Virus record (IMG/VR): IMGVR_UViG_3300032323_001868
Coordinates: 1 to 64,000 of that record
Reading direction: 5' to 3' (one strand)
Length of the DNA stretch: 64,000 nt
Source of the DNA: a virus
Positions 1 to 64,000 of the stretch are shown one piece after another. The first letter of the stretch is position 1, and each line of letters opens with the position of its first letter. The notes under the pieces were generated by a model that saw only the letters and a list, made by a program, of their open reading frames with translations, was not told the DNA's origin and did not search any database. The position numbers were made by a program, and so were the translations under genes.

Positions 1-837
1 GCAGAAGCAGAAGCACAACAAGCAGAAGCAGATAGGATTGCTGCAGAAGAAGCAGCAGCAGAAGCACAAGCAGAGGCAGAAGCAGAGGCAGAAGCCCAAG
101 CAGAAGCAGAGGCTAAGGCAGAGGCTGAAAGATTAGAGGCTGAAGCAGAGGCTGCTAGAGAGGCTGAAGAAGAAGCCAGGGCAGAAGCAGAACGATTAGA
201 AGAAGAAGCAGAGGCTGCTAGAGAAGCAGAAGAAAAGGCTAAAGAAGAAGCCGAAGCAAAAGAAGAAGAATTAGAAGAAGCAAAGGCTGAAGAAGAAGAG
301 GCTAAAGAAAAAGAAGAAGAATTAAAAGAAATACTTGAAGATGCTAAAGATGGAAAAGAATTAACTGAAGAACAAAAAGAAGTTGTTGTTGAGTCACTAC
401 TAGAAGATCTTAAGCCTGGAGAGGCCATCACTGCAGCAGCAATAGTCGCATCTGGAGTTTCATATGCAGATCTTCCACCATCAACACCAGTTGAACTTCG
501 TACAGATGAGAATGGGAATGCTCTTGTAATTACTGCAGAAGTGGCAGCAAATATTGAGTTGGTTCAAGATCCAGGTGCATTACTTCAGGCAGCATTTACA
601 GACCCAGGAGCAGCACTGGCAGCACTTGGAAGCATTGGTGCTGATATGACAGAAGCAGAAAGAGAAGAAGCCACAGAAATGGTTGTGGCAACAGTTGTAG
701 CAGCAGGAGCAGCAATTAATGCAGCAGCAGTAGCAGCAGGAGGGGCAACTGGAGGTAGCACAGGAGGAGGAAGTTCTGGTGGGGGTGGCGCATCTGGCGC
801 TAATTCACCAGGTTCAAGAGGAGGAAGAAAATGGTAA
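1..837 (+). CDS. 5'-truncated Glu/Ala-rich coiled-coil (TolA-like) protein with C-terminal hydrophobic segment and Gly-rich tail
   Basis: Frame 1 is open from base 1 (AEAEAQQAEADRIAAEEAAAEAQ...) into the tracked 541..837 ORF; low-complexity GCAGAA repeats. Confidence 0.8.
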   Translation, partial: AEAEAQQAEADRIAAEEAAAEAQAEAEAEAEAQAEAEAKAEAERLEAEAEAAREAEEEARAEAERLEEEAEAAREAEEKAKEEAEAKEEELEEAKAEEEEAKEKEEELKEILEDAKDGKELTEEQKEVVVESLLEDLKPGEAITAAAIVASGVSYADLPPSTPVELRTDENGNALVITAEVAANIELVQDPGALLQAAFTDPGAALAALGSIGADMTEAEREEATEMVVATVVAAGAAINAAAVAAGGATGGSTGGGSSGGGGASGANSPGSRGGRKW

Positions 838-1010
838 GAATAATAAAGAATATAATAAAAGATCTAATTGATCAGGCATGGACTCTTCTTGGAATGTTTA
901 TTGCCTGGGTTGTATTAGATGGCAGTGCAAAGACTATCGTAGGCTATGGAATCATGGGAACCCTTGGTCTTTGGATTATAACTAGTCCTATTAGAAACAG
1001 AGAGGAGTAA
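831..1010 (+). CDS. small two-TM membrane protein (59 aa)
   Basis: GGAGG RBS; MVRIIKNIIKDLIDQAWTLLGMFIAWVVLDGSAKTIVGYGIMGTLGLWIITSP; overlaps upstream stop. Confidence 0.7.
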   Translation: MVRIIKNIIKDLIDQAWTLLGMFIAWVVLDGSAKTIVGYGIMGTLGLWIITSPIRNREE

Positions 1011-1012
1011 AC

Positions 1013-1312
1013 ATGAACAGTATCACAAATATTTGGAACATTCTTATGCGTATTGTTGCGGTATTTGCAGCAAATGCACTAGCAGTAATTGGTGCGGGTG
1101 CAATTGCAGGTATCTCAGTAGCAAAGGCTATGACAGTTGCTGGACTTAGTGCAGTCGCAGTTGTAGTTGAGAAGTTGGCTCGTGCATTTATGGATGACGG
1201 CAAACTCACAAGAGATGAGATCAATGCAGCATTTTCTACCACAGATAAAAATGCAGTAACAGTGCAGGATGCAGCAGTAGAAACACGCAGAAAAAGATCA
1301 AAAACAGCATAG
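1013..1312 (+). CDS. membrane protein, two TM helices
   Basis: GAGGAG RBS; hydrophobic N half, DDGKLTRDE loop. Confidence 0.7.
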   Translation: MNSITNIWNILMRIVAVFAANALAVIGAGAIAGISVAKAMTVAGLSAVAVVVEKLARAFMDDGKLTRDEINAAFSTTDKNAVTVQDAAVETRRKRSKTA

Positions 1313-1392
1313 TTAAACATATTTAACCATGTTTGACAGCCCCTTCCAAGGGATGGTATACTTAAATATATCCAATTGGGAGGGGTTTCTGC

Positions 1393-1923
1393 ATGACTTG
1401 TATTGCAGTAGTTCGTGATGATATCAATAACAAGATATTCATGGCTGGTGATAGAGGTGCATCTGACGATGGAACTATTCTAGCACTTGATGCTCCCAAG
1501 GTTTGGAAAATTGGCCCATACTTAATTGGGTATGCAGGTGCAATGGATGGCGAAAGAATTAGATATAACTTTCATCCAACAGCACCGACAATCAAAGATA
1601 CAGATAAGTTTATGCAGACTAAGTTTATTAAAGAACTTAGAGAATTCTATAATGACTACTGGGTAGATACATCAAAAGATGGAGATCTTGGTTTGATTAT
1701 TTGTGTTCGTGGTCAAATCTATGAGCATAGTTCTGCAGATATGTCTTTATCTAAATATACATTGCCATATCTTGCAATGGGGTCAGGTGCAGAATATGCT
1801 TACGGAGTTCTTTATGCAACTGATAAACAAAAAAATGCAAGAAACAGAGTAGTTTCTGCAGTAAGTGCAGCAATTAAATTTAGCCCATCGTGCATGGGTC
1901 CAGTTGACGTAGTAAGCATTTAA
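1393..1923 (+). CDS. HslV/proteasome-beta-like Ntn-hydrolase peptidase
   Basis: N-terminal M-T-C-I-A, AGD..S, IGYAG, AMGSG motifs. Confidence 0.75.
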   Translation: MTCIAVVRDDINNKIFMAGDRGASDDGTILALDAPKVWKIGPYLIGYAGAMDGERIRYNFHPTAPTIKDTDKFMQTKFIKELREFYNDYWVDTSKDGDLGLIICVRGQIYEHSSADMSLSKYTLPYLAMGSGAEYAYGVLYATDKQKNARNRVVSAVSAAIKFSPSCMGPVDVVSI

Positions 1924-1938
1924 GGCTATACTTGTAAT

Positions 1939-2121
1939 ATGATAGACGATGATAACTATTTAGAGTTTGAGATATGGCTAAGTAATGGAATTGAGCGGGG
2001 ATGGGTAACTGAACCGTTTTGTAATACTCATGATGGTGATCCATACATGACAGAAGAAGAGCAAGAAGAGTGGGAAGCAGGGGGCGACCCATGTCAATAC
2101 GTAGTAAAACTAAAGGGGTAA
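1939..2121 (+). CDS. hypothetical protein
   Basis: leaderless start 7 nt after TATACT; CNTHDG..GGDPC motif. Confidence 0.65.
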   Translation: MIDDDNYLEFEIWLSNGIERGWVTEPFCNTHDGDPYMTEEEQEEWEAGGDPCQYVVKLKG

Positions 2122-2123
2122 AA

Positions 2124-2924
2124 ATGAAAAAGGTAGCGTTAGCAGTAGCAGTAGTTCTTGGACTTGTTTTAGTACAGCCAGTTCAAGCATCAAATCAAAA
2201 AGCATTGGTAATCATTGATTCATACTTTGACTCAAAGGTTAGTGCATCAAATATTAAGTGCACCACTATTAAAAATGAAACATGTACAGATATTGTAAAA
2301 GTTTCAAGCCCATCTCTATCTCATGCAATCAACCATGGTAATGCTATGGCAGAGGTAGCAAAGAAGCAGAGCGCAAGCGTTCCAATTATTCTTCTGGTTT
2401 CTGCAGCAGTAAGTTCTAAGTCTGTAGCAGAAGTAAATGCTGGAAACTTTATTGATGCACTTAACTGGGTAAATGTAAATTCAAATTCTGTTGGTGCAGT
2501 ATCAGTCTCACGATTTTTTAACGGTAATGGTACATGCTCTCCAGCATCAACAAACACAGCACCTTATGGTGGAGTATCAAGAGCAGATGCAACGATTAGA
2601 TCTTTAATTGCAACTCTTAAGTCTAAAAATATTCCTGTATTTGTTTCTACTGGAAATAGACCAGGGACAAAGATTGATTATCCAGCATGCATTACGGATA
2701 CAGTGTCAGTAAGCACTGGCTCATTAAATACTGCTGGAGTCTTACAAAGTCTTAACGCATTAGATGCCAATACAGACTATGTAGCAGATGCAAACATAAG
2801 TAATTTTGAATCTGCGGTATTTGGAAGAATTCCTCATACAACATCTTCCGCAACAGTGGCTGTAGCAACACAGTACCTTATTAATGGGGCATCCCCAACA
2901 AAGGTAGTTCGAGTTAATCCTTAA
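2124..2924 (+). CDS. secreted subtilisin-like (S8) peptidase-family protein
   Basis: signal peptide; IIDS, HGN, STGN, YPAC, TTSSAT motifs in S8 order. Confidence 0.6.
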   Translation: MKKVALAVAVVLGLVLVQPVQASNQKALVIIDSYFDSKVSASNIKCTTIKNETCTDIVKVSSPSLSHAINHGNAMAEVAKKQSASVPIILLVSAAVSSKSVAEVNAGNFIDALNWVNVNSNSVGAVSVSRFFNGNGTCSPASTNTAPYGGVSRADATIRSLIATLKSKNIPVFVSTGNRPGTKIDYPACITDTVSVSTGSLNTAGVLQSLNALDANTDYVADANISNFESAVFGRIPHTTSSATVAVATQYLINGASPTKVVRVNP

Positions 2925-2947
2925 TAGGTAAAGGCAGGGGGGTAAAT

Positions 2948-3670
2948 ATGAATCAGATTAAGTTCTATCCATTTGATAAAACTACTGAGATATTTGCCCC
3001 TAGGCCTGTACCAGCATCATCGATGGTGCCTGATTGGTATAAGAGACAGAACTCTGCAGGCAGTGATGAATTAACAACTAGTTTAGGTTTTACTTCATCA
3101 ACAATAAAAAGATGTATGCCAGTATTTGACTTTATGACAAGTGGATACTTAATACTATCACCTTGTGATATATATATAGATGCCAGCAATTTAGATAAAC
3201 TAAAGTATTCTGTTCCAGACGCTATTAGGGATGTTGTAAAAAATATATTTGCATCACATCATCGTGATCAATACTCAGAACTTCCATATGACAAAGAATA
3301 TTACCATAAAGATTTATTGAGGATAAATCCTTTTTGGTCATTATCTACTCCTAGCGGTTATAGCACTTTATTTACTAATCCTATTTATAAAGATCCAACT
3401 CCTCTTGATGCGGTTGGTGCTATAGTAGATACAGATAAGTATATATCTAATGGACACCTATCATTTTATGTAAAAAATGGTTTTGTTGGTGTCATTAAGC
3501 AAGGCACTCCATTGGTTCAGGTTCTACCATTTAAGAGAGATGCTTGGCATATGAATATTGTTGATGCAGATATTGCATCATCAAAAATAGATGATCAATT
3601 TTTAAAGATTCGTAGTACCTTTATTAATGGTTATAAAAATAAAATGAGATCAAAAAAAGAATACAAATAA
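2948..3670 (+). CDS. DUF6065-like hypothetical protein
   Basis: PDWYK..TIKRCMP..D..TSGY..GTPLVQVLPFKR; paralog of 42371..43102. Confidence 0.55.
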   Translation: MNQIKFYPFDKTTEIFAPRPVPASSMVPDWYKRQNSAGSDELTTSLGFTSSTIKRCMPVFDFMTSGYLILSPCDIYIDASNLDKLKYSVPDAIRDVVKNIFASHHRDQYSELPYDKEYYHKDLLRINPFWSLSTPSGYSTLFTNPIYKDPTPLDAVGAIVDTDKYISNGHLSFYVKNGFVGVIKQGTPLVQVLPFKRDAWHMNIVDADIASSKIDDQFLKIRSTFINGYKNKMRSKKEYK

Positions 3671-3674
3671 ATAT

Positions 3675-3750
3675 TGGTCTGTAGTTCAGTTGGTAGAACA
3701 CTCGACTGTTAATCGAGATGTCGCAGGATCGAGACCTGCCAGACCAGCCA
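3675..3750 (+). tRNA. tRNA-Asn(GTT)
   Basis: acceptor TGGTCTG/CAGACCA, anticodon arm CTCGA-CTGTTAA-TCGAG, encoded CCA. Confidence 0.92.
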
Positions 3751-3751
3751 G

Positions 3752-3825
3752 ACACCAGTAGCCAAGTTGGTTAAGGCCCCGAACTCATAATTCGGTTATC
3801 GTAGGTTCAAGTCCTACCTGGTGTA
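3752..3825 (+). tRNA. tRNA-Met or Ile2 (CAT)
   Basis: acceptor ACACCAG/CTGGTGT, CCGAA-CTCATAA-TTCGG, GGTTCAAGTCC; no CCA. Confidence 0.88.
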
Positions 3826-3829
3826 CTAA

Positions 3830-3904
3830 GCGAAAGTAACTCAATGGTAGAGTACTACCTTGCCAAGGTAGATGTTGCGAGTTCGAGCCTCGTCTTTCGC
3901 TCCA
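3830..3904 (+). tRNA. tRNA-Gly(GCC)
   Basis: GCGAAAG/CTTTCGC, CTACC-TTGCCAA-GGTAG, TCCA end. Confidence 0.92.
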
Positions 3905-3905
3905 C

Positions 3906-3978
3906 ACCTCTGTAGTTCAGTGGATAGAACAATGGACTTCTAAGCCATGTGTCGCAGGTTCGATTCCTGCCAGGGGTA
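3906..3978 (+). tRNA. tRNA-Arg(TCT)
   Basis: ACCTCTG/CAGGGGT, loop CTTCTAA, GGTTCGATTCC; 31-39 mismatch, no CCA. Confidence 0.85.
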
Positions 3979-4010
3979 CGTATGGTATAATTATTAAAAT
4001 TGGAGAATCA

Positions 4011-4685
4011 ATGCAAAAGATTTTGTACAAAAATGATATACTAGAAATTAAAGACTTTATTACAAAAGAAGAGTCTCAGGCTTTAGTAGATTATTGGAAT
4101 AGTCTTGATGCATGGCAACCAACATGTTTTTATAATTCTAATGTAATTGGAAATACTGGTAAACCTCATGATGCACATTGGGGAAAAATACTAAACGATA
4201 TTACTGATCGCCTTCATTTAGAAGCAGAAAATCTTTTTAATAGAAAACTTAAACTTTTAGCGCTAAGCACTCATAGATGGGATCACGGTTCGTTTGCAGC
4301 AGATCATGCAGATAATGCTGAATTAGATGGAACCCCTAATGGCTGGATGGCTAATAAACTAGTAACCATTCTTTATTTAAACGATAACTATGACGGTGGG
4401 TTCTTAACATTTAGAGATCATAACATTGCTATTAAGCCAGAAACTGGAACATGCATTATTTTTGATGTTGGTATTGATAATGTTCATGCTGTCACAGAAG
4501 TACAAAATGGTTTTAGATATACTATGTTATTGTCTTATGATTATGCGGACTCAAGTTATGAAGTAGATTTAGAAGAACTAAAACTATCTGAAAAAGAAAT
4601 GCAAGAAATTCAAAAAGAGCAGTGGAAGAACGGCATAGTGATGCCATCAACCAGCGCCACAATGCCAAGCAGCACTACTATATAG
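4011..4685 (+). CDS. 2OG-Fe(II) oxygenase (prolyl-hydroxylase-like)
   Basis: HAD..LYLND.Y.GG..H.V..V..G.RY. Confidence 0.85.
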   Translation: MQKILYKNDILEIKDFITKEESQALVDYWNSLDAWQPTCFYNSNVIGNTGKPHDAHWGKILNDITDRLHLEAENLFNRKLKLLALSTHRWDHGSFAADHADNAELDGTPNGWMANKLVTILYLNDNYDGGFLTFRDHNIAIKPETGTCIIFDVGIDNVHAVTEVQNGFRYTMLLSYDYADSSYEVDLEELKLSEKEMQEIQKEQWKNGIVMPSTSATMPSSTTI

Positions 4686-4695
4686 TGGAGTTGAA

Positions 4696-5253
4696 ATGTT
4701 AGAAAAAAAATTTTTAGGTGGTTATGATATCTTTATGTATCCTAATGTTTTTACTATAAAAGAATGTCAAGAGTATATAGATTATTTTGATTCTGAATAT
4801 TCAAAAAAACAAGAAACAAATTCTGAACTAATAGATGGTATTAAACTTGATATACCAATAGAAAATAATAGTACTGGTATTGATCAACACAAAGTTAATA
4901 CTTTAAATAATAAATTTAAGTATTTAACAGAACATGCACATAATATATCAGCAAAACTTACCACTATGCATGGACTAATATGGCAAACTGAATCTTTTGG
5001 TAACTACCACTCAGATAATTCTGATATAGACGGTAATGATATTGGGGCATCGCAATATAAGTTTTCAACAATTTTATACTTAAATGATGATTATCTCGGT
5101 GGAGAAATACTTTTTAGAGACCATGACCTATCGATAAAACTAAATGCTGGGTCCATTCTATCCTTTCCTGGAGGAATTAAAAACATACATAGGATTAACC
5201 GTGTTGCTGAAGGCAAAAGATACAATATAGTTTCATTTTTTGATGTTAACTAA
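4696..5253 (+). CDS. 2OG-Fe(II) oxygenase
   Basis: HSD..LYLNDDY.GGE..H....V..GKRY. Confidence 0.85.
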   Translation: MLEKKFLGGYDIFMYPNVFTIKECQEYIDYFDSEYSKKQETNSELIDGIKLDIPIENNSTGIDQHKVNTLNNKFKYLTEHAHNISAKLTTMHGLIWQTESFGNYHSDNSDIDGNDIGASQYKFSTILYLNDDYLGGEILFRDHDLSIKLNAGSILSFPGGIKNIHRINRVAEGKRYNIVSFFDVN

Positions 5254-5274
5254 AGCATGTGATATAATATTAAG

Positions 5275-5327
5275 GTACTGCCTTCGGGGGTACACTAACT
5301 TATTCGCTTGAAAGGGGAATAAAAATG
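5275..5327 (+). promoter_or_regulatory. ROSE-like RNA thermometer in hsp20 5'UTR
   Basis: hairpin TTATTC-G-CTT-GAAA-GGG-GAATAA buries the SD; UCGCU motif with bulged G. Confidence 0.55.
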
Positions 5328-5741
5328 GTAACACAATTTGGTCTGGATCTATTTAATGATCCTTTTTTTATTGGCTTTAACAGAGAGTTAAGCCGTCTTA
5401 ATAATGCACATAAAGTAAACTCGCAATCATATCCTCCATATGATCTTATCAAACTAGATGAAGATACATATAGGCTATCTATTGCGGTTGCAGGATTTAC
5501 CAAGGATGATATTGATGTTTCAGTAGATAATGGAACACTTATCATTAAGGGTGAGATTACAGAAGTTACGGACGCAGAAGTGGTACACAAGGGTATTGCA
5601 AGCCGTAAGTTCACACGCTCATTTGCTCTTGGTGAGTACATGGAAGTGACTGGGGCAGATCTAAAGGATGGTATGCTACATATTAATGTAGATCGTATTA
5701 TTCCTGAAGATAAAAAGCCTAGGTCAATTGCAATTAACTAA
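5325..5741 (+). CDS. hsp20: small heat-shock protein Hsp20/IbpA family
   Basis: YPPYD..AVAGF..HKGIA.RKF.RSF.L..A.LKDGML. Confidence 0.92.
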   Translation: MVTQFGLDLFNDPFFIGFNRELSRLNNAHKVNSQSYPPYDLIKLDEDTYRLSIAVAGFTKDDIDVSVDNGTLIIKGEITEVTDAEVVHKGIASRKFTRSFALGEYMEVTGADLKDGMLHINVDRIIPEDKKPRSIAIN

Positions 5742-5761
5742 ATTTCAGGACGCTACCTGGG

Positions 5762-5790
5762 ACAACCTGAGTAAGTTGTAAAACTGCTCA
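5762..5790 (+). ncRNA. H-type pseudoknot repeat, copy A
   Basis: ACAAC-C-TGAGTA-A-GTTGT-AAAAC-TGCTCA. Confidence 0.7.
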
Positions 5791-5830
5791 TTCTTTGCTA
5801 TAATAGATGTAACAAACTTTAGGAGGGTTT

Positions 5831-6616
5831 ATGGCTATCAAAGGCTCATTAGAAGCAATTATTGAAGTTGCTAAGAAAGAAGTTGGAACTATCGAGGGTC
5901 CAAAAGACAACGAAACAAAGTATGGTAAGTGGACAGGTGCAAACTTTCAGCCATGGTGTCAGTCATTTGTTTCTTGGACTGCATTTACATCTGGATTAGA
6001 TCCAAAGAAGTATCCAAAGTCTGCATCTACAGTTGCAGCAGCAGATTGGTTTAAAAAGAATAATCGTTGGGCAGATGCTCGCAACGATGATCCAACTCCA
6101 GGAGACTGGATTTATTTTGATTTCCCAGATGATGGTGTAAATCGTATTTCACATGTTGGTCTTTGCATTAAGAACAATGGCGATGGAACAATTCAAGTTA
6201 TTGAAGGAAACACTTCAGGCACTGCAAAGGGAGACCAACGCAATGGCGGAATGTGTGTAGAGAAGACTCGTGCTTATGTAAAGAACAAAAAGGGACTTCT
6301 TAACGCAGTTGTTGGTTGGGGTCGTCCAGTTTATGCAGGAGAAGAAAACGCTCCACTACTATCAAAGGGTGGTGCTGTATCAGAGTCAGTACCTACAGCA
6401 AAGCCAACAGCAAAGAAGGCTGCAGCATTTAAACCACTTAAGAATGGTTCAAAGGGCGCAGGAGTAAAAACTGTACAAACACTTCTTGGAATTAAAGCAG
6501 ATGGTGCTTTTGGTCCAGGTACTGCAAAGGCTGTTCAAGACTTTCAGAAGAAGTCTGGACTACCAACAACAGGAGTAGTAGATCAGGCAACTCTAAAAGC
6601 ACTAAAGGCCAAGTAG
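5831..6616 (+). CDS. endolysin: CHAP amidase plus peptidoglycan-binding domain
   Basis: PWCQSFVSW, SHVGL, IEGNT; C-terminal ADGAFGPGT..AV..FQ..G.VD..T. Confidence 0.9.
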   Translation: MAIKGSLEAIIEVAKKEVGTIEGPKDNETKYGKWTGANFQPWCQSFVSWTAFTSGLDPKKYPKSASTVAAADWFKKNNRWADARNDDPTPGDWIYFDFPDDGVNRISHVGLCIKNNGDGTIQVIEGNTSGTAKGDQRNGGMCVEKTRAYVKNKKGLLNAVVGWGRPVYAGEENAPLLSKGGAVSESVPTAKPTAKKAAAFKPLKNGSKGAGVKTVQTLLGIKADGAFGPGTAKAVQDFQKKSGLPTTGVVDQATLKALKAK

Positions 6617-6617
6617 T

Positions 6618-6836
6618 ATGGAATCAAAGAAGAGGTCACTCTTAAAAACAATTAGTTGGCCGTTTGTACATTTTATATTTGTTTCTGGAATAATCTATCT
6701 TGTTCTTAAGTATTTTACTGGAGAAGCAGAGTGGGAGTACGTAGGTCTATATGGACTATCATACCTAACACTGGAAATGTTATTTTACTTTACCCACGAA
6801 AGATTGTGGGCTAAGTTTGGAAACAAGGTAAAGTAA
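6618..6836 (+). CDS. DUF2061-like membrane protein
   Basis: ESKKRSLLKTISW...YFTHERLW. Confidence 0.7.
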   Translation: MESKKRSLLKTISWPFVHFIFVSGIIYLVLKYFTGEAEWEYVGLYGLSYLTLEMLFYFTHERLWAKFGNKVK

Positions 6837-6945
6837 TGAAATTTAAAATAATTTCATTTGTTGCCAATCTTCTTGGATACCAACTTGGGAAGCAGTTTCC
6901 AGGATCTCCAGTTTGGCTTTTAAGGGAAAAGAAAAAGTCAAAGTA

Positions 6946-7122
6946 ATGCCAATATATGATTATAGATGCACACAGTGCTCTAGTTCTGTTGAATACAAAA
7001 GAGATTTTGGCGACAGTACTGAGCCTGTGTGCTGTAATGAAATAATGCAGCGTCAATGGCAATCGCCAGGCGTGGTATTTAATGGCTCTGGTTTTTATTC
7101 CACAGATAATAGAAAACGATAG
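6946..7122 (+). CDS. FmdB-family zinc-ribbon protein
   Basis: MPIYDYRC..C...FNGSGFYSTD. Confidence 0.8.
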   Translation: MPIYDYRCTQCSSSVEYKRDFGDSTEPVCCNEIMQRQWQSPGVVFNGSGFYSTDNRKR

Positions 7123-7847
7123 TGACTGACTTTAATAAAGCAAAAAAACTAACAGAAGAGTTAGAGGATGCTGTTGGATATGGAACAGAAGATTTTGCTA
7201 TTTTTTTATATAGTTTAATTAAAATGCGTAAGCCAGAAAACATAGTTGAGTTAGGTACTGGCGTTGGATCAACAATGCTTTGGTCTGCATTAGCCTGCAA
7301 AGAAAATGGTTTTGGCAAAGTTACTACAGTAGATAATGGCCTTCACTGGGTAGAAGATATTCAGCATTACGATAATAGTTTATTTAAAGGTAAAAAATAT
7401 TTTGAATTTATTAATCAAATAATTAGTGAATATGATATAAAAGATTATGTTGTATTTAAAAATGAAAATATTGATATAGAGTCACTTAACAGTATTGACT
7501 TTAAAATAGATATACTTTTTGCTGACTTTGATCATGGTCCTGATACAGTTCAAAATATTATTGTAAGTTGTTTAGATAAAGTATCTGATGAATCAATAAT
7601 ATTTATAGACTCTGCCTCAACCTATTATCCATCTTATCTCTTGTTAGAGTCTTTAGTTAATAAGTTAAACTCAAATACTTTGACAGATAGTTTAAACTTA
7701 AATGATGAGGCAAAAAAGTTTATAGGTAAGTCAAAGTTTAACCTTGTTCATATTATTGAAGATAAGGATAGATCACAAAATAGCACAGCAATGATTGAAA
7801 TTAAACCTAAAAGTGAGTTTCCCAATAGCAAATTTATTAGGTTTTGA
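7122..7847 (+). CDS. class I SAM-dependent methyltransferase (Methyltransf_24-like)
   Basis: VELGTGVG, IDILFADFDH. Confidence 0.75.
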   Translation: MTDFNKAKKLTEELEDAVGYGTEDFAIFLYSLIKMRKPENIVELGTGVGSTMLWSALACKENGFGKVTTVDNGLHWVEDIQHYDNSLFKGKKYFEFINQIISEYDIKDYVVFKNENIDIESLNSIDFKIDILFADFDHGPDTVQNIIVSCLDKVSDESIIFIDSASTYYPSYLLLESLVNKLNSNTLTDSLNLNDEAKKFIGKSKFNLVHIIEDKDRSQNSTAMIEIKPKSEFPNSKFIRF

Positions 7848-7883
7848 TTTGCCTATGCTCTTGATTGGTAGTATAATAGTAGT

Positions 7884-8105
7884 ATGACAACTGATACAAT
7901 GGAAGATATCTGGGTACTAGATGCTACTGATAGATGCGACTCATGCTATGCACAAGCCTATGTTAAGGTAATCGGTAAGGCTGGTGAACTACTGTTCTGC
8001 AGCCATCACTATAATAAAATCATAGACAATGCTGTTGGTTATGATAAAATTATGAAGTTTATGGTAGAAATAATTGATGAAAGAAAGAGGCTAGAAAATG
8101 GGTAA
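7884..8105 (+). CDS. small Cys/His zinc-binding protein, actinobacterial type
   Basis: DRCDSCYAQAYV..LLFCSHH; leaderless. Confidence 0.65.
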   Translation: MTTDTMEDIWVLDATDRCDSCYAQAYVKVIGKAGELLFCSHHYNKIIDNAVGYDKIMKFMVEIIDERKRLENG

Positions 8106-8246
8106 TAATAAGCATCCGTTCAATACTACACAAATTAAAAACGGAAGAATTGTTAAACTAAGAAAAGATGGACGAATAAAGGCAGACCTTGGTCCATACT
8201 ATGTCAATCATAATAAACCTGTAGTTCGTAAGGCTGGTAACTAAAC

Positions 8247-8654
8247 ATGTATCAGTACTATGTTCGTAAGGTAGAGAATGTCGTTGATGGAGATACCATC
8301 GATGTTTTAATTGATTTAGGGTTTGACATTTTGTTTTCATCTCGTGTTCGTCTTGCTGGTATTGATACCCCAGAGTCACGAACAAGAGATCTAAAAGAAA
8401 AAGCGCTAGGCCTTGAGTCTAAAGAGTATCTAAAGAAGGCTTTGAAGGATGCTAAGTCTGTTGTAATTAAGACTGAGAAGATGGATTCATCAGAAAAGTA
8501 TGGTCGTATTCTAGGATGGATTTATATTAATGATGATACCGAATCAATCAATGATAAGATGATTAATGATGGGTATGCTTGGGGATATATGGGAGATACC
8601 AAGGTAAAGGATTTTGAGGCACTTAAAAAGGCTAGAGCAAAGTCTGGTAAGTAA
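8247..8654 (+). CDS. thermonuclease (SNase-like)
   Basis: VVDGDTID, RVRLAGIDTPE, KYGRILG. Confidence 0.9.
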   Translation: MYQYYVRKVENVVDGDTIDVLIDLGFDILFSSRVRLAGIDTPESRTRDLKEKALGLESKEYLKKALKDAKSVVIKTEKMDSSEKYGRILGWIYINDDTESINDKMINDGYAWGYMGDTKVKDFEALKKARAKSGK

Positions 8655-8908
8655 TGAGACACATACTTTACTTTACTGCTGATTGGTGCAACCCTTGTAA
8701 GCGTACCAAGCCTATTGCTGAAGAACTTGATAGAGACAATGTAATTAAGTTTCAGTTTATTGATGCTGATGACAATGGTGATCTTTGCAGGAAGTTTGAG
8801 ATTAAAGCAATACCAACATTTATTTTAATTGAAGACAACAAAGAAGTACGCCGTATGAATGGTGCCAAAACAAGAGAGCAGATTGAGGAGTTTATCAACG
8901 GTGAATAA
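8654..8908 (+). CDS. thioredoxin
   Basis: FTADWCNPCK, IPTF. Confidence 0.9.
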   Translation: MRHILYFTADWCNPCKRTKPIAEELDRDNVIKFQFIDADDNGDLCRKFEIKAIPTFILIEDNKEVRRMNGAKTREQIEEFINGE

Positions 8909-9227
8909 TGAAGATGCTATTATCGATGATTTAATTCTTCAGGGTGCCCTAGAAGTTGCAGGTATTGACAGTAAAACTGGTGAGTTTTTATATTCAGTTA
9001 CACCAAAAATGAAAGATATAATGCCAGATTTATATGAAGAGCACTTAAATACTGTTAACAAGGAGATCATGGCTTTATGGGAAATGGGGTTTGTTGATAT
9101 AGACTTCAGCGAAGATAATCCTTTGGTTAGGCTAAACTTTAAAGCACATGATGACAAAGAGATTGCCGAACTTTCTAAAGATCTTAAGTGGGCTTTAGAT
9201 GAAATTAAGCGTCATTTCATGGGTTAA
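8901..9227 (+). CDS. hypothetical protein
   Basis: GTG start after GAGGAG, coupled to thioredoxin. Confidence 0.65.
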   Translation: MNNEDAIIDDLILQGALEVAGIDSKTGEFLYSVTPKMKDIMPDLYEEHLNTVNKEIMALWEMGFVDIDFSEDNPLVRLNFKAHDDKEIAELSKDLKWALDEIKRHFMG

Positions 9228-9265
9228 ACTCTGATATAATGGTTAGATAGTATAAGGAGGTTCCC

Positions 9266-10312
9266 ATGCCATATAAGGTAGGATCAAAGGGTTCATATGG
9301 TTGTTCTGGCTACCCTGCAGTTAAAGAGGGTGGAGAAGTTATGGGATGCCACAAGACAAGAGCAGAAGCAGCAGCACAAATTTATGCAATAAATCGTAGT
9401 GAGGGTAACATTGGCAAATCTATGCCAAACCTTAAAGAGGGCGATTTTGCTATGACTGCACATGGTGGAGATGAAGAATTTCATATTGGTCAAGTAGTTC
9501 ATGTAATGCGTGAAGGAATGCTTGGCGTTCCAGGTGGCGAATATACACTTGAAGCAACTCCAGATAATCCTGCGGTACTAATTCAGTTATTTGAACAAGA
9601 AGATAGTGGCTTATGGGAAGCAACAAGAACATATTCAGCATGTATGATGAGTTTATTTATTGCAATTGATCCTCTACCAGTTGAACCAGAACTAACAATT
9701 GAAGATATGCCTAATATGAATGCACAACCAGATCTTATGGATGCATATGATAACTCAATTGGAAAGACAGAATGTTGTCCTGATGAAATTTCTAAGCAAG
9801 CACCTTGCTGGGATGGATATGTGCAGCGTGGTATGAAGCCAGGAGATGGTGGAAGAATGGTTCCTAACTGTGTACCTGCAGCAAAAGCAGATGACCTTTG
9901 GGAAGATGATGATACAGTAGTTTATGAAACAGACTCTGTTGAAAAGGCAGAAGGGTACTCACCACCTGCGGGAGCAAGATCTGCAGCAAGAAAAGCAATT
10001 AAATTTAAAGAAGATGGTAAGGCTAAGGGTGCAGGCACAGCAGTAGGTTGGACTCGTGCTGGACAACTTGCAAGAGGAGAAACACTATCTCTTAGTACTG
10101 TTAAAAGAATGTACTCATACTTCTCAAGACATGAAGTTGACAAGAAGGGTAAGAACTGGGCAAACCAGTCTGATCCATCAAATGGTTACATCATGTGGCT
10201 TGCATGGGGTGGAGATGCTGGATTCTCTTGGTCACGAGGCATTGTAGAGCGTGAAAAGAAGAAAGCAGATTCTACTTGGGTAGGAAGCGCATTTAGTTTT
10301 AGAAAGCCATAG
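9266..10312 (+). CDS. multi-domain hypothetical phage protein
   Basis: AAGGAGG RBS; CWDGY..MVPNCVP and RAGQLARGE..SYFSRH..WGGDAG blocks. Confidence 0.75.
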   Translation: MPYKVGSKGSYGCSGYPAVKEGGEVMGCHKTRAEAAAQIYAINRSEGNIGKSMPNLKEGDFAMTAHGGDEEFHIGQVVHVMREGMLGVPGGEYTLEATPDNPAVLIQLFEQEDSGLWEATRTYSACMMSLFIAIDPLPVEPELTIEDMPNMNAQPDLMDAYDNSIGKTECCPDEISKQAPCWDGYVQRGMKPGDGGRMVPNCVPAAKADDLWEDDDTVVYETDSVEKAEGYSPPAGARSAARKAIKFKEDGKAKGAGTAVGWTRAGQLARGETLSLSTVKRMYSYFSRHEVDKKGKNWANQSDPSNGYIMWLAWGGDAGFSWSRGIVEREKKKADSTWVGSAFSFRKP

Positions 10313-10313
10313 C

Positions 10314-10736
10314 ATGATATATTTGCTGGCAATACCTTTGACATTGCTTGTTTTTTGGTCTATAATTGTTATAGTAAAGAAAATAAATAAAAGAAACAAT
10401 TCCTATGTAATATATCGTCAAAGCGATATGCATAATATGTTAAAGTATTTTTTTTCTTTGGGTGTAGAAAATCAAGAAAAACCTTCTTCTCAGTTGACAA
10501 AGCGACTAGAAAAGGATATGATTAGTGTAGTTGTTTATGGAAACCAGGCATACTGGGTTTCAGATAACACATTCTATGTTGCAGATGCTTTCAACGGTGA
10601 AGTAAATACTGAAACCGCAAAGCCAGTAAATGTAGAGTCTATGTCTAAGTTAGAAGTTGAAAAAATGCTATCCATACTGGATAGTTTAAAGAATGGAAAA
10701 GTAAAAAATGATCGTAGCAGTACAGGGAACGAATGA
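10314..10736 (+). CDS. hypothetical protein with N-terminal TM
   Basis: ORF track, operon position. Confidence 0.6.
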   Translation: MIYLLAIPLTLLVFWSIIVIVKKINKRNNSYVIYRQSDMHNMLKYFFSLGVENQEKPSSQLTKRLEKDMISVVVYGNQAYWVSDNTFYVADAFNGEVNTETAKPVNVESMSKLEVEKMLSILDSLKNGKVKNDRSSTGNE

Positions 10737-11058
10737 TTTTGATGATTACAACATCTTCATTCGTGCAATGGGTGTGGCACTATCTGGCATGCCTGAAGAA
10801 GATAAAGAGTTCGTAATCTATTCTGCTGGTCCTGCTCGTATTAATTCTTTTGTTTCAGAGTTCTCAAATTTATCTGAGCGTGGAATGAAAGCAAGGGGTC
10901 GTAAGATAAAGTTTTACAAGGTTGCAAACAATTGGCTTGAAGAAAATATAAATCAAGTTAACTACTTTGCATTTTTAAGTAGACCAAAACAACCTAATTC
11001 AAAGTTAGTTGATATTGCTGAAAAGAATAATATTGAAGTCGGTCTTTTTCGTTACTAA
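10708..11058 (+). CDS. hypothetical protein (SLOG/YspA-like fold possible)
   Basis: MIVAVQGTNDFDDY start resembles SLOG proteins. Confidence 0.45.
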   Translation: MIVAVQGTNDFDDYNIFIRAMGVALSGMPEEDKEFVIYSAGPARINSFVSEFSNLSERGMKARGRKIKFYKVANNWLEENINQVNYFAFLSRPKQPNSKLVDIAEKNNIEVGLFRY

Positions 11059-11070
11059 GTGGGGGATAAA

Positions 11071-11280
11071 ATGATTATAGATAGTTTAGAAACAATGGAA
11101 AAAATTGTTGCATCAAATAGATCTTTAGCCTGGATTGGCTGGGATGTTGCAGAAAGAAAGAAAACCGATATGGGCAGAACTGCTGTCAACGGTATTAGAG
11201 TCAATGGTCAATGGTACACACAACGAGTATTCAAACTTGATCGAAACGGCTGGGATATTCCAAACAGATATAAAGGATAA
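11071..11280 (+). CDS. hypothetical protein
   Basis: GGGGA RBS, operon position. Confidence 0.6.
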   Translation: MIIDSLETMEKIVASNRSLAWIGWDVAERKKTDMGRTAVNGIRVNGQWYTQRVFKLDRNGWDIPNRYKG

Positions 11281-11282
11281 AC

Positions 11283-11564
11283 ATGAAACAGCACATATGG
11301 AAAGATAGTGCTTCATGTTTAGGTCTTGAAACTAACATCTTTTTTGATAAGTATGAAGATGATCCAACATTGCGTCTAGCAATAGATTCAATTTGTAGTT
11401 CATGTCCAGTTGCAAAGCAATGTTTTGCGGTAGGAGTTTCTGGAAAAGAGTGGGGTGTCTGGGGCGGTGTTTATATTGAGGCTGGCGAAATATCTAGAGA
11501 GTTTAATAATCACAAAAGTAAAAACGATTGGGCACAAACATGGAAAACATTGACAATGGATTAA
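11283..11564 (+). CDS. whiB: WhiB-family Fe-S transcription factor
   Basis: four Cys (C..ICSSCPVAKQC) and EWGVWGG. Confidence 0.9.
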   Translation: MKQHIWKDSASCLGLETNIFFDKYEDDPTLRLAIDSICSSCPVAKQCFAVGVSGKEWGVWGGVYIEAGEISREFNNHKSKNDWAQTWKTLTMD

Positions 11565-11724
11565 GAGAAATAAAACTATTTGATACTTTGGATGTGCCAG
11601 TTGTTCTGACTGTTAAAACAAAGGCTCCTGAAAAATGGCTTTTGATTGATAGAGAGACTGGGCAAATATTTCAGGGTAGTCATAGGGGGCACTGGGACAG
11701 ACTAGACCCAGTGATAAAAGACTA

Positions 11725-11955
11725 ATGTATACAGATGCTATGCGTAGAGCGTTTCATTCTATACAGGCTCCAGAAGGTTTTTCTGTTGATATTATTGACA
11801 ACGACTCATTTCTTACTGTAAAATTAGATGAAAAGGTTTTTATGTGGATGAGTCATGATGAAAAGGTTCAGGCCTTACAGTATGTGGTTAATCTAAAGAA
11901 TGCCTTAGAGATGGAAGGTGCGATTGTGCTGGTTACTAGGGAGGCTATAAAATGA
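11725..11955 (+). CDS. hypothetical protein
   Basis: ORF track, translational coupling. Confidence 0.6.
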   Translation: MYTDAMRRAFHSIQAPEGFSVDIIDNDSFLTVKLDEKVFMWMSHDEKVQALQYVVNLKNALEMEGAIVLVTREAIK

Positions 11956-12374
11956 TTACAAATGTAATAATTGCATGTCTTTCTTTAATATCAGTTCTTT
12001 CATTTTTTGCATATTACTTGTCTCTTAAAAAATTATCCAAGTTAACAGAACATTGTGCAAAATTGTTTATTGATAATATGACTTTACAAAAATTTGTTGA
12101 TGACGAGTTATTTAAAAATACAACAGATCAAGAAGTTCACAAAGAAAACTTTATTAAGTTTTTATCTGATTCTAGAGATTGGGCATTCACATACATAGAA
12201 GATGTTCAGTCTGGACTTTCTGAATTTATTGAAGATATAAAACCAGAAATAGAATATTTTAAAGAGTATGGCGACACAGTTTCTATGCAACCAAACTATT
12301 ACTCAATGAAAAAAATCACAGAAGCATATGATAAGTTAGTTAAACTACTGCCAGAAGAAGAAAGCAAGCAGTAA
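11952..12374 (+). CDS. hypothetical protein with N-terminal TM
   Basis: ORF track, coupling. Confidence 0.6.
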   Translation: MITNVIIACLSLISVLSFFAYYLSLKKLSKLTEHCAKLFIDNMTLQKFVDDELFKNTTDQEVHKENFIKFLSDSRDWAFTYIEDVQSGLSEFIEDIKPEIEYFKEYGDTVSMQPNYYSMKKITEAYDKLVKLLPEEESKQ

Positions 12375-12428
12375 AATAACATATGGCTATATGCTATACT
12401 AATACAAAGACAATCCTAGGAGGGAAAT

Positions 12429-12728
12429 ATGTCACATCATAACGAAAAGCAAGCACAACTTAAGGCACTACTGGCTTCATATGGTCGTTCAGTACTTGCA
12501 TCAGGGCTAGCGCTATACATGGCGGGAGTTACAGATCCAAAGGATCTATGGACAGCACTAGTTGCTGCAATTGCTCCAGTAGCCATTAGAGCAATCAATC
12601 CTAATGACAAGGCATTTGGTGTACTTCCAGATGCTGCAACAGTTGATAAGGCTCTGAAGACTGCTAAGGCACCTGCTAAGAAGGCTGCTAAGAAGGTCGC
12701 TAAGAAGGCTGCTCCAAAGAAGAAGTAG
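12429..12728 (+). CDS. holin-like membrane protein with Lys/Ala-rich (PAKKA) tail
   Basis: two TM helices, NPND..FG, AKKAAKK tail. Confidence 0.55.
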   Translation: MSHHNEKQAQLKALLASYGRSVLASGLALYMAGVTDPKDLWTALVAAIAPVAIRAINPNDKAFGVLPDAATVDKALKTAKAPAKKAAKKVAKKAAPKKK

Positions 12729-12741
12729 TTACAAATAGATT

Positions 12742-12772
12742 GGCCAGTCTAGAGATAGGCTGGCCTTTCTTT
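12742..12772 (+). terminator. intrinsic terminator
   Basis: GGCCAGTCTA-GAGA-TAGGCTGGCC followed by TTTCTTT. Confidence 0.8.
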
Positions 12773-12792
12773 GTAATGGTATACTGTTAAAT

Positions 12793-13515
12793 ATGAACAG
12801 TTTGTTATACGAATTTAAAATTAAAGAAAAGTCTAAAATGGCTTTAATTATGTGTACTTATATTAGACTTGAAAATCTTCCAAGAACATATGACGCTTTA
12901 TCAGAACAAACAAATAATAATTTTGATTTTTATATTTGTGATAATTCTAACAATGATCCACACCTATTAAATACATCGAAGAAAAAATCAAAGTTTTTTA
13001 AAAATAATGTTTTTATCAAAGAATATAACAATAAATATAGTATATTTTCAAGATTCTTTTTGGCAAAAGAACTTGCAAAAGAAGGTTACGAAATAATAGT
13101 TTTTATAGATGATGATCAAATTATTGATAAAAACTTTATTGAAAATTGTTATAAACAATATGAGCCAGATACAATCAAATCTTTTTATGCACACTATATA
13201 TCTGGAGATTACTGGAAAAAAGATTTTTGTGGTCCAAATGATGAGGTAAATTATGTTGGTGGTGGTGGACTTATGTGTAATGCTAATTTATTTTTAGATG
13301 AAAAGTTTTTTTCTTGCCCAGAAGAGTACTGGATACTAGATGATTTATGGGTTTCATATTATATTCCTAACTTTACAAACTATAAAATGAAAAAATTAAA
13401 TGTTTACATTAAATTTATTGTTGATAATAAAGCAACAGCAAAAAACTTAAAAGAAATAAAAAGAAAATTTTCTAATGAATATATTTTAAATGGTGGTAAA
13501 CAAATTGCAAATTGA
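12793..13515 (+). CDS. glycosyltransferase, GT2-like
   Basis: IMCTY.R, ICDNS, FIDDD, DDLW. Confidence 0.75.
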   Translation: MNSLLYEFKIKEKSKMALIMCTYIRLENLPRTYDALSEQTNNNFDFYICDNSNNDPHLLNTSKKKSKFFKNNVFIKEYNNKYSIFSRFFLAKELAKEGYEIIVFIDDDQIIDKNFIENCYKQYEPDTIKSFYAHYISGDYWKKDFCGPNDEVNYVGGGGLMCNANLFLDEKFFSCPEEYWILDDLWVSYYIPNFTNYKMKKLNVYIKFIVDNKATAKNLKEIKRKFSNEYILNGGKQIAN

Positions 13516-14113
13516 TCTAAGAGAAATAGACACATACTATATCAATATTAAAAAAGATATTAAAAGAGATAAGTCTATGAAAAATTTAATTGAGGACTTT
13601 GGTTTTCAAAATGCTCAAAGGTCCAATGCTGTAAATAAACCAGGTGATCCACTTTCTGGTTGTGCAACTTCTCATTATAATATATTATCTAATCTTAAAG
13701 ATAAGGCTATTATTCTTGAAGATGATTGCGTTATAAAAAATAAAAAACCTATAATTGAAGTTCCAGATGATGCCGATGCAGTTTATTTAGGTTTATCTGA
13801 ATGGGGTTTTAATCGTGATACTTCTAAGAGAGAAAACTTTACATTTTCAAAACACAAAGATTTTGAAGGAATATATAGGGTAAGTGGAATGCTTGCTACC
13901 CATGCAATTTTATACATAACAGATGAATACATAAATACATGTAAAATTGTTTCTAAATATTCTTCTGAAAACAGTGTACATGTTGATCAAAGTTTTGCTA
14001 GAATCCAAAGATATTTTAATATTTATGCTTTGGCTAATCCAATATTTTATCAAAGCAGCAATCAGAGTGCAACTAATATTATATTAAAAAGAGATAGAAT
14101 TTTTGGGGGATAG
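13490..14113 (+). CDS. glycosyltransferase, GT25-like
   Basis: YYIN..R, GC..SH, ILEDD. Confidence 0.7.
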   Translation: MVVNKLQIDLREIDTYYINIKKDIKRDKSMKNLIEDFGFQNAQRSNAVNKPGDPLSGCATSHYNILSNLKDKAIILEDDCVIKNKKPIIEVPDDADAVYLGLSEWGFNRDTSKRENFTFSKHKDFEGIYRVSGMLATHAILYITDEYINTCKIVSKYSSENSVHVDQSFARIQRYFNIYALANPIFYQSSNQSATNIILKRDRIFGG

Positions 14114-14114
14114 C

Positions 14115-14828
14115 ATGGCTAAGTTTGGATCTTTGTGGGTAGGAAATCCCATGACAAAAATACAAGAAGTATCTTTATCCTCTTTTATATATCATGGACA
14201 CGACCTTACTCTTTATGTCTATGACATGGATATGAAGGTCCCAGAAGGCGTTCAGAAGGCTTTTGCGGGGGACATAATGGACGAGTCAGAGATGTTCTTG
14301 GTACAAGAAACATACGCAGCCTTTTCTGACCTATTTAGATACAGAATGATTAAGAAGACTGGTTTAACATGGGTAGATGCTGACACTATATGTCTATCCC
14401 CTGATTGGGATGGGCTTGGAAACACCTATGCTTGCCTGGAAAATGATACAGTGGTTGGTGGTGTTCTTGCTTTACCGCAAGATTCTCCAGCATTAAATTA
14501 TTTAATTAAGAAATCAACTCAGTTTGATAAAACAAAGATTAAGTGGACTGATGTTGGCCCAGCCCTTGTAGATAAAGCATTTAGATCTTTTGAATTGATG
14601 GAACATGTTCAGCCAATGGAAGTTTTTTGTGGAGTTCACTGGTCACAATGGGAAAAACTGTGGAACCCAAAATATATAAAAGAAATTAAACTATTAGAAA
14701 AAAAATCAAAGAGTGTTTCTGTTTATCATTCAATGACAACTCGTGGAGGAATAGACAAAAATTATTTTCCACCAAAGTCTGCAATGGAATATTTTTATGA
14801 TAAGTTCGTAATGAAAAAGTGGGGATAA
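14115..14828 (+). CDS. glycosyltransferase, GT32/DXD type
   Basis: SLWVG, FSDLFRY, WVDAD, GP. Confidence 0.75.
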   Translation: MAKFGSLWVGNPMTKIQEVSLSSFIYHGHDLTLYVYDMDMKVPEGVQKAFAGDIMDESEMFLVQETYAAFSDLFRYRMIKKTGLTWVDADTICLSPDWDGLGNTYACLENDTVVGGVLALPQDSPALNYLIKKSTQFDKTKIKWTDVGPALVDKAFRSFELMEHVQPMEVFCGVHWSQWEKLWNPKYIKEIKLLEKKSKSVSVYHSMTTRGGIDKNYFPPKSAMEYFYDKFVMKKWG

Positions 14829-14829
14829 T

Positions 14830-15477
14830 ATGAATAAGATAAGTATTGAATATGACAAGGGGGCAAACTTCCTTTCATCATTAATGAAGAATTATGGAAG
14901 CGACAAGGGTTCTCCTCATGAGGTAGATGTAACACCTTCTGGCTGGATAGCAAATAGATACACAGACATTTATCACATACTATTTGCAACAATTCGTGAT
15001 GATGCCAAGAAGATATTTGAATGTGGCATAGGTACAAATAATGAAGATGTAAAATCAAATATGACTGTTAATGGCATACCAGGTGCATCTCTTAGGGGTT
15101 GGAGAGACTACTTCTGGAATGCTCAGATTTACGGTGCAGACATAGATGAAAGAATTCTTTTTGAAGAAGATAGAATTAAAACATATCAAGTTGATCAGAC
15201 TGATCCAGAGTCTATTAAAAATATGTGGGAGCAGATAGGCGAATCAAACTTTGATGTTATGTTAGACGATGGTTTGCATGAAGCACATGCAAATATCACC
15301 CTGTTAGAAAATTCGTGGGATAAGTTAAAGCATAATGGCATATATATCATTGAAGACACATACTATACATATGAACCAATAAAGAAATATCTAAAGGAAA
15401 AAGGATACAACTTTATCTTGGTTACATTTGATAACACTGCTAGTTATTGTTTTGTTATATTTAAAACTACAGTGTAG
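14830..15477 (+). CDS. SAM-dependent methyltransferase-like
   Basis: FECGIG, GASLRGW, GADID, LDDGLH, YIIED. Confidence 0.7.
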   Translation: MNKISIEYDKGANFLSSLMKNYGSDKGSPHEVDVTPSGWIANRYTDIYHILFATIRDDAKKIFECGIGTNNEDVKSNMTVNGIPGASLRGWRDYFWNAQIYGADIDERILFEEDRIKTYQVDQTDPESIKNMWEQIGESNFDVMLDDGLHEAHANITLLENSWDKLKHNGIYIIEDTYYTYEPIKKYLKEKGYNFILVTFDNTASYCFVIFKTTV

Positions 15478-15667
15478 TAGTGCATGTACTAAAATTCCTT
15501 GTCATTATGAATCTTTTAATACAATTACATATCCATTTAATTCAAGATCTAAAATAATCTTATCAACAATAACAGAGTAGTTGATATCCATAATAAAATG
15601 TTTTTCAATTTTATGCATATTGATTGCAGTAGGACCAGACTCTTGTAAGGATTTAGAAATTATTTCT

Positions 15668-16063
15668 TTAACTGACATAATCTATGTATCTAACTTCGTC
15701 AATTATTTTATTTTTTAATGCAGTGTTAATCATTTTTTCTGAATACGATCCTGGCTCTGGTCGTGCAGAAAAATAAACTACATATCGTAATGTATTAGAT
15801 AATTTGATTAAAGAGCCATTGGCAATAGCCTTCTTTACATTATCTGTTCTTTTGGCTCCAGGTCTTTTGTTTTCCCCATCCCTGCCACCTTTGCACTCTA
15901 CATATTCAAATATATCTCCATGTGCTCTAAAATCAACTTCACAGCCTATATTTTTAAAAACATAATTCTTTTCTATATTAGTAAAGCCACGACTTATCAA
16001 GTCTTTGTAGACTATATCTTCAAATTCATCGCCACTCTTCTTAGATTCAGACTGAAAATTCAC
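15668..16063 (-). CDS. PD-(D/E)XK nuclease-like protein
   Basis: G.EFE..V, EVDF, VECKG. Confidence 0.7.
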   Translation of the reverse strand: MNFQSESKKSGDEFEDIVYKDLISRGFTNIEKNYVFKNIGCEVDFRAHGDIFEYVECKGGRDGENKRPGAKRTDNVKKAIANGSLIKLSNTLRYVVYFSARPEPGSYSEKMINTALKNKIIDEVRYIDYVS

Positions 16064-16162
16064 TTATTGTTCAACCTTATATGTCATAGCAATATAGCAT
16101 GCAATATATCCCATAATAAATGCTGGTATTAAAAAAAGTACATGTATCATCTCTGTACCCCC

Positions 16163-16423
16163 TTACTCAAAACTAGTTTGTGTAGCATAGAATTCATCCA
16201 TCTTCTTCTTTTTTTCATCTTTATTCCAATGAAGAAAAGACTTAACATAAACTATACCATATGCAATAGCAGCAAATATAAATCCATATTGATTAGTTGC
16301 AAGGGCATAAGCAATCCAAAGACATTCATTAACACAAAGAACTAGCCATCCCCATATAGTTTTACGACCTACAAGGAATATGCCTGCAACACCAATGGCT
16401 GCCAATATCCAAGACCACCACAT
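16163..16423 (-). CDS. PnuC-like small membrane protein
   Basis: three TM segments, GW..LWI.YA..QYGF. Confidence 0.55.
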   Translation of the reverse strand: MWWSWILAAIGVAGIFLVGRKTIWGWLVLCVNECLWIAYALATNQYGFIFAAIAYGIVYVKSFLHWNKDEKKKKMDEFYATQTSFE

Positions 16424-16722
16424 TTTTACACACCTGCAATCACTGCTAATAAAAATCCAATAATCAAACCACTAAAGCCAAAAACAATGTGGTATGACTT
16501 TTGATAGTGATCGATAATTATTTCATGAATAATATCTTTAGGTATGTTTGTGTATTTATTGTTTCCATTATCAATCTTATACTGTTTCATTAGTCCACTA
16601 TCTCCATCGGTATCATTGCACTACATCTTTCACAATATTGATATGTTGCTCCAGTAAAAGGACATGATCCAGCAGGAACTAAACTATGATTAACTACCTT
16701 GCAAGCAATAATCTTTAGCATG

Positions 16723-16980
16723 CTAAGCATTTTCTATATCTCTTTTTATATTGTGATGCTCTAACTCATGCTTGCCCCATGCGATGGCTGCACAAATGTC
16801 AAAGGCTTTTTGAGTTCGGCGGGACTTGTTTAATCCACTAGACTTCCAAAGGTCAGAGGTAGCAAGAATGTCCATCGCAATGTCATTACGAATTTCTTTA
16901 ACTGTATAAACAATAAAGTTCCACACCTGAGCCTTTTGCTCATCAGTTAAATCTTTAGTCCAGTCTTCATTCATCTTCAT
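16723..16980 (-). CDS. hypothetical protein (one of several small minus-strand ORFs, 15.5-17.5 kb)
   Basis: AAAGGA RBS, ORF track. Confidence 0.55.
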   Translation of the reverse strand: MKMNEDWTKDLTDEQKAQVWNFIVYTVKEIRNDIAMDILATSDLWKSSGLNKSRRTQKAFDICAAIAWGKHELEHHNIKRDIENA

Positions 16981-17472
16981 CCTTTTTTACCTTGTCTTTT
17001 GGAACCCAAACCTTTTTACCATCTTTATAAACTGGCCAATAGTTAAGACTACGCCAGTCCATCTTCATAATTTTAGGTTCTTTATTCATACTAATATTGT
17101 ATTTTTAAAAATTCAATAATGTCGTTATAAATTCCCTGTACCCAACTATATTGAAGTGAGTCTGTTGTTTCTGACAGATTGTTTGCTTCAAGTACCTGAT
17201 CTCGCCTTTGTTCAATTAGTTGAATTAGTTGTTCCATATCTGATTGATCAATCATAATTACCCCATTCTTTTGTTAGTCTTGCTTCTAAAATTATACCCT
17301 ATTTGAGCCCATCATGTCAAATAAGTTCCCACTCAACATTATTTATGCTAAGCCAATCAAGATAGTTAATGATCATAAATCATCCATTATATAGTCAAAG
17401 ACCTTTTCAACTACCTTGTTAATTTCTTCTGGGTACTTAGATTCTAACTGACAAACCCTACAGTCACACATA

Positions 17473-18159
17473 TCAACACTCTTCTGAAGTGCTAAATGGT
17501 ATATTGTTTACATCATTAAATGAATTGCCATAAAGGGTGTGTCTCCATGATCCAGAAGTTATTTTGTTAACCTTATGCGTAAACTCTTTTGTTACTGGAA
17601 CACCAACCATCATTCCAGCCTTTGGCTTTAGTTTATATGGCTTGTACATAAAATCTAACTCTCCACCTTCAAAATCATCATTTAAATAAATACTAAAAGA
17701 TAGGCTGAAAGGTGGAATTGGAGATGTTTCATCCCACTCAGAATGCCAAGGCATTGCAAAATCAACCACATTTCCATTCATGTTGGACCTTAGTTTTGGA
17801 TCTAAATCTCTATCTATTTCTTCATCTGTGCAATATTTAAATGTTTGAATTGCCCCATGTGCTAGACAGGTCGGTGGCATAACATCCCTAATTCTGGATG
17901 CAACTCCATTTTGACCAAAGAAAAACTCTGGTTGAATATATTTGTCACCTTCAATTGGCAGTCTAGAATTACCATTTTCATCAAGTGGGATATCTACCAT
18001 AGGAAATTTATTTAAAATATTTTTATAAGGTGATCTCATTGTTGTATACCAGCCACGCTTATCATTTATATATGGTTTAAACCAGTCCAACTCTTCTTTT
18101 GTAAGAAAGTTTTCAATATACCATAGGTCTTTTTCAATTACTACTTTTTCAGTGTTCAT
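17473..18159 (-). CDS. 2OG-Fe(II) oxygenase (HxE variant)
   Basis: WHSE..IYLNDDFEGGEL..THKV....G.WR. Confidence 0.8.
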   Translation of the reverse strand: MNTEKVVIEKDLWYIENFLTKEELDWFKPYINDKRGWYTTMRSPYKNILNKFPMVDIPLDENGNSRLPIEGDKYIQPEFFFGQNGVASRIRDVMPPTCLAHGAIQTFKYCTDEEIDRDLDPKLRSNMNGNVVDFAMPWHSEWDETSPIPPFSLSFSIYLNDDFEGGELDFMYKPYKLKPKAGMMVGVPVTKEFTHKVNKITSGSWRHTLYGNSFNDVNNIPFSTSEEC

Positions 18160-18189
18160 AGTAACATTATATCACTTAAATTTTTATAT

Positions 18190-18723
18190 CTATCTAAAAA
18201 AATCAGTTATGCAATATCTATTTCCACTAGTAACAGGGTGCACTCCATGCTTATAGTCATTATAAGCAGGATGAACAATAATAGAATTTTCTACAGGCTT
18301 GAGAACTATATCTTTATTTATATAGTTTATCTCACCTCCATCAAAATTATCATTAATGTAAAAAACTAATCCCTTTTTAATATCTGATGTTTCTAAATTG
18401 CCAGAATTATCTGCGTGTGGATTCATTGCCCATTTAGTTGTGTTGTGATCAAATTGATTCGGTATAATTTTTATTATATTTTTTGATCTAGCAATCTTTA
18501 GTCCTGGCTCAACATAATTTTCTATGTAGTCATACAGGGTGTCAAGAATTAAACACAACTCTGTTATGTTTGCACTTTTTTGATATGAGTATGTATATTC
18601 ATTGCGTGAATAGTTGTGCCAATCGGATTCATCTGCTGCATATTCCTGCAAAGTTTTCAATTGATCTAATTTTAAAATATTTTGAATTTGATATATTTCT
18701 TTATCTATATAAACTTTTTCCAT
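18190..18723 (-). CDS. 2OG-Fe(II) oxygenase
   Basis: HAD..YINDNFDGGEI..HGV.PV.SGNRY. Confidence 0.85.
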   Translation of the reverse strand: MEKVYIDKEIYQIQNILKLDQLKTLQEYAADESDWHNYSRNEYTYSYQKSANITELCLILDTLYDYIENYVEPGLKIARSKNIIKIIPNQFDHNTTKWAMNPHADNSGNLETSDIKKGLVFYINDNFDGGEINYINKDIVLKPVENSIIVHPAYNDYKHGVHPVTSGNRYCITDFFR

Positions 18724-18735
18724 TTTATTATTGTA

Positions 18736-19230
18736 TCATAAACCAGAATTACTTTTTAATTTAAGATTATTTTCTACATGGGTAGGCCAATAATATAAAC
18801 ACTTATCACAGCAAGGTTTGGCGGTATATGAACTAAACTCAGCATATATAGTAGAATCTTTTCTATAAAGGTTAGCCTTATGACTATCTACCACACGGTT
18901 TAAATGCTCTGGCTTTTGCCAAATAGGTTTCATGCTACCCCACATACTACTAAACCTAGACTTTAGGTCTTTTAGGTTTGATACATTTTTGTCTGTTCTA
19001 ATGCCACGCCAGTTAGCCTCATAAACCATATGATCAATATAATCCATCAAATGTTCTTCAGAGTTCTTCCACATAAGTACAGCAGGATGATTACGCCAAG
19101 CACCAGACTCAGATGCACCAGATAAAATTTTAAGGATTTGATAGCCTTCTAGAATTTGTTTATTAAGGCGTTTATTGTCTAGGGTTTGGGCTGAGTATTC
19201 GTAATCTGCTGAAGGTAGAAAGGTTTGCAT
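18736..19230 (-). CDS. pyrimidine-dimer DNA glycosylase/endonuclease V family (MSMEG_6728-like)
   Basis: MQTFLP..LDNKRLNKQ..E..QI..WRNHPAV.MW. Confidence 0.8.
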   Translation of the reverse strand: MQTFLPSADYEYSAQTLDNKRLNKQILEGYQILKILSGASESGAWRNHPAVLMWKNSEEHLMDYIDHMVYEANWRGIRTDKNVSNLKDLKSRFSSMWGSMKPIWQKPEHLNRVVDSHKANLYRKDSTIYAEFSSYTAKPCCDKCLYYWPTHVENNLKLKSNSGL

Positions 19231-19542
19231 ATACCTATTATGGCAGATATTGCGGGGTAAGTCAAGACTTATTTACATACTTAGTATAACAACTAGCACA
19301 GTATATAGCCTTAGAGGTAGCCTGGCTTGCCTCTGGCTGACCACAAATAGAGCAGTTGATACCTGTCATGCAGATAGGCCCATAAGAAGGTGGTTCTTGC
19401 ATACTCCAGAAACAGTATATCTAGACTCACCCATAGTTACGACTTGATCGTATTCTGCTTGGTGGTCGCAAAAATAACATTCTTCTTTGGTTTGTGACAT
19501 ATAATGATTATATCATATTGAAAATAATTTTACTTTGTGATT

Positions 19543-19830
19543 TTAAGAAAATCTTGCATCCCAGGTTTCTTGCCAAGATGTTGTATTATAAAATCCAGCG
19601 TCTACTGAGTTTGCTTCTTGATTATATAATCCTGCATCCACATATATTGCAGGAGGCTCTATAAAATTATCATCATAAACAGTGATAATAGGAACACTAT
19701 GCTCAGCCAGGACTGTATCTATTCCCATAAACACTGTTAGTTTTGGTATTGATTGCCTTATTATATTTGTATCTAAACCTAAATTTATATTAAGTTTAGT
19801 GATCTTTTTATCAACCACTAAGGTTGGCAT
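19543..19830 (-). CDS. hypothetical, probable virion-associated
   Basis: C-terminal DAG.YNTTSW..WD shared with 58042..58494. Confidence 0.55.
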   Translation of the reverse strand: MPTLVVDKKITKLNINLGLDTNIIRQSIPKLTVFMGIDTVLAEHSVPIITVYDDNFIEPPAIYVDAGLYNQEANSVDAGFYNTTSWQETWDARFS

Positions 19831-20183
19831 TAGACTGCTCCAGTTACATCATCTACTACGGTTATTGTTCCTGTCAAAACAGTATAAATAACATCTGGAT
19901 CGGGGGTAGTGTCAGTGATCTGAACATCATAAAAATATGTGCCAGCACTTAAGGTTCTACCAACTGCGGGAGTAATAAGGCACCTAACAACAGAAGGCTC
20001 AATCTTGGTGGCACCTGCTGTAGTTTTTGTTCCAGATGCTCCTCTTTGATTAGCGATAGTAAATGCAACAGTTTCATATCCAGTTATACTAAAATCAGTT
20101 CCGTCTTGATTCTTTAAGGAGACATCAAACTCGTGTGTATCACCACGATAATACTTAAAGTCATGATTGCCTGGAAATGCCAT
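19830..20183 (-). CDS. BppU-N/Ig-like virion protein
   Basis: RGDT..F.V..YFYDVQ..GTITV..DVT; paralog of 38700 and 48762. Confidence 0.6.
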   Translation of the reverse strand: MAFPGNHDFKYYRGDTHEFDVSLKNQDGTDFSITGYETVAFTIANQRGASGTKTTAGATKIEPSVVRCLITPAVGRTLSAGTYFYDVQITDTTPDPDVIYTVLTGTITVVDDVTGAV

Positions 20184-20261
20184 GATGCCCCTTTTCTTAA
20201 TCGATTATATCATTGTTTAAATGAGTTGTTTTAAAGCCAAAAATAGGCTTAAAGTTAGGCT

Positions 20262-20801
20262 CTAGACTACCCCTTGTATCTCCGACCTTATTGTAAAACC
20301 TAGGTACTTTTCTATAGCATCCAACTCAGTTCTATCTACAAATAGTCCTTCATAAGTAAACTGCTCAATGTTAAATGATTTTATTTCTGATTGTATTTTT
20401 TTAACATCTTCAAGTTGCTCTTCATACTTATCTAAGATAATCTTTTTATACTCTTCCTCAGAAAGTTTGTGTGCTTTTTGACCCTTACGCCATGAGTTAA
20501 AGTGACTTGCTACAAGATAACTTTTAGTGGCTTCTTCTGTGTTATTTCTAGTCAAACCAATAACCTTATCAAACATTGAAAACAGTTGATTTGGATCTGA
20601 GAATTCTTCCATGCGAGAAAACCAATTGCCAACCGTTTTGACCACTATATTATCTGTATCCTTAAGAAGTTTGTAGTCATCAGCAAATTTATGGCTATCT
20701 CTAAATGGCTCATTTATAATCATTAAATCTGAACTATATCCTACAGCCCTCAGTAGACTAGTCGAGCCAGACCTTGCTTGCGCCACAATTAAAACCTTCA
20801 T
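20262..20801 (-). CDS. sulfotransferase-like P-loop protein
   Basis: AQARSGSTSL, NEPF, TYE. Confidence 0.65.
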   Translation of the reverse strand: MKVLIVAQARSGSTSLLRAVGYSSDLMIINEPFRDSHKFADDYKLLKDTDNIVVKTVGNWFSRMEEFSDPNQLFSMFDKVIGLTRNNTEEATKSYLVASHFNSWRKGQKAHKLSEEEYKKIILDKYEEQLEDVKKIQSEIKSFNIEQFTYEGLFVDRTELDAIEKYLGFTIRSEIQGVV

Positions 20802-20863
20802 GATTATAGTATATCCTATCCTTTGCTTTTAAGTTCGGCGAAAAATAGAGTTAACAAACCACC

Positions 20864-21094
20864 CTAAGCCCTAAAAGGGCTATATCGGTTAATAGCCTGA
20901 TTCGCCATCCTATTAGCATCTTCTTCTGTATGGGTATATCCATATGTCAAAATATCATTACCACTAAGCAAGGTCCACTTCCAAGGTATTGGATCTAACC
21001 TAAAATTGGTTTCAAGTTTCTTGGGGCTTCTACCATTATTTGGACCCTTTTTATATCTAGAAACATGCTCCTCAATTACAACTTTAATATCCAC
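20864..21094 (-). CDS. hypothetical protein
   Basis: ORF track, AGG RBS. Confidence 0.5.
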   Translation of the reverse strand: MDIKVVIEEHVSRYKKGPNNGRSPKKLETNFRLDPIPWKWTLLSGNDILTYGYTHTEEDANRMANQAINRYSPFRA

Positions 21095-21594
21095 CTAAGC
21101 ACACATTTCTAGTATGGTAAAGCCTGCTACTTATCAAAGTTTTGCGGGATGGAGCATAGATAGCCTCATCACAAGCACACTTAAAAGACCATTCCCTACC
21201 AAAGAAATCATATACCGCACCCTTGGCGTTAGCATATTTGTTGGCTACAAAGGTTTCAAATGGATCTGGGATTTCGTAACTATTCAAAGGACACCTGTGT
21301 TTCTTCAATGTGTACATTACAATTTACACAAGTTATCCTGCCATCCAGGTCTGTATCAAATACATGCTTGCACTGCGTCATTTATCGCTCTATCATAATC
21401 CAGACCCAGAATAGGTCTAAGTTTATGGAGTAGCGCTCAATGCTAAAGCCTAGCCCGAAGCGCTTGAAGGAGCCACCGTAGTAGACCCAGTGGTTTTTGA
21501 TTTTAATTTCTTTATACATGTATCTATTGTCTCAAAATTTAGGGTATATGTCAATAGCCAAAAATGTATAATGATGCTGACAAATACTTAAAAC

Positions 21595-22221
21595 CTATCT
21601 TTTAATAAATATACAGTTAGTTTGATTATCGTAGGCAGTAAATTCCCTAGTTAGAACAAACCCATGGATGTCTAAAAAATCTATTACATCTTGCCTTACC
21701 CATTGGTCTTTCCAAAACTGTATATGCTCAACCTCTATATAGATGGTTTGCACTTTTTCTAGTAGATCAGTTGCTCCAAGAAGAACTTCCCTGTTGGCTC
21801 CTTCAACATCCATCCATAAAGATATATTTTCGTCTTTTAAATCATTAAAATATGAGTCTAAAGTTGAACAATACACTTCTACTGGATCGCCATTTACTCT
21901 CCAAGATAGATTAAAATCTTTTATACTATTGTGACCTGCATCTGCTGGATTAAAGGCGGTATCTATATTAAAAGAAATAACTCCATTGTAATCAGCCATA
22001 GCCATATGAACATAATCAAAACCAGAGATAGTATCTTTAAACTTGTTATAGACTGCTGGAGATGCTTCAAAGGCTATTGACTTTATTCCTTTATCAGACA
22101 TCGCCTTAGAATATTCAGCACCATGGGCTCCTACTTCAATAGATAGGGTTGGATTAAAGGATAGTGCTGTTTTAATATATTCGTATAAGGAATGCTCGTG
22201 AGACAGGGACTCTATGTTCAT
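21595..22221 (-). CDS. FkbM-family methyltransferase
   Basis: EVGAHGA, AFEAS, TLDS, MDVEGA..VL.G. Confidence 0.8.
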   Translation of the reverse strand: MNIESLSHEHSLYEYIKTALSFNPTLSIEVGAHGAEYSKAMSDKGIKSIAFEASPAVYNKFKDTISGFDYVHMAMADYNGVISFNIDTAFNPADAGHNSIKDFNLSWRVNGDPVEVYCSTLDSYFNDLKDENISLWMDVEGANREVLLGATDLLEKVQTIYIEVEHIQFWKDQWVRQDVIDFLDIHGFVLTREFTAYDNQTNCIFIKR

Positions 22222-22739
22222 AGAACAAAGTCTATCACAAATTTCGGGGGAGTCAAGAGCCCATCTCTATAATACCCTTAGTATCAAGACATAGTTTGCA
22301 TATCTCAAAGAACATGGTTCCAGAAGCATCTAGCCTATAGTCATAGTCACAGACATGTGGGGTTTTTCTCATATCATTAAAGCGTTTCCATGGGTCGTCA
22401 ATAAATTCATTCATATACTCATTATAGCCCATATGCCCCATAGCCAGAGAACTTTATCCCCTGGTTTATTTACATAGCATGCAGTAGAAGGGTGCTCTTA
22501 AGTTATCTGGTGATGTGACTATAACCTGATTGCATTTAGAGCATTTTGCAGTTACCAAACCATCGTCTTCTAACTTTGATATATGAAGAAATGGGGTTTT
22601 GGTATAGTATAGTTTGCTCATATACCATGTAAATGCTATAAGAATTATTGCTTCCATATGTCTATAGTAGCACATGAAGGTTAACAGAAATGTCCGATTT
22701 GGGTGGTTTGATAGCATAATAAATCTTACTGATATTTTT

Positions 22740-23460
22740 TAGATTTTCTTATGGTGGAGGAAAGTGGAGTGAAATGGAGTATGGAGCGCTTTTATATCTG
22801 GGATCGTAATGTCTTGGGGGCCCCAAACCTCCTATCACAAAACCTTCATATTGTCAAACCTTCATATCCCGATAGCGGATTATACCCCCAAACCATGGTT
22901 TTGTCAAACCTTTATAGCCTAAAAACCCCTATAAATTTTGTAGGATTTTGTGAGATTTTTGTAGGATTTTGCAGAAAAAAATATATAAAGGTTTGGTAAA
23001 TATTTAAAAAACCAGGGAAAAAGGTTTGTCTATCGTAATGTCTTTTATACTAGGGGGTTTGGTACTACTTCGTAATCCCCCGCCAAAAACGCAGGGGATC
23101 GTAATGTCTGATAGGACTATTTGTCTTTGTGAAAGCGGGGGAATTTAAGAGTAGAAACAATCTTACCTATAATAGGAATAGATCCCAAACCTTTATATTC
23201 TGGTTTCTCACTATGCTGACTAAAGGTTTGTCCAACAAAGTAAGGACCACCTTTTCTTGAGAAATAGTTTCTAGTCATAATACCATTATACACCTGGTTT
23301 GACAGAAATAAGGTTTTATGATATAAGGTTTGGCCATGAATGGGGAAAAATATTCGTTCATCGTAATAAAGTTTTGGGGAAAAATTATAACGGATCGTAA
23401 TAAGGTTTTGAGGTTTGATGGTTTGTACGATATGTCCGATTTGATATGATTCGACGTCTG
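22740..23460. repeat. repeat-rich, largely non-coding zone (AAACC/GGTTT about 20x, TCGTAAT 6x)
   Basis: direct reading; contains one probable 53-aa leaderless ORF (23117..23278, minus). Confidence 0.65.
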
Positions 23461-23479
23461 ATCGAACGTCCCGCCCCTA

Positions 23480-23752
23480 CTACCGATTATTCTCGTAGTA
23501 GTAGGTTAGGATTTCTTCTAATGAATCAAACTCATCTTCTTCGTCTGCACCAATAGACTCCATAAACACTCGCCATGTTTCTGCTACATAGCGTTCAGCA
23601 TCTTTGGTTGGTGTGACAAGACCCTCATGGGTTAGATATGCAATCGGCAATCCCAAGTCGTTGTACTGAATAAAATCTTGGAACTCCTCTTCGTCTCTGT
23701 ACTCTGCATACAGTTTGTTAAGGATTTCACACATCTTAGAAAAGTCGGTCAT
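23480..23752 (-). CDS. hypothetical early protein
   Basis: ORF track; FIQYNDLGLPIAY. Confidence 0.65.
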   Translation of the reverse strand: MTDFSKMCEILNKLYAEYRDEEEFQDFIQYNDLGLPIAYLTHEGLVTPTKDAERYVAETWRVFMESIGADEEDEFDSLEEILTYYYENNR

Positions 23753-23969
23753 GGTTATATTCTACTCTCTTTTGTTCTACTAGGTCAAGTTGAAACTCTG
23801 CGGATTCTAATACTTCTAGAGCCCTGCGATAAACTAGATACGGAAGACTGCGTGACATATAGACACCAACTTTTTCTAGGTCAAGATGAAAGTCACTAAG
23901 TAGTACGCCAATCTTCTCTGCAACCTTTTCTTCCTTGCTCTTGGTGTCAGACCTGCTGATTCTATACAT
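23736..23969 (-). CDS. hypothetical early protein
   Basis: GAGGAG RBS. Confidence 0.65.
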   Translation of the reverse strand: MYRISRSDTKSKEEKVAEKIGVLLSDFHLDLEKVGVYMSRSLPYLVYRRALEVLESAEFQLDLVEQKRVEYNHDRLF

Positions 23970-24060
23970 AGTACTCCTCTCAATCCATTATATCAAAAAA
24001 GTGGAGAGGGGGCAAGCCCACCACAAACCTGCCCCCGTCTCATTATGTGGACGGTTGACC

Positions 24061-24432
24061 CTATACCGTCTCTTGCTCAGCGGAAATCATATCCAGGTGA
24101 TAACTAATAAACTTATCAATTGGCTTGGTTAGGTCACCAATAGTAACAGTATTATTAATTAGGTCGACTTCCTTGTACTCATACTGTTCCTCATGATTTA
24201 CTTCCCCAACATAAATACCATAACCAGTCTCAGTGTTATGGTCTTCTTGCAGGGCATTGATAATGATACGGGTAGCATATGCTGTATCATGCATCCGAAT
24301 GCGTGGCATTGCAAGGTCAAGGGCCCGTGCTAGGTCCATGACGCCAGAATCCCCACCCCAATGTGAGTATAGATTAATATTCTGGTTTGGGTCTTCAGTA
24401 GTTACGATAGTGAAATTGGTTCGTGCTCCCAT
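24061..24432 (-). CDS. hypothetical early protein
   Basis: GAAAGGA RBS; MGAR..LYSHWGG..YATRI. Confidence 0.7.
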   Translation of the reverse strand: MGARTNFTIVTTEDPNQNINLYSHWGGDSGVMDLARALDLAMPRIRMHDTAYATRIIINALQEDHNTETGYGIYVGEVNHEEQYEYKEVDLINNTVTIGDLTKPIDKFISYHLDMISAEQETV

Positions 24433-24495
24433 GGTAGGGTCCTTTCGGTAGTGTGGTTTAAATCAATGATATCAAATAGCGCTGCCTGTGTCCAA

Positions 24496-24828
24496 TTACT
24501 CATCAGGATCCAAATCCCCCTCAAAGTCGATAACTACTTTAGTAACTCTGCCTTCGTTATTTACCTGTACAAAAACAGGGTAGACGCCATCGCCGTAGCC
24601 AGTAGAAAATGCAACGGCTAATCCATTAGAAATCTCACCAAACTCATTTTTAACAGTAGTAGCAGATATACCTTGATAAGAGTACTGACCTTCTTTGCCT
24701 TCTAACTCCCATGGTTCGTTATGGCATGTGTCATAGCCATCTAGGTAGCACGGGTCACCTACAATTGCTTGTCCGCTGTCTACATGGAAAGACCCTGCAT
24801 AAGTTAAATCATTTAGTGTGGTGTTCAT
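24496..24828 (-). CDS. DUF4241-like protein
   Basis: VDSGQ..GDPCY...GYGDG.YPV. Confidence 0.6.
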   Translation of the reverse strand: MNTTLNDLTYAGSFHVDSGQAIVGDPCYLDGYDTCHNEPWELEGKEGQYSYQGISATTVKNEFGEISNGLAVAFSTGYGDGVYPVFVQVNNEGRVTKVVIDFEGDLDPDE

Positions 24829-25247
24829 GCTTTCTCCAATTCTAGTAGTTCTTCAAGTGTACAACAATTTGGGCATTTGTCAAACTCGCTGTATCTATCA
24901 TTAATTAGTTGGCCATCGTCTTCAGTCTCTGTACCGCAGCCCTCACAGCAATACCAGTAAGAGCCCATCTTGATTTGAATCGTGGTATTTTCAGGAACAG
25001 GCTTTTCGCTAATAAGATAACCAATCCTATTTACATAGTGCCAGCCTGACCAAATATAGGTGCCACCATCATCGCCATCTCCATACATCCAGATACGGTT
25101 TTCTGGCTTTGACTTGACATACTCTACCTCGTCACCGTAGGTTTCAAACATCAAACCATCTAATGAGGCATACTCATCATAGTTATTAACCATGAATTTG
25201 AATTGCTCATCTGCTTCTTCAAATGTCATTTCGATAAAGTTGTCCAT
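24825..25247 (-). CDS. hypothetical protein with C-terminal zinc ribbon
   Basis: FETYG, GWHYVNRIGY, CEGC..CPNC. Confidence 0.65.
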   Translation of the reverse strand: MDNFIEMTFEEADEQFKFMVNNYDEYASLDGLMFETYGDEVEYVKSKPENRIWMYGDGDDGGTYIWSGWHYVNRIGYLISEKPVPENTTIQIKMGSYWYCCEGCGTETEDDGQLINDRYSEFDKCPNCCTLEELLELEKA

Positions 25248-25418
25248 TATAGTTTCCCCTCAATGTTGGTGGAGTCACAGTCTGCACAGTGCCCATTGGA
25301 TACATCATCATACCAGTCTGTCTCTACATCTTCAAGTTCCCCCGCAGAATTATATATACCTAACTTGTGAGATGTTTCATCATACCAAAACTTATTAGTC
25401 TGGCCACAATCAAGGCAC

Positions 25419-25700
25419 TTAGGCATTCTTGTTAGTCCTATCTGATATAGCAAATGCTAGTTGATATGTAAGGGCATAGACACTAGACAAAGCGTCCATG
25501 TATCCTGAATTATATAAGCGCTCAACGGTGTCTTCATATTCCTCATCAGAACCAAGTTCATCAGAGTTCTCCAGCAGAGGCACGAGTATCTTCTCACACT
25601 CATACATCATATTCTTAAGTTCACCATGGAGGATATCAGTACCTGACTCTCCTAGGTCTACGAGTTTTTGCAGTCTTGGGTTTAGTTGTGTTGTTTCCAT
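25419..25700 (-). CDS. hypothetical early protein, predicted leaderless
   Basis: ATG falls exactly at predicted +1 of promoter 25707-25728. Confidence 0.65.
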   Translation of the reverse strand: METTQLNPRLQKLVDLGESGTDILHGELKNMMYECEKILVPLLENSDELGSDEEYEDTVERLYNSGYMDALSSVYALTYQLAFAISDRTNKNA

Positions 25701-25706
25701 TACTCT

Positions 25707-25728
25707 ATCATATCCTGTGCCACTGACA
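25707..25728 (-). promoter_or_regulatory. PafBC/RecA-NDp-type promoter
   Basis: TGTCAG-TGGCACAGGA-TATGAT. Confidence 0.7.
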
Positions 25729-25860
25729 AAAGGTGGCGGGTATTATAAATCTCAGCCTCTTTAGTCCTATAGAAATGATGACTATTAACATAGTCAATCT
25801 TCTCAAGGTCTTGCATAAGACTTATCTCATGTATCTTCATATACTCAATGAAGGCATGCA

Positions 25861-26043
25861 TTAGATTACTTCTTCATCTAGTTCGACTTCATCTTCTTCA
25901 TACTGTTCATCTACCTCAATAGAATAAACTTCAGGGAATCCGTAGTCCTCGTACTCCCAGCCCATCTTTTCTGCTTCTTCTTCGTTGTCTGCTTCTACTT
26001 CGTAGTTGTATTCTACAATCACCTTCAGGTCATACATTGGCAT
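25861..26043 (-). CDS. acidic hypothetical protein
   Basis: GAAAGGA RBS; EVEADNEEEAE. Confidence 0.65.
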   Translation of the reverse strand: MPMYDLKVIVEYNYEVEADNEEEAEKMGWEYEDYGFPEVYSIEVDEQYEEDEVELDEEVI

Positions 26044-26662
26044 TGTGGGATTTCCTTTCTGTGGTCTTAATATTAATTATAAGGGTTGGTGTTGATTTTT
26101 ACAACTTTTGAGGATGTGATACTAATCACAGGGGCCATCTGTTCTGGCTCTACCGCTGTTCTTACGACAAAGGTATCCAATGAGCAAACACAGGCGGGAT
26201 CGTGATTAGGAGTCTTATTAGTGATAACTTCCATCAGGGCATCACAATCAGTACAAACATAACTATACTTGGTCCACATAGGCAACCTCCATTAAATAAG
26301 CATCAGTATCACATACATCACATAGGTGTACATAATCACTGTCGTCCCAATTAGACATACACATGTTACACCTGGTCATCATCCCTCCCAATATTGCATA
26401 ATGGTATTCATTGTGATATGGAGATTGCAATCACAGTCTTCTCCACCCATGTTCTCATGGAACTCAAAGTGTGATAGGTTGTCCTCATAAATTTCCATTA
26501 CGAGTTCTGATATTGTGTATGGTTTGTAGGTGGTAGTCATATATTAATTGTAGCCTAGAACCTGGGAAAAATCAACTCTATCGTAATTACTTTTTTAATT
26601 GTATTTATTTAGTTACTGATAAGTATGTCCTATTTGTACCATTTTGGAACGTCCCGCATTTG

Positions 26663-26736
26663 CGATCTGTACGGGACTTGAACCCGTGATCTCTACCGTG
26701 ACAGGGTAGCGAATTAACCAACTATTCTAACAGACC
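26663..26736 (-). tRNA. tRNA-Asp(GTC)
   Basis: GGTCTGT/ACAGATC, CTACC-CTGTCAC-GGTAG, GGTTCAAGTCC; no CCA. Confidence 0.9.
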
Positions 26737-26738
26737 AG

Positions 26739-26767
26739 TGAGCAGTTTTATTTCATGCTCAGGAAAT
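26739..26767 (-). ncRNA. H-type pseudoknot repeat, copy B
   Basis: ATTTC-C-TGAGCA-T-GAAAT-AAAAC-TGCTCA. Confidence 0.72.
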
Positions 26768-26771
26768 TGTA

Positions 26772-27788
26772 TCATGCTAGTTGCATGACATTCTGCACAA
26801 CTTTCAGCAGACGATTCTTTTCTGCGTTGATAGCAGGGTCAAATCCACTTGCACTTGCAAGGATAGATTCGTTATTGCCACCTCGTGCTGTACGATACCA
26901 GTCAAGGCGTTCTGTAAGTGCATTGAAAGCGCCCCATGCAGAGCCAGCAATCATGCCGTTAAATTCGCCTGTGTAAATATCGTTGATAATATCTACCTTG
27001 TTCTCCCACTTCTTGACGGCACCCTTAGAATCTTTTTCAGGCTTAGGGTAAGCAGCGAGAATAATATCGTTGAATTGCTTAGCATTGACTTCCTTCTCGA
27101 ACATAGCCTTAGCCATGATGTCAAATTCGTCCATGTATGCATTAGCAAGACCAAGAGTCTCACGAGCAATCTGCACTTTACCATTGGCAGTCTGCGTGTG
27201 GCGAATCTTGAATGATTGCTTGATACCATTCTTCTTCTTGCGTGAGCCTAGTGCAAGATTAAGAGTATTAGCGCACACCACACGAACAGGTGTAATGCTT
27301 GCTTGAATAGCGATTGAGCCATCGTGTGATGTGTTGATGAGCAAATAAGTCTTTACCTTATCTGCAACACCGCTAGGGTCTAGTACAGTCTCACGCTCTA
27401 ATGCAAGAGAGCCGAATACTACACGCCCACCCTTGATAGCGCCAGCGGTTTCCCAACGACCACCACCATCTAGGATATTGTCACCGAATGAGAATAAGTC
27501 TTCATTCTGCAATACATGATAACGCTCACCAACTACACCAAGAACATCTGTCTGGGTATTAGTTGTAGGGTTAGTGCGTACGACATATTGGTATTCTTTG
27601 TCGCTTGTTAAGTGTGATGGAATTGGCATTTCTTCAAGACGAACATTCCAACCATTGAGGTTTGCAGCCTCTAGCATTTCTGCGGTTGTTTTTTCTTCTG
27701 TGAATACAGTACCCAATCCATGCCATGCAGGTTCACGGAAAGATGCAAAAGATGCCTTGCCGTTTTGTGATTCTAGGTCATGTGCCAT
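26772..27788 (-). CDS. DUF932 / TIGR03299-like phage protein
   Basis: REPAWHGLG, Y..LQN, ETAG...GG..VF, SHDGS, TPVRVVCANTL, RHT. Confidence 0.85.
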   Translation of the reverse strand: MAHDLESQNGKASFASFREPAWHGLGTVFTEEKTTAEMLEAANLNGWNVRLEEMPIPSHLTSDKEYQYVVRTNPTTNTQTDVLGVVGERYHVLQNEDLFSFGDNILDGGGRWETAGAIKGGRVVFGSLALERETVLDPSGVADKVKTYLLINTSHDGSIAIQASITPVRVVCANTLNLALGSRKKKNGIKQSFKIRHTQTANGKVQIARETLGLANAYMDEFDIMAKAMFEKEVNAKQFNDIILAAYPKPEKDSKGAVKKWENKVDIINDIYTGEFNGMIAGSAWGAFNALTERLDWYRTARGGNNESILASASGFDPAINAEKNRLLKVVQNVMQLA

Positions 27789-27820
27789 GAGTGTTTCTCC
27801 TTTTTGTTGTTGATAATATA

Positions 27821-27842
27821 ACTATACACCAAGCCAGCGACA
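27821..27842 (-). promoter_or_regulatory. PafBC/RecA-NDp-type promoter
   Basis: TGTCGC-TGGCTTGGTG-TATAGT. Confidence 0.6.
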
Positions 27843-27953
27843 TATGCAAATCAGGATAGTTAGATGTGTACAAATCGGACATTTTTAAGGGTGTCGTAAT
27901 TCACATCGTAAATACTTGACAAGATCAACTTTTGCGGGACGTGCAATAAAAAG

Positions 27954-27984
27954 TGAGCCGTTTACATGGACAATGCTCAGGTCC
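27954..27984 (-). ncRNA. H-type pseudoknot repeat, copy C
   Basis: GGAC-C-TGAGCA-TT-GTCC-ATGTAAAC-GGCTCA. Confidence 0.62.
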
Positions 27985-28030
27985 CTTGCCTAGTTTAAAG
28001 ACATTCGACATGTCTATTAGTAGCCCCCTA

Positions 28031-28483
28031 CTAAATATTATCCTCTGCCTGAATTGAGCGGGTATCAACATTGAAATCATCGATTGAATAATCAAATGAG
28101 TCAACACTGAATTCAAGTGTGTTGGCCACATCATCTGCGTCAACATCAAATGGTACTTCAATCTCAATCTCAAACTCTACAACTGCATTAACAGTTACAG
28201 TCTTGGTTAGTTCAAAGTCACCAATCTGTGCAAACATCTCTGCAACCTCGTGAGTGAACTCACGGTTACCAAGGCATTCAATAACATATTCTTTGATTGC
28301 ATCCTTGGTTGCTTGGTGTGCTCGTTGTTCTGCATACAATGATTGTGAGTGTTCGGATGAACGGTCCTGCAATGAGACAATCATCGCATCCTTCTTCTCA
28401 ATTAATTCCTGCAGCGCTACAGCCTGATTCTGAAGAAATTCTCGTGTCATGTAGTATTCATTGGTTAGTACTGGCTGGTCCAT
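28031..28483 (-). CDS. hypothetical early protein (coiled-coil N half)
   Basis: GAAAGAGG RBS. Confidence 0.7.
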   Translation of the reverse strand: MDQPVLTNEYYMTREFLQNQAVALQELIEKKDAMIVSLQDRSSEHSQSLYAEQRAHQATKDAIKEYVIECLGNREFTHEVAEMFAQIGDFELTKTVTVNAVVEFEIEIEVPFDVDADDVANTLEFSVDSFDYSIDDFNVDTRSIQAEDNI

Positions 28484-28515
28484 GGGGGCCTCTTTCTGTT
28501 GTTGTTATTAATATA

Positions 28516-28537
28516 AGTCTAGCAGCGGGTACCGACA
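28516..28537 (-). promoter_or_regulatory. PafBC-type promoter, full consensus
   Basis: TGTCGG-TACCCGCTGC-TAGACT. Confidence 0.75.
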
Positions 28538-28576
28538 AATGCAACTTAATGGTCTTAATAGTCTTACATATTGGGA

Positions 28577-28592
28577 TGTGATTAATCTCACA
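28577..28592. promoter_or_regulatory. CRP/GlxR-type box
   Basis: TGTGA-TTAATC-TCACA. Confidence 0.7.
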
Positions 28593-28616
28593 CTGCACGT
28601 CGCAAAAAACAGTGAG

Positions 28617-28645
28617 TGAGCAGTTTTATATCATGCTCAGGATAT
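28617..28645 (-). ncRNA. H-type pseudoknot repeat, copy D
   Basis: ATATC-C-TGAGCA-T-GATAT-AAAAC-TGCTCA. Confidence 0.72.
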
Positions 28646-28649
28646 TTAA

Positions 28650-28820
28650 TTACTTAGATGTTTTCACCATTGCAAATCGGTGTGAGCCGTTTGCTAACTT
28701 TAGTGAAACTCTAGTAAGTTTAGAGTTGATAGGTGTGAAGTTGCTAATGCGACCAGTAACACCTGTCTTGCTTGTGGTGAACAGATCACCGATTTGATAT
28801 GTATATCCGCCTAGTGTCAT
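28650..28820 (-). CDS. small beta-rich (SH3/KOW-like) protein, 56 aa
   Basis: MTLGGYTYQIGDLFTTSKTGVTG..; AAAGGA RBS; paralog of 29537..29698. Confidence 0.7.
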   Translation of the reverse strand: MTLGGYTYQIGDLFTTSKTGVTGRISNFTPINSKLTRVSLKLANGSHRFAMVKTSK

Positions 28821-28858
28821 TTGTTTTTTCCTTTTGTTAGTGGTGGTATTAAATTGTG

Positions 28859-28887
28859 TGAGCAGTTTTGGCTCTTACTCAGGAGGT
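28859..28887 (-). ncRNA. H-type pseudoknot repeat, copy E (short stem 1)
   Basis: CTC-C-TGAGTA-A-GAG-CCAAAAC-TGCTCA. Confidence 0.55.
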
Positions 28888-28989
28888 CTGCTTCTTTAGG
28901 TCTGCAGTAACCTTGCTCTATAGTATTTCTATTATCGCCCTAATCAGCCTGGCGAAATGAGTGGGGCTTTTACACCCCACCCAACTTTG

Positions 28990-29412
28990 CTAGAGGTAGC
29001 GAGCCACCGCATTGTATGTTGAAGTATTAACTACTTCTTCATCTGTCATCTTGAGGATACGAATTGCGTTTGTGATTTCTTCCTTCTGCTCACGATATGT
29101 GTGCTGATGGATAACCTCGAAATCCTTAGTTGGCTCTGTTGGCATATCCTTTTCGGATACTGTCAAATCGAAGTCAATGTTAAGGCAGTTATTCCATGAA
29201 CGATATGAAGTGCGGAAGTTTTCTGCCTTCTTGATGTTTGCTACTGCATAGTCAATAAGTTCCTTCTTATACTTCTCATACTGCTTTTGATACTTTGCTT
29301 CGTTGGCTTCTTGTGATGTGTAGTCTGCTTCTAGTTTAGCAAGTGCGCCTTCTAGTGCCTTGATTACCTTTGGTGTTGCGATTTTAACTGAGATTGCTTT
29401 TGCTCTTGACAT
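28990..29412 (-). CDS. hypothetical early protein
   Basis: AAAGGA RBS, strong codon bias. Confidence 0.75.
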   Translation of the reverse strand: MSRAKAISVKIATPKVIKALEGALAKLEADYTSQEANEAKYQKQYEKYKKELIDYAVANIKKAENFRTSYRSWNNCLNIDFDLTVSEKDMPTEPTKDFEVIHQHTYREQKEEITNAIRILKMTDEEVVNTSTYNAVARYL

Positions 29413-29459
29413 GGTGTTCCTTTTCTTTGGTGGTTGATATTTCTATTATAGGGGGTGGA

Positions 29460-29487
29460 TAAGCCTTTTTGCAACTTGCTTAGGTTG
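29460..29487 (-). ncRNA. H-type pseudoknot repeat, variant copy G
   Basis: CAAC-C-TAAGCA-A-GTTG-CAAAAA-GGCTTA (compensated stem 2). Confidence 0.6.
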
Positions 29488-29536
29488 GTTCACGCCTCTT
29501 GTTTATAGTGGCTGTACGCTAACCACTATGAAAGGC

Positions 29537-29698
29537 TTACGCCTTCCAAGTTGTCCAGCGTGTTGAGCCATTTACATCTAACTTAACACGAACTGTGTCC
29601 TTTGATGTTGGTACGATTTCAACGATTGTGCCTGTGACCTTTGACTTCTGTGAAGTGTAAGTGTCGCCGACCTTGTATGTTGCTACTGCTACTGTCAT
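29537..29698 (-). CDS. small beta-rich (SH3/KOW-like) protein, 53 aa
   Basis: MTVAVATYKVGDTYTSQKSKVTG..; GAAAGGA RBS. Confidence 0.7.
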   Translation of the reverse strand: MTVAVATYKVGDTYTSQKSKVTGTIVEIVPTSKDTVRVKLDVNGSTRWTTWKA

Positions 29699-29804
29699 GT
29701 TTTTTCCTTTTCTGTGTTGGTTTGTTATATTTCTAGTATATCCGAGAAATCTCAGAAATACAATTCCTAGCCTAGAGAATCTCATATTTTGAGACCCTTT
29801 CCCC

Positions 29805-29820
29805 TGTGATATAGGTCACA
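29805..29820. promoter_or_regulatory. CRP/GlxR-type box
   Basis: TGTGA-TATAGG-TCACA. Confidence 0.7.
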
Positions 29821-29887
29821 AGTTGCCTGTGATAAATAGGATAAGGAAACATATCCCTAGCCATAGTATGAATTTGTCCATAGTTCC

Positions 29888-30610
29888 CTACTTTTTGGTT
29901 GCACTAAATACTATATCAGATTTCTCATAAATACACAACTTGCAACTAGCGCATGCAGACCCTTTCTGTGAGATAAGTGGAATAGCCTTTTTATTCTCAG
30001 GGCACTTAGCCCCAGGCTTGCCTGTTAACTCCTTCATGTCTTCTTGTCCTATTAAGAAATTTTTGGCAAGGTATGCAAGGGAGATATTATGATCTGCTTT
30101 AAGTCCTATACCTATAGCCTTATTATCGCTATCTGTGGAATAGTATAGTGAAAGATTAGGAATGTCTTTTAGAATAAGCGCTGCAGACTTAACTCTGGTA
30201 TATACCCAGAATTGAATGTCTGGATACTTATCAACAACTACCTTCCATGCATATGCATAAGTATCATTAAAGAAATCTCCGTCCCAGTGGATACGGAATT
30301 GCTTAGGTGCATTGCGCTTATCGCACTCTGCATTAAAATCATTAATCATTTCATTAAGTAGACGGACCATAGTTTCTCCGTCTGCATTGCGTAGTAGTTC
30401 CCAGTTATGCAATAGGTTTTTCTTTACTGTTGGGAATATCTTTTCTAACTTGCCTGCATAGCAAACACTTTCGCAGACACTAGTAGCGCCAGGACATGAA
30501 TAGTTTTTACCTGCAGGTAATCCGAATGTGTTAGCGATACTTGCTTGTTTTCCATTAGGGGTGACGGCATTAGCAACTTTTCTATCTTTAGAGCGTAGTA
30601 GTTTAGTCAT
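29888..30610 (-). CDS. GP88-family protein (Cys-cluster, radical-SAM-like)
   Basis: FGLPAG..CPGAT..C...CYA, FRIHWDGDF, FW.YTR, C..C.LC. Confidence 0.75.
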   Translation of the reverse strand: MTKLLRSKDRKVANAVTPNGKQASIANTFGLPAGKNYSCPGATSVCESVCYAGKLEKIFPTVKKNLLHNWELLRNADGETMVRLLNEMINDFNAECDKRNAPKQFRIHWDGDFFNDTYAYAWKVVVDKYPDIQFWVYTRVKSAALILKDIPNLSLYYSTDSDNKAIGIGLKADHNISLAYLAKNFLIGQEDMKELTGKPGAKCPENKKAIPLISQKGSACASCKLCIYEKSDIVFSATKK

Positions 30611-30755
30611 GGTGGGACCCTCTTTCTTTTTTTAATTTTAGCATTAGCGACTGACATTTCTTTCTGTCATATTTCTTTTTATTAGGTACCGCAGAGGCCG
30701 CATTGCTACGGCGTAATTCCATAAGCCTGCGTAATTCCTCGGGTGTTTTTTTCAT
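30603..30755 (-). CDS. small basic protein (LRRSNAA motif), leaderless
   Basis: TTGTAT-N17-TAAAAT-N6-ATG. Confidence 0.55.
   Translation of the reverse strand: MKKTPEELRRLMELRRSNAASAVPNKKKYDRKKCQSLMLKLKKERGSHHD
30635..30656 (-). promoter_or_regulatory. PafBC/RecA-NDp-type promoter
   Basis: TGTCAG-TCGCTAATGC-TAAAAT. Confidence 0.68.
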
Positions 30756-30826
30756 ATAATAATTTTAGCAAAAATCAGGGAAAAATACAAGTTGGTCTTA
30801 ATTAGGGTAAATCGGACATTTGTGGT

Positions 30827-30840
30827 GCGGGACGTCCCGC
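30827..30840. repeat. perfect palindrome GCGGGACGTCCCGC (cassette-boundary box)
   Basis: half-sites recur at 23466, 26649, 27934, 32135, 33342. Confidence 0.7.
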
Positions 30841-30845
30841 CTTTG

Positions 30846-31088
30846 CTACTCGTCTTTTTCTATATAAACATAGAGGTCAACATATGTGTCGTGTGCAATT
30901 GTTATTGTATCTGGTTCACCATACACATCAACACAATCGATAAAGTAATTGTCTCCAGTTGAATCAGAATTGATATCAATTACTTCGATGAGTTCATCAT
31001 CAATCTTGATTAGATCATCAGGCATCAGAGAACCTGGTGTTAATTTATCTGCCCATACTAGATCCATGTTGTTTATTGTATCAGCCAT
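30846..31088 (-). CDS. hypothetical early protein
   Basis: ORF track. Confidence 0.6.
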   Translation of the reverse strand: MADTINNMDLVWADKLTPGSLMPDDLIKIDDELIEVIDINSDSTGDNYFIDCVDVYGEPDTITIAHDTYVDLYVYIEKDE

Positions 31089-31164
31089 TTATTCGTCCTC
31101 TTCGCTAGAAATACATTCATAACAATCACAATATTTTGAGTGGGGAATAAAAAAATCTTCCATA

Positions 31165-31500
31165 TTACCCCTCATCATATTCTAGTGAGAGTGGGAAGTC
31201 ATCAGACCCATCTTGCCAGTCATCGGCTGGCTCAATAAATACATCAAGGTGATGCTGGTCTACGATAGCGTGTGCAGGTGCTTGAGTTTCTCCACGATAA
31301 AGAATCTGAAAGTCACCAACCTTCGGCATGTCAATCATGCGGTCATAGTCCTCATCATAGAAGGCGTCAATGGCTTCAATGCAAGGTTGCACCATTTCTG
31401 CGGGGACTGGAGGATAGTGATTAGCCTTAAGGTGATAGAGAATCTGAGTCTCCAAGTCAAGGACTTCTTCTTTAATTCCTAGTGCTGTAACTGAACCCAT
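31165..31500 (-). CDS. hypothetical early protein
   Basis: HL.ANHYPPVP..MV.PC.EAI, IVDQHHL. Confidence 0.7.
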   Translation of the reverse strand: MGSVTALGIKEEVLDLETQILYHLKANHYPPVPAEMVQPCIEAIDAFYDEDYDRMIDMPKVGDFQILYRGETQAPAHAIVDQHHLDVFIEPADDWQDGSDDFPLSLEYDEG

Positions 31501-31501
31501 A

Positions 31502-31717
31502 TTACTTACCCCCTACATTTCCATTACGATAAAAGATTTTGGTGTGCATTTTGCCATTAGGCTCTGACAAGTTAATTGTGCGATATTCTTTTGCATCTCC
31601 ATAGTCGTTGCATGCCATGAACGCACCAACGGCAGAAAGAGCATCACTATAGCGACCAACCCATTCAGGGCTAGTGCTATTGTCATTAGTTGAAGTAACT
31701 GAGTATAAGTATTCCAT
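31502..31717 (-). CDS. hypothetical early protein
   Basis: AAGGAG RBS. Confidence 0.65.
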   Translation of the reverse strand: MEYLYSVTSTNDNSTSPEWVGRYSDALSAVGAFMACNDYGDAKEYRTINLSEPNGKMHTKIFYRNGNVGGK

Positions 31718-32008
31718 TAGTTGTAACTCCTTTTACATTCTGAGCATAGATAGTTTAATTTGCAATAGCAACCTACTGCGTTTGGGCGGAGCATATCCGT
31801 TTCATAGTATTCGTCATAGAAATCCATACTAGTTAGCCTCTTTTGTTAGGAATAGTTGGTCAATGTAGTCATAGCCTATCATGGCTTCTACCTCTCGGTC
31901 AAGGTAGCAACGGAAGCAATAGAGTTCGGTTACATCTACTGCATTTTCATTACACTGCATGCATACATGTGCGGTCATGGGAGCCTTCTTTCTTAAGTTG
32001 ATATAAAT

Positions 32009-32030
32009 ATCCTATCATATGGGGGTGACA
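32009..32030 (-). promoter_or_regulatory. PafBC/RecA-NDp-type promoter
   Basis: TGTCAC-CCCCATATGA-TAGGAT. Confidence 0.62.
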
Positions 32031-32069
32031 AAGTGAAGTTCATAAGCCAAGTTCTGCGAAAATTAATGG

Positions 32070-32085
32070 TGTGAACTTAATCACA
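32070..32085. promoter_or_regulatory. CRP/GlxR-type box
   Basis: TGTGA-ACTTAA-TCACA. Confidence 0.7.
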
Positions 32086-32094
32086 CTTAATGCC

Positions 32095-32134
32095 TGTGGA
32101 TAACTACCTGGCTTGTGGATAACCCTGTGGAAAA
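32095..32134 (-). promoter_or_regulatory. three DnaA boxes
   Basis: TTATCCACA at 32095 and 32114, TTTTCCACA at 32126 (minus strand). Confidence 0.72.
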
Positions 32135-32150
32135 CGGGACGTTGAAAATT

Positions 32151-32179
32151 TGAGCAGTTTTAGATCGTGCTCAGGATTT
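32151..32179 (-). ncRNA. H-type pseudoknot repeat, copy F
   Basis: AAATC-C-TGAGCA-C-GATCT-AAAAC-TGCTCA. Confidence 0.68.
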
Positions 32180-32331
32180 TAGTTTATCGCTTTTGATTAA
32201 AACGACTTAGTGTAACCAACTCATTGTGTAGTCTAGAATTTTCTTTGACTAGTTCTATGTTTTGTTTCCAGAATAAAAACATAACTGTTATTGAGCCAGC
32301 AAGTGCAATTATGATTGCAAGTAAATCCCAG

Positions 32332-32523
32332 TTAGTTAGCATTTCTTGTCTCCATTTCCTCGCATGCTTGTGTAAATCTATCACGATTAAAGTTTGGATT
32401 GTCGCTTGCAAAAAAATCTGCAAAGTCATTTACCAAATCTTCCCACCAGTAATTATCTATCATGGCTTTTTGGTATCCTGAAAGAATATCTGCAACTGCT
32501 ACATAGTCTTTGCGTGTCATCAT
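32332..32523 (-). CDS. hypothetical early protein
   Basis: MTRKDY..VA..DNPNF..DRF..AC. Confidence 0.7.
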   Translation of the reverse strand: MMTRKDYVAVADILSGYQKAMIDNYWWEDLVNDFADFFASDNPNFNRDRFTQACEEMETRNAN

Positions 32524-32729
32524 TAGTCTGCCACCTTTAGAATTGCGTACGAGCCGTTTTCGTTGATTTCATCTAACGCAGGCTGAATGCGTGGTGCAAG
32601 AACTTCTTTTAGCAGGCCTTCAAGCATTGTTTTACGCATTGTTGATTCTAGTGCAAGAATCTGCATTCCTACTGGATGAGTTTCGTCAATTTCTGTAACG
32701 AACTTTAGAGAGTGTTCAACTTTTACCAT
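32523..32729 (-). CDS. hypothetical early protein
   Basis: TAATG coupling. Confidence 0.65.
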   Translation of the reverse strand: MVKVEHSLKFVTEIDETHPVGMQILALESTMRKTMLEGLLKEVLAPRIQPALDEINENGSYAILKVAD

Positions 32730-32911
32730 TAGAGTGTAGCCTTTCCACGAAGTGTTCCACGAACGCCGAGTGCGTCACATGATAGTTTTACAGATACGCC
32801 AGCAGGTAGCGTGTTAGGATAAGTGCTGATAAATTGTGCAACTGCACCTCGTGAGGGTAGTTGAATGGTTTTAACTGTACCATTAAAAGTTTCTAGATTT
32901 ACTTTATACAT
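32729..32911 (-). CDS. hypothetical early protein, paralog of 34854..35027
   Basis: shared KV.L..G..I.L.S..V..FI..Y..TL..VK..CD.LG..G.L.G. Confidence 0.7.
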   Translation of the reverse strand: MYKVNLETFNGTVKTIQLPSRGAVAQFISTYPNTLPAGVSVKLSCDALGVRGTLRGKATL

Positions 32912-32912
32912 A

Positions 32913-33128
32913 TTAGTTTTCCTTTCTTACTGCAACTGTACGGAATGTTTTGCGACCCCATGTGTTAGAACCGCTGTAAGGTGCGATTTCTACAAGGTAG
33001 GTGTCGCAATCTGCATACCATACCGCTTTAGGGTGTGGCTCTGCACTTATGATTTCTCCACGCATTGTTTTGGAGATATATTCTTTTCCCACAAGTAGGG
33101 ACTGGACATTGTAGACATTTGCAGACAT
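32913..33128 (-). CDS. hypothetical early protein
   Basis: first gene after promoter 33164-33185. Confidence 0.65.
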   Translation of the reverse strand: MSANVYNVQSLLVGKEYISKTMRGEIISAEPHPKAVWYADCDTYLVEIAPYSGSNTWGRKTFRTVAVRKEN

Positions 33129-33163
33129 AAGTTTGTCTCACTTTCTTTTTTGTTAATATAGCA

Positions 33164-33185
33164 AGTGTAGCATTTTTGGGTGACA
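33164..33185 (-). promoter_or_regulatory. PafBC/RecA-NDp-type promoter
   Basis: TGTCAC-CCAAAAATGC-TACACT. Confidence 0.6.
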
Positions 33186-33223
33186 ATATCAAATTGAGAA
33201 TCGGACATATCAGACAAATTGAA

Positions 33224-33239
33224 TGTGAGGTTGGTCACA
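33224..33239. promoter_or_regulatory. CRP/GlxR-type box
   Basis: TGTGA-GGTTGG-TCACA. Confidence 0.7.
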
Positions 33240-33273
33240 TCGTTTTGCTACTTTATTTAATTTTATAGATAGA

Positions 33274-33314
33274 ATCTTAGCATAAGTAATCTTAAAAGTC
33301 AAGACGACACGCCG
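33274..33314 (-). promoter_or_regulatory. sigma-A promoter with upstream WhiA-type GACAC site
   Basis: CGGCGTGTCG-TC-TTGACT-N17-TAAGAT. Confidence 0.55.
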
Positions 33315-33470
33315 TAAATGTAATGTGATTTACACCACAGGGGGACGTCGTGCACGTCGCATTTTTATGCAATGATCTGCATAGTCATTCAGTCAAGTGT
33401 AACCAGATTGAATAAATAAATAACCCAAATAAAAAAAAGAATGCAGCGTTACCATTTAAATAAAATTCTT

Positions 33471-34163
33471 TCATCGCTCACGCACCTCCGCTAATTCGTT
33501 GCGAAATGATTCCGCAGTCTCATGTTGTTGTTTCAATGTGAGCGAAGCCCACAAGTAACCCATTAGGTAAGCGTTACCACTATCTACATCGCCACGAATA
33601 TCTTGTGACATAGATTTTACATATTGAAGTAATTGCATATCTGCCATTTTTATATCTCCCAACAATTTTCGCAGGTAAATTTTGTGAAGTCTCTATCTTT
33701 CAATAGAATCTCCATGAAGTTGTTATCGCATACAGAGCAAGCGATTAAGTAAGTATCAGCCAGACGATAACGCCATGGCTCTGATTTAGACAAGAGACGA
33801 TTCTCTTGCACTTCTGAAGCGATTAGAATTGACATTAGTGTTGCTCCTCGCAATCTTCTACATAGTTGAATTCGCAGAAGTAGCAACCCATGGTTTCGCC
33901 ATGTGCCTTGCATACATACTTGAACTGTGATTCCTCACAGCAATAACGCATTTCATCTTTGATTAGATAAAATTCATTTTGGTCAATGTAGGTATCTATC
34001 ATCAGTTACCTGCCTTTCTGCAACGAATACCATCGTTGCCTACATAGCGATTTAGACCTGCAACGAAAGTAATTGTTTCGTTACAGTAGAAGCAATCGCC
34101 ATTACGATTAGGGAAGTGCAGAGTAGGCTTAAGGCTATCTGCGGGGGCATATAGTGAGTTCAT
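33471..34163 (-). other. run of four tiny, mostly Cys-rich ORFs (33471..33647, 33650..33835, 33835..34002, 34002..34163)
   Basis: TAATG/TGATG overlaps, GAAAGG RBS. Confidence 0.6.
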
Positions 34164-34193
34164 GTGAACCCCTTTCTTTAACTTGATATAACT

Positions 34194-34215
34194 ATCTTAG
34201 CATGGGGGTCTGACA
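34194..34215 (-). promoter_or_regulatory. PafBC/RecA-NDp-type promoter (leftward)
   Basis: TGTCAG-ACCCCCATGC-TAAGAT. Confidence 0.68.
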
Positions 34216-34428
34216 AATTGACTCAGACATTACGGAATAAAACGGACATTTAGTACAAAACTTTTTATGTGATTAGCGCCACATTTCGGGGGATTCAATA
34301 ACATTTCCATAACAATCTTAACACTATCGGCGTGTCGATTTGACAACGTGCTGGCACGTCCAGTGTGATGTAGAACACATGTGATGCATACCACAAAGTC
34401 CAGAATGTCCGATTTGTACCCCTCAAAA

Positions 34429-34450
34429 TGTCGGTGGTATATGTTAGGAT
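34429..34450 (+). promoter_or_regulatory. PafBC-type promoter, full consensus (rightward)
   Basis: TGTCGG-TGGTATATGT-TAGGAT. Confidence 0.75.
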
Positions 34451-34482
34451 AGTTACTATCAAGATAAAGAAAGGTGGTCTCC

Positions 34483-34659
34483 ATGACTACATTAACACAT
34501 ACACATACACCTAACATGGGTGCAATATCCGAATACAACGAAACTAAGTACACTTTCTGTACAGATTGTGAGCAAAATATAGAATCGTTCTATATTGAAT
34601 CAGACGGAGACCGCTTAGGTATGTGGTCTGATTGGAGATTGTCAAACATATGTTGGTAG
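34483..34659 (+). CDS. hypothetical early protein (CxxC)
   Basis: GAAAGGTGG RBS after promoter. Confidence 0.6.
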   Translation: MTTLTHTHTPNMGAISEYNETKYTFCTDCEQNIESFYIESDGDRLGMWSDWRLSNICW

Positions 34660-34853
34660 ATATTTTTCTCTGCGATGGTTGCGATACACTTGCTAAGGTA
34701 AGTGTTATAGCATCAACTATTTACATAGAGCCATGCCTATGTCAAACGAAATAGAAAGGCGCAGGGCTCACCTTGCAAGCGGGGGAACAATAGCAAACTA
34801 TGACCGCTCTCACTATCCACAATGGCACAAAGATAAATTAGAAAAGGAATCAA

Positions 34854-35027
34854 ATGAAAGTAACACTCACATCAATGTCAGGCAACACACACAACATTAA
34901 CCTCATGTCTAAGCAGGAGGTATATGACTTTATTGACCTTTATAAATCTACACTTTTAAAAAATCAAAGAGTAAAAATTACATGCGATATTTTAGGAATT
35001 GACGGGTATCTACAAGGTACATCGTAG
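34854..35027 (+). CDS. hypothetical early protein, paralog of 32729..32911
   Basis: AAAGGA RBS; MKVTLTSMSGNTHNINLMSKQEV.. Confidence 0.7.
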   Translation: MKVTLTSMSGNTHNINLMSKQEVYDFIDLYKSTLLKNQRVKITCDILGIDGYLQGTS

Positions 35028-35355
35028 ACCGATCCCGTGTGTGCTCACTAATCTTAAGTGATATTTTTTACTGTATTGCGTATCATACATCTGAGAAAAA
35101 TATTCAGATTTTTGGGAAATGAAAAATTTTTCAGATTTTCGGGTATACAAAGGTGCTATAATCTATATATGACAGAAGATACAACTGGTAAAAACTGCTG
35201 TGCTGAATGCACATGCGAGAACCCACATCAATCAAAACCACAAGACTAACCCCTTATGGCAATACTAGACAATTTTGAGAACTCTTGGGACATAGAGTAC
35301 CCAAACCTCATTTCAAAAACATTTTCAGATTTGGTATGCTCAGACTGCCAACAAA

Positions 35356-35559
35356 CTACTGATAAACCTTACATATCCGACAAGCCACAAAGCCATGCTC
35401 ACATTTTGGCAGGGGACGAATAATCTTATACTGATCCAGATAGAACCTAATTAAATCTGGATGAACACCTGCTATCTCAGATATCCACTTAACACTACGA
35501 CCCATAACGATATACTGGTTTTTCAACCATTCTTCACTTTGCCAGTCTCTCATTACCAT
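35356..35559 (-). CDS. small HTH-like protein
   Basis: EWLKNQY...SVKWISEIAGV. Confidence 0.5.
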   Translation of the reverse strand: MVMRDWQSEEWLKNQYIVMGRSVKWISEIAGVHPDLIRFYLDQYKIIRPLPKCEHGFVACRICKVYQ

Positions 35560-35753
35560 TTACCTATCGGACATTTAGCATGAAGCAACTCGGTTTTAAG
35601 TTTCATAAAGCAATGACATTTTTTGCAGCGGGATCCATTCTTCTTAAAGAACTCACATCCAGAACATATTTTTAAGCGGGAGTTAACAACCTCTTCACTG
35701 GCTCTTGGAGAAGAAGGCTTTAACCAATCTCCAAATGTAACATCTTCTGGCAC
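35553..35753 (-). CDS. Cys-rich zinc-binding protein
   Basis: RLKICSGC..CKKCHCFM..K..CPIGKW. Confidence 0.65.
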   Translation of the reverse strand: MPEDVTFGDWLKPSSPRASEEVVNSRLKICSGCEFFKKNGSRCKKCHCFMKLKTELLHAKCPIGKW

Positions 35754-36006
35754 ATTATCTCCAAACCATCATCATAATAACAAATAAAAAAACAATAAAC
35801 TGACTATATGAAAACATTCCCAATATACCGCTATCCACATAACCTATTATAGCCCATACGAAGGTTTGAAGCCACTTGTAGACATAGTTGGGAGTATCTC
35901 CCATAGATTGTCTAGAGGATGGTTTGTATAACCTCTATTTTCGGCTTGACTCGTATCCCGCCGAAATTAAAGACTATTTATCTTAGAACTCTGGTATACT
36001 TCTTGT

Positions 36007-36288
36007 ATGACCCAACACCTACTTACCACTCTTAGCAACACTGAGGCTACACGCCTAACTCCAAACGGAACTCATACTGGTTTGGACATTACTATTCAAA
36101 ATGTACATGAATCAGCATATGTTTATATTGGTGGAATTGGAGTGACTTCCAATAATTATGGATACCGCCTTGCTCCAGGTGCTGCGTGGTCTATTGAACT
36201 TTCAGGTAAAGATTCTTTATATGCAATTACTGACACTAATACTTCCAAAGTGGCAGTTCTTTCTACAAACCTAGAATCAGGAAATTAA
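36007..36288 (+). CDS. hypothetical, probable virion protein
   Basis: leaderless; IQN..VYIGG..V..YG.RL. Confidence 0.65.
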   Translation: MTQHLLTTLSNTEATRLTPNGTHTGLDITIQNVHESAYVYIGGIGVTSNNYGYRLAPGAAWSIELSGKDSLYAITDTNTSKVAVLSTNLESGN

Positions 36289-36290
36289 TT

Positions 36291-37628
36291 ATGGCACGGT
36301 TTACCCAAGCAGGTGGATCAGGTTCGGGAGAACCAGGACCACAGGGCCCAGCAGGAGAAAACGGCACTAATGGCTCAAATGGAGCAGATGGTGCAGATGC
36401 TCTATGGAATTATGTTGGGGAATACAACGGTGGTGCATCATATGCTGTAGGAGATGTTGCAACTTATGATGGACAACTTTGGTACCGTGCTAATGCAAAC
36501 GGTGGAAATGTTGGAGATACACCTTCAGAAGGATTTATCTGGAATTTACTTGCAGCAAAGGGTATTAACGGTGCTGATGGAGCAGATGGCAATGATGGTG
36601 CTCCTGGTGCAGATGGTGCACAGGGAGATACTGGTAGTCCAGGACTTGTTTATTTAGGCAGTTATGTTTCTGGTAATGGATACATTGCAAACATTGCTGT
36701 TGTAAAAGGAAGCGATAACAATCTTTACATAGCAACATCAAGTGGTGGATTAGGAGATCCAGTTGGAAATAGTGCAGAGTGGAGCATATTCCTTCCAAAG
36801 GGTGTTGATGGAGAAGATGCAACTCTTCCACAGGATTTAGGAACAACAGACAGCCCAACATTTAGCAAGATTACACTTACAAGTAACGGGGCAATAGATA
36901 ACATTACAATTGGTGATGATGTACTTATTGGTGATGGAAATATTGCAAACCACTTAGTAATTGTTGGAAATCAAGATTCAACACAAGGTGGAATTGTTCT
37001 TGGTGACAATAAAACTGAACAAGTTTCATCATATGGATCAAATCTTTCTTTATATGCAAACAATGACATTATTCTTAATCCAGCAAGCACATATGCATAT
37101 ATTGGTACACCAACTATCGGTGGAGAAACAAGGATTGCTACTTGGGATTATGTGACAACATCTGTTGGAACAGGTAGCAATGGAGAAGTTACAAGATGGA
37201 CTCCAAACTTTACAGCAACTGGTTTAACATTTACTGGATCAGGTGCTACACATCCAACATACAATTCACACTATGTTAAGAATGGTCGTATGGTATCTTT
37301 TTTTATTGAAATTGATATGGCTACCGTTACAAATTTTGGTACTGGACAATATAAGACAGCGCTTCCATTTGCACCACTTTCTGGAACAATGAATCATTTT
37401 CAGTCATGGTGTCTTGTTGATGAAACTGCTAATCCAGATAATACAGGACATGCTATTTTGCAAGCAGATCATTTAGCAAATACATCAGTTCTTGATTTGC
37501 ACTACATAAAGCAATCTGGTGGAGCAAATTCTCCAGTAATGGAAGCATTGTTTAAGCAGGGTAGCCCAGTAACATTAACTACTGCAACCCATGTTTATAT
37601 CAACGGTACTTACATAACTGCTGAGTAG
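36291..37628 (+). CDS. collagen-like tail fibre protein
   Basis: G-X-Y runs (GEPGPQGPAGENG; GADGADGNDGAPG), Y.VGDV..Y.G..W modules. Confidence 0.75.
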   Translation: MARFTQAGGSGSGEPGPQGPAGENGTNGSNGADGADALWNYVGEYNGGASYAVGDVATYDGQLWYRANANGGNVGDTPSEGFIWNLLAAKGINGADGADGNDGAPGADGAQGDTGSPGLVYLGSYVSGNGYIANIAVVKGSDNNLYIATSSGGLGDPVGNSAEWSIFLPKGVDGEDATLPQDLGTTDSPTFSKITLTSNGAIDNITIGDDVLIGDGNIANHLVIVGNQDSTQGGIVLGDNKTEQVSSYGSNLSLYANNDIILNPASTYAYIGTPTIGGETRIATWDYVTTSVGTGSNGEVTRWTPNFTATGLTFTGSGATHPTYNSHYVKNGRMVSFFIEIDMATVTNFGTGQYKTALPFAPLSGTMNHFQSWCLVDETANPDNTGHAILQADHLANTSVLDLHYIKQSGGANSPVMEALFKQGSPVTLTTATHVYINGTYITAE

Positions 37629-37664
37629 TAGTAAATAGTGATATAGTTATATTTGGGGGTAGAT

Positions 37665-38168
37665 ATGTCATATCAGGTATTTGATAACTTTTTGTTACCT
37701 AACGAATTTAACCAAGTTAAGAACACTGTATGCGATCCAAGATTTCCTTGGGGATATAGTAGTTCTATTACGACTGAAGTAAGCACTGGACCATATGACT
37801 TTCAGTTTGTTCACATGTTTTATCAAAATCATAGAGTTATGTCAGAACACTTTGAATCTATATACCCTTTAATAAACAAAATAAATCCAGCAGCAATCGC
37901 AAGAGTTAAGGCAAATTTAGTTACTAGGAATCCAGTAAGTAACGAGTTTGGATATCACACAGATTTTGAAGATGCACATTTATTGAAGTCAGCGGTATAT
38001 TATTTAGATACAACCGATGGCGTTACCAGGTTTAAGGACGGCACAGAGGTAGAATGCATAGAGAATAGACTATTAGTATTTAACAATAATATGCCACATA
38101 CTTCTACTAGTTGTACGGATCAAAAGGTTAGAAGAGTCATAAATCTCAACTATTATGAACTAATTTAA
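37665..38168 (+). CDS. 2OG-Fe(II) oxygenase (cyanophage-like)
   Basis: RVKANL, YHTD, ENRL.VF, H.S..CTD..R.VIN.NY. Confidence 0.8.
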   Translation: MSYQVFDNFLLPNEFNQVKNTVCDPRFPWGYSSSITTEVSTGPYDFQFVHMFYQNHRVMSEHFESIYPLINKINPAAIARVKANLVTRNPVSNEFGYHTDFEDAHLLKSAVYYLDTTDGVTRFKDGTEVECIENRLLVFNNNMPHTSTSCTDQKVRRVINLNYYELI

Positions 38169-38194
38169 TCTTAAATAATGATATAATAAACCTT

Positions 38195-38410
38195 ATGACT
38201 CCACAAGACTGGGCTGCATTCATTCTTACTGTACTCTCAATAGGCGGAGTTATATTCGGTGTTATTAATTTTCTAATCAAGCACTATCTAAGCGAACTTA
38301 AGCCAAATTCAGGATCATCACTAAAAGATTCAGTCAACAGATTAGAGGATAAGACTGACAAGATGTTCGATCTATTAATTGAACATATTACAGATCATAA
38401 TAAAAAGTAA
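38195..38410 (+). CDS. small membrane protein (holin/lysis-associated type)
   Basis: one TM then ELKPNSGSSLKD.V.RLE. Confidence 0.6.
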   Translation: MTPQDWAAFILTVLSIGGVIFGVINFLIKHYLSELKPNSGSSLKDSVNRLEDKTDKMFDLLIEHITDHNKK

Positions 38411-38699
38411 TCTCTATATATAATATATATAAGTATATAACTTTTACAGTATATTCTTTTCTTTATATATTTTAAGTATACACTACTCAATACCCTGGTT
38501 AATTGTACATAACATTACAAAACGGACATTTAGTATTGTAACGATTAGATAACAATTTAATAAACTCCTGGTTTTATACGTAAATGAATAACTATACAAA
38601 TAATAAGATATAATCTAAGAGTTAGTCCCTAGGTTTGCTACCCCACCCCACCCACTGCTCCTAGGGGCTAACCTTATTTATTATGGTATAATCAATGAT

Positions 38700-39095
38700 A
38701 TGTGCTCTCCTACAATAGAAAAATTTGGAGCCACTCCAGCAAATATACAGTGGACGGTGGTTCGTGGAGACTCTGCCTCATTTACCGTATCCCTTCTTGA
38801 GAACGACGAAGTTACAGAGTTTGACACTGAAGGATGGACATTCTCTGCAACAGCGTATGATCCAGTATTTAACTTTTTAGATGACCTTCCAGTTACAGTT
38901 GATGGAAGTGTCATAACAGTCACTGCCCCATCTGAGACAACAACAAATTGGGGTGCTGAATATAAGTCTGTAGTTGCTGAATTATCATTTGATCTACAGG
39001 CAATTGTCCCAGACGGATCTTCTACAATTACTTGGACTCCAGTCATAGGAACTATATGTGTTCTTGGAGATGTTACTCCTGGAGGCAGTTTGTGA
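38700..39095 (+). CDS. BppU-N/Ig-like virion protein
   Basis: WTVVRGDSA..FDLQ..GTI.V.GDVT. Confidence 0.6.
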   Translation: MCSPTIEKFGATPANIQWTVVRGDSASFTVSLLENDEVTEFDTEGWTFSATAYDPVFNFLDDLPVTVDGSVITVTAPSETTTNWGAEYKSVVAELSFDLQAIVPDGSSTITWTPVIGTICVLGDVTPGGSL

Positions 39096-39179
39096 TAATT
39101 AAAATTAATGACAAAAACACTAAACTCCCACCAGTTATAAAAATAAATGGGACTATATTTAAAGTAAAGAAGTAAGTCT

Positions 39180-39908
39180 ATGGCTATATCAAAGAGCATG
39201 GACTCTCCAGTTAGAAAATCTAATTATGCAGAGCAGGTTGCTCAGTCACAAGGACAAGATCCTACTTTATCTTTCCTACCAGTTCCTGGACCACAAGGAC
39301 CTGCAGGCCCACAAGGTGAAAAAGGTCAACAAGGACCTCAAGGGCCTATTGGTGAAAAAGGTGAAAAGGGTGATCCAGGAAAAGATGGTAAAAATGGAAA
39401 AGATGGCAAGGACGGAAAAAGCGTTTTATCACCTTCTGAGCAACAAATAGGTTGGGCATATTATGAAAATACATCCAAGTCTCAAAAACGGGTAGGAATA
39501 GATCAAGGTGATGATGGCTGGGTTAGGCTTTTAATTGATAGGGTAGGATATAAAAAAAATGAGCAGTACCTGCCAAATGGAGGTGTTTCTCTTTGGAATT
39601 CAACCACAGGCAAGATTAATTTTAAAACCTTAAATATTGGTTCAATCATAACAATACGTTATAATATTTTATTGACTACCTACTCAAACAATACAGAGGT
39701 GTGGTTTAGAACATATGTTGAAGACTCTGATCAAATACCAACCACATATGTAGGCAATCTAAAATACCAGTATGATTATGAATTTACTGTTTCTCAGAAT
39801 ATATTTTTAAATGACTTTGCCATTCAAAATTTTGGTGGTATACCACAGATAAGAACTGATAATGCTGGGGAAGCCCTGCTAAAATCTATATATATATCTG
39901 TATCGTAA
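39180..39908 (+). CDS. collagen-repeat virion protein
   Basis: GPQGPAGPQGEKGQQGPQGPIGEKG..GKDGKNGKDG. Confidence 0.78.
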   Translation: MAISKSMDSPVRKSNYAEQVAQSQGQDPTLSFLPVPGPQGPAGPQGEKGQQGPQGPIGEKGEKGDPGKDGKNGKDGKDGKSVLSPSEQQIGWAYYENTSKSQKRVGIDQGDDGWVRLLIDRVGYKKNEQYLPNGGVSLWNSTTGKINFKTLNIGSIITIRYNILLTTYSNNTEVWFRTYVEDSDQIPTTYVGNLKYQYDYEFTVSQNIFLNDFAIQNFGGIPQIRTDNAGEALLKSIYISVS

Positions 39909-39946
39909 AATAGATAAACTTTAAATAAGTATGCTATAATTCAATT

Positions 39947-40456
39947 ATGCAAAATATCGGTATAACAGACTCCCAGGATGGCCGTAAGCCAGACGCCCCA
40001 ATCATCGGTACAGCAACAGGTGGAAATGCACAAGCATCAGTTGCTTTTACTGCCCCATCAACAACAGGTAAAGGTACTGGAAGTCTTACATATACCGCAA
40101 CATCTAATCCAGGATCTATAACAGGCACAGCATCTTCGTCACCAATTACAGTAACTGGTTTGGCAAATGGAACAGCATATACTTTTACAGTTACACTAAG
40201 TAACGGAACACTTACATCAGATCCATCTTCTGCTTCTAACTCTGTTACTCCAGTTGCTCCACCATTCTTCCCACCATTCTTCCCAGGATTTGGTCCATTC
40301 TTCCCACCGTTCTTCCCACCATTCTTCCCGTTCTTCCCACCGTTCTTCCCATACTTCCCACCGTTCTTCCCGTTCTTCCCGTTCTTCCCACCGTTCTTCC
40401 CGTTCTTCCCACCATCATTTGGACCATGGTTCCCATTCAACGCAACTAGACGATAA
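39947..40456 (+). CDS. fibronectin type III domain protein with (PPFF)n Pro/Phe tail
   Basis: PDAP..ATGGN.QASV.FTAP..Y.AT..VTGL.NGT.YTFTV..S..SNSVTP then 60-aa repeat; leaderless. Confidence 0.82.
   Translation: MQNIGITDSQDGRKPDAPIIGTATGGNAQASVAFTAPSTTGKGTGSLTYTATSNPGSITGTASSSPITVTGLANGTAYTFTVTLSNGTLTSDPSSASNSVTPVAPPFFPPFFPGFGPFFPPFFPPFFPFFPPFFPYFPPFFPFFPFFPPFFPFFPPSFGPWFPFNATRR
40259..40438 (+). repeat. coding tandem repeat of CCR(CCR)TTCTTC units
   Basis: 9/12-nt units; 25 Pro and 29 Phe in 60 codons. Confidence 0.9.
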
Positions 40457-40480
40457 TAGTTTAAATGTAGGGGGTTTGTA

Positions 40481-41053
40481 TTGAATCATATCAATGTGGT
40501 TAAAAACTTTATTGAGCCTGAGCATATAAATAAGTTAACATCTTTTATAGACAACAATATAGAAAAATTTGTGGTATATCAAGATAATAAAAGATATGTA
40601 TGGAGATTTGGTCATGATAATTTTTGGGAAGACTGCAAAAAAGACTTAACACCACTTTCTGAAATTATAGAAATACTTGAAACTAAAATTTTTAACAATA
40701 TGTTAAAAAAAATAAAAGAGTTCTATAATGAAGATCTAGTTATTTCTAGTTTTTGGATATCAAAGCATGAGCCAGGATCCAGAGTCGCTATGCATGAAGA
40801 TACAGATGAGGGTGAAAATACTCATTTTTCTCATAGTGCCGTTCTATACTTAACATCCCTTCAAGATGACGGAGTTATAGAATTTCCTTTTGTTAATTTT
40901 ACTTATACCCCAGTTGCTGGTGAGTTATTGCTTTTCCCATCAAAAGCCATAGACTTTGATTATCAATTTATGCATGAGGTAAAAGAAATAAATAGCCCAA
41001 GGTACAGTATTGCTCTTTGGGCAGCACCAAAAGAATATTCTTTATATGAGTGA
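40481..41053 (+). CDS. 2OG-Fe(II) oxygenase
   Basis: HED..HEV..RY; tandem paralog of next gene. Confidence 0.85.
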   Translation: MNHINVVKNFIEPEHINKLTSFIDNNIEKFVVYQDNKRYVWRFGHDNFWEDCKKDLTPLSEIIEILETKIFNNMLKKIKEFYNEDLVISSFWISKHEPGSRVAMHEDTDEGENTHFSHSAVLYLTSLQDDGVIEFPFVNFTYTPVAGELLLFPSKAIDFDYQFMHEVKEINSPRYSIALWAAPKEYSLYE

Positions 41054-41097
41054 TAAAGATTTAATGTGCTGTGATATAATTAAAAAAGGGGTGTTTT

Positions 41098-41667
41098 TTG
41101 AAACATATTAATGTAATTGAAAACTTTATTGATGATGATACCAATAAACTAATGGTTGACTTCATTAATAATAATCAAGAACTATTTTCGTCAGATCAAG
41201 AGGACAGAAGATTTGCCTTAAGGTTTGGCAAAGATTTTTATTGGCAAGACTCAAATGAAGATATGTCATTGTTAAAGGATTTGTCTAATATCTTTAAAGA
41301 CAAGATTTTTCCTAAAGTTAATAATGTAATCTTTGAACTATACAATGAAAAAAATCTAAAAGTATCTAACGTGTGGCTTTCTAAGCATCTTCCTGGTTCA
41401 ATAGTGCCAATGCACCTAGACCATGATGGATGGAGAAATTCACAGTTTAGATATAGTGCAATACTTTATTTAAGCACATTAGACAATGATGGAATATTGC
41501 AGTTTCCATTTTTAGAGCATAGTTACACACCAGTATCTAATAGTTTAATTATTTTTCCTTCACACGGAATTGATTTTGATGATCAGTTTGCACATCGTGT
41601 AGATAGCATTAATTCTGTAAGATATAGCGTTCCTATGTGGATTTCCGACATAGAATATAGTTTATGA
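41098..41667 (+). CDS. 2OG-Fe(II) oxygenase
   Basis: HLD..HRV..RY. Confidence 0.85.
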   Translation: MKHINVIENFIDDDTNKLMVDFINNNQELFSSDQEDRRFALRFGKDFYWQDSNEDMSLLKDLSNIFKDKIFPKVNNVIFELYNEKNLKVSNVWLSKHLPGSIVPMHLDHDGWRNSQFRYSAILYLSTLDNDGILQFPFLEHSYTPVSNSLIIFPSHGIDFDDQFAHRVDSINSVRYSVPMWISDIEYSL

Positions 41668-41690
41668 TATAATTTAAGAAAGGGGTAATT

Positions 41691-42374
41691 ATGAATACGT
41701 TAGAGCACAAAGGTATAACAGTAAAAGATCTTGGGAGTGGCATTCTTGTTTATAGTAATGTTTTGCCAAGAGATTTAAACATTCCAGAAAGACTAGAAAA
41801 TGTCCTGGGTGGAAATGAAAATATTGTTGACGGCAATCCAGTCAGATATGCCTGGCAACCAGCATATGTAGGGTACCAAGAGTTGATGCCAGACTACAGA
41901 GATTGCGTAGATTTTAAGTATAAGAAGAGTGATCTTTATGATGATGGAACAGAAGAGTATAAGCAACTTGCCAATATCTGGGATGATTGCTATACAACGC
42001 AAAAAGAAGTAGTAGATCATTATTGTGCTAAATTTAATATTCACAACCTAAGATATTGGGAAGCATTTAATTTTATTAAATATGAAAAGGGAGATCACTT
42101 CCAATACCATCACGACCATGGGTTTTCATATAACTGTACAGTTTCTTTAGTTGCATACCTTAATGACAACTATGAGGGTGGAGGTCTTCACTTCCAGCAT
42201 CAAGATATTTTGTATAGACCAGTTGCTGGAGATGTTGTAATCTTTCCTTCAACATATATGTATTCACATAGAGCAATGCCAGTTGAAAATGGAACAAAGT
42301 ATTCTTTGGTTACTATGCTTGATTATAGTGATAAATATCATAAGCCAGAATTTTATCAAGAAACTGGATCATGA
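41691..42374 (+). CDS. 2OG-Fe(II) oxygenase, P4H-like (distal Lys)
   Basis: HHD..YLNDNYEGG..H.A.PV..GTKY. Confidence 0.87.
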   Translation: MNTLEHKGITVKDLGSGILVYSNVLPRDLNIPERLENVLGGNENIVDGNPVRYAWQPAYVGYQELMPDYRDCVDFKYKKSDLYDDGTEEYKQLANIWDDCYTTQKEVVDHYCAKFNIHNLRYWEAFNFIKYEKGDHFQYHHDHGFSYNCTVSLVAYLNDNYEGGGLHFQHQDILYRPVAGDVVIFPSTYMYSHRAMPVENGTKYSLVTMLDYSDKYHKPEFYQETGS

Positions 42375-43102
42375 GCAACACAATAACCTTTACATCAAAC
42401 AAACCTTGGATAACTTTAGACGATTCGTCTTTGCCAACTCCAATTATAAAAACTATTCCAGATTGGTATAGAAAGGCAGACAGATTTGCTAAAAAGCAAG
42501 ATGGAGAATATTGGGAAGATCCAAATGTTGGTGGCAAAATCCCAACATGGAAAGCATGTCCTGCAATATTTGATGTTATGGGTACAGGGTACACTCTTAG
42601 AACTCCTTGCGACATAGAGTTTGTTCAAAGAAGCCCTAACACTATGTCAGTTACAATTGCTGATGCTAAATATAAAGATTTTTGTGTTCCAAGACCAAAA
42701 ATGCCACAGTTTGAACATCCAAGAGGATATTATGAAAATCATTTTGCTTGGTTTTCAGAGTGGGAAATAAAAACACCTACAGGATACAGCATACTGTACT
42801 CACAACCATTTAATAGGTATGAGTTACCATTTTTAACTACATCTGGAATTATTGATAACGATAAGGTTCACTTGCCTGGATCAATGCCTTTCTTTTTAGC
42901 AAAAGGGTTTGAAGGTATTATTCCCGAAGGCACACCTTATGCACAATTAATACCATTTAAAAGAGAAGACTGGAAGTCAGAAGTTAATCTAGAAGATCCT
43001 TCCAAAATTTCTGAAAAAAATTATAAAAATTCTGCCAAGTACAGAGTTCCAGATGGCGGTATATATAAGAATAAAGTGTGGGAACCAAGGAGATACGAAT
43101 AA
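42371..43102 (+). CDS. DUF6065-like protein
   Basis: PDWY..TWKACP..D..GY..GIIDND..GTP.AQ.IPFKR. Confidence 0.55.
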   Translation: MSNTITFTSNKPWITLDDSSLPTPIIKTIPDWYRKADRFAKKQDGEYWEDPNVGGKIPTWKACPAIFDVMGTGYTLRTPCDIEFVQRSPNTMSVTIADAKYKDFCVPRPKMPQFEHPRGYYENHFAWFSEWEIKTPTGYSILYSQPFNRYELPFLTTSGIIDNDKVHLPGSMPFFLAKGFEGIIPEGTPYAQLIPFKREDWKSEVNLEDPSKISEKNYKNSAKYRVPDGGIYKNKVWEPRRYE

Positions 43103-43818
43103 TGAATACCTATGATGAAAATAATAATGTTTGGTTTACAAAAGATAGATCAGAGACAGTATCTAACAGAGTTGTTAGGTCACTTAATGGTGCTATTAAT
43201 GTTGAAAATCCAGGTATAGGTTTAAATATATACACAAATGCTTTTTCTAAAGAAGATGCTGATAGATATATTAATATTCTTGAGTCTAATCTAGGTCAAA
43301 ATAAAAAATACAAGTGGTCAGATGCTACAGTCACAAACTCTCCTAATCCAATTAAAAGGGCAAGAGATTGCGTAGACTTTAAGTATAAGCAAGAAAATTT
43401 AGGGCCAAGAGACAACACAAACGCAGAACTAATAGATTTGCATCAAGAGATATATGAAAAACTAAAGTTGTGTATAGATGACTATGCCAGATACTGGGGT
43501 ATAGAGGTTGTTTATTATGAAGCCTTTAACTTTGTAAAATATGAAGGAGAGGGTACACACTTCAATATCCATGCAGATCATGGTCCAGCATACAACTGCA
43601 CAGTATCTGCAGTTATCTATATTAATGATGACTATGAGGGAGGGGAACTAAAGTTTCCAAGATTAGACAACTATGTTCATAAGCCAAGAGTTGGAGATAT
43701 AGCAGTTTTCCCTTCAAACTATATTTATGAGCATGCATCTCTTCCTATGAAGTCTGGAACTAAATACTGTGTAGTGATTATGACTGATATAAACAAGTTA
43801 GGACATAAAGATTTCTAA
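43102..43818 (+). CDS. 2OG-Fe(II) oxygenase, P4H-like (distal Lys)
   Basis: HAD..YINDDYEGGEL..H...PM..GTKY; paralog of 41691. Confidence 0.87.
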   Translation: MNTYDENNNVWFTKDRSETVSNRVVRSLNGAINVENPGIGLNIYTNAFSKEDADRYINILESNLGQNKKYKWSDATVTNSPNPIKRARDCVDFKYKQENLGPRDNTNAELIDLHQEIYEKLKLCIDDYARYWGIEVVYYEAFNFVKYEGEGTHFNIHADHGPAYNCTVSAVIYINDDYEGGELKFPRLDNYVHKPRVGDIAVFPSNYIYEHASLPMKSGTKYCVVIMTDINKLGHKDF

Positions 43819-44561
43819 TGATTAACTTATCCGCTGAAAAAATGATAGGATGTCCGCTAGTAGTTTCTCCCATGTCTATTAAAAGAGATTGGATGGATGA
43901 AACTCCACAGGGACATGCGTATAGGTGTTTTCCAGTCGGACAGGCCAACATGGTTGGTTGGAGCCTTTCTTGTGTAGACGACATTACCTTTGTTTGGAAC
44001 GGTATAACAGATACTACTTCAGATACAGTGTCTATAGTAGATCAAAAGCCATATCTTTATACTGGTCGTGGTCAATCAACATTAAGTTTTAATACAGGGT
44101 TAGTTTTTAAATCTGACGAAAATATTAGTTTATTAACAATCAACCCAGTAAATTCTTTTAGTTTGGATTTTGAAACTATGTCTTCTTTGATAAGTACATC
44201 ATTTTATGACAACCCGCTACCATTAGCCATTAAAGCCAGGGCTGCTAACAAAGAGGTAACAATAAAAGCAGGAACACCTATAGCAACAATAATTCCTATA
44301 TCATTAACAATGATAAATAACACTACAATCAATATTGTTGATTATTTAGATATAGATAATAAGAGAGCCTTATCAAATCAAGCATACGGTGAGGCAGCAC
44401 AAGTTATCAACCAGTCAGGAAAGTGGACAGACTGGTATAGAGATGCTGTTAATGAAAAGGGTGAGTCAGTCGGACACCATGAGGCAAAAACAATAAAACT
44501 GTCTGTGGTCGATAATACAACTAGTAAAACCAATAATCCTCTAGAGAAAAAAGAGATATAA
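43818..44561 (+). CDS. DUF6065-family protein
   Basis: RDWMD..HAYRCFP...AN..GW..GTP...IIP. Confidence 0.65.
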   Translation: MINLSAEKMIGCPLVVSPMSIKRDWMDETPQGHAYRCFPVGQANMVGWSLSCVDDITFVWNGITDTTSDTVSIVDQKPYLYTGRGQSTLSFNTGLVFKSDENISLLTINPVNSFSLDFETMSSLISTSFYDNPLPLAIKARAANKEVTIKAGTPIATIIPISLTMINNTTINIVDYLDIDNKRALSNQAYGEAAQVINQSGKWTDWYRDAVNEKGESVGHHEAKTIKLSVVDNTTSKTNNPLEKKEI

Positions 44562-44568
44562 TGTAATT

Positions 44569-45297
44569 ATGAACACTAACGAAAACATGCAGGTTGTAAA
44601 GAGGACTGCTTCCCTTACACCTTCTGGATTTTTTGGCAATGGGCCAGAAATGATAGTTGAGTTAGAAAACTTTATGACTCAAGAAGAGATGGATTTTTTA
44701 GAAAAGGCTGCAAAGTCTATAACTATTTGGGATGTTACCCAGAGCCATGTAAATGAGAATGGAACCGTAATATATGATTCAGATTATTGGAAAGATAGGG
44801 TTGCAACTAGCCCAACATTAGATAAAAATGATCCAGCAATTGCTCCAATTATTGCAGGGCTATTTCAAAGACTAAAGCCAATCGTAGAAGAGTTTTATAA
44901 GGTAAAGGTTAACCCAACAGGAACAACCATTGTTAGATGGTTACCTGGACAGTTTCAAAAACCACATGCAGACAAAGAACTACACGAAGGTGTAGACGCT
45001 GGACTTCCAAACGATTTTCCATACTACGATCTGTCAAGTTTGTTTTATTTAAATGAAGACTATGAGGGGGGAGAGTTATACTTTCCGCTACAAGGGGTTC
45101 AGTTTAAACCAAAAAGAGGCGCTGCATATTTTTTCCCAGGGGATATGAACTATATTCATGGCGTTACTGAAATAAAAAGTGGAATAAGATATACCTGTCC
45201 ATTTTTTTGGGAAATTCTAGAACATACTGGAGACAAGCAGCCAGACCCAAATGCTAAGTATCATAGAACACTAATAGATGGAGACATAGAAAAATGA
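44569..45297 (+). CDS. 2OG-Fe(II) oxygenase
   Basis: HAD..YLNEDYEGGEL..HGV..RY. Confidence 0.87.
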   Translation: MNTNENMQVVKRTASLTPSGFFGNGPEMIVELENFMTQEEMDFLEKAAKSITIWDVTQSHVNENGTVIYDSDYWKDRVATSPTLDKNDPAIAPIIAGLFQRLKPIVEEFYKVKVNPTGTTIVRWLPGQFQKPHADKELHEGVDAGLPNDFPYYDLSSLFYLNEDYEGGELYFPLQGVQFKPKRGAAYFFPGDMNYIHGVTEIKSGIRYTCPFFWEILEHTGDKQPDPNAKYHRTLIDGDIEK

Positions 45298-46046
45298 ACT
45301 TAAATAATAAAATTAGATTAACAGAAGATATTCTTTTGTTTGAAAACTTTTTAACAGAAGATGAATCTAAAAAGGCAATTGAGGTTTTAGACCTACAGGC
45401 TACAAACAACACCCTAACCTGGATGCCAATCTCTTTTTATGAGTCATACTCTTCTGTTATCCCGCAAGACAATGATCCCGAATTAGCAGAAATTGGCTTG
45501 CCATTTGACTTTTTTTCAAATGTAAAAAAGGGCATTATCAAAGCAGTTTCATATGTCCATGATATTGATGAGTCTAAACTGGTACAAATCGGATATCATA
45601 CTCAAAAGTGGGAGCCAGGAGCATATGCAACACTACACTCAGACAACACAGACACAGAGGGAAATTCTGGACCATTTGCAAGAAGCAAGTATGCTGCCTT
45701 CTTATACTTAAATGATGATATTGAGGGTGGAGTTTTACAGTTTCCAAGTCACAACATAGTTATTCCACCAAAAACAGGTTTGTTGGCAGCGTTTGCAGGT
45801 GGATTTGATAATATGCATGAAGTAACAATGATAACTAAGGGTGTTAGATATACACTAGGCTCATTTTGGGATGACAAGCAAGAAGAAGAGTACCCAGAAG
45901 AAGTAAGAGCGCAGTGGAAAGAAGAAATGCAAAAGATTAGAGATGCCCAAAAAATAGAAAAAGAAGAGTGGCAAAAGATACTACAAGATGGGTATAAGAT
46001 AGATCAAAATGGAAATAAATATCCTGTCAAGGATTTAGAAAAATGA
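45294..46046 (+). CDS. 2OG-Fe(II) oxygenase
   Basis: HSD..YLNDD.EGG..HEV..RY. Confidence 0.87.
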   Translation: MNLNNKIRLTEDILLFENFLTEDESKKAIEVLDLQATNNTLTWMPISFYESYSSVIPQDNDPELAEIGLPFDFFSNVKKGIIKAVSYVHDIDESKLVQIGYHTQKWEPGAYATLHSDNTDTEGNSGPFARSKYAAFLYLNDDIEGGVLQFPSHNIVIPPKTGLLAAFAGGFDNMHEVTMITKGVRYTLGSFWDDKQEEEYPEEVRAQWKEEMQKIRDAQKIEKEEWQKILQDGYKIDQNGNKYPVKDLEK

Positions 46047-46702
46047 TTCAATCTTTAAAACAAAAAATACAGGATGATGGTTTTGTTGTTAAAGAACCAA
46101 TCAGCGATGTGTTGGTTGTAGAAGATTTTCTTTCTATAGATGAATTGCAACAGTTTAAAAATATTATTAACAATTTAACTGAGGCTGACTGGAACATTGA
46201 ATATACCAAAAACCTAACAAGATTTTGTTTAGAAAAGTTTGGAAGAGACGATGTTGAAAATTTGGTTGCAGAGGGTAAATTTGAAATTACCAGGGGCTGG
46301 GAAGATAAAAACTATAGCATTGCAAATGACCCAATTGTAGAAAACGTTATTACTAAACTAAGTCGTTTAGTTAATTCTGTAGATCCATCGTTAGAGCCTA
46401 GCGGATTAAAAACACTGCAAAGAATGCAAGAAGGTGTTGAACTAAAGGCTCATACAGATCAGCATACAGATCCTTCAATTAGGTATGCTACGATAATTTA
46501 TTTAAATGACAACTATAATGGTGGGGAGTTGTTTTTTAGTGATAAAGATTTGGAGTTAAAGCCAAAGCCAGGTTCTTTAGTCGTGTTTCCAGGAACAGAC
46601 GATTTCAACCATGGTGTAAGGCATGTAGAGGAAGGCCCAATCAGATATGTGCTGGTGGGATTTATAAAAGTTAAAGATTTTTATGAAAATAACAAATACT
46701 AG
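46043..46702 (+). CDS. 2OG-Fe(II) oxygenase
   Basis: HTD..YLNDNY.GGEL..HGV..RY. Confidence 0.87.
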   Translation: MIQSLKQKIQDDGFVVKEPISDVLVVEDFLSIDELQQFKNIINNLTEADWNIEYTKNLTRFCLEKFGRDDVENLVAEGKFEITRGWEDKNYSIANDPIVENVITKLSRLVNSVDPSLEPSGLKTLQRMQEGVELKAHTDQHTDPSIRYATIIYLNDNYNGGELFFSDKDLELKPKPGSLVVFPGTDDFNHGVRHVEEGPIRYVLVGFIKVKDFYENNKY

Positions 46703-46705
46703 GAA

Positions 46706-47347
46706 ATGGAGATAGAAATGGACAAGCAGATACTAGAAGAAAAGGTTTATTACTATACAAAAGTAATTGATGATCCAAAAAAACTTGTTGATGCCATTGA
46801 GAGTGACAATGCAAGCGAATGGGGAGAGTGGGCTGCTTGCAGCGGACAACACTACGTCTACGGTACAGATAAGAGCATTTCTTTGTCTGATGAAAAAGAT
46901 GAATCAAATAACTATATCTACTCTACATTACAAAAGGCTTTTGACGATGTAGCAAGAGACTATGCAAAATCTCAAGGAATTACAGATGAACCAAAACTGT
47001 TTCCTATGTATCCGATTAAAAAGTATCAGGCTGGAACCTTTATGGGTGCACATTTTGACCAACAAGAGGGAGACGAAAGACTAAAGGTTTCTTTTGTTAT
47101 GTATCTAAATGATGATTATGAAGGTGGAGAAATTTCATTTACTATTGCCTCACCAGAAGGCGTACTAAAGACACAGACTCCTCATGCAGATTTTGAAATT
47201 GCCAAAGATGAAGGAAATTATACGTTTTATGTGAAGCCAGAAGCAGGAAGCATTATCGTGTTTCCTCCATCTCCACCATACCACCATACCGCTCATCTGG
47301 TAAAAAGTGGATATAAGTACATGGTTCCACAACACTGGATTCATTAA
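46706..47347 (+). CDS. 2OG-Fe(II) oxygenase (distal Lys)
   Basis: HFD..YLNDDYEGGEI..H.A..V..G.KY. Confidence 0.87.
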   Translation: MEIEMDKQILEEKVYYYTKVIDDPKKLVDAIESDNASEWGEWAACSGQHYVYGTDKSISLSDEKDESNNYIYSTLQKAFDDVARDYAKSQGITDEPKLFPMYPIKKYQAGTFMGAHFDQQEGDERLKVSFVMYLNDDYEGGEISFTIASPEGVLKTQTPHADFEIAKDEGNYTFYVKPEAGSIIVFPPSPPYHHTAHLVKSGYKYMVPQHWIH

Positions 47348-47349
47348 TT

Positions 47350-48018
47350 TTGAAAACTGCAATAGTCACAGGGGCAAGTAAGGGTGTTGGCTATGAAACA
47401 GTCAAACTTTTGTCTAAAAATGGATATAAAGTAATTGCTGTTTCAAGAAACCTTTCTAAAGTTTCTGAGTTAGAGTCTGAAAATGTTGAAACATACAAAC
47501 TAGATATAACAAATTCGGACGAAATAAAAAATTTTTATGAAAAGTATAAAAATATAACATTAGACCTTCTAGTAAACAATGCAGGTGGTGGATCTAGCCC
47601 AACAGACATTATGCACGAAACAATGGCAAACTTTAGAATCGCCTATGACATAAATGTTTCTGGCCCTATGTATCTTTCACAACTGTTTGTGCCATGTATG
47701 AAAAAGTCAAACTCCCCAACTATTATTTTTGTAACATCAATAGGTGGTAATGTTCCATATCCTGGGGGTGGTAACTATACAAATGCTAAACGAGGCGAGA
47801 TAGGTCTTATTGAGACAATGAGGTTAGAGTTTCCATCACACAACATTAAGGTAACAGAGATATGCCCAGGGACTATAGATACTCAACAAGAAAAGAAAGA
47901 TCAAGCGCTTACTGCTGAAGACCTTGCCGAATCTATTTTGTGGGTTTCTTCATTGCCAAGCCATTTTAATGTCAATAGTCTGAATATTAGTCATATCAAT
48001 AATGCAGTTTTTAGATAA
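47350..48018 (+). CDS. short-chain dehydrogenase/reductase
   Basis: TGASKGVG, NNAG, S..YTNAK, CPG. Confidence 0.9.
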   Translation: MKTAIVTGASKGVGYETVKLLSKNGYKVIAVSRNLSKVSELESENVETYKLDITNSDEIKNFYEKYKNITLDLLVNNAGGGSSPTDIMHETMANFRIAYDINVSGPMYLSQLFVPCMKKSNSPTIIFVTSIGGNVPYPGGGNYTNAKRGEIGLIETMRLEFPSHNIKVTEICPGTIDTQQEKKDQALTAEDLAESILWVSSLPSHFNVNSLNISHINNAVFR

Positions 48019-48059
48019 AAAAATACCCTCCTAGCATTGTGCTAAGAGGGTTATTTTTA
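48017..48059. terminator. bidirectional terminator
   Basis: AAAAATA-CCCTC..TAGCA/TGCTA..GAGGG-TTATTTTT between convergent genes. Confidence 0.75.
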
Positions 48060-48065
48060 TTTTAG

Positions 48066-48617
48066 TTAGTGAGGAAATTTTGACATCCAAGACTTAGTTC
48101 TTGGAGTCAACCCCTTCCAAGCGGACCAATCTTCTCCACCATTTGTCATATAATACGCAATCTCTGCATTTTTAACAGGGTTAAAAAGTTCTGCGTTTGA
48201 TTCAAGATCAAACTTAGTTCTGCGATCAGGACCAAGTTGGTCTATCATATTTATTTGAAATACCCCATAAGAAGAATCGCCTGTTCTATGGTTGCCGTTG
48301 TATGCCAAAGGTCGTCCATTAGACTCCTTCTTTGCAACAGCCCAAGCAACCACTAAGTCCCTACCCTCAAATCCAACCAAAGATAGCAAAGTCTTTAGTT
48401 CTGTATCTGTTAGATTTGTCTTATTTTCAAAACGCTCTAATATTTTTACCTTAGAAACCAAAAAAGCCGACTTGTGGTCGGCAGGCTTAACTTCTGAAGA
48501 TTTACTTATTAAATTGTTGTCAGTTGAAAAGTCATCAGCCTTAGCAACATTGCTTACGGGTGCTAACAGTCCAACCAACGATAGGATTCCAATCCAAGCC
48601 ATCTTGTCTCTTCTCAT
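48066..48617 (-). CDS. secreted lytic transglycosylase (lysozyme-like)
   Basis: signal peptide; AVAKKES.G, SYGVFQIN, NP..NA..AY, WSAW. Confidence 0.8.
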   Translation of the reverse strand: MRRDKMAWIGILSLVGLLAPVSNVAKADDFSTDNNLISKSSEVKPADHKSAFLVSKVKILERFENKTNLTDTELKTLLSLVGFEGRDLVVAWAVAKKESNGRPLAYNGNHRTGDSSYGVFQINMIDQLGPDRRTKFDLESNAELFNPVKNAEIAYYMTNGGEDWSAWKGLTPRTKSWMSKFPH

Positions 48618-48761
48618 AAAATATACCTCCTAGAGAACAATTGCTACCGTTTGGTAGCATAATCCAAGTATAACATGTTTTTGCCCTACAAGTCAACTTT
48701 TGTATAACATTTTTATAACTTATTTATTTTATTATATTCAAGTGGTATAATTGTAAATACT

Positions 48762-49166
48762 ATGGCTACTTATAGAGGACAAGAATCAAAAAGCGCTTAC
48801 GATGTTGGTTTAAGACCACCGATGGTAAGTTGGACGATAGTTAAAGGCGATACGGCAGCATTCAGAGTTTATACAACAGACGACAATAAAGATCCGTTGA
48901 TTATTGAGGACTGGAACATCCGTTGTGAGTTCCGCCGTCCAGACATTAGAAACAACATAGACCAAGATTCGGCTGGTACTATTTTTACTATTACCCCAGG
49001 TCCAACTCCAAATGACCAAATTGGAGAATTCACAGTTTCCCTAACTTCTGCCCAGACAATTCAACTTCGTACTGGCGATGTATTTGATGTTGAGTTAAGT
49101 GATGCCGATAGAGTCTGGACAGTTTGCCAGGGTAAAATGATAGTCATTGAGGATGTAACTGACTAA
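48762..49166 (+). CDS. BppU-N/Ig-like virion protein
   Basis: WTIVKGDTA..FDVEL..GKM.V.EDVT. Confidence 0.6.
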   Translation: MATYRGQESKSAYDVGLRPPMVSWTIVKGDTAAFRVYTTDDNKDPLIIEDWNIRCEFRRPDIRNNIDQDSAGTIFTITPGPTPNDQIGEFTVSLTSAQTIQLRTGDVFDVELSDADRVWTVCQGKMIVIEDVTD

Positions 49167-49390
49167 TGGCAACTGCTGTAATTATTGACGATTACAGTAA
49201 GAGGGTAGCAATTCCTAGTGCCGTTAATTATCCAATAACACAAATAGAGTACTCTGCACCACTAACTACAGTTGAGTCTATACTTCCATTTAGAGTTCGA
49301 TTTAGTACAATAATTATTGAAGGGTACTCTTCTTCAAACCCACCAGGAATTGGTATTCAGATTATTGGTTTTTCTAACTGGATTATTTAA
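49166..49390 (+). CDS. hypothetical virion-associated protein
   Basis: TAATG coupling; PPGIG..IIG. Confidence 0.6.
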   Translation: MATAVIIDDYSKRVAIPSAVNYPITQIEYSAPLTTVESILPFRVRFSTIIIEGYSSSNPPGIGIQIIGFSNWII

Positions 49391-49436
49391 TAATCTGATA
49401 TAATCTATTCATAACCCCAGCGAAGGAGAAAACATT

Positions 49437-50969
49437 ATGGGCGTAAGTATATCTGGTAAAGGGGTCCTTTCTGGACTTGCATCTCTTGTAGCAGGGGTAG
49501 TTAATAATTTTAATCTTTTAATAACACGAATCATTGGTTACACAAACACTGGTGGTGGTGGAAGTTCCTATTACACAACTATGGTTGGATCAACAGGTCC
49601 TGGATATGTTGCTGGAGGATATGGTAGTGTTCTTGCACACTCATTAGACGGTATAGACTGGTCTCCATCTACTTTGTTAGGAGCAGAGGGTTCTTGGCTT
49701 TTTCCAAATAGTTTTAACTATGCTAATGGAAAATTTGTATCGGCACTTGGGGATGGATCTGCATACTCAACAGATGGAGTAACTTGGCAATATGATCCAA
49801 ACGGACCAGGACTGCGTATAGTTTATGGAAGATCTTCTAGTAACCAATATCATTTTGTTGGTATTGAACAGGAAGCAATAAAAACATCAGTAGACGGAAT
49901 TACATGGTCTAATGCATCTGTATCAGGAAATCCAACTATAGAATTGCTTAATTTTCTTACCCTATTGCCTAGAGAGTGGACAACAACTGATTTATACTTT
50001 ATTTCAGATTCGTATAGAAATGATCTCTATAGGTCAACAGATGGTCTATCATGGACTAAAAGTGTAAATGCTAATGGTTTGCGTGATTTTGCTATCTGCA
50101 GTCAAGGGTCTTTTCAGGGAAGAATAGTTGCATCAAATGGAGGCTATAAAACTTTTTACTCAGTAGATAATGGCGACACCTGGACTGAATCACAAACTGA
50201 ACTTATTGGTGTAGGTGGTGGAATACAAGAAGTTATTTATTCACCATACAATGGAATGTTTTTTGCAACAACTCAGTCTCATGTATACTACTCTGCAGAT
50301 GGTTCATCTTGGACTTCGTTTTACTCAACTCCTGAAAACTCATATCTTAGATATATTGCTGATGGAGGAGAAAAGGGAATCGTATTTAGTCGTCAGTTCA
50401 ATTCAGATGTATTCTTTATCCACACCAAAAACTTTACTAATGACTTTCAAGAATATGAAAGAGTTTTAAGTGCTTATTTTAGTGGTCAAAAAGTAATGTT
50501 CCTAAATAATAATTTTATTCATGTTACAACAGATATTTCTGCCATTTCTTCAGATGGAATAAATTGGACAGAATCCTCATCCATTTCTGGATCATATGTC
50601 CTTGCTGGAGAAGGAATTTTAAATACCCTTGTAGAAACTCAAGTTTCAATTGGTAACCAAGGCGAAGAAGGTGCAGAAATTCTTGCTCCAGTAGATGTAT
50701 ATACTGTACCAGCAAATAAAACTGCTAATATAGACGAAGTTAGAGTTAAAAATACTTCAGCAAATACAATTACATATGACCTTGGTGTTTTAAATACTGG
50801 AGTTGAACTAACCGATATAAATGCATTAATTAACGACCAGTCAATTTCTGCGGGAGCAACAGCAACAATAACAAACATATCTAGTCCACTCACCGCTGGA
50901 CAAAGAATTGTTGTATTACCTTCAGCAGTTGATGTTGTTGAAGTTAAAGTTTACGGCACAGAGTCATAA
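49437..50969 (+). CDS. Asp-box/BNR beta-propeller protein (receptor-binding candidate)
   Basis: seven S-x-D-G/N-x-x-W motifs. Confidence 0.72.
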   Translation: MGVSISGKGVLSGLASLVAGVVNNFNLLITRIIGYTNTGGGGSSYYTTMVGSTGPGYVAGGYGSVLAHSLDGIDWSPSTLLGAEGSWLFPNSFNYANGKFVSALGDGSAYSTDGVTWQYDPNGPGLRIVYGRSSSNQYHFVGIEQEAIKTSVDGITWSNASVSGNPTIELLNFLTLLPREWTTTDLYFISDSYRNDLYRSTDGLSWTKSVNANGLRDFAICSQGSFQGRIVASNGGYKTFYSVDNGDTWTESQTELIGVGGGIQEVIYSPYNGMFFATTQSHVYYSADGSSWTSFYSTPENSYLRYIADGGEKGIVFSRQFNSDVFFIHTKNFTNDFQEYERVLSAYFSGQKVMFLNNNFIHVTTDISAISSDGINWTESSSISGSYVLAGEGILNTLVETQVSIGNQGEEGAEILAPVDVYTVPANKTANIDEVRVKNTSANTITYDLGVLNTGVELTDINALINDQSISAGATATITNISSPLTAGQRIVVLPSAVDVVEVKVYGTES

Positions 50970-50994
50970 CAACTATATTGAGTGGGTGGTATAA

Positions 50995-52050
50995 ATGTTT
51001 AGAATGTCTTTATATGCACATCCACATGTAAGAAGATCAGAGTCTTACTTTGGTTATGCATATGCATATAATGAAATTAACAAACACCTAAGAAGATATC
51101 AGCATAACGGAGAAACCATTAATGTTGACATTAATTCTCCAAAGTCAAAAACACAATTATATTTTGGGTCTCCTGATGGATTTTTTTATGACCACCAATA
51201 TAAAATACAAATGACTCAATGGGAATCAACACTTGTTCCCCCACATTGGGTTGATCATGCAAAAAGATATGATGAATGGTGGACGGCCAATCAATTTGGA
51301 GCAGATGCTTTTATAAATGCTGGGGCACCTGCAGAAAAAATACATGTATTTGAACATGGAGTTGATTCATCTATTTGGACTCCAAAAAAACGAGGAACAA
51401 AAGATACAATAAGGTTTTTGCACATAGACTCAGGATCTCCAAGAAAGCGTGGAAGTTTGGCGGTAGAGGCTTTTAAAAAGGCATTTGGAGATAATCCTGA
51501 TTATGAGATAACTCTTAAGTACAGTCATCATGGCGCTTCAGAACAAGATTGGTTCAACGAAAAAGTCTTGGCAAATTATGGAGAGTGGCAAGATATAAAT
51601 GTTCGTCACATTAAAGAAAATTTAACTCTTGAGCATTTGATTAGTTTATTTCATTTTCACGATGTATTAATTTATCCATCAGAAGGCGAAGGGTTTGGAC
51701 TAATTCCACTACAGGCTCTTGCCACTGGAATGCCAGTAATATCAACATCTGATTGGTGCTCTTATGACAAATATTTTCAGGGGAATATAATTGAGTCCCA
51801 CAGAGGAATATCAGATGTAGTAGAAACATATACAAGACACGGAGAGGTCATACTTCCACACCTAGACTCTATGGTTGACCTAATGAAAAAAGCGGCAGAG
51901 AATATTGAAACACAATCAAATTTGTTTTATGGCCAAATATCAGAGGTAGTTAAAGACTATGACTGGCAGTATAGAACAAATATGGCTATAGATTCTTTGA
52001 TTGATAGAATCGGAATAGACATGTTTAAGAATTCTGGGTATTTTCAATGA
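50995..52050 (+). CDS. glycosyltransferase GT4
   Basis: RKRG..AF, YPSEGEGFGL.PLQALATG.PVI. Confidence 0.85.
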   Translation: MFRMSLYAHPHVRRSESYFGYAYAYNEINKHLRRYQHNGETINVDINSPKSKTQLYFGSPDGFFYDHQYKIQMTQWESTLVPPHWVDHAKRYDEWWTANQFGADAFINAGAPAEKIHVFEHGVDSSIWTPKKRGTKDTIRFLHIDSGSPRKRGSLAVEAFKKAFGDNPDYEITLKYSHHGASEQDWFNEKVLANYGEWQDINVRHIKENLTLEHLISLFHFHDVLIYPSEGEGFGLIPLQALATGMPVISTSDWCSYDKYFQGNIIESHRGISDVVETYTRHGEVILPHLDSMVDLMKKAAENIETQSNLFYGQISEVVKDYDWQYRTNMAIDSLIDRIGIDMFKNSGYFQ

Positions 52051-52736
52051 AGTACACCATTATGAAAGTAAATGATCGTGCTATAGAAAACATAAAGCAC
52101 AATCACAATGTATTAAAAAGTTTTGATTACATAGATGATATCAACTTTTTTAATGGAAATACTGAAAATGGCTTTAATGTGTTAAATAATATGGGTATTA
52201 GGCTAGATACATGGCACCCATATGATGGAAGATTAACTGACCCACTTCCAGGAGAATACGGAGTTTGGGTAAGCACTATTAACTTATGGAAATATATTGT
52301 TGATAATAGTATAGAAACTCTATTAGTATTGGAAGACGATATAATTTTGCAAGAAAATTTTTTAGAAAATTTAAATTTATGCTTAAATGATTTGCCAAAA
52401 AACTTTGATTTTTTATCTTTATATTATTTTCAAGGTCAAAACGAAGAATCAGAAATGGTTAACATTGGATCTGAGTTTATTCAAAAATCTAATAACCAGT
52501 ATTCAGCAGCCCAAGCGATGATATATTCTTATGTTGGAGCAAAAAAACTTCTTAAGTTAATAAATAGAAAAGGCATGGAGTATACAAATGATTGTTTTAT
52601 TTATAGACAGTCTTTAGAAGGACTAGTAAATGGGTATTCCATTAAAGGACAAAATGATTTATTTTTAACACATTCTCACAAACAAATAGAGTCAATTATA
52701 GATCCAACAAACTTTAGAAACACAGAGGATGTCTAA
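52047..52736 (+). CDS. glycosyltransferase GT25-like
   Basis: GEYG..S..LW, LVLEDD, GAKKLL. Confidence 0.75.
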   Translation: MKYTIMKVNDRAIENIKHNHNVLKSFDYIDDINFFNGNTENGFNVLNNMGIRLDTWHPYDGRLTDPLPGEYGVWVSTINLWKYIVDNSIETLLVLEDDIILQENFLENLNLCLNDLPKNFDFLSLYYFQGQNEESEMVNIGSEFIQKSNNQYSAAQAMIYSYVGAKKLLKLINRKGMEYTNDCFIYRQSLEGLVNGYSIKGQNDLFLTHSHKQIESIIDPTNFRNTEDV

Positions 52737-53569
52737 TGAATATAACTTTTATAAGTTTTGCAAGCAATTCTTGGAAAAATTCTTTTACCAGAATTAAATC
52801 GCAAATAGATGGATTGGAAATTTTTTCAAATATTGTTTTATTTGATGAGCATATGTTAAAAAATAAAACCAATTTTTATGAAGAAAATAAAACCATATTC
52901 AATGTTTTTCCAAAAGCGTATGGTGGCGGAATATGGAAGCCATACATAATAGAAAAGTGTTTTGAAATTTATCCTGAAACAGATCTATTCTTTTATTCAG
53001 ATAGTGGAAATGAATTTTTTTTTAATGCAGAAAATAAAAATAGATTTAATCAATACACAGAAAAAGCAATAAGAGATTCATTTTTAGCATTTCGTGGCCC
53101 AGTTTTAGAAAATAAGTACAGCCACTGTTCTGTAATTAATGAAATTTATCCTAATGCAAAAGACACAAAGCAGTTCAATTCTGGAACATTGTTTATAAAA
53201 AACAATAAAGTTGGAAAAAAAATAATTGAAGATTGGAAATATTTTTGTATAAAAGATAACTATAGGTTAATTTTGTGTGAAGAAAAATGCTGTGATGATT
53301 TTTATACAAACATATATGATCAATCTATTCTTTCTTGTATATTAAAAAAATATAACATAGAAGGAATTCAAGACGAATGTGATTGGTTTTTAAGTCCCCC
53401 AATGTCTAAAGAAAAAAATATAAAAAAAATACAGGGGTATCCAATTTTTAATGCTAGGAACCCATACAAATACTCTATAATTGATAAATGTTTAAAATAC
53501 CACGACGGAGTTAAGTGTGTTCATTTTGACAACGATAAGTATTGCGAAGACACAGTTATTTTGAGATAA
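52736..53569 (+). CDS. putative glycosyltransferase
   Basis: WKPYII, YSDSG, DQSILS. Confidence 0.55.
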   Translation: MNITFISFASNSWKNSFTRIKSQIDGLEIFSNIVLFDEHMLKNKTNFYEENKTIFNVFPKAYGGGIWKPYIIEKCFEIYPETDLFFYSDSGNEFFFNAENKNRFNQYTEKAIRDSFLAFRGPVLENKYSHCSVINEIYPNAKDTKQFNSGTLFIKNNKVGKKIIEDWKYFCIKDNYRLILCEEKCCDDFYTNIYDQSILSCILKKYNIEGIQDECDWFLSPPMSKEKNIKKIQGYPIFNARNPYKYSIIDKCLKYHDGVKCVHFDNDKYCEDTVILR

Positions 53570-53578
53570 GGATAAATA

Positions 53579-54259
53579 GTGATAGAAAAAATTGTTTATG
53601 ATTTTGGTGCACACAATGGAAGCAATATTCCATACTATCTTGCTATATTTGATAAAGTTATTGCAGTAGAGGCAAACCCAACACTATCTAATGAAATTGT
53701 TAACAAGTTTAAGAACGAAATAGACAGCAATAGGCTGGTTGTTTTAAACAATGTCATATCATTAAAATCAGAAATGGTTGATTTCTATATACATGAGCAC
53801 AACTCTGTTCTTAGTCAATTTCCAGTTCCAAGTGACATTGAAAATTTTAAAAAAATTTATATTGAATCAAAAACCCCATCAGAAATTATAAATACGTATG
53901 GTGATCCAGAATATGTTAAAATAGATGTAGAGCATACAGATGCAGAGATTCTTAAAGATTTATTTATAAATAAAATATTTCCAAGGTATATTTCTGCAGA
54001 AGTTCACGATGTTACTGTTTTTAGCCTACTAACCTCATCTAACGTGTATAACAGTTATAAAATTTTAGATGGAAAAAGTATTAGCAGCATTTATGAAAAC
54101 ATAAACATAAATGAAAAAAAATATAGTTTTCCATTTCATTCAGCAGGACCAATGTTTGAAGACATAAAGTCTCCAGAACTAAATAAAGAACAATTGTTTT
54201 ATTTACTTGCAGAAGAAAGGTTGGGGTGGAAAGACATTCATGCCAAGAGGTCATACTAA
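53579..54259 (+). CDS. FkbM-family methyltransferase
   Basis: DFGAHNG, AVEANP, KIDVE. Confidence 0.78.
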   Translation: MIEKIVYDFGAHNGSNIPYYLAIFDKVIAVEANPTLSNEIVNKFKNEIDSNRLVVLNNVISLKSEMVDFYIHEHNSVLSQFPVPSDIENFKKIYIESKTPSEIINTYGDPEYVKIDVEHTDAEILKDLFINKIFPRYISAEVHDVTVFSLLTSSNVYNSYKILDGKSISSIYENININEKKYSFPFHSAGPMFEDIKSPELNKEQLFYLLAEERLGWKDIHAKRSY

Positions 54260-54260
54260 A

Positions 54261-55166
54261 ATGACACTATCGCTTGTTACTGGTGGTGCAGGGTTTATTG
54301 GGTCTAACTTAGTAGATAAGTTGATTGAATTAGGACATAGGGTTATTGCTATAGACAATGAATCTTCAGAATGCCATGATCAATTTTATTGGAACGAAAA
54401 GGCACAAAATTACAAGTATGATATCTGTGACTACGACTTGATTGCTCCACTATTTGATAAAGTTGATTATGTTTTTCATCTGGCTTCAGATGCAAGAATT
54501 CAGCCAGCAATTGTTAATCCTAAAAAATCTATTGAGTCAAACATTTTAGGTACAACAAATGTAATAGAACTTTCTAGAAAAAATAACATAAAAAGATTTA
54601 TTTATTCAAGTACATCTTCAGCATATGGCAAAAATAATACGGTACCAAATGTTGAGGATCAACATCCAGATCCTTTGACCCCGTATTCTTCTGCAAAAGT
54701 ATTTGGAGAACATCTTTGTAAAATATATAGTAGTTTATACAACCTAAACACAATATCCTTAAGGTATTTTAATGTTTATGGGAATAGACAACCACTTAAA
54801 GGCCAATACGCTCCAGTTGTTGGATTATTTTTAAGGCAAAGAATAGAGGGGGTTCCACTAACAATTGTTGGGGATGGAGAGCAAAAAAGAGATTTTACTC
54901 ATATATCAGATGTTGTAAATGCAAACATTATTGCAGCAATACAGTACTTGCCCGATTCTTGCTACGGTCAAGTTTACAACATAGGAACTGGCAAAAACTA
55001 TTCAATTAATCAGATTGCTGGTTCTATCTCTAGCCTAGTAAAGTTTGTGCCAGAAAGGCCAGGAGAATCCCGTATTACTCTTGCAAATAATGATAAGGCA
55101 AAGGAAATTTTTGGGTGGTACCCAACAGTAGACCTGTTAGACTGGATATACAAACAAAATCATTAA
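54261..55166 (+). CDS. NAD-dependent nucleotide-sugar epimerase/dehydratase
   Basis: TGGAGFIGS, SSTSSAYG, YSSAK, LRYFNVYG, RDFTH. Confidence 0.9.
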   Translation: MTLSLVTGGAGFIGSNLVDKLIELGHRVIAIDNESSECHDQFYWNEKAQNYKYDICDYDLIAPLFDKVDYVFHLASDARIQPAIVNPKKSIESNILGTTNVIELSRKNNIKRFIYSSTSSAYGKNNTVPNVEDQHPDPLTPYSSAKVFGEHLCKIYSSLYNLNTISLRYFNVYGNRQPLKGQYAPVVGLFLRQRIEGVPLTIVGDGEQKRDFTHISDVVNANIIAAIQYLPDSCYGQVYNIGTGKNYSINQIAGSISSLVKFVPERPGESRITLANNDKAKEIFGWYPTVDLLDWIYKQNH

Positions 55167-55194
55167 CAGTATAAATCCATGATATAATTCATAC

Positions 55195-55641
55195 ATGGCA
55201 CAAGTATCAATTCCAACGGTAAAGACCAAGTTCGAGACTGGGGACCGCCCAAGTCAGCAAGATTACATCGATTTAATCGATACCACTGCGGGACAAGCAA
55301 CCAACCTTGGCTCTTTCGGTAATAACGAAAACACAATCAGCGATATTACAAACGTAACTGTTTTTGATAACTTTGATGCAACACAGTGGAGAATGGTGAA
55401 GTACATCATCTCCATAGCAAAGACTTCTGCTGGCGATAATAAGTTCTACGCCACAGAGATGACCATCCTTGTTGACGGAGAAGATGTTTCTGTCAGCGAG
55501 TATGGAACTATAGACACCGATGGGAATATTGGCACCATTAGCGTCTCCAGGGTTAGTAACACGGTTGCCCTCACTGTTACACCAGCCCAAGGAATAACCC
55601 CTATCACCCTACGTTATGCACGTATTGGGTTGAAGGCTTAA
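55195..55641 (+). CDS. virion protein; domain shared with C-terminus of 55658..58024
   Basis: FETGD.P.Q.D..DLID; R..K..I..E....D....EY.TI. Confidence 0.65.
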   Translation: MAQVSIPTVKTKFETGDRPSQQDYIDLIDTTAGQATNLGSFGNNENTISDITNVTVFDNFDATQWRMVKYIISIAKTSAGDNKFYATEMTILVDGEDVSVSEYGTIDTDGNIGTISVSRVSNTVALTVTPAQGITPITLRYARIGLKA

Positions 55642-55657
55642 CTAAAGGAGATAAAAA

Positions 55658-58024
55658 ATGGCAACAGTCAACAAAGACTTTAAAATCAAGCATGGTCTTG
55701 TAGTTGAAGGTACAAAAGGTACAATCAACGGTGAAGACATTCTTACAAAAGCAGTAGCAGATCAAAATTACATTATTGGTCTTATTGGTGGTTCAGCAAC
55801 ACCAGACGCTGATCCAGACACAGTAGTACTTCGTGATGAAAATGCAGATTTCTCTGCAAACATGATTACTTCAGATCTTACTGGTGATGTTACTGGTCAA
55901 GTTTCAGATATTTCAAACCACGATACAGATGATCTTTCAGAAGGTACAACAAACAAGTATTACACAGATTCTCGTGTTAAGGATGTTCTTACAGGAGCAA
56001 CAAAGACAAATATCCAGATTACAAATGTTGCTGGAGAACTTATTATTACCGCTGAAAATGGCGTAGCAGATTCAGATACAGATGATCTCACAGAAGGTAC
56101 CACAAACAAGTACTTTACAGATACTCGTGCTAAGGATGCAGTCGCTGCAGCCCTTGGTGATGGTATTGAGTATACAAATGGATCTTTTGATGTACAGTTT
56201 AGCAATGGTATTACAATTGGTGGCGGTACAGGAAACGAACTTATTGTTGATCGCAATGAAGTAGACAACTGGTACGAAGCATCAGGTGCAGTATCAACAC
56301 ACAATGACCTTACAACTGGAGTACATGGTGTAACTGGCAATGTTGTTGGTACAACTGATACACAGGATCTCTCAAACAAGCGTTTCATTGATACAGTTTA
56401 CTTCACAGATGGAGTAACAATTAACAATGAAGCAGAAATCGCTGTTCGTGCAGAAAGCCATGACTTTGATGTTCAGGCTAACTACGGAGATCTTCACCTT
56501 AAGACAGTAGCAGCAGATTCTGATGTTCAGATTACATCAACATATGGAGATATTCTTCTTAATCCAAATGCTGCTGGAGGAAAGAAAGCATACTACGGCT
56601 CTGCTTCAGCAGAACATGAGATTGCAACTCACTCATATGTAGACAATGCAATTTCTGGTCTTGACTGGAAGAATGCAGCACATGTAAAGATTGATTCAAA
56701 TGTTAACAATCTTTCGGCTGCTGCTGGTACATACGATGGACATACCCTTACAACAGCAGATGCTGGACTTAGAGTACTTCTTGTAGGTCAAACAACAGAT
56801 TCACAAAATGGTATTTATACTATTTCTAATGTTGCAGGAGACGTAGTATTAACTCGTTCAACAGATGCCGATGCATTTGGAGAACTTCTTGGTGCAGCAA
56901 TATACATTGCAGAAGGTACACAGTACGGTGGAACCTCTTGGGTACAAAGCAATGCTTACTTAACTGATTTCTCAGGACAAAACTGGACACAGTTCTCAGG
57001 TCAAGGTTCTGTAACAGCAGGCGACGGAATCACAGTAGATGGTCTTCAAGTTTCAATTGACCGTACAACTGTTGATGACTGGTATGAGGCAGCAGGTGCA
57101 GTTTCAACTCACTCAGCACTCACAACTGGTGTTCATGGTGTATCTGGTGATGTTGTAGGAACTTCTGATTCTCAAACTCTTACAAATAAGTCAATTGATG
57201 CTTCAAGCAATACCCTTTCAAATATTGGTAACTCATCACTTACAAACTCATCAATTGATATCAATGGATACACAACATCACTTGGTGGTACTGTAGACCT
57301 TGATACTGATGATGTTTCTGAGACTGCATCAAACCAGTACTTTACAAACCAAAGAGCGCTTGATGCAACATCAGCAGCATACGACGCAACTGGTACAGCG
57401 CAAAATCTTATTTCTGCACTTAGTACAGATGATATTGAAGAGGGTGCAATTAACGAGTACTTTACAGATGCTCGTGCAGCCGCTGCAGCAGCAGCACTTT
57501 TGACCTCTGCAAATCAGACAAACATCTCAATCACAGGAACAGGTGCAGGACTTACTATCACCGCAGAAAACGGTGTAGCAGATTCTGATACTGATGATCT
57601 AACAGAAGGTACAAACAACCTATACTTCTCAGATCAGAGAGCAATTGATGCACTTCAGAATACAACACCAGTATTCTCAGCAGTTGATATTGACTCAGTT
57701 GCTAAGCAGATTGCAGCAACAGTTTCTGCCCCAACAGGTGGATCACAGATTACTGCTTATGAGTTTGCAAAGGCAGACTATCGTTCAGCAAAGTTCCTTA
57801 TAAAGACCGCATACGGGACACATACAGAACTTACAGAAGTTCTTCTTACACTTGATTCATCTGACAATATTGCAATCACAGAGTATGCAACTATTGGAAC
57901 AAATGGTTCATCAATGACTGTAACAGCAGACATTTATGGTCCAACAAACAACAATGTAAGACTTCGTGTAACACCCGTCAACAATGATTCAACAATCACT
58001 GTTTTCGGAACACTACTAGCATAA
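55658..58024 (+). CDS. long tail fibre-like protein with TDDLxEG..N.YFT repeats
   Basis: five repeats; YVD...GLDWK, GQT...QNGIY. Confidence 0.75.
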   Translation: MATVNKDFKIKHGLVVEGTKGTINGEDILTKAVADQNYIIGLIGGSATPDADPDTVVLRDENADFSANMITSDLTGDVTGQVSDISNHDTDDLSEGTTNKYYTDSRVKDVLTGATKTNIQITNVAGELIITAENGVADSDTDDLTEGTTNKYFTDTRAKDAVAAALGDGIEYTNGSFDVQFSNGITIGGGTGNELIVDRNEVDNWYEASGAVSTHNDLTTGVHGVTGNVVGTTDTQDLSNKRFIDTVYFTDGVTINNEAEIAVRAESHDFDVQANYGDLHLKTVAADSDVQITSTYGDILLNPNAAGGKKAYYGSASAEHEIATHSYVDNAISGLDWKNAAHVKIDSNVNNLSAAAGTYDGHTLTTADAGLRVLLVGQTTDSQNGIYTISNVAGDVVLTRSTDADAFGELLGAAIYIAEGTQYGGTSWVQSNAYLTDFSGQNWTQFSGQGSVTAGDGITVDGLQVSIDRTTVDDWYEAAGAVSTHSALTTGVHGVSGDVVGTSDSQTLTNKSIDASSNTLSNIGNSSLTNSSIDINGYTTSLGGTVDLDTDDVSETASNQYFTNQRALDATSAAYDATGTAQNLISALSTDDIEEGAINEYFTDARAAAAAAALLTSANQTNISITGTGAGLTITAENGVADSDTDDLTEGTNNLYFSDQRAIDALQNTTPVFSAVDIDSVAKQIAATVSAPTGGSQITAYEFAKADYRSAKFLIKTAYGTHTELTEVLLTLDSSDNIAITEYATIGTNGSSMTVTADIYGPTNNNVRLRVTPVNNDSTITVFGTLLA

Positions 58025-58041
58025 TTAACGAGGAGTAAGAG

Positions 58042-58494
58042 ATGGCAACAGTAGACAAAGACTTTAAAGTAAAGAATGGATTGGTCGTATCACTCGGCGG
58101 TTCATTTGGAGGAACAGTCACTGTTGCCACTCCTACCCTTGGAGATCATGCAGCCACTAAAGACTATGTAGATGCTCGTCCAGTATCAATACCTGTAGAC
58201 GATCTACCACCAGTCTCACCATCTAATGGAGACCTATGGTTTGATAGTGTTACCGAAAGAGTTCATGTTTATTACGCAAGCGAGTGGGTAGCCATTGCTA
58301 CACTTGCTGACTCAGAAGTTTTGAGGGATCACATTCATGATACTTCAATTGACGGCACAGGACTAATAGTAAGTACATTCGTTTCTGGTGGTTCATATGA
58401 CGAACCAGGAGTGCTTGTAAGTGCTGGAAGTTACAATACTACAACGTGGGAAGCAGTGTGGGACGGCGGATCGTCAATAGATAATTTTAATTAA
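58042..58494 (+). CDS. tail-associated protein
   Basis: MATVDKDFKVKNGL start shared with 55658; HAATKDYVD; P..GDLWFDS. Confidence 0.7.
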   Translation: MATVDKDFKVKNGLVVSLGGSFGGTVTVATPTLGDHAATKDYVDARPVSIPVDDLPPVSPSNGDLWFDSVTERVHVYYASEWVAIATLADSEVLRDHIHDTSIDGTGLIVSTFVSGGSYDEPGVLVSAGSYNTTTWEAVWDGGSSIDNFN

Positions 58495-58538
58495 TTATCT
58501 GTTATAATATAGTTACTAATATACGGAGGAGTATATAA

Positions 58539-60689
58539 ATGGCAACAAGAATGCAACAGCGCAGAGGTACCGAAGCGCAATGGATTTCCACCAATAATGG
58601 AAACGGACCAGTACTTAATGCTGGTGAAATTGGTTTTGAAACAGACACCAATAGGTTTAAGATTGGTGATGGAGTAAACCACTGGGTAGACCTTAACTAC
58701 TTTGCTGACTCAGTTGAACTTGGTGGCAGCATCGATGACTATATTCCTCTAACACAAAAGGGTGCCAACAACGGTGTTGCAGAACTTGACAATACTGGCA
58801 AAATTCCTTCATCACAAATCCCAGCACTTGTAGGTTTAGATTCAGAAATTACAACTGCTGTTAACAATGCAGTTTCTGCATTGGTAGATGGAGCACCAGG
58901 CGCACTTAATACACTTAATGAACTTGCAGCAGCACTAAATGATGACGCAAATTTTGCTGCAACAGTTGCTACTGCTTTTGGAGACATTGACGCAGCGATT
59001 ACCCTTATTAATAATAACAAGGCTGAGACTTCTGCTGTTGCAGGATTAGCAGTTGATGCGGTAGCAGGAGCATTAACCGAAGGTTCAGGAATTGATATTA
59101 CTCATGATGCTCAAGGGGATATAATTACAATTGATGTTAAATCAACAATTGCAACAAAAACCTACTCAGATGATGCGGTATCAACCCATAATCAAGACAC
59201 CACAAATGTACACGGTATTGATGACACAGCAGTTCTTGTAACATTTAACGGAACACAGACAATTGCCAACAAGACTCTTAATGATCCAACAATTGTTGTA
59301 GATCCTTCAGGAGCAAATATTTCAATTTCATCAACTGAGTTGGGATATCTTAACGGAGTAACATCAAACATTCAAGATCAGTTAGATGATAAAGTATTGT
59401 CTGCAGATATTGCAGCAGCAGCACAGGATGCAGTTGGTGGATCTATTGGAACTGGCCTTGCATACGATACAAATACGAACATACTTTCTGTAGACCAAAC
59501 AGCAATTCAAATTCGTGTAGCAAATGTTTCAGATACCGAAATTGGATATCTTAACGGAGTTACTTCGGGAATCCAAACACAGTTGGATGCTAAGGCATCA
59601 GCAACTAGCCCAACAATTTCATCTTCTTTAACTTTAGATGGCACTGGAGACTTTACAATCTCAGCAGACGCAAACATTGTTTTTGATGCAGATACAGAGG
59701 TATATATTGGTTCTGCAGCATCTGGAAATGAAGTTGCAACAAAGTCATACGTAGACTCAGGGCTTTCAGATAAACTTGACTCAGCAACTGCAGCAACAAC
59801 ATATGCAGAACTCGATGGAGCAAACTTTACAGGTAACGTAGAAGTTGATGGAAATCTTGTAGTAGACGGAGACTTTACTGTAAATGGTACAAACTTCTCA
59901 GCATCTGCAACAACAATTACAATTGAAGATAACCTTGTACAACTTGCTCACCAAAATTCAGCAAACACAGTAGACCTTGGTCTTGTAGTTGCTTATAATG
60001 ATGGTGCAGCAAAGCATGCAGGTATCGTAAGAGACGTATCAGAGGCTAAATGGAAGTTGTTCAAGGGAGTTTCAACAGAACCTTCAACAGTCGTAGCATT
60101 TGGCGAAGGATCGCTTGACGACCTGCAAGTTGCGGGATTTGAAGCATCATCAGCAACTATTGGAGATGTATCAAATACAGAACTTCAGTACCTCAATGGT
60201 GTAACTTCAGCAATTCAGACACAGTTAAATGCTAAGGCACCAACTGCTGACCCAACATTTACTGGTACAGTATCTGGTGTAACAAAGGCTCATGTTGGTC
60301 TTGGTAACGTAGATAACACATCAGATGCTAACAAGCCAGTATCAACTGCAACACAGACAGCACTTGATGCTAAGGCAAACGCACTTGTTACAATCGATCC
60401 AGAGACTGCATCATATACTCTAATTCTTTCAAATCGTGAACAAATGGTTGAAATGAATGTCGGTTCTGCAAATACACTTACAGTTCCTACAAACTCAAGC
60501 GTAGCATTCCCAATCGGAACAAGAATCCACGTCGTTCAAACAGGCTCAGGACAAACCACAATTACCCCAGCATCTGGAGTAACTGTTAACGGTACACCTG
60601 GATTGAAGACAAGAGCACAGTGGTCTGCAGTAACTCTCGTAAAGCGAGGAACAGATACATGGGTTGCTTTCGGAGACTTGACAGCATAG
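58539..60689 (+). CDS. tail fibre with Mtd-N-like N-terminal domain
   Basis: QRRGT..W..PVL..GEIGFETDT..FKIGDG; APGALNTL.ELAAAL; TE..YLNGVTS.IQ.QL x3. Confidence 0.78.
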   Translation: MATRMQQRRGTEAQWISTNNGNGPVLNAGEIGFETDTNRFKIGDGVNHWVDLNYFADSVELGGSIDDYIPLTQKGANNGVAELDNTGKIPSSQIPALVGLDSEITTAVNNAVSALVDGAPGALNTLNELAAALNDDANFAATVATAFGDIDAAITLINNNKAETSAVAGLAVDAVAGALTEGSGIDITHDAQGDIITIDVKSTIATKTYSDDAVSTHNQDTTNVHGIDDTAVLVTFNGTQTIANKTLNDPTIVVDPSGANISISSTELGYLNGVTSNIQDQLDDKVLSADIAAAAQDAVGGSIGTGLAYDTNTNILSVDQTAIQIRVANVSDTEIGYLNGVTSGIQTQLDAKASATSPTISSSLTLDGTGDFTISADANIVFDADTEVYIGSAASGNEVATKSYVDSGLSDKLDSATAATTYAELDGANFTGNVEVDGNLVVDGDFTVNGTNFSASATTITIEDNLVQLAHQNSANTVDLGLVVAYNDGAAKHAGIVRDVSEAKWKLFKGVSTEPSTVVAFGEGSLDDLQVAGFEASSATIGDVSNTELQYLNGVTSAIQTQLNAKAPTADPTFTGTVSGVTKAHVGLGNVDNTSDANKPVSTATQTALDAKANALVTIDPETASYTLILSNREQMVEMNVGSANTLTVPTNSSVAFPIGTRIHVVQTGSGQTTITPASGVTVNGTPGLKTRAQWSAVTLVKRGTDTWVAFGDLTA

Positions 60690-60738
60690 TACTTAATAAA
60701 AACAAAAGCACTTAACCTAAAGTTAAGGTTAAGAAGTT

Positions 60739-60770
60739 AAAACCCCGCATAACAGTGGGGTTTTTTCTTT
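60739..60770 (+). terminator. intrinsic terminator
   Basis: AAAACCCCGC-ATAACA-GTGGGGTTTT followed by TTCTTT. Confidence 0.75.
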
Positions 60771-60850
60771 TGAAATCTGTGATATACTTAACACTACTTT
60801 GGAAATTGCAAAGTACTCAACTAATTTTTGCTATGAAAGGTAAATAATAA

Positions 60851-62884
60851 ATGTCAGAAACCGTATTCTCTTTTCGTCTTTCAGATGAATTTGTAAATAA
60901 ATATAATAATACTCCAGCCCCATTTGGATTCTCAGATGCGGGGTCTAACTCATTAGGAGAGATTACATTTATTCGTACATATTCTCGTGTTAAAGAAGAC
61001 GGAACTAAGGAACGCTGGCATGAGGTTTGCCGTCGTGTAATCGAGGGTATGTATTCAGTGCAGAAGAATCATGCTAAGGATAACCGACTACCATGGAATG
61101 ATAATAAGGCACAGAAATCTGCTCAAGAAGCCTTCCAAAGAATGTTTGAATTAAAGTGGACCCCACCAGGTCGTGGTCTCTGGGCATTTGGTACTCCTAT
61201 GACTATGGAGAAGCGTAACTCTGCTTCCCTTCAAAACTGTGCAATGGTCTCTACTCGTGACATTGATCGTAATGATCCAGGAGCCCTATTTGCATGGGTT
61301 ATGGATGCTCTTATGCTGGGTATCGGAGTAGGGTTTGACACCCTTGGACAAGACAAGCAGATGTCTATTTATGCTCCTACAGAACCAGCCTCAATTTATG
61401 AAATCCCAGACACCCGTGAAGGCTGGGTAGAATCTGTTCGTATTTTGATTAACTCATTTTTACGTCAGAATCAGCCAATTCAAGAGTTTAACTATGACCT
61501 TATCCGTCCTCTAGGAGCCCCTATTAAGGGCTTTGGAGGCGTTGCAAGCGGTCCACAGCCACTTATTGATCTCCATACACGCATTCGTAATGTAATCGGT
61601 TCTAGAGCAGGAGAAGCCTTAGACAGTCGTGCTATTGTAGATATTGTTAATCTTATTGGTACCTGTGTTGTTTCTGGAAATGTTCGTCGTTCTGCTACTC
61701 TTGCTTTGGGTACACCAGAAGATGAGGGTTTTATTAATCTTAAGAATCCAGAAGTATTCCCAGAAAGAAATTCATACGATCCAGAAAAGCCAGGTTGGGC
61801 ATGGATGAGTAATAACTCAATTGCTGCCGAAGTTGGAACTAAGTATGAAGATTATGTAGATTTAATTGCAGACAACGGAGAACCAGGATTTATCTGGCTT
61901 GATGTTGCTCGTAATTATGGCCGTCTTGCGGATGCTCCTGATTATAAGGACACTCGAATTATGGGCTTCAATCCTTGTGCGGAGCAGCCATTGGAAAGTT
62001 ACGAATTGTGTACACTTGTAGAAGTGCATCTTAATCGTCATGAATCCAAGGAGGATTTCCTCAAGACATTGAAGTTTGCTTATCTTTATGGAAAGACTGT
62101 AACACTTATGCCAACACATTGGCAGCAGACAAACGGTATTATGCAACGTAATCGTCGTATTGGTACATCACTTACAGGTATTGCTGCATTTGCTGATGAG
62201 CATGGACTTCCAGTTATTCGTGAATGGATGGACGAAGGATATAATACAATTCGTAAATATGATCATTCATATTCTGAGTGGCTGTGTGTTCGTGAATCAG
62301 TTCGTGTAACAACAGTTAAGCCATCAGGATCTGTGTCACTTCTTTCTGGCGCTACTCCTGGAGTTCACTGGGGACCTGGCGGAGAGTTTTATCTTCGTGC
62401 TATTCGTTTTGGTGACCAAGATCCAATGCTTCATTTGTTTAAAGCAGCAGGGTATAAGATTGAAGCAGACTTGGTATCAGCCAACACATCTGTAGTATAT
62501 TTTCCAGTGGCATCAGGACATAAGCGTTCTGAAAAACAAGTTAGCCTATTTGAAAAAATTGGTTTGGCAGCAACCGCTCAAAAGTACTGGTCAGACAATG
62601 GTGTTTCTGTAACACTTTCATTTGACAAGGAAGAAGAAAAGAAGTTTGTTGCTCCAGCACTGAATATGTACGAGGGACAACTAAAGGCAGTTTCATTCCT
62701 TCCAATGGGTAATAAAACATATCCTCAACAGCCATATACAGAAATCACACGAGAAGAATATAACTCATATGTAGGAACTATCGGTAAAATTGACTGGTCT
62801 GCTATCTATGATGGCAGGGATAACCTTGATGCAGAATCTGAGAAATATTGCTCTACAGATGCCTGCGAAATCAAGTTATACTAG
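60851..62884 (+). CDS. nrdJ: class II (adenosylcobalamin-dependent) ribonucleotide reductase
   Basis: PPGRGLW, NCA, GNVRRSA, NPCAEQ, LC.L.E, TTVKPSG, C-terminal C..DAC. Confidence 0.9.
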   Translation: MSETVFSFRLSDEFVNKYNNTPAPFGFSDAGSNSLGEITFIRTYSRVKEDGTKERWHEVCRRVIEGMYSVQKNHAKDNRLPWNDNKAQKSAQEAFQRMFELKWTPPGRGLWAFGTPMTMEKRNSASLQNCAMVSTRDIDRNDPGALFAWVMDALMLGIGVGFDTLGQDKQMSIYAPTEPASIYEIPDTREGWVESVRILINSFLRQNQPIQEFNYDLIRPLGAPIKGFGGVASGPQPLIDLHTRIRNVIGSRAGEALDSRAIVDIVNLIGTCVVSGNVRRSATLALGTPEDEGFINLKNPEVFPERNSYDPEKPGWAWMSNNSIAAEVGTKYEDYVDLIADNGEPGFIWLDVARNYGRLADAPDYKDTRIMGFNPCAEQPLESYELCTLVEVHLNRHESKEDFLKTLKFAYLYGKTVTLMPTHWQQTNGIMQRNRRIGTSLTGIAAFADEHGLPVIREWMDEGYNTIRKYDHSYSEWLCVRESVRVTTVKPSGSVSLLSGATPGVHWGPGGEFYLRAIRFGDQDPMLHLFKAAGYKIEADLVSANTSVVYFPVASGHKRSEKQVSLFEKIGLAATAQKYWSDNGVSVTLSFDKEEEKKFVAPALNMYEGQLKAVSFLPMGNKTYPQQPYTEITREEYNSYVGTIGKIDWSAIYDGRDNLDAESEKYCSTDACEIKLY

Positions 62885-62899
62885 AGTTATGGTATACTG

Positions 62900-63292
62900 A
62901 TGGTTATGGATGCTTTAATTAACCCAAAAACTGGTAAACCCCTTGTACAAAATGTGCGTCGTCAGGTTATTGAAAAGAAATACAACTGGGGTCTATATGT
63001 GTACAAGAAATCAAATGGTAAGTGGTTTACCGATGGCGAAGGAAATGTTTTAAATATTGAATCCATGAGAGGTGATATTTCAAAAATATCACAACTAAAA
63101 GACGCTGCAAAGTATTACGGAGATGCTGGTGACGGTGAGGCTGTATTTGTTCCTGGGCTTACAAGAGTTTCAGATGAAGAATATTCTGAGCAGTTAGACA
63201 GAATGAATCAAGGACTTATTCCATCTATGAATGACTTAGGCGCATGGCATGCAGCACAACAAACTCATGATAGGTATGGTAGTGATGAGTAA
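62900..63292 (+). CDS. hypothetical protein
   Basis: ORF track, extended -10 upstream. Confidence 0.7.
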   Translation: MVMDALINPKTGKPLVQNVRRQVIEKKYNWGLYVYKKSNGKWFTDGEGNVLNIESMRGDISKISQLKDAAKYYGDAGDGEAVFVPGLTRVSDEEYSEQLDRMNQGLIPSMNDLGAWHAAQQTHDRYGSDE

Positions 63293-64000
63293 CGAATATC
63301 CAATTTTTGCAAAATTAAACACACAGGAAAAAGATCCAAATCCTTTTGCTGCTCAAGACCCATTTAATAAAAATTGGGAAGATTTAAAAGATCTTGGAGG
63401 TATTAATCAAAACTTTAAACGCAGAACAAGTCGTGTTGTTAACAAGGCTGTTGGTGATCCAGCATACCTAGATGCAGCAAACGCCATGCCATCAGGAGAA
63501 GATTCTGCATCAAAGCAGATTAATCCTGGAACCGTATATCGTAATGGATATGGACTGTTTGATGTAATTACACCACCATACAATATGTATGAGTTGGCTA
63601 ACTTTTATGATACATCATTTGCAAACCATGCTGCTATTGATGCCAAGGTAGAAAATATTGTTGGCCTTGGATATAGATTTGATCTAACAGATACCACTGC
63701 TCTTCGTTTTGAAAGTAGTGACGATCAAGAAAAGGTTGCTCGTGCTCGCAAGCGTGTAGAGCGTATGAAGATTGAACTTCGTGATTGGCTAGAAAGTCTT
63801 AACGATGATGATTCTTTTACAAAGATTATGGAAAAAGTTTTTACAGATCTCCAAGCAACAGGTAATGGATTTATTGAAGTAGGTCGTAATGTTGAGGGGC
63901 AGATTGGCTATATTGGACACATTCCAGCAACAACAATTCGTGTTCGTAGACTTCATGATGGTTTCTTACAGATTATTGGAAACAAGATTGTATACTTTAG
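63285..64000 (+). CDS. portal protein (3'-truncated)
   Basis: open to window end; PPYN...LA....NHAAIDAKV.NIVGLG, TGNGFIE.R, HIPA..IRV. Confidence 0.78.
   Translation, partial: MSNEYPIFAKLNTQEKDPNPFAAQDPFNKNWEDLKDLGGINQNFKRRTSRVVNKAVGDPAYLDAANAMPSGEDSASKQINPGTVYRNGYGLFDVITPPYNMYELANFYDTSFANHAAIDAKVENIVGLGYRFDLTDTTALRFESSDDQEKVARARKRVERMKIELRDWLESLNDDDSFTKIMEKVFTDLQATGNGFIEVGRNVEGQIGYIGHIPATTIRVRRLHDGFLQIIGNKIVYF

Follow-up and report, generated by a model that had tools for sequence, protein, structure and literature searches.

In aquatic phages, 2OG-Fe(II) oxygenase genes number from a few to two dozen. In Synechococcus phage Syn9, gp41 to gp54 form a tandem dioxygenase array (Iyer, Abhiman, de Souza, and Aravind 2010, PMC2938197), which lies directly after the tail-fibre genes. 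The chlorovirus PBCV-1, a eukaryotic virus, encodes the P4H-type enzyme vCPH (PDB 5c5t) as well as Pro-rich repeats, and its P4H hydroxylates Pro-containing peptides in vitro (PMC7019647). The mimivirus protein L230 (PDB 6ax6/6ax7) is a 2OG hydroxylase with which the virus modifies its own collagen-like fibre proteins; it is a single bifunctional lysyl hydroxylase/glycosyltransferase that acts on Lys in Gly-X-Y repeats. In plants and algae, the extensins are built of Pro-rich, polyproline-II-type repeats that are hydroxylated by type I P4Hs and then glycosylated, giving stiff rods.

The window analyzed here covers positions 1 to 64,000 (64,000 nt) of IMG/VR record IMGVR_UViG_3300032323_001868, an uncultured lake phage. 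The ORF at 39947 to 40456 (+) encodes a 169-aa fibre-region protein that consists of an FN3-like domain and a C-terminal tract of P(P)[F/Y]F units and ends in NATRR. Residues 30 to 96 (40034 to 40234, +) match Pfam fn3 with an E value of 2.7e-4 and 21.5 bits, under the 25-bit cut-off; support for the FN3 assignment comes from the presence of PF00041 in many homologues. The tract (40247 to 40444, +) is tandem-repeat DNA of 9, 12, and 21 nt made of TTC and CCA/CCG codons, and TRF places repeats of these lengths at 40259 to 40413. From residue 102 the tail contains 26 Pro and 29 Phe; the translation bears out the sequence-only reading of this stretch of DNA, which had counted 25 Pro and 29 Phe in the last 60 residues before NATRR. 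Its claim that 27 of the 29 Phe codons are TTC also holds, the TTC:TTT ratio being 27:2 in the tail versus 38:210 in 18 other genes of the window. The residue composition and codon bias of the tail are far beyond chance. It is the single Pro-Phe tract in the entire 89.8-kb record, and no description of such a tract was found in the literature searched on DUF6065, PPFF, and phage P4H with freshwater actinobacteria.

In the window and in its relatives, the tract is in all cases joined to a folded domain. The tail protein of the window stops 5 residues past the tract and lacks a Peptidase_S74 chaperone, whereas in one relative (L019) S74 follows directly 3' of the tract (E value of 6e-12), with the same layout as a split ORF in L134. 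L012 and L005 have a Hint self-cleaving domain after the tract, and many relatives have Cys-rich or FN3-like domains C-terminal to it. A role of the repeat at the level of DNA or RNA, or as a leader-peptide-like attenuator, was considered and rejected: the tract shares its reading frame with folded domains, synonymous variation is seen among its Pro codons, and relatives have S74, Hint, or Cys-rich domains behind it.

Behind the tract gene lie 11 co-oriented genes (+), namely eight PF13640 oxygenases, one DUF6065 gene, one DUF6065-like gene, and one SDR gene, with gaps of -25 to +44 nt between them. The first three are ox1 (40481 to 41053; HxD..H..R intact), ox2 (41098 to 41667; 46% identity to ox1), and ox3 (41691 to 42374; prolyl-hydroxylase-like predicted fold). 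They are followed by the DUF6065-like protein (42371 to 43102; phrog_7084), which has no Pfam match, by ox4 (43078 to 43818; 41% identity to ox3), which may in fact begin with the ATG at 43099, and by the DUF6065 protein (43818 to 44561; E value of 3.5e-26). Next are ox5 (44569 to 45297), ox6 (45294 to 46046), ox7 (46043 to 46702), and ox8 (46706 to 47347). The last gene encodes a classical SDR (47350 to 48018) with TGxxxGxG and YxxxK motifs (adh_short, E value of 6e-43). A bidirectional intrinsic terminator at 48025 to 48051, a 12-bp hairpin with an A-run before and a T-run after it, is common to the array and to a convergent SLT_3 lysozyme-like gene (48066 to 48617, -) that marks the module boundary in relatives. 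Pfam, BLASTP, and the hairpin agree with the composition originally proposed, that is, eight hydroxylase-like enzymes, two DUF6065-like proteins, and an SDR closed by a terminator.

All eight array oxygenases pass the PF13640 cut-off of 27 bits, with scores of 28.0 to 54.7 bits, and show pairwise identities of only 12 to 30%, mostly 17 to 30%, except for the two pairs at 41% and 46%. The Fe(II) triad HxD..H and the 2OG-binding Arg/Lys, which in P4H-like oxygenases binds the C5 carboxylate of 2OG, are kept in nine of nine aligned oxygenases (the array eight plus the one at 37653 to 38168). Among 35 ox3 orthologues, H140, D142, H193, and K203 are invariant, and the ox3 orthologue pairs with DUF6065 in both phage groups. 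A profile search with ox3 matched Bacillus anthracis P4H (E value of 3e-7), followed by PiuC, P3H1, and LH3, with weak sequence matches to the lysyl hydroxylases LH3 and mimivirus L230. In the Foldseek search of the ox3 model (pLDDT 88.2; the sole oxygenase modelled), PHD2, PPHD, vCPH, B. anthracis P4H, and C-P4H-II came out on top with E values of 2e-9 to 3e-8, and other neighbours included the mimivirus lysyl hydroxylase, Chlamydomonas P4H (2jig/3gze), and PolD. The closest profiles and predicted folds of ox3 are thus overwhelmingly those of protein hydroxylases. Profile and predicted fold together characterize the array enzymes as protein prolyl/lysyl-hydroxylase-like, in line with the P4H-type identity assigned to them earlier.

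The DUF6065 model (pLDDT 94.6) has a dUTPase-like predicted fold. In VIA, its top 23 matches all belong to the dUTPase/dCTP deaminase superfamily, with Z scores reaching 10.1, against 3.8 for the first unrelated row; the DUF6065 profile retrieved nothing from PDB sequences at E <= 1, though the predicted fold is dUTPase-like. Cys37 is near-invariant, with a conservation of at least 90%. The DUF6065-like protein is related to the DUF6065 protein by BLASTP (E value of 2e-5).

On sequence comparison, the array is of the same kind as gp41 to gp54 of Syn9. Both hold tandem, distantly related 2OG-Fe(II) dioxygenases and a dUTPase-fold protein with a conserved Cys, and Syn9 gp43 matches the DUF6065 profile with an E value of 7e-7 and the DUF6065-like protein of the window with an E value of 2e-6. 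Syn9 differs in having two tryptophan halogenases and a JmjC/MINA-type member; Pfam and NCBIfam found neither halogenase nor JmjC/cupin_4 in any of the eleven array genes here, and the NCBIfam scan gave generic matches that were all sub-threshold. In contrast to Syn9, all oxygenases here are PF13640 members, and a second DUF6065-like gene, an SDR, and the tract gene at the head are present, whereas no Pro-Phe tract was found in the 20- to 60-kb region of Syn9.

The combination of a virus-encoded P4H-type enzyme and virus-encoded Pro-rich repeats is shared with PBCV-1, whose vCPH is a top fold match of ox3. The PBCV-1 system differs in its single enzyme and in putative substrates that are not adjacent, and its repeats, which Eriksson et al. 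1999 reportedly described, are Pro-Ala-Pro-Lys-like rather than Pro-Phe. L230 and ox3 show a weak sequence match and a clear match in predicted fold, and collagen-like genes and a glycosylation cassette are also found in the window; however, the linked Pro-Phe repeat here has neither Lys nor Gly-X-Y. Extensins differ in that they are eukaryotic and hydrophilic and have Ser-Pro(n) repeats.

The tract gene sits between collagen-like fibre genes and the lysozyme-like gene. One collagen-like fibre-region protein (39180 to 39908, +) keeps its place immediately before the tract gene in relatives, and another (36291 to 37628) is directly followed by a weaker P4H-like oxygenase (37653 to 38168) that scores 23.5 bits against PF13640, below the cut-off (36291 to 38168, +). 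The suggestion that the tail protein is a virion appendage fits its place inside the fibre module and agrees with the tract-S74 and tract-Hint architectures of the relatives; the alternative offered with it, that the tract is released as peptides, found no support.

Across phages, the tract and the array are strongly linked. In all 76 arrays retrieved through DUF6065 (35/35 and 41/41), a Pro-Phe tract lies no more than 3 kb upstream, as it does in all 43 of a further count; the arrays span 51 DUF6065 clusters at 90% identity and 9 at 70%, and the counts are not independent events because the loci are phylogenetically related. When tracts were retrieved by DNA pattern alone, an array gene lay within 3 kb downstream in 82 of 90, and FN3 homologues had an array in 50 of 59 cases when tract-bearing versus 2 of 19 when tract-less. 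Non-FN3 heads that bear tracts also precede arrays, and the family is large, at hundreds of contigs in IMG/VR and over a thousand protein clusters. The functional link first suggested for the tail and the oxygenases is therefore supported by co-occurrence. It had been reasoned that arrays commonly occurring without the repeat protein would speak against such a link; this is not the case within this phage assemblage, although the broader kind of array does occur tract-less in Syn9.

Since the tract and the enzymes travel together over hundreds of phage fragments, the tract is a testable candidate substrate. On balance, the locus probably encodes a substrate together with its modifying enzymes, with the tract of the FN3 protein being oxidized by the eight array oxygenases. 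The block would be a late operon of the fibre module, its genes overlapping or nearly abutting before a single terminator, in which the first gene provides the substrate and the later genes its modifiers; a search of sequencing runs listed no RNA run that contains the stretch. The FN3-like protein would offer about 60 residues of P(P)[F/Y]F units, which eight anciently diverged, motif-intact prolyl/lysyl-hydroxylase-like enzymes may oxidize. The most likely step would be hydroxyproline formation from proline, at multiple positions or in multiple sequence contexts, with other residues or further oxidation states being possible. The two dUTPase-fold DUF6065-type proteins may be partner subunits that bind the substrate or scaffold the enzymes, a role that we infer from natural fusions of DUF6065 with PF13640 oxygenase domains and with a sulfotransferase, and the SDR may carry out a follow-up redox step. 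The product would be a chemically altered, stiffer, and less hydrophobic C-terminal tail on a tail-fibre-associated protein.

Several observations count against the tract as substrate. A repeat of two residues would hardly seem to need eight to thirteen enzymes. Elsewhere in this genome, a DUF6065-like gene lies with two oxygenases at 2948 to 5253, and two more oxygenases lie at 17473 to 18723, in both cases with no adjacent tract. The Syn9 kind of array, gp43 included, has no tract, and some distant DUF6065 genes have neither oxygenases nor tracts beside them. The nearby collagen-like proteins are alternative substrates, and hydroxyproline was not detectable in PBCV-1 virions (PMC7019647).

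The array may instead act on the collagen-like fibre proteins (at Lys or Pro), on other virion proteins, or on host envelope components, the Pro-Phe protein being a structural neighbour, adaptor, scaffold, or decoy. We consider this unlikely, although it draws on the two collagen-like genes with a P4H-like gene directly after the first, on the weak matches of ox3 to LH3 and L230, on the oxygenases elsewhere in the genome that no tract adjoins, and on the proposal that collagen-like and tail-collar proteins are substrates of co-encoded dioxygenases (Iyer et al. 2010, PMC2938197). However, where the array occurs at another genome site, a second tract gene stands at its head (L008, L009, L011, L024, L034, L044, and L053), so that the tract gene goes along and the collagen-like gene remains. 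In most loci the tract lies only tens to hundreds of nucleotides from the array, and tract-less FN3 homologues are, with the two exceptions given above, without arrays.

Iyer et al. 2010 (PMC2938197) interpreted the Syn9 array as a small-molecule, secondary-metabolite-like pathway, and for the present array such a pathway, next to the tract because the two share a hypervariable slot beside the fibre genes, appears improbable. The SDR, the distant DUF6065 genes that adjoin a P450 and a sulfotransferase, and the small-molecule enzyme PolD among the structural neighbours of ox3 are in its favour. Among the array genes, however, Pfam found no scaffold builder (NRPS, PKS, ATP-grasp, or halogenase), ox3 is nearest to protein hydroxylases, and the tract-array link is kept over at least six gene arrangements and differing head domains.

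The oxygenases could also be auxiliary metabolic genes for host physiology (2-oxoglutarate/nitrogen status or hydroxylation of host proteins such as EF-Tu), in which case the tract protein would serve, unmodified, as a hydrophobic anchor or adhesin. Cyanophage 2OG oxygenases are usually read this way in the literature (PMC9602691), and the EF-Tu prolyl hydroxylase PPHD is among the structural neighbours of ox3; yet this reading is quite improbable for genes that belong to a structural module, show translational coupling with the tract gene, and run up to a single terminator, and it does not predict the linkage statistics. A RiPP-type precursor, with FN3 as leader or carrier of released, possibly cyclic Pro-Phe peptides, is very improbable: the precursor-plus-tailoring layout, a very weak likeness of ox6 to a cyclophane-peptide 2OG oxygenase (E value of 0.003, far below cut-off), and the Hint and S74 ends that would free the tract C-terminus in relatives are outweighed by an array in which neither Pfam nor NCBIfam detected a protease, macrocyclase, or RRE and Pfam detected no transporter, by a tract invariably fused to folded domains (here a folded FN3 protein) and often followed by Cys-rich or FN3-like ones, and by S74 chaperones as a mark of fibre proteins, the antamanide and cyclolinopeptide likeness of PPFF being a motif coincidence.

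The most likely function, as we infer it, thus stays hydroxylation of a tail on a fibre-associated protein. In the lake-phage arrays, the enzymes have a constant, genetically linked partner that is a biochemically sensible substrate, a Pro-rich repeat for prolyl-hydroxylase-like enzymes, which makes the role of phage oxygenases simply testable. If the reading is true, it implies that viruses encode extensive chemistry for modifying virion-associated proteins after translation, that the dUTPase-fold family DUF6065 has a new role, and that the tract is a new repeat material. More tentatively, the heavily oxidized Pro/Phe tract of abundant lake phages might be a previously unknown biopolymer segment, a phage extensin built by 8 to 13 dedicated hydroxylases and a new dUTPase-fold partner. 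It would then be the business end of the fibre-associated protein, serving adhesion, stiffness, or evasion, and it would give the orphan, multi-copy 2OG-Fe(II) oxygenases of aquatic phages their first defined substrate.

Among INPHARED phages, megablast of the 8-kb block and tblastn of the tract protein and DUF6065 gave nothing useful. With the DUF6065-like protein, tblastn retrieved only haloarchaeal tailed viruses and one cyanophage, in uninformative context. A profile search of genome contigs recovered alphaproteobacterial MAG loci with solitary DUF6065 genes, without tracts and with uninformative neighbours, and at one such locus the DUF6065 gene lies within a fabD-fabG-fabF operon.

The window covers the initial 64 kb of an IMG/VR virus record that totals 89.8 kb and is estimated to be 82% complete. 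Its tract gene (39947-40456, plus strand) encodes a protein of 169 residues with an FN3-like domain and a Pro-Phe tail. Residues 30 to 96 match Pfam fn3 with an E value of 2.7e-4, which is below the cut-off, and PF00041 is present in many homologs of the protein, whose nearest cellular FN3 relatives are actinobacterial proteins. The tail, or tract, runs from residue 102 and contains 26 Pro and 29 Phe residues in PPFF and PFF units, with NATRR at the end. Its Phe codons are TTC in 27 cases and TTT in 2, compared with 38 and 210, respectively, in 18 other genes of the window. The tract DNA is a 9/12/21-nt tandem repeat (40259-40413), and no second Pro-Phe tract was found elsewhere in the whole 89.8-kb record. 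Two overlapping ORFs, a GKNG-type repeat ORF of 168 aa on the opposite strand (39934-40440) and an HHSS-type ORF in the +1 frame (40254-40484), are read as shadows of the tract repeat. In addition, a promoter-like TAGATA-18-TATAAT with an upstream TG (39911-39940) stops 7 nt short of the tract gene's ATG and, if real, would make the tract mRNA leaderless or nearly so; promoter-like sites in the tract-gene region as a whole are no more numerous than in shuffled sequence.

The eleven genes downstream of the tract gene are separated by gaps of -25 to +44 nt. Eight of them (ox1 to ox8) encode PF13640 2OG-Fe(II) oxygenases, each above the Pfam cut-off, and the others encode a DUF6065 protein (E value, 3.5e-26), a phrog_7084 protein distantly related to DUF6065 (BLASTP E value, 2e-5), and a classical SDR. 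A 12-bp hairpin with an A-run before it and a T-run after it (48025-48051) separates the array from a convergent lysozyme-like gene. The sequence-only reading had described the tail composition, the codon bias, the eleven co-oriented genes, and the terminator, and this description was correct in every particular. HxD...H and the basic 2OG-binding residue are kept in all eight array oxygenases and in a weaker ninth (37653-38168). Identities among the oxygenases are only 12 to 30%, with the exceptions of ox1/ox2 (46%) and ox3/ox4 (41%), and the oxygenases are old paralogs rather than products of recent amplification. A profile of 35 ox3 orthologs matched the Bacillus anthracis prolyl 4-hydroxylase (E value, 3e-7), followed by PiuC, prolyl 3-hydroxylase 1, and the lysyl hydroxylase LH3. 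The best structural matches of an AlphaFold model of ox3 (pLDDT, 88.2) were the HIF prolyl hydroxylase PHD2, the Pseudomonas EF-Tu prolyl hydroxylase, PBCV-1 vCPH, B. anthracis P4H, human C-P4H-II, and mimivirus lysyl hydroxylase. By profile and predicted fold, which cannot give substrate or regiochemistry, the array enzymes are protein-hydroxylase-like. Upstream (36291-38168), 24 nt separate a collagen-like fiber-region gene from the weak P4H-like oxygenase gene behind it, in which HxD..H..R is intact, and the two may form a second substrate-plus-hydroxylase pair.

Loci of relatives were gathered in three independent ways, via the tract protein, via DUF6065, and via a (PPFF)3 DNA pattern, and the co-occurrence of tract and oxygenase set expected from the sequence alone was borne out by all of them. 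The tract-protein family comprises 1204 protein clusters at an E value of ≤0.01, with FN3-only proteins among them. For most tract genes in the 79 loci retrieved via the tract protein, an oxygenase/DUF6065 array lies directly 3' of the gene. The conserved slot runs from a collagen-like gene to the tract gene and then the convergent lysozyme gene, and contigs whose tract gene in this slot lacks an array carry another tract gene elsewhere, at the head of an array. The DUF6065 route, limited to arrays for which ≥3 kb of upstream sequence was available, yielded two clades in which a tract-coding segment lies ≤3 kb upstream in 35/35 and 41/41 arrays, often within 20 to 700 nt; clustering the DUF6065 proteins of these loci gives 51 groups at 90% identity and 9 at 70%, and the seemingly tract-less arrays in fact carried small tract genes. 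Of the 90 assessable tract genes retrieved by the DNA pattern alone, 82 are followed by an array gene within 3 kb. As an internal control, an array adjoins 50 of 59 FN3 homologs with a tract versus 2 of 19 without one (Fisher P value of 6e-9, uncorrected for relatedness). Shared ancestry inflates these counts, and the translocations and differing heads are more telling. The link persists over several gene arrangements and heads, comprising one, two, or more FN3 domains or a non-FN3 head of about 55 residues, which indicates that the tract itself, and neither FN3 nor position, accompanies the enzymes. In relatives, recurrent small genes that separate the tract gene from the array encode a 142-aa protein without a family (L094:3364-3789), an 80-aa Cys-rich DUF6171-like protein (L143:7558-7797), and a 258- to 268-aa protein without a Pfam match (L134:4192-4965).

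Over 107 distinct tract proteins, the commonest units are PPFF (728), PFF (518), PPYF (100), and PYF (57), in all of which Phe is invariably the second aromatic residue. TTC makes up 84% of the Phe codons inside tracts and 14.5% outside, and CCG is also enriched; the presence of this bias across the family indicates a family trait rather than an accident of recent repeat expansion, possibly caused by the avoidance of T-homopolymers or by fast, accurate decoding. In relatives, the tract is followed by nothing, as in the window, by a small Cys-rich domain, by Peptidase_S74, or by a Hint/intein-like self-cleaving domain. The Peptidase_S74 intramolecular chaperone is typical of tail fibers and spikes. 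Both S74 and Hint would leave the tract as the mature C terminus, which is the same end state as that of the window's protein. These endings, together with the site between collagen-like fiber genes and a lysozyme-like gene, argue that the tract protein is probably a fiber-associated virion protein. In L134 (3700-4120), L144, and L152, the S74 after the tract is split, with the S-x-R-F-K-H-S-I start in the tract ORF and the remainder in the next ORF of 93 aa. In some related phages (L205, L209, L216, L221, L222, L223, L225, L237, L242, and L243), the tract gene is small and lacks the FN3 domain. No start codon lies near the 5' end of the tract frame in these small genes (e.g., L242:6840-7260), and a good SD and ATG open an ORF of 23 to 30 codons in the frame one base upstream. 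The switch is confined to 3 to 5 codons around GCN-CGG-A, CGG being a rare Arg codon in these genomes, and the arrangement, shared by at least ten diverged contigs, resembles a conserved programmed +1 frameshift at a hungry codon.

A DUF6065 search of 1.8 billion representatives returned 826 relatives. Foldseek assigns the model built from a 95-sequence alignment (pLDDT, 94.6) to the dUTPase/dCTP deaminase fold, and an all-against-all structural search, run independently, agrees; the best 23 matches are all members of this superfamily (Z scores up to 10.1), ahead of the first unrelated one, which has a Z score of 3.8. No match of DUF6065 to solved dUTPases was found at the sequence level. Four proteins (P0289, P0302, P0305, and P0388) join DUF6065 to a PF13640 oxygenase domain, and another (P0337) joins it to a sulfotransferase; these natural fusions argue for DUF6065 acting in concert with modifying enzymes of these kinds. 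The tie to the tract is not universal: in a distant phage clade (L163:6700-11300), DUF6065 (32% identical) adjoins a sulfotransferase and a convergent cytochrome P450, with neither a 2OG oxygenase nor a tract found beside it, and alphaproteobacterial copies are solitary. About 50 haloarchaeal tailed viruses also carry a member of the DUF6065-like phrog_7084 family, which adjoins a tail-fiber/adhesin block and a ribonucleotide reductase gene (Haloarcula virus HJTV-2, L169, 4857-5693).

On balance, we lean toward the tract being a cis-encoded substrate of the array, whose oxygenases would hydroxylate its prolines and possibly do more, with DUF6065-type proteins as putative partner subunits and the SDR carrying out a follow-up redox step; the outcome would be a modified tail on the fiber-associated protein. 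A glycosylation cassette 3 kb downstream (50995-55166), with confirmed GT4 and epimerase members, could act on the new hydroxyls. Against the tract as substrate stand the number of enzymes, which is large for a two-residue repeat, and oxygenase and DUF6065-like genes that no Pro-Phe tract adjoins. The latter comprise a mini-cluster (2948-5253) of a DUF6065-like gene (2948-3670), four tRNA genes (3675-3979), and two P4H-like oxygenases (4011-4685 and 4696-5253), and two further oxygenases on the minus strand (17473-18723). Action of the array on other virion targets, such as collagen-like proteins, is possible and rather doubtful beside the tract linkage. A small-molecule pathway seems unlikely next to the protein-hydroxylase-like matches of ox3, and host-directed auxiliary metabolism, for an array beside fiber genes, is less likely again. 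The sequence-only reading holds up in part: the tract-array link is strong, and the hydroxylation of the tract is a proposal; its view of the tract as a RiPP found no support and is very improbable. The link makes a cheap and decisive experiment possible.

This kind of array is already known from the Syn9-type dioxygenase array described by Iyer et al. 2010 (PMC2938197), and the new element is the tract as its constant partner. In a 2022 paper (PMC9602691), the functions of these phage genes are said to "have not been specifically investigated," and no description of the Pro-Phe tract was found in the searchable literature. As mechanistic precedents, the PBCV-1 P4H (with Pro-rich viral repeats) and mimivirus L230 (with viral collagen) come closest. 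In the Synechococcus phage Syn9, the array (gp41 to gp54) comes after tail-fiber genes, and gp43 matches both the DUF6065 profile (E value, 7e-7) and the window's DUF6065-like protein (E value, 2e-6); no Pro-Phe tract was found in 20 to 60 kb. A small Syn9 gene, gp40 (L372, 12455-12949), lies just ahead of two tryptophan halogenases and the dioxygenase array and encodes 7 Trp in 164 residues, and its product may correspond, in the Syn9 array, to the tract protein.
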